Source of the DNA: Nemertoderma westbladi
Lineage: Eukaryota; Animalia; Xenacoelomorpha
Direction of reading: 5' to 3'
DNA length: 35,102 nucleotides
Assembly: GCA_032718475.1 (NCBI GenBank)
Contig: JAUCBJ010003963.1
Coordinates: 1-35,102 of the forward strand
Shown: in pieces, positions 1-35,102 of the stretch
How positions within the stretch are numbered: the first letter of the stretch is position 1
How the letters are laid out: each line of letters starts with the position of its first letter
Position numbers and translations under genes: made by a program
Notes under the pieces: generated by a model
Seen by the model: the letters and a program-made list of their open reading frames with translations, nothing else
What the model was told of the DNA's origin: nothing
The model's database searches: none

Positions 1-2283
1 ATTTTTGGCGCAAGTTGAGAAGGTGCTGTAACAAGAATAGAAATGGGCCTGATAGCCCAAATTTGGACCAGTTTGAGAAATATTTTCGTGACTTGTCTTG
101 TGGCGAAGGTTCTTTCGAAGATATGGGTGGCAGTAGTGCATCCACTTTTAATGTTGAACTTAGTAAGGAATGTTTTGAAGTACATTTAGGTATCCACTTT
201 GAGGTGGACGTAGTAGCTGCTGCAATTTTGGCTTTAAAAAGGGGCAAAGCCCCAGGACAGGACCTGCTTATTAATGAATTTTTCATCGAAGGTGCCACTG
301 AGTTGACGCCGATAATTACATGCAATTTTAATGCGATATTTTACAAAGGATATTTCCCACAGGCCTGGGCCATTGGATTGTTAATGCCCTTGTATAAATC
401 GGAAAGGCAGCGCTGCGGAAGCCTCTAACTATCGTGGTATTACATTGCTAAGCACATTGGGTAAATTATTAACTTCGTTAATTAATAGGCGTTTATATTG
501 GTGGGTAGATTGTTTTGGTGCTATAACGGAGGCCCAGGCGGGTTTCCGACCTGGATATTCTACTGTAGACCATATAATTACGTTAAATTCCTTAATCGAG
601 CGAGCATTTTTTTATATGGTAATAACTCAAAACGTAGACTATTTTGTGCTTTTATTGATTTTCAAAAGGCGTTCGACAAAGTAGATAGAACAGCTCTTTG
701 GACTAAATTAATAAATTTAGGTTTTTAACTGTCATCAAGAGTCTTTATAGTAATATTAGGTCTAAGGTAATTTATAATGATGAGATATCAGCCGAATTTT
801 CGTGCTTATTAGGTGTATTACAAGGTGAAAGCCTCTCCCCTTTACTTTTTGCACTGTTTATCAATGATCTGGAATCCGAATTGAGATTAGGTGGGGTTAA
901 TGGTATTAGTTTCGGTTATATTAAATTATTTTTGCTGTTATACGCAGATGTCATTGTACTAATATCTGATTCTCAAGTTGGATTACAAGCCTCTTTAGAT
1001 ATACTTCATTCGTACTGTAGCTACTGGCATATGGATGTAAACCTTGCTAAATCAGAAATTGTTGTTTTCAGAACCCTACCTAATAGTTGCAAATGGGTAT
1101 TTGAAGTACAGGTATTTAATACGTGTACTTAGGGTTAACATTTAGCTGTAGCGCCATGTTTAATGCTGCCCAGTCACTACTAGCCGACAAGGCAAACAAA
1201 GCTTTCCTCTCACTGCGTCGTTATTTTATGCATTTCCCTAATCTTCCTTATTCTACGTGTCGTTTTTTATTTGATGCTTTAATTAAACCCATCATTCGGT
1301 GCTGTACTGTGCTGAAGTGTGGGGGTCACCCCCCTGCAGTAGAAGTGGAACGCACTCCAACTAAAAGTTTTTGAAAATTTTTCTTGGTGTAAAAATGTCT
1401 ACTCCAAATTTTGCAGTTTACGGCGAGACCGGTTCGTTTCCATTATCTATTGACAGAAAATAAGAATGATAAAATATTGGTTAAAGTACTGAATATGAAT
1501 AGCGATAGATTACCCGAAAGTTGCATAGGCATACACTGTTTTGTACAATGACCTGTCAATCAACAACCTAAACTAGTTAAAAATTGGGTGTCATATATTC
1601 GTGATATGTTATATACACCACTGCTCATAACCATGTGTGGGATCAGCAATCAGTTGATGTGCCGGCAAGACATTTTATTTCGAAAATCAAATTGCGGCTA
1701 CGGGACCAATACAGTACAAACAATTGTGGTGGGGTGAAATTGGTAATAGCTCGAAGGGTAACCTTTATTTTGTTTCACATTTTGGTGCAATACCGTACCT
1801 TGCCTTGATACATTACGTAATCACATAATACTGCGCAAACGCATCTCACAGATTCGGTGTTCTTCATCTCATCAGTTAGAAATTGAGCATGGTCGTTCGT
1901 ACAAGATAGAACCATGGCCTACTATATTTATAAATATAGTAGGCCATGATAGAACGCTCTAACCGATTTTGTCAAATGTGCAATAACGATAGTATAGAAG
2001 ATGAGTTTCATTTCCTTTTAGAATGCAGTGCTTAGCTTAGCAGTTGCTTAGTGTTGAGAGTAAAATATCTTAGAAATTACTTCTCAAGGTACCCCACCAA
2101 ATTAAAATTATCCAAATTTTATGCATGTTTATATAAAGACTCTGCTAAAAAAAATGGTGAATCTAGGCTTATCTATAATTTATGCTTTTTTGAGAAGAAA
2201 AGCTTTTTTGCTCTGCTGGGCCATTCTGTTATATTATAATCCGGTAATTGTATTTAATAATGAATAAATTCATATCTAGTCTA
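1..2283 (+). mobile_element. Decayed LINE (non-LTR retrotransposon ORF2: RT plus C-terminal Cys/His region), cut by the window edge; clade uncertain (RTE-X or CR1/L2 group)
   Basis: Frameshifted fragments carry RT motifs KAPGQD, NYRGITLLSTLGKL, QAGFRPGYSTVDHI, FIDFQKAFDKVDR, GVLQGESLSPLLF and LLYADV. C-terminal GETG, LEIEHGR and CQMC...IEDEFHFLLEC follow, with AATAAA near 2263. Many stops and frameshifts. Confidence 0.9.
1913..1948. mobile_element. 36-bp perfect palindromic mini-insertion with 7-bp target-site duplication (P/foldback-like micro-MITE)
   Basis: CATGGCCTACTATATTTA|TAAATATAGTAGGCCATG is flanked by ATAGAAC at 1906-1912 and 1949-1955. Removing it plus one TSD copy restores the LINE frame (GRSYKIERSNRFCQMC). 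Confidence 0.8.
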
Positions 2284-2427
2284 ATTTAAGTACTGTATAC
2301 TGGAATTGTGCAATTTTAAGTAGACCCTTAATTGGGTACAGTTAATTAATTAATTATACTACTTAAGGTTAAGAGTACATATTAAAAAAAATATATTAAA
2401 TTATTTTAGTTTTATTCGCCAAAGTAA

Positions 2428-2480
2428 GAGGCCATCCATAAGTGACGTCACGCTGTGGGGGGGGGGGGGGGTGGGGGGGG
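2428..2480. repeat. Solo terminus resembling a PIF/Harbinger-type MITE, followed by a poly-G tract
   Basis: TAA|GAGGCCATCCATAAGTGACGTCACGC followed by a ~23-nt G-run. No partner TIR found. Confidence 0.35.
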
Positions 2481-2653
2481 TAGCGTATACCGCCTATACC
2501 ACCCCATCTACCACGTGGTAGTTTGTAACAAAGCGGGGTTGGGTGTACGCAACGCAATGCAATACCGTAATATAACGTTGACGTTTATCGATATCATTAC
2601 CTTAAAACGTCATCACATTTACTGACCATCCGGTACTGCTGCTGCTGTTACAG

Positions 2654-2878
2654 GTGATATTTTTAACGGATAGCAAATCGTCTGGGCCTCTGAAGACCTT
2701 CGCTTTTCCGTATTATAAGATGGCGGGAGTTGAAATCAACCAGCCAATATTCGGCTCCAGTAACATTACTGGTAAGGTCAGGAACGAGTTACCCAACGAA
2801 TGTTTCCTCGGGGAACTCAAGTTCACTATGGCCTTCCCTGAAGGTGGTGGCTGCGAATTTGGAACCAAAATGATGAAG
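2654..2878 (+). CDS. WBP2: WW domain-binding protein 2-like, internal exon (GRAM/PH-like domain, C-terminal part)
   Basis: VIFLTDSKSSGPLKTFAFPYYKMAGVEINQPIFGSSNITGKV...KFTMAFPEGGGCEFGTKMMK matches WBP2 (VIFL...FMMPF..[20 protein letters not shown]...GGAIEFGQRML). Acceptor tacag|GTG and donor AAG|gtaggt, both phase 0. Upstream exons lie outside the window. Confidence 0.85.
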
Positions 2879-3968
2879 GTAGGTTGCTAAGTAACTAATA
2901 TCAACATGATGACGTGCAATTACATCATTTGTGGTGTGTTTGAATACCGATATATGGTTTTGTATATAGTTTACCTGGGAGAAATCCGTTATTTGAAGTG
3001 AAGGTAATAGTAAGGATATCAAATGCACCATGATAAATAAATGCACAGAACAAATATACTATACTGTACTACTATAAAGTCTGGGTAAAAATTCTATAGA
3101 CTGTATAATGAAGCAGACAAAAGAATCGTACTCCATTATAAATAAATCGATAGTAACTGATTTACTGTTACCAGGGAGATCATTCCACATACGCACGCAC
3201 CGCACACTGAATAATTTGTCTCTGATTAGTCGTGCTTTACTTTTTTTTAGTTTATCATTAATGATATGAACTCTTGGTTATTTCCGAAGGAACAAATCAT
3301 CAGATAGGTGAACTGCATAGATGAGAATCGACACCATTACAAAAACGCCGCCTATGCCGATATGTGTGGTACTGCAGTTATTCCCTAACCTAATAAACGA
3401 TTCGTTGGTGCTAGTGATGCAACGGGATCGGGATCCACAATTTTCGGGATTCGGGATCGAGATTGCAACTGTCGGGATCCCGATTTTTGGGATCGGGATT
3501 TTTAATTTTACTGATCCAAAACTTAAAATACCTATCTGCCCTGCCATCTTTATAGGACCAAAATAAACTTTCGAAAAATCTCACATACTCTAGATATGTA
3601 AAAATGTCCAATGACTTTTTTTTTCAAATGGTTTACAAACGTAGTTTATTCCCACGTACGTGAGGTTTCATTTCACATACATTTTTAATATAATTTCTGA
3701 AACATTTTTTAATATATCTACAGCGTCTGTCTGAATTGCTGTCGCATAAAACTGTATCATATTCAATAAAAAGCAACAAGTGTTTCTATTATTTATAATA
3801 TATATATATATTCATGTAAATATTTAATGAATTCAGATATAAAATTCAGAAATCAGTTATAAATCATGTAAATCAATATATCCGTCATCAATCAGTAGGG
3901 ATGTGAGTTTTCCGGAATTATATTTTTTCAAGGAAATTCTGGCTACGTGCCACAATGCGGCTATTATA

Positions 3969-4963
3969 GTCGAGTCAATCTAGCAAAAAACCCATAAGTA
4001 TTTCGCAATCAATCCGAACCACATATTTTGGATTCTATATTACCTTATTAATGACTAAAAAAGTCTATAAAATTTTATTTTGCGGATCATATGTTTATTC
4101 ATGGAAATTCTGCGTAAATTTGCATTTAAGAGAAGTCAAACAAAAGGAACAGTAAGGAAGAGAAAGTAGCAAATTGGTGATGTTCCAGAATAATTTAATT
4201 AATTTCACAATAAGCTGTGATTCAATGTGAAATTAGTAATATTTACACTGGCGTGTTACACATTAATTGCATATCTCGGTAACTAGAAGTCGCATCAAAT
4301 TATTTAATATATCAAAAACTTCACGTTATATTAAGGAAACCGTTGTAAAAAAAATCATACAATTCCACTGCAAGGAAATTTCATAATTTCCATTAAAATG
4401 TTGGTGGAGATTTTTCACATAATTCAATTGTGATTACTCTATTGATTTTAGGTGTAATTTATTTATTTGTTTTAGTTTGAAAACCACAATAGTTTATCAT
4501 ATAACGAATAATTTTTTTGAGGATAAGGGTTCTTGAGGTCGATAAATCCGATGGGCGAGGTTACACATCCACCCGTTTAGTAGAGAAGCTGTGTAAATAA
4601 GATCCTTATATTGTACCAGCAAAATTGGTATTAAAAATGGTTAAATAATTAGACAAATTTCCGTTGCTCTGGAAACTAAATTGGTAACTATATAGAAGTG
4701 CATACTTCAGTCAATCGATAGTCATTAGAGTAAAGTTTGTCTGTACCAAATTTGGAGAAAATCTCACCAATAGACCCCTTGTTGCTATGTAAAATCCATG
4801 TTGCTAAGGAAAGAAACAGGAAATTGAAGGTGATCCGCATAATATATTTTTATAGACTTTTTTGGGGGTATTAACAAGGTAATGTAGAATAAAAAAAATT
4901 TGGTTTGAATGAATTGCGAATTTGTTATGGGTTGACCCCCTTTTTCGGCTAGATTGACTCGCC
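3969..4963. mobile_element. MITE with ~120-130-bp imperfect TIRs, TA-flanked
   Basis: ta|GTCGAGTCAATCTAGC...CCCATAA...AAAAAGTCTATAAAA...TGCGGATCA is mirrored by TGATCCGCA...TTTTATAGACTTTTT...TTATGGG...GCTAGATTGACTCGCC|ta. Confidence 0.7.
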
Positions 4964-5373
4964 TACTAGTGAGTGGCCACTGAAAATTGCTGGTACCGGC
5001 AGGCTACTAGCTGTTGGTCGCGGCTCGTAGCTACCGGCTATTTGAAACACTCATCCCTGTTTACATAAAACACACAGCTATCTGAAATGGTTCCCTCGGT
5101 CCTCGCCTTTTAATATCTTGTTTTTGTATCTTTCAGTTAATTTCTACTCTTTAATTTTTTTATTGTGGATGGAACCCACACCCAGTTGTTCTAGAACAAA
5201 ATATATCCAGTTTCTAGAACAAATTTTTTTTAATAAAAAATAAACAGATAAAATGTTGTAGAACATTTAAAGCTAATAAATTAATATAGTTTGCTATTGC
5301 TAGTAATAATTAAAAAGTGAATATTATTTATTAAAATTTTGTATCACACACTACAGTACACTATAAAATATAT

Positions 5374-7418
5374 CGACGGCTTATATTCAAAATGTCCCAA
5401 ATGCCAAATTATACTTTCTTCAGAAAATGATTTTTTAATATTCTAATTCTCCTTATTGACCAATGATGTTGGTTGTTCGGTAAGCGTCTCATTGAAACGA
5501 TGCTGCCTGTATACACTAATGATTTAAACATCACCCCTTACGCTATTCAAATATTTGGCATTTGGGATTTTTTGAAAAAATCGTTTGTCATATGTATTTG
5601 GTTTATGTGATATTGTTTCAAAACATCCCAAGTGTTTATTAGTGTATTGTATTAATAACCATAATGGCAAAAAGTTACCAACAAACTGTGCCATACACAA
5701 AAGAAAACCGAAAGTATGGACCAAAATCAGTTCAACCTCCCTCAACCTTCAACTTCAGTTCTCAATCAAGCTCATCTTCGTCCTCAACTACCGCTACATC
5801 ATCTTCATCAGTCTCGTTCAGCTCATCGGGAACTGTCTCATCTGGCAACATTGCCTCGTATTCACTCCTAAACTCCGGTGGGATTACCTTGTTCTTACAC
5901 AAAGACATGAGATCATTGAACTTCGCAGTACTTATTGGAAGTTGATTGGGGTATGCGCAAGGTGGAAGATCGTACCTGTGCGGATGCCTTCCGCGGTATC
6001 GACGGGGTAGAACAATCTCGTAGACTGGTGCTGATAGTTCAAGTGTCGTCGTATAGTGCATCTCTACTGTTGACCGGTTTCCTGTAGCTGTCTTATGGAA
6101 CATTAGAACTCTAATTTTAGACCACTTCACTTTTCTCCCTTCGTTATTCCTTATTCTTTTGTTTAGAAAATCCTCCTGGATGAGTTTCCAGTCAAGAAAG
6201 TCCGCTGATTTCATCGGAATGACAGTGTATGGTTCATCAAACACTTTAGCATGCCGTATCACAGTGTTCCACTCCGATGGTGCCCAGACTTCCTTATTCT
6301 TTAAGTGAATTTCTATTCGAGCATGGATCGAATCCACTGGCATATTGGTATGGCCTGGAAGTAGGAATATCAGCCTGATGCGAGAAACGTTCGGAAGACG
6401 GATTAGTACTTGATTTATGGTGGCGATTATAATTCGATTCTTATTCTGTCCACTGGTGCTGTCACAGAAAAGGTCTATTTTTTTCACATTAGGGCACCTG
6501 ACATTCAGATCAATAAGACTCTTATGGAGCACAGAAGCCACCTCAATAGATCCCCGCTTCGCCGTGTTCTCTCCCCAGATATAGCAATATCCCTTTTTAG
6601 TTCCACTCTCAAAAACAGACTCATTATAGAAAGCAAACCGGCGGGAATCTCCGATAAGCATCGAGTTAGCGTGTGGTGTGTTAAGAACTTTCTGCAGATC
6701 ATAGCTCAAACACCGGTACTCATCTGTCTCACGTTCTTGGGCTCGTTTAAACACCTGGGCAATGTTTTTTGGCGGCTCTTATTCGAGCATTTGGAGGTCC
6801 CACCGTAGCATCAATGTCCCCATTAAAGGTCGATTCCTCGTCAGTACTAAACCTAAACTCTTCTTCCATTGGCCCACTCCCTCCGTCACTATCCTCGGCC
6901 ACAATAAAACCTCCGAACGACATTGTATTAGCTGATTCGTATTATCGTATAAGACTGGAAGACAGGTTGACTCGCGTATAGTAAGTTGTAACCAGTATTA
7001 TACCGGTACGACTACCGTATAATGAAATTATTGTACAGCCAGCATGTAATCTGAACTGCAGTATTGAATATTAAATTTCCCGCCAAATTATCTACTTAAA
7101 AGCTTGCGGAGCCGGTACACTATTACTACTAGAGCTGCTCGTTACAATTGGGATATTTAGATACATACATTTCTGAAATTATACATCGATAAAGTGAGAA
7201 CTTGGGAGGTTTCAGGGGAATTTGGGATATTTTGAAAAAACCGATTTTCGAAATTTGGCATTTGGGATATTATGTTTTTTGATATAACTTCTAAAATAAT
7301 TGGAATATTGCAAAACCGCTTTGAGTGACTACCTCACCATGATGAGTAGATTGTCATTCACTCATAAAATCATTTTCGACCAATTTGGCATTTGGGACAT
7401 TTCGAAAATAAGCCGTCG
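5374..7418 (-). mobile_element. Sola1 DNA transposon, internally deleted
   Basis: ~36-bp TIRs CGACGGCTTATATTCAAAATGTCCCAAATGCCAAATT and AATTTGGCATTTGGGACATTTCGAAAATAAGCCGTCG. 4-bp TSD ATAT (5370-5373, 7419-7422) fits the AWWT preference of Sola1. Contains a transposase ORF. Confidence 0.85.
5762..6923 (-). pseudogene. Sola1 DDD transposase with intact catalytic core; probable N-terminal deletion and frameshift near 6765
   Basis: Motifs YDLQKVLNTP, CYIWGENTAKRGSIEVAS, LFCDSTSGQNKN and FLLPGHTNMPVDSIHARIE (D-D-D triad). The ATG at 6923 opens an acidic leader (MSFGGFIVAEDSDGG...) that is out of frame with the 330-aa core. Confidence 0.85.
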
Positions 7419-7422
7419 ATAT

Positions 7423-7637
7423 AGCGTGGCACGTAGCGTGCAGCCACGGCGCTCTAACTTGGTTGAAGGCTATTTTCCTCGCGCAAATAGCTAGTAGCTT
7501 CGCGGCCAGTAGCTACTGGTTTTGCGGCAAGTAGCTACTGGCCGCAACCTAGTGGTCGCGGCTATTAGCTATTGGTGACGACCCAGTAGCTAATAGCTCG
7601 AAGCATCTAGCTATATTGCATCATGGAAACCGGGCTT
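7423..7637. repeat. Remnant of a repeat rich in (C/A)AGTAGCTA motifs; related pieces at ~3941-3966 and ~4966-5060
   Basis: Recurrent AGTAGCTACTGG and GGTCGCGGCT motifs. GCTACGTGCCAC at ~3942 is inverted at ~7426. Ends with ATGGAAACCGGGCT|TAA, a Harbinger-like terminus. Confidence 0.4.
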
Positions 7638-9223
7638 AAGCAGGAATCACTTGTTTCTAGTGTTTACTAGTTGTGTTTTCAGAATGTGTAGGACTATAAA
7701 CTGGTAAAATAGCAGGAGGTATTAAATTGTGAAAGATTTAAAATTGAAAATGTATTAATTTCCGAAATAGCGTTCATTATAAAACATCTAGTTAATAATG
7801 AAATTGACAAAACACAAAGTCAATCTTTTTTTTAGTTCAAGTCTTATTATTACTATTTTATGTAATTAATATGAGGATATTTTTGCAAATATTTAATATT
7901 AAAAGTAAACTTTATATAGTAAATTAATAAAATAGAAATTTTCGGAAAAATGTCTAGGAGATATCCTCACATTTCCTGACTCAAATCAACCATCTTATAC
8001 AATAACCCAATGAAAATCCACCAAATTGTTTGTTTTTGTTATTGACAAAAATTGTACATTTTTATACAAAATTTACAAATTTTAAGCTGCAGCGCATTTA
8101 AATTCAGTTTTAGAAAAACCCGATATTTTTCCATCGGGATCGGGATTTTCCATCGGGATCCCGTTGCAACACTAGTTGGTACCATTTGAAAGCTGACCGT
8201 GCAAGGATTCCGAATATAACTCAGAATTATGGGTGTTCAAAAGTTGCATGTGTTTGCTTCCCTAGCAGACCATTTATTTATATTAAATAAATACACCATA
8301 TTATTATGGAACATTTTGTTTTTGTATGAAAAGCTACTCAGTTATATTATCGGTTTGTTATTATTAAATCGAATAAATAACGTTAAGGTGAAATTATCTC
8401 TATTTTATTTAAATTACTTGAACTAAATATCAAAGAAACACTTTGTATCCTTTCCCTTAAATACAGTAACCAAACCACACAACTTACATTAATCACCAAC
8501 ATTGTTCGACTCATTTTGTACCATAAATCCCGTTTAATGTCCATTGCTGGCAGCTTTTGTTTAATGTTTTAAACTCTACTAACCAGCAAAACCGTGTAAC
8601 ATATGTGTTCACTTTCGTTTATTGTTTTGGTTCCCCCCAACCCGCCTCTTAACCAGCTCGAAACTTACCTGCCTAAAAACTACTATATAATCCGGGGAAG
8701 TTATAAGTGACATCGGTATAGTATCCTCTTATATAATTTAATCCTTTATTTTCTACATAAAATAATTACGAAATCTATAAAATAGTCCTTAAACGTCTAA
8801 ATCGGTGTAACAATATGCGACTCATATTATATATATTCATTAAAAATTATAATATTATACACTGTCAACACAGTAATGAAACACATTGTACATACTATAC
8901 ACAACCTACCTGAGTCGAACTCGAAATAGTATATAGTTAGTTTGGTAGTACCGGTATTCAATTCAATAGTCATATCATACTCATATGAGAAAAAAATTGC
9001 AAAGCAAAGTACGACAGAAATTATAAGATTAGTAATAATTGGGAACATCACTGTTTATGCGTCCTATACAGCTATATTGAACATATTACAAAAGTAACAG
9101 AGTTGCAACCAAATTCCACTCGAATTCATTTGTGACCTCAAAACAATAATCCGGTGATGTGCATATTAGTTAGTATAGCCCGCAAGCTATTAATCCAAAC
9201 AATAGTACAAATATAAACGTTAA

Positions 9224-9229
9224 TTTATT
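9224..9229 (-). terminator. Candidate polyadenylation signal (AATAAA) of MAD2
   Basis: TTTATT on + (AATAAA on -), ~100 nt after the MAD2 stop. Confidence 0.45.
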
Positions 9230-9328
9230 ATAATATGGCAAAATAGCTAGAAGTTATACAATATATATAAATGCCATATGTATGTATATTGCATAGGATC
9301 GACAACCCACGGTTAACATTTCGAGGTT

Positions 9329-9940
9329 TCAGTTAGGTTTCTTGTATGTCACCATTGTGTCAACCTTGTGTATTTGAGTGCTGAAACTTTTGAGCTTGAC
9401 GTCTTCTCCATTAATAACGAGACAAGGACCGGATTCCGTGAAAGTGTCGGGTTCTTGTAGATCCTTCGCGGCGTACATTAGTATATCGAACGTACAAGGA
9501 ACATTGAGTGTGGGAAGGAAGGTAACACAAGCTACTATCTGTCGTATGACGTCACGGACTCCACTCTGTACTTTCTTGGCGTCGTATTCAACGGAAGATG
9601 AATCGTCTACTGATTCATCGCATTGCAGCTCGAATTGCCAACGTTCTAGAATATCTGAGGACGCTGTGTCCTTGACGACCATAACAACTCGCCGTAACGA
9701 CTTCAACATCAGCCACTCTTTGATGTGGTCCAGGACCAATGTCAGATACTCGTTGACTTTATCGTCCGCCATTACCAGCATAAGTAGACCGTGGTAATAG
9801 TCGCGTTTAAACATATCGGCTGGGTAAACACCCCGCTGGTATAGAATGCTGTTTATACCGAAACCAAGAAATTCGGTAACCATTTGACAGGAACCCTTTA
9901 GAGTGATGGTTTGCTTCGTCGCGGCAGTAGTAGAAGACAT
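9329..9940 (-). CDS. MAD2L1: Mitotic spindle assembly checkpoint protein MAD2 (HORMA domain), CDS without introns, nested antisense in the WBP2 intron
   Basis: 203 aa with ITLKGS, FGINSILYQRGVYP, LERWQF, VIRQIVACVTFLP, ESGP and VKLKSFSTQIHKVDTMVTYK, colinear with human MAD2 over its full length. No stops or frameshifts. Confidence 0.97.
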   Translation of the reverse strand: MSSTTAATKQTITLKGSCQMVTEFLGFGINSILYQRGVYPADMFKRDYYHGLLMLVMADDKVNEYLTLVLDHIKEWLMLKSLRRVVMVVKDTASSDILERWQFELQCDESVDDSSSVEYDAKKVQSGVRDVIRQIVACVTFLPTLNVPCTFDILMYAAKDLQEPDTFTESGPCLVINGEDVKLKSFSTQIHKVDTMVTYKKPN

Positions 9941-10284
9941 TATTCAGTAGGCCTATTCCCTTATTGAACGAATAGTCAACTACGGATGGATAGACAATTG
10001 TGTACTGGTGTACTGATGACTGTGAGACTGAATAACCGGTTAGGAGGTCTGGGTACAACAGGGGTATAGCATGGCCTGGCAGCCTGGGTATAGACTCGGT
10101 TGTCAGGTATTGTGTGCAGGCATACAATACAGTACAGCAGTATGCAGTACCGGTACGCTGTACATGCAGTACCGGTACCGGTACGGAAGAGTGAAAAGGT
10201 GACTTCAACCCCCTGCTTTGTACCATCTGACCATGTACAGATTTACTGGTACCGTCTGACCGCAGCCATCATAGCCAGTGGAAA

Positions 10285-10479
10285 TTCAAATGAAAGAAGT
10301 AGAAATAATACATAAAAGCGTGGTAGATTACTCATGTCCTATATTTGCAGTCCGTGATTTTAGCGGTAAATTCAAATCTGTCGCTGTCGTGCCATTGAAC
10401 TATGAATGTAATAACGGTCGGTTACTGGCTTATTGTTTATGTTTATATCCCTACCACCGCTTTGACGTCATTGACGTCA
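10285..10479. promoter_or_regulatory. Putative cell-cycle promoter of MAD2 (CDE/CHR-like, MYB-like and tandem CRE sites)
   Basis: TAGCGG-TAAA-TTCAAA (10361-10376) has CDE-4nt-CHR spacing. Also a second TTCAAA at 10285-10290, TAACGG at 10412-10417, and TGACGTCA at 10463-10470 and 10472-10479. Confidence 0.45.
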
Positions 10480-10766
10480 TTAAACCGACGTAATTTTTAA
10501 TTTATTAGGTAGGCCTATATATTGGTAATTGGGTTGTAGAGTAGTTAATTTAAAAGGCCTATGTTGATTCTGATATTTTGATTATTTTTAGTTTGTTTGT
10601 CAGGCCGTTGACCTCTGGTAACTAAAATATTACGTTTATCTTTATATGCAAGGCATATAAAGTCTTATTCTGTATATCAAATTCTATATTTTTCAAACGG
10701 GCGGGATGGGGACTTTCCATTGGGGGGATCGCTCCATTTGCAACACTAATACAATAAATACATCAC

Positions 10767-11539
10767 CCTTACAGTAGCTCCTTACAGTAGCTCCTTACAG
10801 TAGCTCCTTACAGTAGCTCCTTACAGTAGCTCCTTACAGTAGCTCCTTACAGTAGCTCCTTACAGTAGCTCCTTACAGTAGCTCCTTACAGTAGCTCCTT
10901 ACAGTAGCTCCTTACAGTAGCTCCTTACAGTAGCTCCTTACAGTAGCTCCTTACAGTAGCTCCTTACAGTAGCTCCTTACAGTAGCTCCTTACAGTAGCT
11001 CCTTACAGTAGCTCCTTACAGTAGCTCCTTACAGTAGCTCCTTACAGTAGCTCCTTACAGTAGCTCCTTACAGTAGCTCCTTACAGTAGCTCCTTACAGT
11101 AGCTCCTTTACAGTAGCTCCTTTACAGTAGCTCCTTTACAGTAGCTCCTTACAGTAGCTCCTTATAGTAGCTCCTTACAGTAGCTCCTTACAGTAGCTCC
11201 TTACAGTAGCTCTTTACAGTAGCTCCTTACAGTAGCTCCTTACAGTAGCTCCTTACAGTAGCTCCTTACAGTAGCTCCTTACAGTAGCTCCTTACAGTAG
11301 CTCCTTACAGTAGCTCCTTACAGTAACTCCTTACAGTAGCTCCTTACAGTAGCTCCTTACAGTAGCTCCTTACAGTAGCTCCTTACAGTAGCTCCTTACA
11401 GTAGCTCCTTACAGTAGCTCCTTTACAGTAGCTCCTTACAGTAGCTCCTTTACAGTAGCTCCTTTACAGTAGCTCCTTTACAGTAGCTCCTTACAGTAGC
11501 TCCTTACAGTAGCTCCTTACAGTAGCTCCTTACAGTAGC
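10767..11539. repeat. 13-bp minisatellite (TTACAGTAGCTCC)n, block 1 (~59 units)
   Basis: Directly visible tandem array, with 14-bp TTTACAG variants. Confidence 0.99.
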
Positions 11540-13030
11540 TGTTCGCGGTATTTCAACTTTCCATAACGCGAGTTGAATATTTTTTGTATTGATTTAAAAT
11601 GATTATTCCGATATTACTACTGGGTGCGGGACCATGGGTTTTGGGCACATTCTATAAACTGGGGGCGATTTATGGGCGAACTTTGGGGCGACTTACAGGG
11701 TACGGGACTAATTTCATGTTTATAAGGGCCAGGGGGGGATGGAAAATTCAAGCAGTATTCAGGTTAGCCTGATTACTATTAGGCCCTGGCCAACTTCCTG
11801 CTGCCTGTAGAGGTGGTTTTGGTAACGCGCCAGGCCTAAAGGACAAGGACTGCCCTTAGCGGTCCCTGGCCAACAGCAGTTATTACGAGACTGAAAAGAA
11901 CTCGGAACGCTGACTGCTTGTGTCAGGGATTTGCGACGGGAAACGACACGACAGACCCCTAGCCAAGCCGTACTGGTTCTCGATGATCGTTCCCTTCGGG
12001 GTTCGTGAGGGGTGGGACGGACACGCGAAAGGGTCTACCGACTTACGGAGGAAGGGTTTGACGAGGACTGCCCTTAGCGGTCTCTGGTCAACAGCAGTTA
12101 TTACGAGACTGAAAAGAACTCGGAACGCTGACTGCTTGTAACAGGGATTTGCGACGGGACCGACGACAGACCCCTTAGCCAAGCCGTACTGGTTCTCGAT
12201 GATCGTTCCCTTCGGGGTTCGTGAGGGGTGGGACGGACACGCGACGGGGTCGAAAGACAAAGGACTAGACTCTACTGGCCTACCGACTGTTCGGAGCAGT
12301 TTCTCGGTTGCCGAAGCGACTACGAGCCTGAAAGGGACTCGGAAAGCCTAGGTGGTTGGGTTTCTGCGATGAACCGACGGACCCCTAGCCAAGCCGTACT
12401 GGTTCTCGATGATCGAACCCTTCGGGGTTCGTGAGGGGTGGGACGGACACGCGAACGGGTCCACCGACACGACAGACTCCTAGCCAAGCCGTACTGGTTC
12501 TCGATGACCGATCCCTTCGGGGTTCGAGAGGGGTGGTACGGATACGCGACAGAGTCTACCGACTGGACCGACCCTTAGCCAAGCCGTGCTGGTTCTCGAT
12601 GATCGTTCCCTTCGGGGTTCGGGAGGGGTGGAACGGACACGCGACAGGGTCGACCGACACCGACACTGCGGCATCAAGACTAGGACCGAGGGAAAATCTG
12701 GGGAACATTAGTTAGGCTAAAATCTGAGCGAACAGTGGGTAATTAAATAATATACTGTAGGGATTTATATTGTCGTGTATAATTATTGTGAATATTTGGT
12801 GTATATTGATTTGGGGAAGCCCAAAATTATTCTCAATCAGGTTCAACAGAGTTCAGTTACATTAAAGAGTATATCCAACTAATGCAGCTTTTTCTCAACC
12901 GCAACCTGCATCTCAGAAATCATTCCTTCTCCACAATCAATATCCGGTGACTGGCCGGGGCTCGGTGGTCTGTAAAGTCACGTCTCCAGCATCGGCGTTT
13001 TTCCCCCCTGGTGTTGGGATAACGGCAACA
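11540..13030 (+). repeat. 5' LTR (1491 bp)
   Basis: TGTTCGCGGT...ACGGCAACA, matching 23727-24742. TATA-like TATAAG at 11721, TCAGTT at 12853, ATTAAA at 12861. Confidence 0.95.
11759..12727 (+). ncRNA. Predicted multibranch structured RNA in the LTR: five k-turn/UUCG hairpins and three loop-E/GAAA hairpins inside a long-range closing helix
   Basis: Covarying basal stems AGACCC/GGGTCT, GACCCC/GGGGTC, GGACCC/GGGTCC, AGACTC/GAGTCT and CGACCCT/AGGGTCG. Closing helix TTAGCCTGATTA (11764-11775) pairs with TAGTTAGGCTAA (12709-12720). Folded by eye only. Confidence 0.6.
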
Positions 13031-13032
13031 AA

Positions 13033-13045
13033 ATTGAGAATAATT
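13033..13045 (+). promoter_or_regulatory. Non-tRNA primer-binding-site candidate, complementary to the element's own LTR
   Basis: ATTGAGAATAATT starts 2 nt after the LTR-terminal CA. It is the exact reverse complement of AATTATTCTCAAT at 12825-12837 and 24537-24549. No TGG lies next to the LTR. Confidence 0.6.
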
Positions 13046-13320
13046 AATGTGGTCAATTTTGACAGGGTGTCAAAATTGAGAATAATTATGGTCAATTTTG
13101 ACAGGGTGTCAAAATTGAGAGTAAAACGCAGCCAACTTCAACTGGTGGAAGTTGAGAATCCTTCAATACTCTTCAAAACTCTCTACGTGCTTGCCAGCAC
13201 CCACTACGAGGAAACTCTGGTATTTGAGTTAAGACGAAGTCGTGGTTTAATTAATCAACAAACTCGATCTAACCAACTCGTAGTCGGCAGATCACATATT
13301 TGGAGAGTTGTTAACAGGGA

Positions 13321-13512
13321 ATGGAAGTATCGATCACACCCATTGATATAATCCAAGTTGAGCCAGGAATCTGGCACGTCGAAGTTGAAGTACAAGGAAC
13401 GAACGTCGGACGATTCAGGATTACCGTTCGGGTGGTCCAAGCTGAGTACAATACCTACGAGGAACTGTTTTATGACATCGCGTATCTAGCTATCGACAAG
13501 GCGCTACAATGA
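13321..13512 (+). CDS. 63-aa upstream ORF of the BEL element, stop overlapping the gag start (ATGA)
   Basis: Alternating beta-strand pattern (WHVEVEVQG, FRITVRVV) and an amphipathic helix (YEELFYDIAYLAIDKALQ). TGA 13510-13512 overlaps ATG 13509-13511. Confidence 0.5.
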   Translation: MEVSITPIDIIQVEPGIWHVEVEVQGTNVGRFRITVRVVQAEYNTYEELFYDIAYLAIDKALQ

Positions 13513-16120
13513 CGACAAATAACGTATCCGATACCGACGAGATGGATCACCACACAGACTCGGAAGCCGACGAGGTACCAAACGTCAAGAACATGACCCG
13601 TCGGCTAGGGGCTCTCAAAGGCGGAGTAACCCGAGCGTATCAATGGATGGAGAAACAACTCAAGGGAGTCAAAACCCCCCTCAATGAGGTACAAACTCAG
13701 CTTCAAAGTATCCGAAATATCCTACAGCGGTACGAAAGAATGATACAGGCGTACCAAGAGCTCGTTCCCTCCACCGATCAGGAAAACTACCCCAAGTTTG
13801 AAGAACACGTTGTACATCTAGATGGGTTCCGCAAACAACACCGGAGGACCCTCAGCCTTGTGAGAGGCTATGAAGAACAGTACTACAAGAGAGCTGAAAG
13901 AACAGACGCGGAATCAGTACGAACCTCCAGCATCAGGACAGCAGTACATCGAAAGAGAACGGGGTCCGCTAGAAATCAGCACTCCAGCGCTAGGAGCGAG
14001 ATATCCAGCTCAGCGCGCAGTTCTCAAGGGGGGCCGCCACTCCGAGACCAACTGCGAGAACGGAAGGCATTAGCCCTCAAAGCTCGGATGGAAGATGAGT
14101 ATATTCAACTGCAAGCCGAGCAAGATGTATTAGCCGCCGAAACACAAAAGCGAGAGGCCGAACAAGCGGCCGAACGGCAGGCCGAACAACGCGAACAGGA
14201 GGCGGAACAACATAGACGAGAGGCCGAACGGCAGGCTGAACAACGCAAACAGGAGGCGGAACAACATAGACGAGAGGCCGAACGAGAGATCGAACAACGT
14301 AAACAGGAGGCTGAACAACGTGGACGAGAGGCCGAACGAGAGATCGAACAACGTAAATGGGAAGCAGAAATGCGTAAACAACACGCCGAGGCCCAAGCGA
14401 TTCTCATCCACAAAAAGAATGCGGATATTGCAAAACTCGCGGAATACGAAGCCGCACTTATAGAACGAGATATTCAACTCTACGAGGACTGGGAAAGGGA
14501 TATAGATCAGGAATATGAACCAATCCCGGTACCGGAATTAGAAAAGTCATTTATACTGACAGCGGCGAAACTTCCGAAACCCGAGATCCCGCCTACCAAA
14601 CAGTCTACGTTATCGGCACAAGCACCGGTGTTCCATCCCCCACCGGCTACGCTAAAGAATGAGGAACCTTATATCCCAGCCACCTCTACGGTCACGAGTG
14701 TACCCAAGTACGAGCCTGAAAGGGACTCGGAACGGGACGCCACTCCCCGATCCAACAACCCATTTACATCCACACCACAAACCCGTAGTCGCGTCATCAT
14801 TAAAACTCCACCTATCATTGATCCATCGAGTATGGGAGTGAGTGCCAATAACTATAACCCTCCGAGTCACTCCAGTTCAGACGACGTCAGTATTATCCGG
14901 GTGTTGGAAAACCGCCTTGCCATGCCTAAGATGGAGATCCGCACCTTCGAAGGAGATCCCGTCGATTACCTCAGATTCAAGAAACGGTTCTTTGCGCAGA
15001 TTGGATCAACGGACATAGCCGACGCACAGAAATTGGTATATTTATCGCAATACCTGGGTGACAAACCACGCAGAATTATTGCATGTTTTGAGGGAGGTTC
15101 TCATGAGGCATACTATGACGCATGGAAAACTCTAGATAAAAGATACGGAAATACCGGAACTATAATTAATAAAACTCTAGAGAGACTGATACAGGACGCG
15201 GGATCACTAGGGGACCCACAGAACATCCAGGAATTCTCCGACTCTATGAAGGATGCCTACTATACTCTGAAACCCTTAAATAAGGAGGACCAGGTGAACA
15301 ACATTCTAAACCTCCGACAGATCGCCCGGAAGTTCCCCGGATGGCTACAAAGTAAGTGGGCTTATAAATGCGTAGATCTCCGGCGCAGACATCCAGATCG
15401 AGATCCTAGCTTCCTTGAAATGTCGGCATTCCTGGACGATATCTCCGAAGCCATGAATGACTCGATGTTTTCAAAACAGAGTCTTGCCAAGTTGGACGGA
15501 ATAGAGAGCAACTCCAGGAGTAAGATAACCCCTCCGAAACCGAGATTCCGCCCTCCACCGGTGAGTACGATGGCCATCACCATGGCCGAGGATTCCGACG
15601 ACGAAGACTACGAGGAACCGACATCCGCCGAGGAATGGGCATGTTATCTCGCGAATTGGGCACCCGAAAGGGAAGGCATCACAAATTCCCTGCTCTGTCT
15701 CTTCTGTGGAGAGAAACATAAAGTGGAATTCTGCAGGAAGTTTCAGTTCGCCGAACTCGTCCCACGCTTCGAGGCGGTAATGAAACACCGAGGATGCTTC
15801 CGGTGTCTTGGAACAGGTCACTATGTTCTGGATTGCGACCAAAGATCATGCTGTGCCGTCTGTAACGACCAACGTCATCACACGCTCCTCCACATCCCCG
15901 CGAACTTCGATTTCACTACCCTCCCCTTTCGGATCGAAGCCAAGCGAAGAGGAGAAACAAACCACATTTTCAAAGGAACCCGGACAACCCAACGGAGAGA
16001 AACCAACCCGTTTAAAATCTCCACCGATACACCACAAGTAACAAATATTTCGGCCACGATTAATCTTATAAATCGCTGCTACATGGTCTTCGCAAAGGTA
16101 ATCCCAGTAAGGATTCAAGG
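13509..16120 (+). CDS. gag: BEL/Pao Gag (coiled coil, capsid-like DUF1759-type region, three zinc knuckles); frame shifts into protease near 16120
   Basis: MPKMEIRTFEGDPVDY...QKLVYLSQYL...AWKTLDKRYG; knuckles CLFCGEKHKVEFC, CFRCLGTGHYVLDC and CAVCNDQRHHTLLH; EAERQAEQRKQEAEQHRR repeats at ~14150-14390. Confidence 0.9.
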
Positions 16121-16920
16121 AGTCAGCAAATCCTTGACGCGTTCGCGTTCCTTGATAACGGGTCCGACGGAACCATCATCGACCGGGATTTCCTCGAGCA
16201 ACTCGGCCTAGAATATGAACCTTGTAAACGGCCCATACAAACCATCACCGATAACAGAGAGGTAGAGTCCGGGGAGGTGCAACTCCAGATGGAAGGAGTG
16301 ATGAAGGGCTACGAAACGGTTAAGTTAACCATCAAGAACGCCTTGGTACACACAGACCTCCGAGTGCGGTTCCGACAATCAGCCGAGTATGCCCCCCTCA
16401 TACAATTGGACCGAGACGATGTAGATCTGAGGTGTCCGCAGTTGGACGTAAACCGCATCACCCTACTGATCGGACTTGATACACCGGAACTACACATCCC
16501 CACCGGAGATATCGCCCGATCCATAAAACAGGACGACGGATTTTATGCTGAACGAACAATAATGGGATGGACACTCTGCGGCATTAAGGAAGAAACTACT
16601 GACACCTATACCTACCTTCCCAAATGTCAGATTAAAGAGAATGCAACCTCCGTGGGTTATTGCTCAGCTACGGACATTGACGAGGATTTGTTTCTAGAGA
16701 CTGAGAAAACCCAACAAGAGATGACGAAATATTTTAATCTAGAGACCCAGGAGTTCGCTGAAAAGGACGAAAACCCGTCCGAAGAGGATCAATATTGTAT
16801 GGACGTTCTCGACCAGGCCACGTTCAAAGACGGACACTGGTGTTCACCTATGTTATGGAAGGACCCAAACAAACCAATGGCAAACAACGCCAGCATGGCA
16901 CTTAGGCGACTTAGGGGATT
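16121..16920 (+). pseudogene. Aspartic protease and linker segment of gag-pol, bounded by two frameshifts
   Basis: The shifted frame reads ILDAFAFLDNGSDGTII...LLIGLDTPELH...RTIMGWTLCG...PMLWK...ALRRL. A further shift near 16920 continues LRRLNDQPEIKEKYNTVIQGYL. Confidence 0.85.
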
Positions 16921-19806
16921 CTACGCCGGCTGAATGACCAACCCGAGATAAAGGAGAAATATAATACCGTAATCCAAGGATATCTCGACGATGGATTAGC
17001 AGAAATGGTACCACGGAATGAACTGCAAGGTGGTAAAAGAACATATTATCTCCCAACCCACTATGTGGTAGAAGCCCGGAAGGGTGGGAAAATCCGAGTG
17101 GTAAATGATGCCGCCGCTACGTACCAGGGCGAATCCCTAAACAGTCAGCTTTACACGGGACCCAACATATATAGTACACTCATCGGCGTACTGATCAGGT
17201 TCAGGGAAAACCGGGTAGCATTCACCTGCGACATCAAGACCATGTTTCATCAAGTTCGTACGCTACCAAGAGACTCAGACTGTCTACGTATCCTATGGAC
17301 GGATAAAACACTAACTCAACAGGAGATTAGTCAACTTACGATAAAGGACGTAGACATAATGCGTATGGTTGTCAGGATCTTCGGCGCTAAGGACTCGCCG
17401 GTAGCATGCAGTGACATGCTGAAGAGGACGGCAACTATGTGCGAAAACGAGTTCCCTCCAACCGTCATAGAAACCATCCGACGATGCTTTTACGTGGATG
17501 ATGGATGCGCCGGCGCAGATAATGTGGACGAGGCATACCGGCTAGCAATGGGGATGGTAGAATGTCTAAAGAAAGGAGGTTTTCCGCTCGTGAAGTTCAG
17601 ATCCCACGACAAAACCCTTATGGAAAAGTTTCCGGAGGACATCCGACTGGAAAATAACAAAATGTATTCGGAGGATGTGGAACATCGTGTACTCGGGATT
17701 GAATGGGACATAGAATCAGACGAATTCATCTTCAAATATAAACCCCTACCCAAGCCTATGACAAAAAGGGGATGTTTGTCAATAAAAAGCGCCATCTTCG
17801 ACCCACTAAATTTCATATCTCCAGTAACCTTGGCCGGAATGAACCTGATTAAGGAAATGTGGATAGAAGGACTGGGATGGGACGAAGAGCTCCCCCCACA
17901 CCTCAGCGTCAAATGGAGAAAATGGACGGAGCAGCTCGAACACCTACATCTTATGCGGATACCTAGACCGTTCTTCCTCGATAAACTACCCACCGATATC
18001 TTCCAGCTCCATACCTTCTCGGATGCTTCGAATACCGGAATTGGCGTAGTCACCTTCTTACGAAGACTCAGCAACGATGGAAACGGTGATACGAGCTTCT
18101 TATTTTCTAAAGCCAAGACAGTATCCGGGGAATTCGTAGCAACGATTCCAAGACTCGAGCTACAGGCTGCAGTTTGGGCAGTAAGACAGAATCGCATGGT
18201 CATGCGGAACCTACGGATCCCCATTGAGTCTCAACACTTCTGGGTCGATTCGAGTATAGTTCTCTATTATCTCCACTCTCCATCACGGCGTCACACTACA
18301 TTTGTAGCGAACCGAGCCACAGAGATAAAACAGTGTACCGGCCGAGAACAGTGGCACCATGTAAACGGGAAAGAAAACCCAGCGGACTTATCAAGCCGAG
18401 GCGCCACCCCAAAACAACTCTGTAAAAGTAAACTCTGGCTTACAGGCCCGGAATTCCTACAACAGCCACAATTAACATGGAGTACCCGATTCGACCCCGA
18501 ACTCGATAGCGGAAAATACTCCGAGGACGATAAAGAGATCCGTAAAATCCATAGAAGCAACGCAGTGGAAATTTATAGCTGTCTGACTGAGCCTGCAAAG
18601 GACTCGGGCAGGCACTATAACGTTGCGACGATCATTCAACCAGCGGCGTCTTTACGACAGAACTGGATTATAGCTAATATAAGACAAAGATATTGGATCA
18701 CCCACATCCAGCCACTGATCCGGAAAGTGTTGAAACGTTGCTTTACCTGCAGACGTTATCTAGCGCCACCAATCACCCAAAAGATGGCCGACTTACCAGC
18801 CACCCGTCTACAAGCAGATTCCCCACCGTTCTACGTCACTGGAATGGACTGTTTCGGCCCGTTTACGGTCATCGAACGACGATCCAACATCAAATGCTGG
18901 GGAGCCATCTTCACCTGCCTAAGGTCTAGGGCAATCTACCTAGACATTGTGGTGAACCTTACGCAACACGCATTCATCAATGCTCTGCGTCGGTTCGTGG
19001 CAAGCAATGGGACATGTCGTCACATGTATTCCGATAATGGCACGAACTTTGTGGGAGGAGAAAGAGAACTTGGAGAGGCGATCGAGGGATGGTTTACCGA
19101 TAACACCGCATCCCAAGTCTGGAAGGAACACCAGATACAGTGGCACTTCCAGACCCCCTTAGCACCCCATACGAGCGGGGTATGGGAGAAACTGATCGAC
19201 CTAGTGAAACGGTCAATGCGCGTCGCTCTAGGAGACACCCGGGTAACCCATGACACCCTCCGCACAACATTCTGCGAGATCACAGCTACCCTGAACAACC
19301 GGCCCATTGTCCCTATCCGCGACGACCCCACAGACCTGGAGCCCCTCACTCCTAACCACCTACTGGGGAGACCTAAAACTCAAGTTCTCCCGGAGACAAT
19401 GTTTCCGGATCCCAACGATATTGCGAGACATACAAACTGGAAAAAGGCCCAAGCGTTGGCAGCACATTGGTGGATAATCTGGGCCCAGGAGTACCTCATA
19501 ACCCTCCGGACCAGGAGGAAATGGAACAACACCTACCGGAACGTCGCAGTTGGCGACATGGTACTAGTAAAAGAAGATCTCAAAGATCGCGTTCACTGGC
19601 CTGTGGCGCGGGTCGTGACCATACACCCAAGCAAAGACGGACTTGCGAGGACTGTGACGATACGAACGGCTTCGGGCCACTACCAACGCCCTATCCAGAG
19701 GCTGTGCCTTCTTGAAGGCAATGATAGCGGTGACTCTACGAGAGGTGATAAGTTCCCTACTCAAGATCCTGCTGCAGACATCGGTGACAATGATAAATGC
19801 GTTTAA
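16921..19806 (+). CDS. pol: BEL/Pao Pol: RT, RNase H and integrase, with an in-frame deletion before the integrase zinc-binding region
   Basis: RT: YYLPTH, KIRVVNDA, CDIKTMFHQV, FGAKDSP, YVDD. RNase H: FSDAS, IPRLEL, WVDS, NPADLSSRG. Integrase: GMDCFGP, SDNGTNF, WEKLI. The usual GRL/HP/His-pair segment is absent near 18600-18660. Confidence 0.93.
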   Translation, partial: LRRLNDQPEIKEKYNTVIQGYLDDGLAEMVPRNELQGGKRTYYLPTHYVVEARKGGKIRVVNDAAATYQGESLNSQLYTGPNIYSTLIGVLIRFRENRVAFTCDIKTMFHQVRTLPRDSDCLRILWTDKTLTQQEISQLTIKDVDIMRMVVRIFGAKDSPVACSDMLKRTATMCENEFPPTVIETIRRCFYVDDGCAGADNVDEAYRLAMGMVECLKKGGFPLVKFRSHDKTLMEKFPEDIRLENNKMYSEDVEHRVLGIEWDIESDEFIFKYKPLPKPMTKRGCLSIKSAIFDPLNFISPVTLAGMNLIKEMWIEGLGWDEELPPHLSVKWRKWTEQLEHLHLMRIPRPFFLDKLPTDIFQLHTFSDASNTGIGVVTFLRRLSNDGNGDTSFLFSKAKTVSGEFVATIPRLELQAAVWAVRQNRMVMRNLRIPIESQHFWVDSSIVLYYLHSPSRRHTTFVANRATEIKQCTGREQWHHVNGKENPADLSSRGATPKQLCKSKLWLTGPEFLQQPQLTWSTRFDPELDSGKYSEDDKEIRKIHRSNAVEIYSCLTEPAKDSGRHYNVATIIQPAASLRQNWIIANIRQRYWITHIQPLIRKVLKRCFTCRRYLAPPITQKMADLPATRLQADSPPFYVTGMDCFGPFTVIERRSNIKCWGAIFTCLRSRAIYLDIVVNLTQHAFINALRRFVASNGTCRHMYSDNGTNFVGGERELGEAIEGWFTDNTASQVWKEHQIQWHFQTPLAPHTSGVWEKLIDLVKRSMRVALGDTRVTHDTLRTTFCEITATLNNRPIVPIRDDPTDLEPLTPNHLLGRPKTQVLPETMFPDPNDIARHTNWKKAQALAAHWWIIWAQEYLITLRTRRKWNNTYRNVAVGDMVLVKEDLKDRVHWPVARVVTIHPSKDGLARTVTIRTASGHYQRPIQRLCLLEGNDSGDSTRGDKFPTQDPAADIGDNDKCV

Positions 19807-20100
19807 ACCCTTCTCATCATGTTGACAAACTCTTTTAAACTGTGATTTATCGACAATGAAAATGGACCCCCCTTAAACCAACTGTAACCACGCAATGGTA
19901 TTTGTGTTTCCTCGTGTGTTATGTGGAGTCCAGCGTCACCCTGCAGATGTTTTGACTGACGTAGGGTCGTTTATGTATTGTTTACCCTGATTTTGGTCAT
20001 CGGGACCAACGACTTTGGATTATTGGAAATGGTAAAGATTTGAAGTGGAATTCATTGTATTCATCGCAGTATGTTATGTTGTCCGTTGCGTGCGCAGTTC

Positions 20101-20500
20101 GGGGCGTAGGCGGTGTAACTAGTCCAGCTGTAGATCCCGGATTGCCGCGCAACACCCCCTCTATCCCGTTATTCTGGTGGGTCCATGGTGCATCCACATG
20201 ACTTCGACGATAGAGGGTTTTATGTTTCTCAGTCGCGTTATTCTGGTGGGACCGTTGCGTGGATTTTGGGGCGTAGGCGGTGTAACGAGTCCAGCTGTAG
20301 ATCCCAGAATGTTGCGTAACCCCATCCCACATGACTTCGTCGACTGAGCTTTATGTTGTTGGGAGTGTTATTCTGGTGGGTCCTTGGTGCATCCACGTGA
20401 CTTCACTTCCAGCGTCTTCATTGTCCGTTACGTGCGCAGTTTGGGGCGTAGGCGGTGTAACTAGCCCAGCTGTAGATCCCAGATTGCCGCGTAACACCCC
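20101..20500 (+). repeat. Interleaved direct repeats between pol and ORF3 (three copies each of two motifs), probably RNA stem-loops
   Basis: GGGGCGTAGGCGGTGTAAC...CAGCTGTAGATCCC...CCCC at 20101, 20268 and 20443. GTTATTCTGGTGGG...CCACRTGAC at 20168, 20237 and 20367. Confidence 0.8.
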
Positions 20501-21041
20501 TTCCACGACAAAGATTTCCCAAAGAAGATGATTGAATGTAGTTGGAAATGATGAAAAGGATCAGACAACTCTACTATAAACTGAATGATGACGCGTATGA
20601 TGATGAAAATGTAATGATGCGCACCCTGGTGCTGCGCTTATAACAAATGATGATAGCCGGGGGGCTATAACCCCAATGATGATGTGGAAATAAATGAAAA
20701 TTGAGAATAAATGGTGGAACTAAATGATGAAATATATGTGGAAATAAATGAAATGTGATGAAATAATAAAGAGAAATGAAAAAAGACAAAAAAAGGTATA
20801 AAAAAGTCTGAAGAAAAGAATTGGAAAAAAGAAAGGACATAAAAAGTCATAAAAACTGGTTGGATATTAATGTATAGTTATAGTAACTGTAAATGCTGAA
20901 TGTATTAGCAATAAGATGATAGATGCCTATATAGCAATGTTATTTAATAAACTGAACTGAATTATTCTGCAATCACTATAGTTTCAGACTTTCTGGACTT
21001 ATAATTAACTGATCTAATTTGTAACGGATATAATCGTAAAT

Positions 21042-22334
21042 ATGGACCCAAATCGCCAAATTATCGGCGAATTACGTAACACGATAGATCTACTGGAATA
21101 TTCGCAACCCGGATCTCCTGACTTTGATACAAATTGGAGCACCCTGCTAAATGAGAACGTGCGAGTCGTTAAATTCACCAGGCGAGAGGGACCGGATTCC
21201 AAGAATCTACGAGCCCTCTGGTTAGCCGATGCTAGTACGAGACTGAAAAGAACTCGGAACGCAAAGGCAACCGGAGGGGACGATTCGTCGTTTTGGGAAA
21301 CGTTCCGGCAAAGCATCTACAGATCCCGATGTTTGATCTACGACAACGAGGGAAACGCGACGCCCACCTCGAAAGCGATTACGTTGGCGAGATGTCAAAG
21401 TTTCGTCGACGACAAGAGTACGTACCTCGCCCACTGGGGAAACCTGTCGGAGTGTACGGCGACGCTTCGAGAGGAACGTATATCGACCATCCAAAGTCGC
21501 GACGACTACCAAGAAAAGTACGGGGCGAAAGAATACGGTCGATCCTTGGTCGTCGTCCTCGGAACACTGGACGGTTTGGTATTGGTGTGTCGAATATTTC
21601 CGACGCCCAGACAGGAAGTGCAGGCAGCCGGAGCGATCTGGTTGCTACGTCCGGAAATCCAAAAGATCCTCTTCGACTTCGACGTCATTAAAATCGGGTC
21701 GGATATAAAGGCGGACGTCCGGAACGACTACGCGAACGCTCCCTCAGGAAGAAACCGACGGGACGACCTCAACGCCCTTAGCCATTGCGTCGACACTCAA
21801 ACGCTATTAGCCTGGTTACGATTCGCCGAGTTCATGCGAGGATTCCGGGAGGTAAGACCGACGAAATCCGGGATCGGCTACCTTGCCGTGCTAAACGGCG
21901 GCATCGACTTCAAACCCCAGAAATTCCGGGACTATAATAAAATATATGGTGGATACCCGGGATTAGAAATAAAGAGCGAGCAAGAGGGTCGATGGAAGGA
22001 CGTTGATCGGAAGTGGACGATACACCAAAGGTGGGAGAACCCCGATCGACGGAACTACGTTTACGTCGTTATGGAGTGCTACACCGTCGCTAAGTTTATC
22101 TGTAAAACTCTCGATAACCTTATTACGGCGGTTCCTCTTTCCTTCGTTGACTACGACTGGAATGAGGTCATAAACCACGCATTCAAAGCGGTCGAGAACA
22201 TCACACCGGGAGAGACTAAAATGCTCGCCGTTATCGATTCCTGGGACGAGAGCGGACCTTACGACATCCCCACGATTACCGATCTTCTCGGTGCGGAGGA
22301 GCCTCTGATCTCTTCGGAAGGGGAAGAAATATAG
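21042..22334 (+). CDS. Accessory ORF3 of the BEL element: DnaQ-like DEDDy 3'-5' exonuclease (WRN-exo/EXD/MUT-7/RNase D-like)
   Basis: ExoI CLIYDNEG (D101, E103); SLVVVLGTLDGLVLVCRI; LRPEIQKILFDFDVIKIGSDIKAD (ExoII D225, compare WRN [23 protein letters not shown]); VDTQTL; ExoIII WENP...YVVMECY (Y341, with E345 in place of D). Confidence 0.7.
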   Translation: MDPNRQIIGELRNTIDLLEYSQPGSPDFDTNWSTLLNENVRVVKFTRREGPDSKNLRALWLADASTRLKRTRNAKATGGDDSSFWETFRQSIYRSRCLIYDNEGNATPTSKAITLARCQSFVDDKSTYLAHWGNLSECTATLREERISTIQSRDDYQEKYGAKEYGRSLVVVLGTLDGLVLVCRIFPTPRQEVQAAGAIWLLRPEIQKILFDFDVIKIGSDIKADVRNDYANAPSGRNRRDDLNALSHCVDTQTLLAWLRFAEFMRGFREVRPTKSGIGYLAVLNGGIDFKPQKFRDYNKIYGGYPGLEIKSEQEGRWKDVDRKWTIHQRWENPDRRNYVYVVMECYTVAKFICKTLDNLITAVPLSFVDYDWNEVINHAFKAVENITPGETKMLAVIDSWDESGPYDIPTITDLLGAEEPLISSEGEEI

Positions 22335-22471
22335 CTAAACGAGGGCGTTCTTCTCTCCACCCCGAAGCGACAACTCGAGCCGGAGGCTGCTTACCAACCG
22401 GCCGCCAAACGGGTTGCCTCCACCGAACCAACTATGGAAGCGGGCGTTTCCTCACCACTCGGCTTCGGTAG

Positions 22472-23554
22472 CCCTGCGAGGGAGTTGGTTACTACCTTCG
22501 CGTTAAACGACTTCGGCGATACGTGCCAAAGGTTATCCCCGTATCCTTTCCCGGGTGGCGAAGACTGGTCGTCGGAGATTCCGAGTACCAGGAATCAACG
22601 GACCCGCTCAGCGATATTGGTCGAGAAGGGCCCCAGCGCTGCGCCGACTCCCGACGATCTCCTCGGAATCCCTCCGTCGAAAACCCCTCCGTCATCCACC
22701 GCCAGAAACGGTCGTCCGAGTTGAGGCCGACGGGACACAAAGAAGGTTATCGGAGCGAAGAACTACTACGCCAAAGCCCAGCCTTCCGCGGGCTACCGAC
22801 CACCGCGAATATCCAGAAGAGCGACCGACGACTCGAGTATCACGTCGGCGTCCCGATTCCGATATTTCCCGGTCGAGAGATGCAGTTGGAGGTGTGCGGC
22901 GACTGTGGTTCGGAGCAGTGCCCACGCGGTAGAAGGAATCGGGTTACCGATTCATGCCTCCAGCTCCTCGGGATACTCTATTGCCCATACTGCGCGACAT
23001 CGGGCCACGACGTTTCCGTCTGTCCGATCCTATATAACCTCTGCACCACGTGCGGTTTCCGCGGGCATTCCTCTAGCCCCCGCTGCTATATCAAATGTCC
23101 TACCAAAGACGTTACCACTATGGGAAATATGGTCATGTTTGAAACATACGCAAACAGCCACATAAAGACCAAGGTTCGGAGAAACGCTCGGAATATCGCG
23201 CAGGAGATGGCGTGCAGGTACTTCTCCTTCCCGGAACACCTCCACACGTCGGCCACGTTGCCTTTCCATTACGTGGATTTGTTGCTGAGCGCTGGATTAT
23301 TCGGCCCATTCGAAGTCATTAGACGCTTATACTCGTATAAAGAGGAGTTCGGCGACGGAGAGTGGTTCCTCGAGGCTCGCAACTCCGAGTTGGAACGACG
23401 AACCGATATGCTACCGATGCCATCGAAAGGAAGAGCCGCCAGGAGACAAGCCGAAGCGTTGCTCACGATGGATGTTGACGCTCCTCTACCAGCTATTGCG
23501 ATCGACGAGAGCCGACGGGCGAAGAGGCGAAAGGCGTATCAGAGAAAGAAATAG
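22472..23554 (+). CDS. Accessory ORF4: CCHC zinc-knuckle protein with Arg/Lys-rich C-terminus; start uncertain, possibly the broken C-terminal half of ORF3
   Basis: CPYCATSGHDVSVC (Cx2Cx4Hx4C, 22982-23023), CTTCGFRGHSSSPRC (23042-23086), CGDCGSEQC, and terminal RRAKRRKAYQRKK. The frame is open from 22472 with no ATG for over 130 codons. Confidence 0.7.
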   Translation, partial: PCEGVGYYLRVKRLRRYVPKVIPVSFPGWRRLVVGDSEYQESTDPLSDIGREGPQRCADSRRSPRNPSVENPSVIHRQKRSSELRPTGHKEGYRSEELLRQSPAFRGLPTTANIQKSDRRLEYHVGVPIPIFPGREMQLEVCGDCGSEQCPRGRRNRVTDSCLQLLGILYCPYCATSGHDVSVCPILYNLCTTCGFRGHSSSPRCYIKCPTKDVTTMGNMVMFETYANSHIKTKVRRNARNIAQEMACRYFSFPEHLHTSATLPFHYVDLLLSAGLFGPFEVIRRLYSYKEEFGDGEWFLEARNSELERRTDMLPMPSKGRAARRQAEALLTMDVDAPLPAIAIDESRRAKRRKAYQRKK

Positions 23555-23717
23555 TGGATCGGGATATTCCAGGAACATTTATCGAACATTTATTTTTATA
23601 CATATATATAAACTCTAGGCCAAATTAATTAAAACTATGCAATATTAAATTTGGGTTTTTTATATTGGGAATGACCTACGCAAACTCAATCTACTGACAG
23701 ACTTCACGAAGGTCATT

Positions 23718-23724
23718 GGGGGGG
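23718..23724 (+). promoter_or_regulatory. Polypurine tract (G7)
   Basis: GGGGGGG-AC immediately precedes the 3' LTR TG. Confidence 0.8.
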
Positions 23725-23726
23725 AC

Positions 23727-24742
23727 TGTTCGCGGTATTTCAACTTTCCATAACGCGAGTTGAATATTTTTTGTATTGATTTAAAATGATTATTCCGATA
23801 TTACTACTGGGTGCGGGACCATGGGTTTTGGGCACATTCTATAAACTGGGGGCGATTTATGGGCGAACTTTTTCGAACTAATTTCATGTTTATAAGGGCC
23901 AGGGGGGATGGAAAATTCAAGCAGTATTCAGGTTAGCCTGATTACTATTAGGCCCTGGCCAACTTCCTGCTGTCTGTAGAGGTGGATTTGGTAACGCGCC
24001 AGGCCTAAAGGACAAGGACTGCCCTTAGCGGTCCCTGGCCAACAGCAGTTATTACGAGACTGAAAAGAACTCGGAACGCTGACTGCTTGTGTCAGGGATT
24101 TGCGACGGGAAACGACACGACAGACCCCTAGCCAAGCCGTACTGGTTCTCGATGATCGTTCCCTTCGGGGTTCGTGAGGGGTGGGACGGACACGCGAAAG
24201 GGTCTACCGACTTCCGAAGGAAGGGTTTGACGAGGACTGCCCTTAGCGGTCTCTGGTCAACAGCAGTTATTACGAGACTGAAAAGAACTCTGAACGCTGA
24301 CTGCTTGTACCAGGGATTTGCGACGGGACCGACGACAGACCCCTTAGCCAAGCCGTACTGGTTCTCGATGATCGTTCCCTTCGGGGTTCGTGAGGGGTGG
24401 GACGGACACGCGACGGGGTCGAAAGATAAAGGACTAGACTCTACTGGCCTACCGACTGTTCGGAGCAGTTTCTCGGTTGCCGAAGCGACTACGAGCCTGA
24501 AAGGGACTCGGAAAGGTTTGATTTGGGGAAGCCCAAAATTATTCTCAATCAGGTTCAACAGAGTTCAGTTACATTAAAGAGTATATCCAACTAATGCAGC
24601 TTTTTCTCAACCGCAACCTGCATCTCAGAAATCATTCCTTCTCCACAATCAATATCCGGTGACTGGCCGGGGCTCGGTGGTCTGTAAAGTCACGTCTCCA
24701 GCATCGGCGTTTTTCCCCCCTGGTGTTGGGATAACGGCAACA
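23727..24742 (+). repeat. 3' LTR (1016 bp), lacking ~460 bp present in the 5' LTR
   Basis: Matches the 5' LTR except for about 7 substitutions counted by eye, a short indel near 23870, and absence of the 5'-LTR segment ~12347-12806. Confidence 0.95.
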
Positions 24743-25286
24743 GTAGCTCCTTACAGTAGCTCCTTACAGTAGCTCCTTACAGTAGCTCCTTACAGTAGCT
24801 CCTTACAGTAGCTCCTTACAGTAGCTCCTTACAGTAGCTCCTTTACAGTAGCTCCTTACAGTAGCTCCTTACAGTAGCTCCTTACAGTAGCTCCTTACAG
24901 TAGCTCCTTACAGTAGCTCCTTACAGTAGCTCCTTACAGTAGCTCCTTACAGTAGCTCCTTACAGTAGCTCCTTACAGTAGCTCCTTACAGTAGCTCCTT
25001 TACAGTAGTTCCTTACAGTAGCTCCTTACAGTAGCTCCTTACAGTAGCTCCTTACAGTAGCTCCTTGCAGTAGCTCCTTACAGTAGCTCCTTACAGTAGC
25101 TCCTTACAGTAGCTCCTTACAGTAGCTCCTTACAGTAGCTCCTTACAGTAGCTCCTTACAGTAGCTCCTTTACAGTAGCTCCTTACAGTAGCTCTTTACA
25201 GTAGCTCCTTACAGTAGCTCCTTACAGTAGCTCCTTACAGTAGCTCCTTTACAGTAGCTCCTTACAGTAGCTCCTTTACAGTAGCT
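24743..25286. repeat. 13-bp minisatellite, block 2 (~41 units)
   Basis: Same TTACAGTAGCTCC unit as block 1. Confidence 0.99.
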
Positions 25287-25445
25287 TATTGCTGATATTG
25301 GATTGAGACAAATACAAACAATAAAAAAAAAAAACACAAAACAAACAATGGCTGTAATACCCACCACCAGGAAACAATCATACTTTAAAAATAACTTTTA
25401 GGTAGGAGTGGGAAAAGTCCAACAATATATTATTTACAGGTTTAT

Positions 25446-28400
25446 TTACATGGCCAATGTTGGGAGACCGGCCCCGTCCTCAAATCCCAGACCGCTACGC
25501 CACCTCGTGCGAGATCCGCGCAGGCAGTGGGACGTACCGCGGACAATGGCGAACTGCACTCGCGTGCGGACCCATCCCATAACGGTGGTGTAGGGTTTAC
25601 CCCAGGCGCTGTGGAGTTTGGTGGCGATAATGCGGAGCAGCATGTTCGCCTGCGGTGCCAACACTCCGTCGCACGAAGCCACGAAAGGTGAGAAGTCGCC
25701 GCGACGAGCTGCTACAGCAGCCGCGTACAACCGCTTCTTCTCATCTTCCGCAGCCTCGAGAATGGTCATAGGAGCACGTTTAGCGTAAGACTCGGCGTCA
25801 AGGTTGGTTGACCTGATATCGATCAACGCCTGAGTCTGTGCGTTAAACGCGCCCCTAATCCCTACATCGCACCGCAGCCCTGCCCCATCACCGTCCTCCA
25901 TCTGCTCCCTCACCACCGGCTCCAACATGACATTGCGCGGCCCCAACGCCAATGCTGCAAGGTCACCCACGGTGTCGCGCAACTCATTGTGGCGCTGGAT
26001 GACGAGGCCGCCCTTCTTACAATTCAAACCATGGTTCAAATCAAAGGCGGCCCCACATCCGTCGCACCGACTGGGAACGCCGAGGAGGGGTTTCCCGTAC
26101 CGAACTGCCACCGCATCGCGGAATTCTCGTGGGGAAAGGTCGTACTGGAGGTCAGCCCGGGGGAGAGAAGAGATCCAGCTGCCGGTTTTATACTCCGCCG
26201 CACGGCGGATTGTGCGGCAGCGGTGTTCGGTCAATGCCCCCATGGCCTCCTCGAACTTGGAAATCTCAGCCAGCTTCCTGGTCTCACCATCCTCCTTCCT
26301 CGCCCTCACTAAACATTCCCGATGAGCTGAGAGATCAAACTCTTCTGTTCCAGCCATCGCACCACAGAGAAATCGGGTCCCTCGGGTTGAGACGAGGTAC
26401 GACGGGTTGGCCTCGGTTACCGGGTTTCGCAGACCCATACCTCCGCGTTGTGGGGACAAACTGAAGAGTTTGCGCTCGTCCGGCGTGATGGACCCTCCGA
26501 GCACGGCGGGGAGAAACCGTTCGGCGATGGCTGTTTCAAGGACGGTGAATTCCTCTTCGCAGTCAGCGGTGACCCTCTGTATGTAGGCCCACTCGCGCTG
26601 CAGCGAGCAAACCATGGCGGAGAAGGCCGCCTGCGGCTGGGAATCTGCCATGGTTGCCAACACGTCAGTCGCATCTACCCATGCCGCTACCTTCGCCCGG
26701 ACAAATTGGCGCCGCTCTCCCGAACTCCCGAGGAACCCACCGAGAAATCGGTGTCCTGTGACCACTTTTACGGGGTGGTCATGGAACACTCTGCGGGCCT
26801 CGTCTTCATGTTCCGGGGCTACCACCAGGTAGCACTTCGACGGCTCGGGATTGTAGCCATAGGATGGTCCAATGTTGAGCAGCCTCTCGAACCACCGCAG
26901 TAGGTCGGCGAGTTCACCCGCCCCGGCCGAGTCGTCGGCGTACCAGCTCTCGCGAACCGATGGGGACCGAAGGTGGCGGATCAACGGGAGGGCTCCGGTG
27001 GCGTACATGAGCATTGCCAGTGGGTCGCCCTGAGTTACGCCCTCCGCACTGAATATGATGGTATCTGTCCCCTTCATCACAAGGATGCTGTGACCACGGT
27101 AGCTATTATAGAGGAATGTGGAGCAACATGGCCACAGGCAACGAGCGTTCCACAATGCGGCCACCCGGTTGAGTGAGTTGAACGCATTCGCCGCATCCAC
27201 CAATAGCACGCCCCAACCCGAGTCGGCGTTGTCCTCGAAGAGTGACGACATCGAGTGTATCGCCGCCTCAACTCCGGCTGAGGTCCCCGCGGACAGCTGT
27301 TCGGCGCCACACGTGATGGTGACGTCGTCCCCTGTGATCACAGCCATTGTGCGGGCCATTATCCGGCGGAGACACTCCCCGATTCCGATAGGCCGCACAC
27401 CCGGACACTTATCCAGCGCTATAAGTCGGCCAGACATCAGCGCACGGACCGACTCCCATGGGACGACAACATTCGCTAGTGTGCGGGTGAATGCAGCCAC
27501 AGTGTCACGAAGTCGCTCGCTGTGGGCGCCGTAGCGGAGCAGGTAATCCCGCCAGCGCGTTGAGTCGCTGCCTGCGGGCCCACTCCCACCGTGGAGCCGC
27601 CGAGCGACATCCTCAATGTGTGCCGCAGTCACGTCGACGTCGACTTTGAGTGGCAGCTCGCTACAATGGATGGTTGAGTCCGAGTTGGGAAGAGCCGCCG
27701 CAGGGTGTTTGTCCTGTAGTACATCGAGGACCTTGACCCTACGCTGACCAACCTCGATGTCCGCTTCTGGTTCCAGAACTCCTCCTGAATCTCGTCCCGT
27801 CACCCAACGGACCGCGCTCCTAACCTTGCCCTCTAGCATGAGCCTCGTGAACACTCGGACTGTGTGGCCGACATCCTTATCTGAGGGCTGAGTTCCACTG
27901 CGCCTCCCTGAAGAACGCAGAGAGGAGCCACGCTCAGCCTCCTGTAACAGAGCGTCTATCTCACCGGAGCGCCACATCACCACCCTGCGGCTGATAAGGC
28001 GGCGAATATCGGCTGCCTTCACGATATTCGGATCTCGGTGCGTGATCAGTGCATCAGCCATCATCAGTCGTTCGGAACGAGCCAAGACGTCCCCCCGACT
28101 GAGTCCCACCACCAAGCTCCGGACCTCGGTGTCGAGGAGGGACACGACATCCCTTCCAACAGAACCACCTGGAAGTCTATATCGGGATCCCTGCAGCTGG
28201 GTGACTCTGCGCCACTGGTGTAGTAGGTGGTCGGGAGGAGCCCCTCTGCCGCTAAGTGGCGCACCAAAAGCTCTTTCCATAAGACCTTCAGGGTCTACAC
28301 TCTGAGGGGGAGCTGAAGCACCAGGTAGCCAGAACTGATCGAAAGTGTCCATAGGGTTGACCCTGCTTCTGTTTGGAAGGAGTGTGGAGCCGACTCCTGA

Positions 28401-29066
28401 CTTTGGAATGGTGGCGTTCGTAGGCGGCGTCTTTTGAAGGGTGGCATTCGAGGGAGGAGTCTGTTGATCGGTGGCGTTTGTGGGCGGCGTCTTTTGAAGA
28501 GTGGCGTTTTTGGGCGGCGTCTTTTGAACGGTGGCATTCGAGGGTGACGTCTTTTGAACGGAGGCGTTCGTGGACGGCGTCTGTTGAATGGTGGTGTTCA
28601 TGGGTGGCGTCTGTTGAATGGTGGCGTTTGTGGGCAGCGTTAGTTGAACAGTGGCGTTCGTGGGTGACGTCTTTTGAACGGTGGTGTTCGTGCGCAGTGT
28701 CTGTTGAACGGCGGCGTTCGCGGGCGGCGTCAGTTGAACGGTGGCGTTCGTGGGAGTAGTCTGTTGAACGGTGGCGTTCGTTCGGGACCCGTCTGTTAGC
28801 GTAACGTCCAGATCCTCCAACGTATCGTCGTTGAGGCTGCCGGAGGGAGAACCTGGGTAAACCGGCTGGGATAGAGACGTTGGAGATAGTGGCTTTACCT
28901 TGTCACTATCAGGCCGCGGCTGTGAAGAAAAAGAAGAAGATCTCCTGCCGTTTTCACAGTTCCCACTCTTTCCGGGGGCGCAATTTCGGCAACCCACTCC
29001 GCTCTTAGCACAAGAGCATGTCTTGCAGCGACCGGTCTTCCCATTGCAGACACAACAGGGCGCCAT
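25446..29066 (-). CDS. 1206-aa RT-RLE polyprotein
   Basis: N-terminal Cys cluster (CCVC..CKTCSC..CRNC..C). RT: GVRPIGIGECLRR, VDAANAFNSLNR, GVTQGDPL, WYADD. C-terminal CDGC...H...C finger, RHNELRD, RCD...IDI, AEDEKKRLY and FSPFVASCDG endonuclease motifs. Confidence 0.93.
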   Translation of the reverse strand: MAPCCVCNGKTGRCKTCSCAKSGVGCRNCAPGKSGNCENGRRSSSFSSQPRPDSDKVKPLSPTSLSQPVYPGSPSGSLNDDTLEDLDVTLTDGSRTNATVQQTTPTNATVQLTPPANAAVQQTLRTNTTVQKTSPTNATVQLTLPTNATIQQTPPMNTTIQQTPSTNASVQKTSPSNATVQKTPPKNATLQKTPPTNATDQQTPPSNATLQKTPPTNATIPKSGVGSTLLPNRSRVNPMDTFDQFWLPGASAPPQSVDPEGLMERAFGAPLSGRGAPPDHLLHQWRRVTQLQGSRYRLPGGSVGRDVVSLLDTEVRSLVVGLSRGDVLARSERLMMADALITHRDPNIVKAADIRRLISRRVVMWRSGEIDALLQEAERGSSLRSSGRRSGTQPSDKDVGHTVRVFTRLMLEGKVRSAVRWVTGRDSGGVLEPEADIEVGQRRVKVLDVLQDKHPAAALPNSDSTIHCSELPLKVDVDVTAAHIEDVARRLHGGSGPAGSDSTRWRDYLLRYGAHSERLRDTVAAFTRTLANVVVPWESVRALMSGRLIALDKCPGVRPIGIGECLRRIMARTMAVITGDDVTITCGAEQLSAGTSAGVEAAIHSMSSLFEDNADSGWGVLLVDAANAFNSLNRVAALWNARCLWPCCSTFLYNSYRGHSILVMKGTDTIIFSAEGVTQGDPLAMLMYATGALPLIRHLRSPSVRESWYADDSAGAGELADLLRWFERLLNIGPSYGYNPEPSKCYLVVAPEHEDEARRVFHDHPVKVVTGHRFLGGFLGSSGERRQFVRAKVAAWVDATDVLATMADSQPQAAFSAMVCSLQREWAYIQRVTADCEEEFTVLETAIAERFLPAVLGGSITPDERKLFSLSPQRGGMGLRNPVTEANPSYLVSTRGTRFLCGAMAGTEEFDLSAHRECLVRARKEDGETRKLAEISKFEEAMGALTEHRCRTIRRAAEYKTGSWISSLPRADLQYDLSPREFRDAVAVRYGKPLLGVPSRCDGCGAAFDLNHGLNCKKGGLVIQRHNELRDTVGDLAALALGPRNVMLEPVVREQMEDGDGAGLRCDVGIRGAFNAQTQALIDIRSTNLDAESYAKRAPMTILEAAEDEKKRLYAAAVAARRGDFSPFVASCDGVLAPQANMLLRIIATKLHSAWGKPYTTVMGWVRTRVQFAIVRGTSHCLRGSRTRWRSGLGFEDGAGLPTLAM
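28408..28780 (-). repeat. 30-bp coding tandem repeat (QQTPPTNATV-like, ~12-13 copies) in the CRE ORF
   Basis: GTGGCGTTCGTGGGCGGCGTCTKTTGAACG-like units on +. Confidence 0.95.
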
Positions 29067-29271
29067 ACAGGCGCAAGTAACTTGGCTTGCGAACTGAATG
29101 GGATAGTACCAATCTTACCCAAGTACTATACTATGGCGCCTAGCTGTCTGGCAGTTGGCTATCTCAGCATATGCAGTACAGCAGTAGCGGTATGTCCTAC
29201 TATTACTTCGCTATATTGACTGTCATTTTCTAATCTGGTAAAGTAAGTAACTCCCCCAACAGTACCCAAGG

Positions 29272-29607
29272 TTTACAGTAGCTCCTTTACAGTAGCTCCT
29301 TACAGTAGCTCCTTTACAGTAGCTCCTTACAGTAGCTCCTTTACAGTAGCTCCTTACAGTAGCTCCTTTACAGTAGCTCCTTACAGTTGCTCCTTTACAG
29401 TAGCTCCTTACAGTAGCTCCTTTACAGTAGCTCCTTACAGTAGCTCCTTTACAGTAGCTCCTTACAGTAGCTCCTTTACAGTAGCTCCTTACAGTAGCTC
29501 CTTACAGTAGCTCCTTTACAGTAGCTCCTTTACATTAGCTCCTTATAGTAGCTCTTTACAGTAGCTCCTTACAGTAGCTCCTTACAGTAGCCCCTTACAG
29601 TAGCTCC
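29272..29607. repeat. 13/14-bp minisatellite, block 3 (~25 units; alternating TT/TTT variants)
   Basis: Same unit; a regular 13+14 alternation over part of the block gives a 27-bp higher-order repeat. Confidence 0.99.
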
Positions 29608-29855
29608 ATTCTAGTACTGTAGGATTAATTTAAGACTTTCCTCGTTTCCTGAGAGAGAACTGGCCGATTTATGTATTCATAACAATGGAAATCTTATCCA
29701 AAGGCAGACTTTTCTAACCAAAACAATAAACGTAACTAATTACGTAATTAAGGAAAGAGGCATGTTTCAGTGTCAGTGTTTCCTAACCAAAACAATAAAC
29801 GAAACTAGATTTTGCAATTAACGGAAAGGAGACGGCTACAGTGTCTTCTACAATT

Positions 29856-30192
29856 TACTACTACTATGGTACTACTAGGTCGACCGAACTCGGACAGTGG
29901 AAGTGAGATTCTTCCAGGCTTCCCGATTCTCCATAGTTGTCGCAATTTCGTTTCTCTCAAGTTCAGTATCCCTTTCGAGCTGGTCTATATATGTTATAGA
30001 CGGTCGTCCACGGGTACGCTTTCCATATGTTGATTGGCAGAAAAGTAGATTTGGTATGCCCTCGTTTCTACTTCTCCAGCAGTGCCCACCTAATCTTAAT
30101 CTGCGTTCACGGAGGGTGGTTGATACAGGTGGTATAGTACCATAGCGCTCGGCGTTTTTCAAGTGTTGTCTCCAGCTGATGTTTAGGGCTGA
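29856..30192 (-). mobile_element. 5'-truncated RTE-like LINE 3' end
   Basis: ALNISWRQH...RERRLRLGGHCWR...GKRTRGRPSITYIDQL...MENREAWK is a typical RTE-group C-terminus, followed by a short (TAG)n tail. Confidence 0.8.
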
Positions 30193-30299
30193 TACTGATA
30201 GTTACTTAATTAAAAAATCAGGTTTACTTACTTATTACTGTAATTTGGTATGCCGAGGATTTTTACGCAGGTAATTAATTGTTGTCTTAACTGTTACAG

Positions 30300-30855
30300 C
30301 TTGGTACAACGGCACCCCGTGGACTACCACCAGAGCCCCCGGGGGAACCAACAGCCAATGGCGGGCCTCCCCCGTACGCCAATGGTCCTCCCCCAGCCTA
30401 CCAGCAGCAGCAAACCACCTACAACAACAGCCAATACGGTGTACACCAGACACCTTATCAGTACCCAACACAACCCGGTGCAGTGTCCTACCCAGCTCCA
30501 GGTGTGGTACCATACCCACCGCAAGGCGGTGCACAGTATCCCCCACAAAGTGGTGCACCATACCCACCACAAGGCGTGGCACAGTATCCCACACAAGGCG
30601 TGGCACCGTACCTACCACAAGGCGTGGCGCAGTATCCACCACAAGGCGTGGCACCGTATCCACCACAAGGCGTGGCACCGTATCCAACAACACAAGGCGT
30701 GGCACCGTATCCAACAACACAAGGCGTAGTACCATATCCACCACAAAGTGCTGCACCGTATCCCGCACCCAGCGTAGCACAGTATCCAACACAAGGCTGT
30801 GCACCGTATTCCACAAATTTTCCTTCAACTAACCCCAGTGCACCAGACCTACCAG
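30300..30855 (+). CDS. WBP2: WBP2-like proline-rich exon with PY motifs and YPPQGVA[P/Q] repeats
   Basis: Acceptor tgttacag|CTT (phase 0). Reads LGTTAPRG...GPPPYANGPPPAY...; donor CCAG|gtaaat (phase 1). Confidence 0.85.
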
Positions 30856-30865
30856 GTAAATTATA

Positions 30866-33154
30866 CGGCCCAAACTCACAAAAAGTGGCCAAAAACGTTT
30901 CCCACACGATTCGACTTAATTTTAGAATGATATTTTTTTGTAACCTAGTAAAGTTATATCTATTTTTGAAGATAATTTTATGGTTCAACAGATGCACAAA
31001 AAATCATACTGCCACTCAGATCTTAAAAGATTAAAAGATTTTACAGACCTTTTAGTACTAAAAAATGCAGGTTTTTCAATTGTCCAAAAAAGTTCATTGT
31101 ATTCTGGGGGATGTATTTTGACATCTACTGGGTGTATTTCAACAAGTTATAGCTCATTTTAAAGCTAAATAATAGAGGAATGCAATGGAATAACTTCCAA
31201 ATTGTTTTATCGATATCATATTTAAATACAACAATAGATAATATACCCCTATTTTTGACAATTACTTGTCCCAAACGGTAACACCTGAATTCACCAAAAG
31301 GTTTTTATTGGGATTCTATAAACTAAATTCTTATTTGAAAGGAAAATCTTCAAGAAGTGGAATGTTCCAGATTTTACGAAAAAATACTAAACACAACCGG
31401 AGATATGGCCGGTTTTATACGTGCGAGTCGGTTATGTCAATTAGGATTGTCCCATGTGTAACGCAAAGTGCATTGCTTTACCATGTTCTAGAATCAGTTC
31501 TAACAAACGTGATATGAAGATTCTAATATCAGCAGATAGCCCAGATATTGGTCTTTTTCGTGAGTAATCATTTGTGGCAACAATTGACTGTGGAATAGAC
31601 TTTAGTTGCTTTTACATTTATCAGCATGAGCTTTGTCCCACCTGTAACAAAAGCATGTAACACAAAAAATCGTTACAGGGCGGGACATCCCACATGTAAC
31701 ATGTAAATCGCATAAGTTTGGGCTACAGAGTAGGACATGTCTCACCTGTAACACTTCAGTAAAACCGCAATAGGTCTATTAATTGTATTTATATTTAATG
31801 AAATTGCTAAGGCTAAGAATAAGAAAATCCGTTATATTTGGAAATGTCCACAAGATTATATATAACCAGGGTGGCGATATCTATATGATAAATATTTCTT
31901 GTAAGAATATTCTGCATCGAGCATGGCGTAGCAGTCCATGTGTCTCAGGCGGAAGGTGTCATTGAAACTTTGAAAGTGAAACTATTGGAGACGATGAATC
32001 AGATGGAATACTGGACGCTGATGATGTAAGGAAGGGAGAAGTGAGAGATATCGGTGGAGGTGGCGAGGCAGGGAATAGCGGTATAAGTTGAAGATGAGGT
32101 GTTAGAGGTGGGCGCGCAGAATGTTAGAGTTGTGAGGGAAGCAGTTGGAGGTCAGAGTGGAAAATGTAGAGGTGCAAGGGGAGCAATCGGAGGAGCGAGG
32201 GGAATAGTTCTGCGTGCGAGAGGAGAAGCGAGTGGAGACGGAGTGGGAAGTACAGGAGGATCTGTGGAGGGTGTGGGAGACGGAGTGGGAAGTTCAGGAG
32301 GATCTGTGGAGGGTGTGGGAGACGGAGTGGGAAGTACAAGAGGATCTGTGGAGGGTGTGGGAGACGGGGTGGAAAGTACAGGAGGATCTGCGGAGGGTGT
32401 GGGAGACGGAGTGGGAAGTACAGGAGGATCTGTGGAGGGTGTGGGAGACGGAGTGGGAAGTATGGGAGGATCTGTGGAGGGTGTGGGAGACGGAGTGGGA
32501 AGTACAGGAGGATCTGTGGAAGGTGTGGGAGACGGAGTGGGAAGTACAGGAGGATCTGTGGAGGGTGTGGGAGACGGAGTGGGAAGTACAGGACAGGTGG
32601 ATCTGTTGAGGGTGTGGGGGACAGAGTGGAAAGTACAGGAGGATCTGTAAAGGGTGGGAAAAATGGAGTGGGAAGTACATGAGGATCTGTGGAGGGTGTG
32701 GGAGACGGAGTGGGAAGTTCAGGAGGATCTGTGGAGGGTGTGGGAGACGGAATGGGAAGTACAGGAGGATCTGTGGAGGGTGTGGGGGACAGAGTGGAAA
32801 GTACAGGAGGATCTGTAAAGGGTGGGAAAAATGGAGTGGGAAGTACAGGAGGATCTGTAGAGGGTGGGAAAAATGGAGTGGGAAGTATGGGAGGATCTGT
32901 AGAGGGTGGAGATGAAACCGATGAACAATTTACAGGTTTTGACTAACTGCTCTGCTATAGTGATATATAACAGTTATAAACTTAATAGTAAACAGAAAGT
33001 TACCAGGAGGTCGGGGCTATTTGGAAATTACCACCATTGAATTCAGCGCATCAAGAGCTTTCTGGTGAAATATAATATTACATACTGTGGGAAACTTTTT
33101 TTTTTTTTACAAAAAAAATGAATTTTTTTGGCCACTTTTTGTGAGTTTGAGCCA
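30866..33154. mobile_element. TA-flanked non-autonomous TIR element (Tc1/mariner-like TSD) in the last WBP2 intron
   Basis: ta|CGGCCCAAACTCACAAAAAGTGGCCAAAAA ... TTTTTGGCCACTTTTTGTGAGTTTGAGCCA|ta, plus the inner match TTTCCCACA/TGTGGGAAA. Confidence 0.75.
32232..32910. repeat. 42-bp G-rich minisatellite (~16 units)
   Basis: Unit GTGGGAGACGGAGTGGGAAGTACAGGAGGATCTGTGGAGGGT. Confidence 0.97.
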
Positions 33155-33249
33155 TACTTATGCAATGTTATTATTTAAATAGTCACTTTTTCGAGTAAGC
33201 GGACCAAAGCTCTTTTCTTTTTGTTGGTTATGATTGGCTGAATTTTACT

Positions 33250-33941
33250 AGGACTCAAAGAACAGTTATCCAGACAGGTAATCCAGACGGGAGACCCCGG
33301 GACAGTTAGCCTCCGGACAGTAGCTACCCGGACAGGAAACCCGCCAGACAGGAGCCCCCTGACAATTAGCCCCAAGGATGATAACTAACCAATAACGATT
33401 ACTTATTACTATAATTACTATTGATTTTTTTTATTTCACTGAAATTCTACAATTCTTCAGTTTGTTTGTTCAATACGCTTAATGATTTGTATGAAAACAA
33501 AATTAAACGACGCGGTACGGTTATTGCAAATTCCGCACATTTCTAACTTATTTAATTTTTTTTTATTTCGTTCATGATCGGCCGTTATTATCTCAGCTAT
33601 GTAACGGGCTTCTGTCCTGGGGCTAAATTGTCCGGGTCCGGTAAAATTTTTGTTCTAGAACAAAAAATAGCACTAGCTAATTTGTTAATTTTTTTAATTT
33701 TTATTGTATGTTTGTTATCTTTGTATAAATTTTTAAGCTAGTTTTTGTTTCCTTTTTTTTAATGTTCTACAACATATTATCTATTCATTTAATATATAAA
33801 TTATTTCGTTCTAGAACGAATATTTTAAGATCATTTTATTATAACAAAAAATTGGTATAAATGGCACGGCAAAGTGTAAGAGTCCCCTGTCCGGTTGCTA
33901 TTGTCCGAGGCTACTGTCCGGGGGACTACTGTCCTACAACC
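33250..33941. mobile_element. Degenerate non-autonomous DNA transposon with inverted subterminal GGACAG...CC motif arrays
   Basis: (G/A)GACAG motifs at ~33270-33375 are mirrored by (C/T)TGTCC motifs at ~33610-33640 and ~33885-33935. Ends not resolved. Confidence 0.5.
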
Positions 33942-34184
33942 GTGTAGATTACAAACTACTTTTTAAATTTTTACCTAATAACGGATTAAAAGCAAATAAA
34001 TGGGACCAAAATTTGTTATTAATATTTCTATTTAAAATTTTTGTTTTTTGGTATTGTTTTGGGCTGGGCTGGGGTGACACCATTTAATAAAAATTGTTTT
34101 TTTATATTTTTTGACAATTTCTTTAACTTTCTCTGGCTTTAATTAATTAGTAGCCAATGTAATGTTTAATATAATATGTTGCAG

Positions 34185-34312
34185 TAGACGATAGATATGG
34201 TTACCATAACAACCAATCGCAAGGCTACATGGATCCTAACAACCAACACAATGTCCATCTCCCCAGTGCCCCACCCCCATCCTACGACGATGTTACCAAA
34301 AAGAACCAATGA
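34185..34312 (+). CDS. WBP2: WBP2-like terminal coding exon
   Basis: The phase-1 join gives VDDRYGYHNNQSQGYMDPNNQHNVHLPSAPPPSYDDVTKKNQ*, matching the WBP2 C-terminus (AYYNPGNPHNVYMP...PPPY...KKTQ). Tandem acceptor CAGTAG. Confidence 0.85.
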
Positions 34313-34791
34313 AACATCGCGCTGCAATCCAATTCCATTATTTATTAATCGAACTAAAACTATTGTATAATTTATGTAATTATTTATTTACATATTAATA
34401 ATGAATATTGGATTTAAACTATCAGTACTAATATTATAAAGAACGTCAATATGTTAACTTGTAAAAATGTAATAACTTATACTGTGTGAACTCCAGTAGT
34501 TTCCCATAGGGTCTGCTGAAATTACCAACTTTGTTTTCAATGTGAATTTATATTGCTAAATAGTTTTGGTGCATTTTGTGCTCTGCTTACTGTTGGCATT
34601 TTGAAATATGAAATACAGTAATTTTGTATTCCCGTTATTAGACTTTTCAGTAATAGCTTTTTCACACTATTTAACATACTAAGGTTCGACGACATGTGTC
34701 TTGTTGGTATCAACCTTGATCCAATCTATACAGTAATGGGGAGTCCTCCAGAGTAACACAATAGCAACCTGGGGCATTTTTATTCGTAATT

Positions 34792-35078
34792 GCAGATAGG
34801 GGGGGGGGGGGGGGGGGGGGGGACTGGACGCAATAAAAATTAATTCCTCTCCTGGGGAAATTGAACGTAAATAACAGCTGATTACTCTCAAAAATAAAAC
34901 TAACCTGTACTATTGTGTTAAGTTTATTGTTTTGGTTAAAATAACGTGCCACTGTAACCTGCTCCTTTCCCTAAATTGAGAATTTAACATTAAGGCGAGA
35001 TATTAATTCGCCAAGATGGGATTTGCGTCCAGTCCCCCCACCCCCCCCCCCCCCCCCCCCCCCTGGGGGTTATCTTGC
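34792..35078. repeat. Small inverted-repeat element with poly-G and poly-C arms
   Basis: GCAGATA-(G)n-ACTGGACGCAA ... TTGCGTCCAGT-(C)n-...TATCTTGC. Confidence 0.65.
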
Positions 35079-35102
35079 TTGTCTTATCCAACTATCGCAG
35101 GC

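Follow-up and report, generated by a model that had tools for sequence, protein, structure and literature searches.

The element at positions 11540-24742 of the window (the whole 35,102-nt stretch of DNA analysed) is flanked by two long terminal repeats (LTRs) and carries gag, pol and a third coding region (Table 1). The earlier note had assigned it to BEL/Pao, and its Pfam matches (DUF1759, Asp_protease, Peptidase_A17, DUF5641), LTRs and target-site duplication (TSD) agree with this call. Indeed, we observed the Pao-type RNase H (PF05380), the DUF1759 gag, DUF5641 and the domain order PR-RT-RH-IN which define the group, and pol has 30-42% identity to animal BEL/Pao proteins; viral contigs gave no match to pol. 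The element is a young, defective copy of a high-copy family: the LTR pair, with TG...CA ends, has 9 mismatches over 1016 aligned nt, and pol has two breaks in this copy, one between PR and RT and a deletion before 18656. Neither the pol breaks nor the segment missing from the 3' LTR is mentioned in the earlier note. A GT-AG intron as the cause of the 3' LTR deletion was ruled out from the sequence, and none of the 15 of 40 joints listed corresponds to it. Target specificity for the minisatellite is unsupported, the two other flanks listed being different. The 65-aa leader frame did not match a dsRNA-binding domain, and exact look-ups of six proteins from the window gave no match.

Table 1. 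Coordinates of the element and its features in the window.
Feature	Position	Strand	Remarks
TSD GTAGC (left)	11535..11539	+	within 13-bp minisatellite
5' LTR	11540..13030	+	1491 nt, TGTT...AACA
TATAAA, candidate promoter	11653..11658	+	predicted only
Motif B core, 5' LTR	11887, 12105, 12324 (within 11887..12340)	+	4-bp stem, bulged A, GNRA loop, UA/GAA loop-E-like loop flank
Motif A, five copies	11944..12659	+	~85-nt stem-loop, K-turn-type GA/GA motif, UUCG cap
Perfect 6-bp hairpin	12810..12825	+	abuts primer 5' end; from sequence and fold
13-nt PBS complement, 5' LTR	12825..12837	+	predicted self-primer
ATTAAA poly(A) signal, 5' LTR	12861..12866	+	no variant among those listed in four runs
Non-tRNA PBS	13033..13045	+	2 nt after LTR
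Second PBS copy	13075-13087	+	in tandem duplication
Two short leader frames	13088..13512	+	87 and 65 aa, putative coding
gag	13509..16211	+	DUF1759, three Cys-His knuckles
Motif B inside gag	14712..14728	+
Protease frame	16064..16933	+	break towards RT in present copy
RT, RNase H, integrase	16915..19806	+	deletion before 18656 in present copy
Motif B inside pol	18589..18605	+	GCAA loop
Motif C hairpin, three copies	20079-20161, 20246-20328, 20421-20503	+	between pol and ORF3
ORF3	21042..22334	+	RNase D/WRN-like 3'-5' exonuclease candidate; D101, E103, D225, Y341/E345
Motif B inside ORF3	21239..21255	+	codon phase unlike gag and pol copies
Zinc-knuckle frame	22472..23554	+	likely C-terminal part of ORF3 protein
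Polypurine tract (G7)	23718..23724	+	2 nt before 3' LTR
3' LTR	23727..24742	+	1016 nt, without equivalent of 12347-12805
Motif B, further LTR copies	24056, 24274, 24493	+
Motif A, two further copies	24113-24212, 24329-24428	+
13-nt PBS complement, 3' LTR	24537..24549	+
ATTAAA poly(A) signal, 3' LTR	24573-24578	+	24 nt after 13-mer
TSD GTAGC (right)	24743..24747	+	5 bp

No TGG follows the 5' LTR, the 18-nt tRNA primer-binding site (PBS) of the ICTV profile is absent and ARAGORN found no tRNA gene in the window, in agreement with the earlier note, which had proposed a non-tRNA PBS complementary to the LTR. This complementarity was borne out as well: the PBS is the exact complement of the 13-nt segment in each LTR, a length reached by none of 2000 shuffled LTRs. 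For self-primers of the Tf1 type the published criterion is an LTR complement of at least 10 bp to the sequence 0-5 nt after the 5' LTR (PMC6317226), and here we observed 13 bp at +2. The complement is contiguous; the best alternative split by a GT-AG intron has a poor acceptor. A uORF had also been proposed but was not confirmed: its ATG lies in the duplicated PBS unit of 39-44 nt, of which at least one contig has a single copy, and the family copies differ by an indel there.

The 13-mer had been placed just upstream of an ATTAAA. We confirmed this, with a gap of 24 nt, and the signal is supported by all 13 LTRs compared, each of which has a single AWTAAA 3' of the primer, at a distance of 7-136 nt, against one in 5758 nt upstream. 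The predicted pairing of primer and PBS depends on where the RNA starts, with a probability of 0.93-0.95 for a start at 12810-12825, 0.53 for 12800 and at most 0.06 for 12780, 12750 and 12700; the sole TATAAA lies 1.17 kb upstream of the primer. In most family copies a transition at 12834 leaves one G-U pair and no PBS variant matches it; were the PBS copied anew from the primer in every round, a matching variant would be expected. The primer shows no excess of conservation over the remaining LTR (1/13 positions variable vs 28/341). Pairing extended beyond the core is weak across the set (p=0.034) and absent in this element (rank 12 of 13), and pairing 3' of the primer is not enriched (p=0.75).

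For comparison we used 12 related families of BEL/Pao whose LTR ends had been fixed independently. We observed a self-complementary PBS of 10-15 nt in all of them: complements of at least 10 nt with at most one G-U pair occur in 12/12 and strictly Watson-Crick ones in 11/12, against 10/156 and 5/156 mismatched LTR/PBS control pairs, respectively. The PBS sequences are family-specific and in each of the 12 paired by the family's own LTR. In 10 of the 12 the complement is present only across a GT-AG intron within the LTR, and 8 of these 10 donors match GTAAGT at 5-6 of 6 positions, against 44/666 background GTs. A blind scan of 23 further loci gave 16 matches (null, 17/690). A TGG within the first 6 nt after the LTR was found in a single relative (1/12), itself with a spliced self-complement. 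The relatives share with our element the layout of primer, poly(A) signal, U5 and PBS. Intronless primers, present also in L030, L054 and L069, are scattered over the RT tree, where four changes are required, and L054 has a contiguous primer much like the junction that splicing would give in its relative L046. These sequence comparisons lend strong support to self-complementary priming without a tRNA.

The earlier note had joined the PBS, the hairpins and the exonuclease into one system. Scoring the self-priming relatives for ORF3, spacing and hairpin arrays, we found an ORF3 match in 0/79 loci, a pol-to-LTR spacing of 52-432 nt in all 21 measured, with no room for ORF3, and hairpin arrays in the LTRs of 0/12. 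In this direction, from self-priming to the other parts, the expected co-occurrence fails and a single mechanism is not supported: since the relatives self-prime without ORF3, space for it or arrays, self-priming is lineage-wide and ORF3 is not needed. BEL/Pao replication is called poorly understood by ICTV; our results suggest that a broad BEL/Pao group takes its primer from its own RNA, and that in most cases the priming sequence is an exon-exon junction in the LTR. If splice-junction priming is true, reverse transcription would be controlled by host splicing. The present element would be an intronless end state, to which a third gene, nuclease-like, and arrays of structured RNA are added; we did not find these additions described for BEL/Pao in the literature searched.

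Two separate accessory ORFs had been described, but most likely they are one broken protein, with an RNase D-like domain followed by zinc knuckles, since the homolog P0001 matches both frames and the terminal stop of ORF3 is private to this copy. P0001 was the only homolog found, a two-sequence profile added none, and viral and metagenome contigs gave no match to ORF3. In the DEDDy/RNase D family the motifs are DxE (ExoI), D (ExoII) and YxxxD (ExoIII). Both ORF3 and P0001 have DxE, GxxxxxD and YxxxE, with four shared acidic positions, ExoI being placed by eye; the third motif of ORF3 is YxxxE, not YxxxD, and about 55 extra residues follow its DxE in comparison to P0001. The proposed catalytic pair D101/E103 was only partly upheld, as its DxE has a counterpart in P0001 but BLAST gives no alignment over this stretch, and for ORF3 Pfam, PDB and a fold search gave no match, the last meaningless with AlphaFold models at pLDDT 33-34. 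P0001 scores 11.9 bits against PF01612 (cut-off 23.6, E 0.2). In the atlas recognition PF01612 is the sole named family for ORF3 and P0001 (0.92 and 0.86), with ORF3 below threshold. Altogether, the evidence for a nuclease identity of ORF3 is weak.

The repeated hairpins of the earlier note are real and lie on the sense strand throughout, but their covariation is only modest: two-sided changes affect 2/26 pairs in motif A and 3/25 in motif C, and in motif B covariation was observed in 2/10 pairs, with 90% of cells paired. A K-turn consists of a C-helix, a 3-nt bulge, tandem G-A/A-G pairs and an NC helix. By sequence, motif A fits a K-turn and motif B a loop-E/GNRA structure. A K-turn pattern, written after seeing the motif, matched seven times on the plus strand, always in motif A, and never on the minus strand; in the relatives it gave 15 matches in 585 kb. 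Rfam covariance models gave no match (best E 1.9) and motif B was not found in viral contigs. Comparison of motifs A-C with the consensus structures of hammerhead, hairpin, twister and HDV-like ribozymes led us to discard these readings.

The C. elegans BEL/Pao elements Cer7 and Cer13 are said to have an extra exonuclease domain and, for Cer7, a self-encoded tRNA-like primer; this primer is reportedly located outside the LTR, and env is reportedly present in the elements. The Belpaoviridae profile gives an 18-nt tRNA-Arg/Gly PBS, LTRs of 0.2-1.2 kb and elements of 4.2-10 kb; our element shares with it gag-pol with PR-RT-RH-IN, TG...CA LTRs, a polypurine tract (PPT) and a 5-bp TSD, whereas it has no tRNA PBS, a 1.49-kb LTR, a length of 13.2 kb and a third gene which is not env (PMC8742986). 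In Tf1, Tf2, Tj1 and Tf1/sushi Ty3/gypsy elements the PBS complements the element's own LTR and a tRNA is not used, as here, according to the consulted parts of those reports (PMC4600332, PMC5341516). As far as these go, Tf1 differs in belonging to another superfamily, in having the mRNA 5' end as primer, while here only a candidate promoter is predicted, and in that the primer of the BEL/Pao relatives is split by an intron. The bdelloid Juno and Vesta elements likewise have an RNase D-like exonuclease candidate as a non-env third ORF, a DEDDy ORF3 of unproven activity for which 3'-end RNA processing was proposed; they are not BEL/Pao, their motif is DEED, the consulted part of the report gives no link to priming and the likely fusion to zinc knuckles here differs from the ORF3 it describes (PMC5408684). 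In Trypanosoma brucei TbRND, according to the part consulted, an RNase D domain precedes CCHC zinc fingers and guide-RNA 3' tails are trimmed (PMC7797062); it is a cellular enzyme, linked to the knuckle frame only by an E 9.4 match to PDB 7c42, with none for the nuclease part.

On balance, we lean towards Tf1-like self-priming from the element's own LTR RNA. The primer copy in the 5' LTR would fold back onto the PBS and the RNase H of the RT would cut the RNA at the end of the duplex, in the style of Tf1 (PMC5341516, PMC4600332), yielding the primer; the roughly 45 nt from its end to the poly(A) site would remain as the R region used in strand transfer. This primer may go back to a splice-junction primer in the lineage, with reverse transcription of a spliced transcript removing the LTR intron; such a descent is unsure since the RT is a long branch on the tree (best identity 43%). 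The nuclease-like gene and the hairpins would be later, independent additions. More tentatively, ORF3 and the knuckle frame could form one RNase D-type RNA 3' exonuclease whose substrates are RNAs of the element or of silencing, and motifs A-C could be protein-binding signals for packaging, export or stability. One point against the Tf1-like model comes from the intron-bearing relatives, where the 5' intron must be spliced and the 3' copy retained though it lies beside the poly(A) signal. Further points against it are the drop in predicted pairing for RNA starts farther upstream, the distance of the sole TATAAA, the unmatched transition at 12834 and the weak extended pairing.

Because a conserved poly(A) signal lies just downstream of every primer, 3'-end trimming remains a rival, possible but in our view rather unlikely: the primer would be the 3' end of the RNA or of a short polyadenylated LTR-only transcript, with a tail of 30-150 nt trimmed 3'-5' until the PBS duplex is reached; host enzymes would do this in the relatives and possibly ORF3 here. 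This is a wider form of the mechanism proposed in the earlier note. An acceptor followed by a poly(A) signal is the architecture of a terminal exon, which would explain the persistence of the intron in most families; however, the Tf1-like model needs the identical poly(A) position. The exonuclease with CCHC knuckles is as in TbRND, a resemblance only as far as the consulted part of that report goes (PMC7797062), and the element is both intronless and the carrier of the nuclease-like gene. Against a role of ORF3, the relatives prime without it, including the three other intronless ones, and the nuclease is only putative; we found no precedent for trimming in the literature searched. It is unlikely that this lineage has exchanged the splice-gated primer of the relatives for a primer-processing system of its own, in which LTR RNA loaded into particles via the K-turn/loop-E hairpins would substitute for a tRNA and the RNase D-zinc-knuckle enzyme would trim the tail to the PBS duplex.

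That the LTR complement arose by chance or is a relic, with priming by a small RNA of the host or by a piece of a tRNA, is highly improbable; the G-U pair in most copies and the tRNA priming described for BEL/Pao by ICTV would suit it, but the shuffled LTRs and the 12 relatives argue against it. Quite unlikely, finally, is that self-priming is true with ORF3 inactive, as a diverged RNA-binding protein (knuckles and a dead RNase H-like fold) recognising the hairpins for packaging or export. The negative Pfam, PDB and fold searches, the sub-threshold atlas score, the unusual third motif, the extra residues and the distribution of motif B along the genomic RNA are consistent with such a protein, but ORF3 and P0001 both retain all four acidic positions, PF01612 is the only named atlas family in both searches and P0001 matches it weakly.

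The element is a BEL/Pao LTR retrotransposon. A domain search of the window proteins assigned DUF1759 to gag, an aspartyl protease to a frame of its own, and DUF5641 with Peptidase_A17, here the Pao RNase H, to pol; 298 BEL/Pao-type proteins matched the pol at E 1e-20 (best identity 42%). This copy is defective, with a break separating protease from RT and an integrase deletion 5' of 18656; the stop at 22332-22334 is absent from all covering contigs of all four runs (24, 23, 20 and 1). Because contigs of these runs (three studies) have summed depths in the thousands and hundreds of variants, we consider the element a high-copy family, depth not being copy number. The LTRs show 9 mismatches in 1016 aligned nt. 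All nine, and the indels, are confined to the middle (11685-12346 against 23872-24515), the two LTRs being identical over 145 nt at the start and 225 nt at the end; conversion or a chimera of two subfamilies is a possible cause of this clustering. The 5-bp TSD sits within a 13-bp minisatellite. A contig of run X5 (organism B) has 15 differences over 320 nt to LTR positions 12690-13007, which may mean that a second species hosts this family or one closely related to it.

Coordinates of the element, of its neighbours and of spliced-complement relatives
Feature	Position	Remark
DUF7869 ORF	5762-6661 (-)
MAD2-like HORMA gene	9329-9940 (-)	intronless
Element	11540-24742
5' LTR	11540-13030	from LTR comparison
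Primer 13-mer	12825-12837	3' LTR copy 24537-24549
PBS-unit tandem duplication	13029-13124
PBS	13033-13045
Fourth repeated hairpin	20165-20212, 20362-20410	among motif C copies
Candidate splice acceptors	20982-20988	about 55 nt 5' of ORF3 ATG
ORF3 (exonuclease-like)	21042-22334
Zinc-knuckle frame	22472-23554
PPT		G7, 2 nt 5' of 3' LTR
3' LTR	23727-24742	without equivalent of 12347-12805
Non-LTR retrotransposon ORF	25446-29066 (-)	1206 aa, intact
Minisatellite (13/14 bp)	24740-25286, 29273-29607	either side of non-LTR ORF
Relative L009	donor 1200, acceptor 1276, LTR end 1390	spliced complement
Spliced-complement loci		GT-AG intron in LTR: L002, L009, L012, L016, L022, L026, L042, L058, L060, L076 + 14 more

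The self-complementary PBS described in the earlier note was confirmed. No TGG follows the LTR, and the PBS is the exact complement of the primer in both LTRs, a 13-nt match that none of 2000 dinucleotide-shuffled LTRs attained; by the operational criterion in the accessible text of PMC6317226, the element counts as a self-primer. Among the family variants listed, the PBS has none and the primer a single common transition, at 12834, turning a G-C pair into G-U. This change is compatible with RNA pairing but not compensatory, and would be unexpected were the primer the template for each new PBS. The duplicated PBS unit, whose copy number differs between family members, holds a 12-bp perfect hairpin (z -5.65).

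We then looked at relatives, using a profile of the pol and its eight best homologs, which gave 79 loci (best 80 of 535 confirmed), clustered into 56 families, 22 of them left out for having no LTR-PBS stretch. In 12 families the LTR end was set by both LTR copies, without use of the complement (that of L012 is uncertain by a few bases). We observed a self-complement of 10-15 nt in 12/12 of these with one G-U allowed and in 11/12 strictly, against a complement of 10 in 10/156 and 5/156 mismatched LTR/PBS pairs, mostly among L016, L026, L042 and L058, which have PBS words in common. For ten of the 12, the complement appears only once a GT-AG intron is removed from the LTR; such introns span 66-1321 nt in the spliced-complement relatives. 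Eight of the ten donors fit GTAAGT at 5-6 of 6 positions, against 44/666 background GTs, ties having gone to the better donor, and acceptors have 11-13 pyrimidines per 15. Another 23 loci, from 22 families, were scanned blind with the LTR end picked by score; 16 were positive compared with 17/690 shuffled-PBS runs. Among the seven misses, L041, L043 and L073 scored 11 in other scans, one duplicates the family of L001, and L014, L075 and L077 gave no complement in any of these scans. On a quick tree of the RT (71 rows), the distribution of contiguous forms (L030, L054, L069 and the window element) requires four changes; L054 and L069 fall among spliced families, and the window RT is a long branch of unsure position. 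The contiguous primer of L054 is very similar to the spliced junction of L046, as precise intron loss would give.

The earlier note had joined PBS, hairpins and exonuclease in one system, and here the relatives argue against it. They are self-complementary, yet none of the 79 loci (best 80 of 535) matched ORF3 at E 1, and P0001, its single homolog, matched gag knuckles only. Between the pol stop and the LTR, 21/21 measured relatives have 52-432 nt and the window element 3921 nt; internal repeats or the K-turn pattern were found in 0/12 relative LTRs, and motif B, the GNRA-loop hairpin, with one mismatch at 2/79 loci. It follows that neither exonuclease nor arrays are required for self-priming in this group.

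As to how the primer is made, we lean towards Tf1-like self-priming, in which the 5' LTR copy would fold back onto the PBS and RNase H would then cut, giving the primer. This mechanism has experimental precedent (accessible parts of PMC4600332 and PMC5341516) and needs no additional gene, and the predicted RNA fold supports the pairing from starts near 12810-12825, not from farther upstream. Trimming of the RNA 3' end back to the PBS duplex would account neatly for why the LTR intron is kept and would leave a place for ORF3; we nevertheless judge it rather unlikely, and quite improbable that ORF3 itself makes the primer. Both models need a poly(A) signal 3' of the primer, and the proximity noted earlier holds generally: exactly one AWTAAA lies 7-136 nt downstream in 13/13 LTRs, against 1 in 5758 nt upstream.

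ORF3 had no homolog in a word-indexed protein search, and a full HMMER scan gave only P0001 (648 aa). A single chain of P0001 covers both ORF3 (E 3e-15) and the knuckle frame (E 3e-9), so the two accessory ORFs of the earlier note are most likely one protein broken in this copy; a second junction would lie near 22720-22880. The exonuclease-like reading stands in part. DxE, GxxxxxD and YxxxE motifs are present in both proteins, and an atlas search gave PF01612 clusters for ORF3 (0.92, recognition below threshold) and PF01612 plus zf-CCHC for P0001 (0.86), but Pfam, PDB and fold searches gave nothing significant for the nuclease part; the P0001 knuckles match retroviral nucleocapsid (E 1e-4). 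ORF3 probably has an exonuclease fold, the predicted activity being less likely than the fold. Bdelloid LTR elements carry DEDDy exonuclease ORF3s (accessible text of PMC5408684), and TbRND combines nuclease and zinc knuckles (excerpts of PMC7797062). ORF3 may be expressed from spliced RNA, candidate acceptors lying upstream.

Motif B occurs nine times, on the sense strand only (0.04 expected, with a pattern derived from the copies themselves), also within gag, pol and ORF3 and in two codon phases. Its parts are a GNRA loop, a bulged A, a UA/GAA loop and, flanking these, a stem whose sequence varies between copies with pairing kept (90% of cells; 1/500 shuffles); two-sided changes affect 2 pairs (177/500 shuffles). 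Motif A, in the LTRs, has the K-turn pattern in 7/7 copies, but four of five copies fold no more stably than their shuffled versions. Motif C, between pol and ORF3, folds strongly (z -3.3, -1.8, -4.4). An Rfam search of the window gave no match for the hairpin motifs, to which we ascribe a putative functional role. The fourth repeated hairpin has TTATTCT in common with the primer.

In C. elegans, Cer7 and Cer13 may encode their own primer and carry an exonuclease domain, which would make those parts less new here. Literature searches of openly accessible main texts gave, for BEL/Pao, no account of elements that prime themselves, of primers formed by splicing, of exonuclease ORFs or of arrays of K-turns. 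The BEL/Pao PBS is given as tRNA type (PMC8742986); the accessible text of PMC3118150 lacks the words primer and exonuclease, that of PMC554778 PBS and tRNA, and those of PMC3601003, PMC3985635, PMC6934838, PMC8220671 and PMC6431247 add nothing on these features.

Elsewhere, the window holds a MAD2-like HORMA gene and an ORF with DUF7869, the latter probably a fragment of a DNA transposon. The non-LTR retrotransposon ORF, with a weak RVT_1 match, has the same minisatellite on either side, and presumably belongs to a CRE-type, repeat-targeting element.

Follow-up and report, generated by a model that had tools for sequence, protein, structure and literature searches.

A BEL/Pao retrotransposon of Nemertoderma westbladi with a candidate primer-binding site complementary to its own LTR

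The window analysed here, i.e. the whole stretch of 35,102 nt of contig JAUCBJ010003963.1 (forward strand) from the Nemertoderma westbladi assembly GCA_032718475.1, contains a full-length copy of a BEL/Pao retrotransposon that is inserted within a 13-nt satellite (Table 1). The assignment to BEL/Pao had been made in an earlier sequence-only reading of this DNA and is borne out by domain matches in both pol and gag. The pol frame matches PF05380 (E 1.2e-38) and PF18701 (E 3.4e-28), contains the YVDD motif and shows a weak match to the integrase zinc domain; the same pol domains are found in homologs at ~40% identity. The gag frame matches DUF1759 (PF03564, E 7.5e-15) and carries its zinc knuckle, CFRCLGTGHYVLDC, from position 15795. 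With these domains, the element lies outside the Tf1/sushi clade of Ty3/gypsy. The structure is also that of a BEL/Pao element, namely: TG...CA LTRs, GTAGC on both sides, and a polypurine tract before the 3′ LTR. An atlas search with the open frame at 21018-22334 gave no usable lead. The family to which the element belongs is a high-copy one, and the copy number that it has reached can be called very high.

The two LTRs differ in length, as 457 nt (12349-12805) and 17 nt (11684-11700) of the 5′ LTR are absent from the 3′ LTR, while their terminal 225 nt show 0 differences. This asymmetry was considered as a marker of the U3/R border and rejected: 0 differences in the last 225 nt vs. 7 isolated substitutions in ~790 nt is not a significant contrast (P ~0.1). 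The LTR end is fixed independently, since contig ends in run X4 show CAACA followed by three different flanks.

Table 1. Coordinates of the element, its flanks and its candidate control sequences in the window.
Feature	Position	Strand	Remarks
13-nt satellite CAGTAGCTCCTTA, upstream flank of the insertion	10626..11539	.	
Target-site duplication GTAGC, left copy	11535..11539	+	right copy 24743-24747
5′ LTR	11540..13030	+	1491 nt, TGTTCG...GGCAACA
TATATT, putative TATA-like hexamer	12802..12807	+	further hexamers of this kind at 12766 and 12778; A12835 of TCAATC is 33 nt downstream
LTR 13-mer AATTATTCTCAAT, candidate self-primer	12825..12837	+	12834 is T in most family copies
TCAGT, putative initiator-like motif	12853..12857	+	A at 12855
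ATTAAA, putative poly(A) signal	12861..12866	+	no other canonical poly(A) hexamer within the terminal 225 nt of the LTR
Tandem array	13029..13124	+	period 39-42 nt, 2.4 copies; unit number varies among family copies
2-nt spacer AA, from CA of the LTR to the candidate primer site	13031..13032	+	has its counterpart in AC (23725-23726) past the polypurine tract
Candidate minus-strand primer-binding site ATTGAGAATAATT	13033..13045	+	no variant of at least 2% in four runs
Leader hairpins	13053..13118	+	arms TCAATTTTGACA (13053-64, 13092-103) with TGTCAAAATTGA (13068-79, 13107-18)
gag frame	13476..16211	+	first ATG 13509; DUF1759 and one CX2CX4HX4C zinc knuckle
Protease frame	16064..16933	+	other frame than gag; weak aspartyl-protease match under Pfam's cut-off
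pol frame	16915..19806	+	Pao peptidase_A17 region, YVDD, integrase zinc domain, DUF5641
Two further open frames	21018..23554	+	21018-22334 and 22472-23554; without family match
Polypurine tract GAAGGTCATTGGGGGGG	23708..23724	+	followed by AC (23725-23726), then the 3′ LTR start at 23727
3′ LTR	23727..24742	+	1016 nt, start TGTTCG; 13-mer at 24537-24549
13-nt satellite, downstream flank	24743..25286	.	right target-site duplication at its start

BEL/Pao elements typically carry a primer site that matches the 3′ end of a host tRNA, and the sequence-only reading had claimed that such a site (TGG...) is missing at this LTR. This holds for the present copy, which has no TGG within 17 nt of the LTR end or anywhere in 13031-13049, as well as for the variants of four DNA runs (X1-X4), among which no TGG adjoins the LTR. 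The same variants show no sign of the situation which that reading had named as an objection, i.e. a TGG site that is present in other copies and simply deleted here. The first TGG after the LTR is at 13050, 19 nt past the LTR, and ~45% of copies have CGG there. A vestigial tRNA-Tyr site at 13050 (TGGTC...) was considered and dismissed, as by eye only 9/18 positions match and the similarity breaks off after 5 nt. For the leader TGG sites at 13050 and 13143, no tRNA end is given in the supp1 table of PMC13524379, which covers only ends matched to errantiviruses, and ARAGORN finds no tRNA genes in the window.

The relatives of the element do have tRNA-type sites. In 14 of 78 metagenomic BEL/Pao loci (31-43% pol identity), the motif TGGTCC..CGA[GA]CCGGA is found on the coding strand 0-5 nt past the CA, as opposed to 0/78 on the opposite strand, and it is of tRNA-Tyr type by a published table. 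For the four relatives with resolved LTRs, the site starts 1, 1, 2 and 5 nt past the CA. Likewise, the description of the BEL/Pao element Achilles places a tRNA-Tyr type primer site 2 nt past the LTR (PMC4580426), and the ICTV profile of the Belpaoviridae gives them as tRNA-primed, with an 18-nt site for tRNA-Arg or tRNA-Gly (PMC8742986). Thus, the present element resembles canonical BEL/Pao elements in its LTR termini, 5-bp target duplication, DUF1759 and zinc-knuckle gag, Pao-type pol, and a primer-site position within 0-5 nt of the CA, but it lacks the tRNA primer site that Achilles and the 14/78 relatives possess.

At this position, starting 2 nt past the terminal CA, the element carries instead ATTGAGAATAATT, which is the exact reverse complement (13/13) of AATTATTCTCAAT within its own LTR. 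The match, its retention in the 3′ LTR and the symmetry of the 2-nt spacers had all been pointed out previously, and all are correct: AATTATTCTCAAT is found at both 12825-12837 and 24537-24549, and AA follows the 5′ LTR as AC separates the polypurine tract from the 3′ LTR. Among 5000 shuffles each, a complementary run of at least 13 nt starting 0-5 nt past the LTR arises 2 times for the whole LTR (dinucleotide shuffles), 3 times for its terminal 371 nt and once for the leader. Throughout the 10.7-kb internal region, stretches of 12 nt or more whose reverse complement is present in the LTR occur only at 13033 and 13075, the latter being a second copy of the site 13-mer (13075-13087) within the tandem array. 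For comparison, in six LTR elements of the metagenomic loci (four BEL/Pao and two unrelated), the 25 nt past the LTR share a longest complement of 5-7 nt with the LTR of the same element, as opposed to 13 nt here. Inverted repeats of at least 12 nt behind a CA number 25 in the loci of the 78 relatives, and none of those that were placed relative to the pol match is at an LTR end; the relatives L008 and L011 yielded nothing convincing in the way of a self-complementary site. As judged from its sequence and position, the site appears to be a real primer site of a non-tRNA kind. It should be noted that a single-protein scan of viral contigs found no member of the same family, and a 20-mer that covers the LTR end together with the site has 0 matches there. 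Its 3 matches in contigs of bacterial MAGs have only those 20 nt in common and were set aside as chance.

RNA folding predicts that the two 13-mers pair with each other. They close both the minimum-free-energy and the centroid structures (z -2.58 and -3.24). The mean pair probability is 0.95 in RNAs from 12825 up to 13500 (676 nt), and this value is 0.94-0.96 when the RNA starts at 12810 or 12822 (to 13300). If the LTR 13-mer is left out, the site is only 41-49% paired and is thus accessible. Downstream of the site, the outer leader pairing (13053-64 with 13107-18) has a predicted probability of 0.8. In silico, such a fold brings the 5′ stretch of the RNA onto the site.

The best single reading of this arrangement, though a tentative and unproven one, is Tf1-like self-priming by the element's own RNA at 13033-13045. 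Transcription would begin at 12825 or just before, and the first 9-13 bases of the RNA (AAUUAUUCUCAAU) would reach the site by folding back across R-U5 (~200 nt). Behind this duplex, the RNA would be cut by the element's RNase H, leaving a free 3′ end from which the reverse transcriptase would copy first AA and then U5. The resulting DNA end would consist of CA plus 2 nt, to be trimmed by integrase. What we infer in this scheme is where transcription starts, that the RNA is cut, and that the 13-nt stretch serves as a primer.

The accounts of Tf1 describe a close counterpart: pairing with the site involves the first 11 bases of its RNA, and the RNase H cut falls between bases 11 and 12 (PMC7175516), its site is AT-rich and begins with A (ATAAC...), and the end of its cDNA bears a copy of the primer (PMC11042837). 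Tf1 and Tf2 of Schizosaccharomyces pombe (Tf1/sushi) share with the present element the absence of a tRNA site, a short AT-rich site past the LTR that is complementary to the element's own LTR, and a predicted fold-back over U5. They differ from it in being Ty3/gypsy elements, while this one is BEL/Pao by its pol and gag domains. In addition, the complement of Tf1/Tf2 is 11 nt long and consists of the first bases of the transcript, whereas here it is 13 nt long with a candidate start only, and the main LTR variant here is not mirrored in the site.

This variant is a C-to-T change at 12834, where the window has C. In the contigs of the four DNA runs, T accounts for 67-90% of LTR depth (53255/58902 depth units in X1, 114178/136825 in X2, 52274/61474 in X3 and 133/199 in X4), and it accounts for 5.66/5.66 in X5. 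The contigs of X5, which is RNA only by guess, pass 12719-13007 without a break. With T at 12834, the pairing contains a U·G wobble, and the family thus usually combines 12 Watson-Crick pairs with one G·U. The partner position, 13036, does not change with it: no variant of at least 2% is listed in runs X1-X4 at 13036 or elsewhere in 13031-13045. Thus, the covariation between primer and site among copies that the sequence-only reading had set as a check is not found, 12834 C>T being the sole common variant in the LTR 13-mer, and its absence, which that reading had named as a refutation, is borne out in part. The pairing itself survives as G·U and is not refuted by the missing covariation.

A mutation in the Tf1 primer reportedly passes to the site. 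Given that the Tf1 cDNA end carries a copy of the primer, a 13-nt self-primer with U at the 12834 position should turn 13036 to A in about half of the copies per generation, and the expected inheritance is absent. Leader depth is ~0.2-0.5 of LTR depth, and depth is not a strict copy number; if it roughly tracks copy number, this ratio means that most leaders lie behind T-bearing LTRs. The self-priming model holds only with a cut after base 9, or if the minor C lineage of the window departs from the bulk of the family. The conservation of the two stretches is uninformative in either direction, as ~18 variable sites in ~230 nt of LTR predict one in 13 nt, where one is seen, and 5 variable sites in 110 nt of leader predict 0.7 in 15 nt, where 0 are seen.

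An invariant site facing a C/T partner in the LTR is accounted for by a second explanation, which we consider unlikely, namely that the pairing is real but does not prime. The stem of 13-mer and site would mask or present the site, and the primer would be a host RNA with the 3′ end ...CUCAAU. The site would be restored from this unchanging host primer and stay invariant, and an RNA stem would tolerate the G·U pair. A 13-mer located in R would make the stem the closure of the R-U5 domain; a 13-mer restricted to U3 would make it a link between the 3′ and 5′ ends of the RNA. Pairing between the 5′ and 3′ ends of the RNA is known from yeast Ty1. The predicted pair probability of 0.95, as well as the accessibility of the site once the 13-mer is removed, suits such a stem, and the literature on Rous sarcoma virus describes stems adjoining the primer site as required (PMC5445492). 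On the other hand, a site beginning with A is unable to match a CCA end, and the primers described in the literature consulted, among which no other kind was found, are either the element's own RNA or tRNAs, used by their 3′ end or by an internal half. The 13-mer is also 11/13 A/U, a composition unlike that of cytoplasmic tRNA. Moreover, no candidate host RNA emerged: searching 12700-13500 against Rfam returned three matches only (E 3.8-8.6), all far under the gathering scores and at chance level.

The motifs within the LTR, read by eye and by regular expression, bear on the position of the transcript start. The 13-mer is found downstream of the TATA-like hexamers (12766-12807) and upstream of ATTAAA (12861), a location that could suit a U3/R border if the motifs have their usual meaning. 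The core-promoter motifs point to likely starts at 12835 or 12855 and not at 12825, and if one of these starts is used, the 13-mer would fall outside the 5′ end of the RNA. As for the earlier proposal of self-priming, its non-tRNA site, the complement at the start of the primer site and the predicted pairing stand, while the missing covariation and the promoter motifs at 12835/12855 count against it.

These motifs are also the basis of a third explanation, one that we regard as distinctly unlikely, in which the complement is a by-product without any role in priming. The LTR 13-mer would then be either a piece of the core promoter, i.e. a TATA-like box 30 nt before TCAGT, or a TTGAGAA/TTCTCAA binding motif that occurs in both orientations in LTR and leader. 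A start at A12855 would place the 13-mer at -30 to -18, the TATA position. The heptamer TTGAGAA is enriched, with 16 occurrences in the window vs. 5.7 expected, and five of its copies, 2 antisense in the LTR and 3 sense in the leader, are within 330 nt. The 13-nt match may have grown out of a repeated motif with another role. In line with a by-product, there is no covariation, and the usual state of the family is less exceptional than the exact match: a 13-nt pairing with G·U allowed is reached by 10 of 1000 shuffles (2 of 1000 with one mismatch allowed). Against it, the exact 13-mer appears in just 1-3 of 5000 shuffles, it starts exactly 2 nt past the CA, at the position of the relatives' tRNA site, and a high-copy family would be left without any primer site.

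Highly improbable, finally, is a hairpin acting in initiation in place of a primer site, along the lines proposed for GalEa, a group of copia elements in fungi, between CAAAATTGA (13029-13037, from the last two bases of the LTR) and TCAATTTTG (13053-13061), 15 nt downstream: both 9-mers are present, and published reports describe 9-bp inverted repeats 12-41 nt apart directly past the LTR of GalEa, with no tRNA site (PMC5445492), and similar repeats in bivalve TRIMs (PMC6934838), but the predicted probability of the hairpin is 0.0 in all three contexts, with 13053-13064 pairing with 13107-13118 (0.8) instead, and the GalEa site is itself without known mechanism. The element does share with the GalEa Conserved Hairpin Site and the bivalve TRIMs the lack of a tRNA site and the short inverted repeats at the primer-site position, which begin in the final bases of the LTR. 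However, the first repeat of GalEa is palindromic and its authors found no LTR complement, whereas here the first 9-mer is non-palindromic, a local hairpin is not predicted and an LTR complement is present.

Two further kinds of primer site invite comparison. The half-tRNA sites of copia, Osser and Bianca resemble the present one in not opening with TGG; they differ in that, according to PMC6317226, they match an internal part of tRNA-Met or tRNA-Ile, and the site here is 85% A/T. The same source predicts self-priming for two lineages, Tcn1 among the gypsy and TAR among the copia elements (PMC6317226). As in Tcn1 and TAR/Houba/Osr-1, self-priming of the present element is deduced from sequence and its relatives use tRNA. 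Those lineages, however, are from plants and fungi and the feature is common to many families, while here there is one metazoan family, and 0 of the 14 relatives with a recognisable site (of 78 loci) share the feature. A second, unrelated element in one of these loci (L074) carries the site GGTTATGGGCCCAGTC, which we take to be of the half-tRNA type.

To our knowledge, only in Tf1-type gypsy elements has self-priming been proven; for a few lineages of plants and fungi it has been predicted, and our literature search for a self-priming BEL/Pao element found no case. It is conceivable, if somewhat doubtful, that a metazoan BEL/Pao lineage dropped the tRNA-Tyr primer of its relatives for the first 9-13 bases of its own transcript, in which case self-priming would have arisen a third time, independently, among the superfamilies of LTR retroelements. 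If self-priming is wrong, the element is still without any known kind of primer site, as are GalEa and the bivalve TRIMs. The polymorphism of the family, C/T in the LTR vs. a fixed G in the site, provides a natural test of the copying of the primer into the site. If self-priming is true, freedom from host tRNAs has evolved repeatedly, and annotation pipelines that seek only tRNA-type sites can overlook primer sites of this kind.

The + strand of the window carries a full-length LTR retrotransposon, a BEL/Pao element at 11540-24742, whose parts are listed in the table below. The gag, protease and pol open frames lie in three different reading frames, and the nearest pol homologs in a search of 5.8 billion proteins are only ~40% identical. 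The insertion target is a 13-nt satellite (CAGTAGCTCCTTA) that is in phase across both flanks, with GTAGC duplicated. This satellite forms long arrays at 10626-11539 and 24743-25286, and similar 13/14/27-nt arrays lie at 29219-29582. The two LTRs are identical over their final 225 nt and differ elsewhere by a 17-nt indel, a 457-nt indel and a few substitutions. The 457 nt (12349-12805, absent from the 3′ LTR at 24517) consist of additional 95-nt tandem units and an AT-rich stretch with TATA-like hexamers, and the longer LTR form is the commoner one by read depth. U3 holds tandem units of ~95 and 216-218 nt (11842-12659), whose copy numbers differ between the LTRs. Behind pol, ~3.9 kb of element include three 83-nt repeats (20079-20503) and open frames within 21018-23554; in this part we found evidence neither for nor against an env-like gene.

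Features of the BEL/Pao element and candidate transcription signals of its 5′ LTR
Feature	Position	Strand	Remarks
5′ LTR	11540-13030 (1491 nt)	+	TGTTCG...GGCAACA; direct repeats and self-BLAST
TATA-like hexamers	12766, 12778, 12802	+	
TCAGT	12853	+	
ATTAAA	12861	+	
gag frame	13476-16211	+	DUF1759 and zinc knuckle
Aspartyl-protease frame	16064-16933	+	weak match
pol frame	16915-19806	+	Pao Peptidase_A17, DUF5641, integrase zinc domain, YVDD
Two extra open frames	21018-22334 (438 aa), 22472-23554 (360 aa)	+	without any family match
Polypurine tract GAAGGTCATTGGGGGGG	23708-23724	+	then AC, then 3′ LTR
3′ LTR	23727-24742 (1016 nt)	+	TGTTCG...GGCAACA; direct repeats and self-BLAST

Outside the element, 9329-9943 on the − strand is either an intronless gene or a retrocopy: its single open frame encodes a complete MAD2-like HORMA protein (204 aa) with ~50% identity to MAD2 from many animal phyla. 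Also on the − strand are an open frame matching DUF7869 (5762-6778, E 1.5e-10) and a 1222-aa frame (25446-29114), which contains 30-nt tandem repeats (28371-28850) and matches reverse transcriptase weakly, under the Pfam cut-off; the latter frame is probably another retroelement adjoining satellite. Tandem repeats of 24 and 42 nt inside open frames (30465-30806 and 32039-33015) would encode repetitive proline/glutamine-rich peptides.

The sequence-only reading had proposed that the element primes minus-strand synthesis from its own LTR, and the match it described is exact. The terminal CA of the 5′ LTR (13029-13030) is followed by AA and then by ATTGAGAATAATT at 13033-13045 (the site), the perfect reverse complement of LTR 12825-12837 (the LTR 13-mer), which is retained in the 3′ LTR at 24537-24549. 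The AA spacer is indeed mirrored by the AC between polypurine tract and 3′ LTR. A run of this length starting 0-5 nt after the LTR arises in 2/5000 shuffles of the LTR, 3/5000 when only its last 371 nt are shuffled and 1/5000 when the leader is shuffled; with G·U pairs allowed, 13 nt are reached in 10/1000 shuffles, and with one mismatch allowed in 2/1000. The exact match is confirmed, and at the usual level it is not due to chance. The internal region (10.7 kb) holds no further 12-mer complementary to the LTR apart from a repeat of the 13-mer at 13075, which exists because the leader opens with a tandem array (13029-13124, period 39-42 nt, 2.4 copies). The units of this array contain perfect 12-nt hairpin arms, and their number varies among family copies (joints 13045>13090, 13053>13133 and 13089>13133).

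The position of the site can be judged independently of the match. Four DNA runs (X1-X4) come from the same organism; contigs from X4 read ...CAACA and then three different sequences, which fixes the LTR end. Since the first reverse-transcribed base sets the U5 end plus the bases removed by integrase, the 3′ end of the primer has to pair at 13033 or very close to it. For comparison, we aligned 17 homologs to the pol frame and retrieved 78 metagenomic BEL/Pao loci. After CA and 0-5 nt, 14 of the 78 carry TGGTCC..CGA[GA]CCGGA on the coding strand, as against 0/78 on the opposite strand; in the other 64, mostly the leader is missing or the site is not recognisable. Spacings of 1, 1, 2 and 5 nt in the four loci where both LTRs could be resolved support the primer-site geometry of the window element. 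A 12-mer matching the relatives' site is labelled tRNA-Tyr(GUA) in a table of metazoan tRNA ends (PMC13524379 supp1). The window leader has no TGG before 13050, and there its T reads C in ~45% of family depth; therefore the group's canonical tRNA site is absent and the 13-mer lies exactly in its place. The tRNA site found in its relatives is truly missing from the window element. Among the 78 relatives, in hits placed relative to pol, we found no primer site complementary to the own LTR.

Two relatives (L008:2117-2220 and L011:2150-2170) read TTGTAAGTAAT at the LTR/leader border, with intron-like signals; ~95 nt further on, L008 has a T-rich run and AG, which looks like an intron. A third locus holds a second, unrelated LTR element (L074:7698-11673) with GGTTATGGGCCCAGTC directly behind its LTR, which we take to be a copia-type half-tRNA-Met site.

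The ICTV profile gives a host tRNA, Arg or Gly, as the primer of Belpaoviridae (PMC8742986), and the BEL/Pao element Achilles uses tRNA-Tyr (PMC4580426). Self-priming elements are reported in the Tf1/sushi group, and the mechanism is predicted for Tcn1 and TAR/Houba/Osr-1 (PMC6317226). In the passages it returned, a full-text literature search gave no claim of self-priming for BEL/Pao, in agreement with the earlier statement that no example is known.

Thermodynamic folding predicts that the LTR 13-mer and the site pair, provided that the LTR stretch lies in the same RNA. They form the closing stem of the minimum-energy and centroid structures for both 12825-13050 (z −2.58) and 12800-13180 (z −3.24), with a mean predicted pair probability of 0.94-0.96 for RNA 5′ ends at 12810-12825 and still 0.95 for RNAs from 12825 up to 13500 (676 nt). 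The LTR 13-mer always pairs with the first site copy in these folds; for the remaining array, internal pairing is predicted (13053-64:13107-18, probability 0.8). At the LTR end, 13029-37 and 13053-61 make up a 9-nt inverted repeat that resembles the Conserved Hairpin Site described for GalEa elements of fungi (PMC5445492) and repeats of bivalve TRIMs (PMC6934838), but folding does not predict that its hairpin forms. The promoter-like motifs bracket a likely start zone at ~12810-12855, within which the LTR 13-mer lies. The best-spaced pairs, TATATT to A12835 (33 nt) and the LTR 13-mer itself to A12855 (30 nt), would both place the transcript start behind 12825, and in RNAs starting at 12835 or 12855 the site is predicted to be only 41-49% paired.

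Two other readings remain serious rivals. The predicted pairing may represent a structural stem between the 13-mers, with another primer in use, which we rate somewhat less probable than self-priming. A promoter or motif coincidence is less probable again. TTGAGAA occurs 16 times in the window vs. 5.7 expected; this enriched heptamer stands antisense twice in the LTR (12830, 12892) and sense three times in the leader (13034, 13076, 13152), which fits several pairing options or a motif of other role.

Contigs of X1-X4 and of X5, a run of a second organism, were aligned to the window stretch. The family is very abundant, with summed word depths of 10^4-10^5 in X1-X3, depth not being equal to copy number. 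No variant of at least 2% occurs in 13031-13045 in X1-X4, while right behind the site A>C at 13046 and T>C at both 13048 and 13050 each reach ~40-55% in X1-X3. The sole common variant in the LTR 13-mer is 12834 C>T (90% of depth in X1, 83% in X2, 85% in X3, 67% in X4, and also in the single X5 contig); the window copy belongs to a minor subfamily. The compensatory change looked for between site and LTR did not appear: 13036 is unchanged, with no accompanying G>A seen, and the usual family state is therefore 12 Watson-Crick pairs plus one U·G. By site-density counts, neither 13-mer is significantly conserved above its surroundings (variable sites: 1 expected and 1 seen in the LTR 13-mer, 0.7 expected and 0 seen in the leader site).

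Taken together, self-priming is tentatively the single most likely mechanism, though as yet unproven, and the family polymorphism is in tension with it. The exact complement at the primer position, the absent tRNA site and the predicted pairing speak for it; the lack of covariation and the start motifs behind 12825 speak against it. In Tf1, about half of the cDNA ends in a DNA copy of the primer (PMC11042837), so a self-primer would be copied into the plus strand and about half of the progeny would take the site from the primer. The leader has 0.2-0.5 of the LTR depth; if depth reflects copy number, most leaders would therefore lie behind LTRs with T. With a 13-nt primer bearing U at its fourth-last place, 13036 would be expected to be A throughout the main lineage, and it is still G. 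Self-priming would hold only in one of two narrower forms: either the primer would be cut after base 9, so that 13033-13036 stay template and a 6-nt overhang results, where relatives tolerate at most 5 nt, or the window's lineage would differ from the bulk lineage of the family.

Follow-up and report, generated by a model that had tools for sequence, protein, structure and literature searches.

The long terminal repeat (LTR) of a BEL/Pao retrotransposon of Nemertoderma westbladi carries an array of nine hairpin units, five of which have the sequence of a standard kink-turn and three of which end in a UGAAA cap above a loop-E-type motif; this last domain recurs inside the gag and accessory genes of the same element. 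The signal rests in these kink-turns, loop-E/UGAAA domains and gene copies, none of which figured in the initial annotation of this DNA. We tentatively favor, at slightly less than an even chance, the view that the array is a cis-acting response element with multivalent protein docking, serving the retrotransposon's own RNAs, and that the long-range helix previously proposed to close it is optional at most.

The window, by which we mean the whole 35,102-nucleotide stretch of DNA analysed, contains the element on its forward strand. Its gag and pol domains, LTR ends, target duplication and polypurine tract (G7 ahead of 23727) identify it as a BEL/Pao LTR retrotransposon with the following parts.

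11540..24742, forward strand: BEL/Pao LTR retrotransposon with TG...CA ends (TGTT...AACA) and a 5-bp target duplication, GTAGC
11540..13030, forward strand: 5′ LTR, 1,491 bp; predicted U3 to about 11753, R about 11754–12765, U5 to 13030
13476..19806, forward strand: gag (DUF1759), protease and pol (Peptidase_A17, H2C2, DUF5641); this copy has them in three different frames
20079..20503, forward strand: second array of three D and three E units (z −4.8), located after pol and before the accessory gene
21042..22334, forward strand: accessory gene, exonuclease-like part, with protein P0124 as relative
22472..23554, forward strand: zinc-knuckle part of the accessory gene, in a different frame and preceded by a stop at 22332–22334
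23727..24742, forward strand: 3′ LTR, which keeps units U0, B1, A1, B2 and A2 and most of C

The domain matches were to DUF1759 (7.5e-15), Peptidase_A17 (1.2e-38) and, on the integrase side, DUF5641 (3.4e-28), and the closest pol relatives are animal elements of at most about 40% identity. The 3′ LTR has no equivalent of 12347–12800, a block that was probably deleted after insertion. All seven LTR–LTR substitutions fall within a 614-nt array block (11733–12346 versus 23902–24515) and none in the U3 and U5 blocks (370 nt; p 0.05), for which conversion and polishing error are possible explanations. At the expected tRNA primer site, no TGG adjoins 13030; a duplicated 39-bp palindrome lies there instead. 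The 39-bp unit, which holds a perfect palindrome, occurs in 2.4 copies over 13029–13124, and no other local fold in the element is as strong (z −5.7). The insertion site is a 13-bp minisatellite. The minisatellite CCTTACAGTAGCT (13/14-bp), found at 10767–11540, 24740–25286 and 29273–29607, surrounds both this element and a second one, which encodes RT (ORF 25446–29114, minus strand); a common target preference is possible. Elsewhere in the window lie an ORF with DUF7869 (5762–6778, minus strand; E 1.5e-10) and, at 30291–31034 and 32234–32908, a Pro/Tyr-rich 24-bp coding-like repeat together with a 42-bp tandem array.

Two signals of the 5′ LTR bracket the array.

11721..11726, forward strand: TATA-like TATAAG, unchanged in the independent copy X1
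12742..12747, forward strand: candidate poly(A) signal ATTAAA, followed by a GT-rich tract; a second ATTAAA lies at 12861

The initial annotation had noted the TATA-like TATAAG at 11721, where TATAA indeed starts, and had raised the idea of a very long R region. The latter fits, as the array is bracketed upstream by the TATA (11721) and an Inr-like GCAGT (11752) and downstream by the ATTAAA (12742), and the two outer signals are identical in X1. AATAAA was absent from the whole LTR in a sequence scan. If the TATA, Inr-like and ATTAAA elements are true signals, R would span about 1,010 nt and equal the array; the borders of U3, R and U5 were placed solely from these signals. The array corresponds to the predicted R region, about 1 kb long, of a BEL/Pao LTR. 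A 5′ leader of about 1,750 nt is predicted, with 11 upstream ATGs; five of these start codons lie in kink-turns, one in each (11983, 12199, 12409, 12504 and 12599). A splice donor at 12740 was ruled out, as it is altered in X1.

The annotation had described about nine hairpins between the arms of a long-range helix, and nine units, each predicted to fold independently, were found there in the order U0, B1, A1, B2, A2, C, A3, A4 and A5.

11779..11841, forward strand: unit U0, a hairpin whose base is B-like (z −3.0)
11853..11940, forward strand: unit B1, basal UA/GA loop, long stem, loop-E-type motif and UGAAA cap (z −4.1)
11953..12037, forward strand: unit A1, basal UA/GA loop, kink-turn (1b at 11985) and UUCG hairpin
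12071..12158, forward strand: unit B2, loop-E/UGAAA class
12169..12251, forward strand: unit A2, kink-turn at 12201
12276..12375, forward strand: unit C, a G.U-rich stem with a B-type cap and a basal GA/GA loop
12379..12463, forward strand: unit A3, kink-turn at 12411
12474..12558, forward strand: unit A4, kink-turn at 12506 (3b.3n = C.A)
12569..12652, forward strand: unit A5, kink-turn at 12601 (3b.3n = U.G)

The units are 90–96% alike. A basal motif proposed earlier for most of the hairpins, TAGC...GCGA, closes seven of the nine (B1, B2 and A1–A5), but C has GAGC...GCGA and U0 has none; a basal UA/GA loop is likewise common to seven of the nine. The linkers contain ACCGAC-like words, and their 116 bases are U-poor (A 35, C 27, G 28 and U 9%), which makes the earlier label A/C-rich roughly right. 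The region as a whole is not stabler than shuffled sequences (z −1.14, 3/20 as good). In the second array, the D units have a GUA/GUA loop and one C-G to U-A change, and the middle E unit bears a D unit on top.

Several known RNA classes were considered and rejected. Rfam covariance models applied to 11500–25000 gave three matches at E 2–3 and none in the LTR array, ruling out known self-cleaving ribozymes and other Rfam families there. A Pol III cassette (tRNA-, VA- or miRNA-like) was rejected: there were no tRNA genes, the single T4 run lies in U0, and the B box, judged by eye against the consensus, is not kept. A kissing-loop dimer is disfavored, the 4-nt UUAG loop being weak although the 14-nt arm is self-complementary. 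Pairing of U5 with the A-unit stems was set aside too: it is strong in the folding model, but this model leaves kink-turns unscored.

Units A1–A5 have the standard kink-turn sequence, consisting of a C stem, a 3-nt bulge, G.A and A.G pairs and an NC stem; by sequence they qualify as standard kink-turns, whose kinking and binding of an L7Ae-family protein are putative. A pattern scan of all 35,102 bases returned seven matches on the plus strand, all of them A units (five in the 5′ LTR and two in the 3′ LTR), and five scattered matches on the minus strand; shuffles of a single A unit yielded a match in 51/3000 and 70/3000 cases. The bulge and both GA steps never vary. The 3b.3n position is U.U in A1, A2 and A3, and with the C.A of A4 and the U.G of A5 it is never Watson-Crick, while −1b:−1n and 4b:4n are both C:G. 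According to passages of PMC4382518 and PMC5689011, C:G at these two positions favors kink-turn folding without protein. The A-unit kink-turns would thus be Kt-7-like and foldable without protein, rather than box C/D-like. Their stems are paired in 119 of 120 cells, with two-sided changes in 2 of the 24 pairs, a level reached by 9 of 500 shuffles; these shuffle counts of the covariation tool are not probabilities, and the covariation counts here are small because one element's paralogues and a single independent copy were compared. The only A-unit change in X1 sits at the non-canonical 3n position. A box C/D snoRNA, defined by RUGAUGA and CUGA boxes with guide strands and a G:C pair at 4b:4n, was rejected because 4b:4n is C:G here and no Rfam match was obtained. 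A SECIS element has an AUGA/GA core followed by an 11–12-bp helix with an apical AAR, and serves a UGA that is recoded; the A units are core-like but have a short stem with UUCG, and again no Rfam match.

In units B1, B2 and C, a CGAG/CUCG stem with a UGAAA cap, which we take to resemble a T-loop, tops the loop-E-type motif. The consensus of the loop E / bulged-G motif is AGUA opposite GAA. Two further copies of the domain lie in genes.

14697..14742, forward strand: loop-E/UGAAA domain in the gag coding sequence; match at 14709, 24/24 nt identical to unit C, with its own closing stem
21213..21280, forward strand: loop-E/UGAAA domain in the accessory gene; match at 21236, 27/27 nt identical to B1/B2, with a long stem of its own (z −5.3)

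In sequence, all five copies fit the loop E / bulged-G motif, with A-N-U-A opposite G-A-A between stems. The UGAAA-domain pattern had eight matches in the window, all within the element, and none in 100 shuffles. Across the five contexts the loop-E positions A, U, A, G, A and A are invariant, and the bulged base is G in gag and the accessory gene and U or C in the LTR. The closing stem varies on both sides with 27 of 28 cells paired (10/500 shuffles as high). The stability of the gag copy is unremarkable (z −0.7 to −0.9), and the two gene copies sit in different reading frames. Recent template switching could also account for their exact identity with the LTR over 24–27 nt. In X1, the last loop-E A is replaced by C, and a change just upstream, in the stem of the domain, converts U.G to C-G as judged by eye.

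X1 is an 886-nt contig of the sequencing run X1 (share 0.09, run type guessed), whose contigs are uninformative on RNA ends, strand and level. It is about 95% alike and skips 11947–12576, which may reflect a real shorter LTR or an assembly repeat collapse; the shorter array still has one B and one A unit, and a second contig of the run shows yet another unit order. Eight substitutions fall in U0, B1 and A5: three keep a pair, three are unpaired, one is at 3n and one breaks a G.U. Petals (the hairpin units) are not clearly more conserved than flanks (8/249 versus 32/489 changes, p 0.06; substitutions alone, p 0.44). In public viral and metagenome contigs, the A-unit pattern had no match and the pol and exonuclease queries gave no confirmed locus, and the UGAAA pattern had no match in viral contigs. 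The case for conservation is therefore built on paralogues and one independent copy. A targeted literature search, mainly of open-access texts without supplements, returned no precedent for a kink-turn or loop-E array in an LTR.

The two pieces of the accessory gene match the two halves of a single 648-aa protein, P0124, at 28% identity each, which offers a lead, not a firm assignment, to a protein with a 3′–5′ exonuclease-like domain and zinc knuckles. The exonuclease-like call draws on this one relative and on Atlas scores of 0.86–0.93, with Pfam below its pass level, and the first catalytic D-x-E motif is unclear in this copy, unlike in P0124. A PDB sequence search returned zinc knuckles alone for P0124 and nothing for the exonuclease part, and a single-sequence structure model of the accessory protein had a pLDDT of 33. 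A search with the accessory ORF gave one match among 1.84 billion representatives, with none added by an alignment query, and none of 4291 candidates matched. The split of the gene by the stop and the frame change may represent decay, assembly error or recoding. An acceptor-like TTTCAG lies 55 nt ahead of the accessory ATG.

In the docking-element reading that we favor, transcription would start near 11754 and end near 12765, and the array would thus stand at both ends of every transcript. The loop-E/UGAAA domain of B1, B2, C and the gag and accessory copies is the candidate binding site; this is the best reading of a domain retained at the RNA level both in the LTR and in two mRNAs. Its likeliest ligand would be the element's own candidate exonuclease-like/zinc-knuckle protein, several copies of which would be loaded on the array, while the five kink-turn domains would fold unaided or bind a host L7Ae-family protein. 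The resulting RNP may protect the RNA or aid its export, translation or packaging, in a Rex-like manner.

The initial annotation had centered instead on a single helix that would close the whole array into a flower.

11758..11775, forward strand: 5′ arm of the proposed long-range helix, by complementarity
12709..12728, forward strand: 3′ arm of the proposed long-range helix, by complementarity
11754..11777, forward strand: rival 5′-terminal hairpin, with 9/10 pairs here and 10/10 in X1

The complementarity of 11759–11775 with 12709–12727 is there as described, with 17 pairs and one AA bulge; adding 11758–12728 brings the helix to 18 pairs, four of which are G.U. The two 41-nt ends paired better than 1992 of 2000 shuffles, the other eight being as good. 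When the petals were fixed and the flanks shuffled, a fairer control than shuffling both ends, at least 18 closing pairs appeared in 26 of 712 folds and at least 14 in 112 of 712. The predicted helix probability was 0.8–1.0 as long as the RNA ended at or before 12770 but 0 for most ends beyond that (12780 and 12870–13300; 0.02 at 12800 and 0.41 at 12830), such that a 20-nt shift of the 3′ end takes it from 1.0 to 0. In longer RNAs the 5′ arm, itself a 14-nt near-palindrome contained in the rival hairpin, is predicted to pair locally, this hairpin replacing the helix. The unconstrained minimum-energy fold differs from the flower (−383.0 versus −361.2 kcal/mol), and forcing the helix across the whole R–U5 costs only 4.6 kcal/mol. 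Both arms are retained in X1, with one substitution each and one extra base in the bulge; the substitutions break 2 of the 18 pairs, leaving 16 and a 2x2 loop, and the one at 11773 completes the rival hairpin. As the two changes oppose each other, they may form a tolerated loop; X1, the sole independent copy compared, has no compensatory change in the helix. The 3′ LTR, lacking 12347–12800, has neither the 3′ arm nor the first ATTAAA. With 26 of 712 controls equaling it and so strong a dependence on the 3′ end, closure of the array into a flower is not well supported. These results give weak support to the helix as at most an optional and likely unstable state, and the chances that it is a fortuitous pairing are about even.

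The helix bears most directly on an alternative that we consider unlikely, namely that, in line with the discrete ncRNA put forward in the initial annotation, the 5′ LTR and solo LTRs make a separate polyadenylated RNA of about 1.0 kb, closed by the helix, which is a decoy or scaffold in trans for those same proteins. The helix exactly brackets the predicted R and is highly probable only if the RNA ends by 12770, just past the ATTAAA, and 16 of 18 pairs survive in X1 despite the 628 nt missing between its arms; moreover, silencing by cap proximity would be difficult for a poly(A) signal lying 1 kb away. These points are offset by the shuffled-flank controls that equal the helix (26/712) and by X1, in which both arm substitutions break pairs and one completes the rival 10-pair hairpin; that hairpin would also form first during transcription, and close ends are, in passages of PMC6193969, general to long RNAs. 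A further reading, which strikes us as rather improbable, is an element-encoded RNP system of a new kind in which an LTR RNA of about 1 kb with a variable number of petals acts as a sponge, its kink-turn and loop-E/UGAAA domains titrating the exonuclease-like protein, the gag and accessory copies serve as operators, and the transcript end switches between 5′ hairpin and helix.

We rate lower still a neutral origin, in which slippage and template switching multiplied two or three hairpins into the array and the helix arose by chance. The 90–96% likeness of the units, their copy-to-copy variation in number and the whole-region z of −1.14 are what such an expansion would leave, but the two-sided stem changes, the invariant motif positions and the separate stems around the gag and accessory copies speak for more than that. 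Slightly less likely again is a role of the arrays in the translation of gag and the accessory gene, as internal entry sites or enhancers: the leader of about 1,750 nt with its 11 upstream ATGs and the placement of the second array ahead of the accessory gene would suit it, but the arrays stop 540–850 nt short of the start codons, the UGAAA domain also occurs within coding sequence, and the TTTCAG near the accessory ATG offers splicing instead. Least likely is the proposal that the compact domains are roadblocks to exonucleases, the element's own included, that set the ends of stable RNA fragments, since, for all that the element encodes a 3′–5′ exonuclease-like domain, that exonuclease ORFs have been proposed to process the 3′ ends of element RNAs (in part of PMC5408684) and that the array would occupy the 3′ end of every transcript, the unclear D-x-E motif in this copy, unlike P0124, weakens it and the coding-sequence copies suit binding sites better than stops.

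The docking element that we favor has partial counterparts in known systems. Pao, of the same retrotransposon group, reportedly has tandem repeated units in R, which are short simple repeats; here, three classes of 60–100-nt motif domains are found, and also in genes. The A units share the 3-nt bulge, tandem G.A/A.G and U at L3 with the kink-turns of Kt-7, the SAM-I riboswitch and box C/D RNAs, but stand five in tandem in a retroelement LTR; at −1 and 4 their pairs are C:G, like those of Kt-7, whereas box C/D has G:C (a passage of PMC5689011). Bdelloid LTR elements with a DEDDy exonuclease ORF3 likewise have an extra exonuclease-like gene behind pol, but belong to the Juno and Vesta lineages, whereas the present element is BEL/Pao and has zinc knuckles as well (parts of PMC5408684, whose main text does not contain the word ‘hairpin’). 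If the docking reading is true, the unexplained exonuclease ORFs of retrotransposons would gain an RNA partner open to experiment, with the 46-nt domain and the accessory protein as a pair for direct testing.

A 1-kb R of repeated tertiary-motif domains would depart from the short and simple stem-loops of which R regions otherwise consist; their length in retroviral groups is 11–150 nt (in the part of PMC3601003 drawn on), compared with about 1,010 nt predicted here. The nearest parallel is the HTLV-1 Rex response element and the HML4 R-region stem-loop, each a folded LTR R element tied to an accessory protein that the element itself encodes (passages of PMC2664473). With the Rex/Rec type, whose bound protein drives export, the array would share a folded multi-stem R element if its predicted folding and R borders are right, but it is made of repeated modules and its protein binding is putative; moreover, in the Rex/Rec type the fold bridges an upstream AATAAA in U3 to the cleavage site, whereas here the ATTAAA lies behind the helix. 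If true, the docking reading would provide BEL/Pao elements with a layer of RNA control like that of Rev/Rex.
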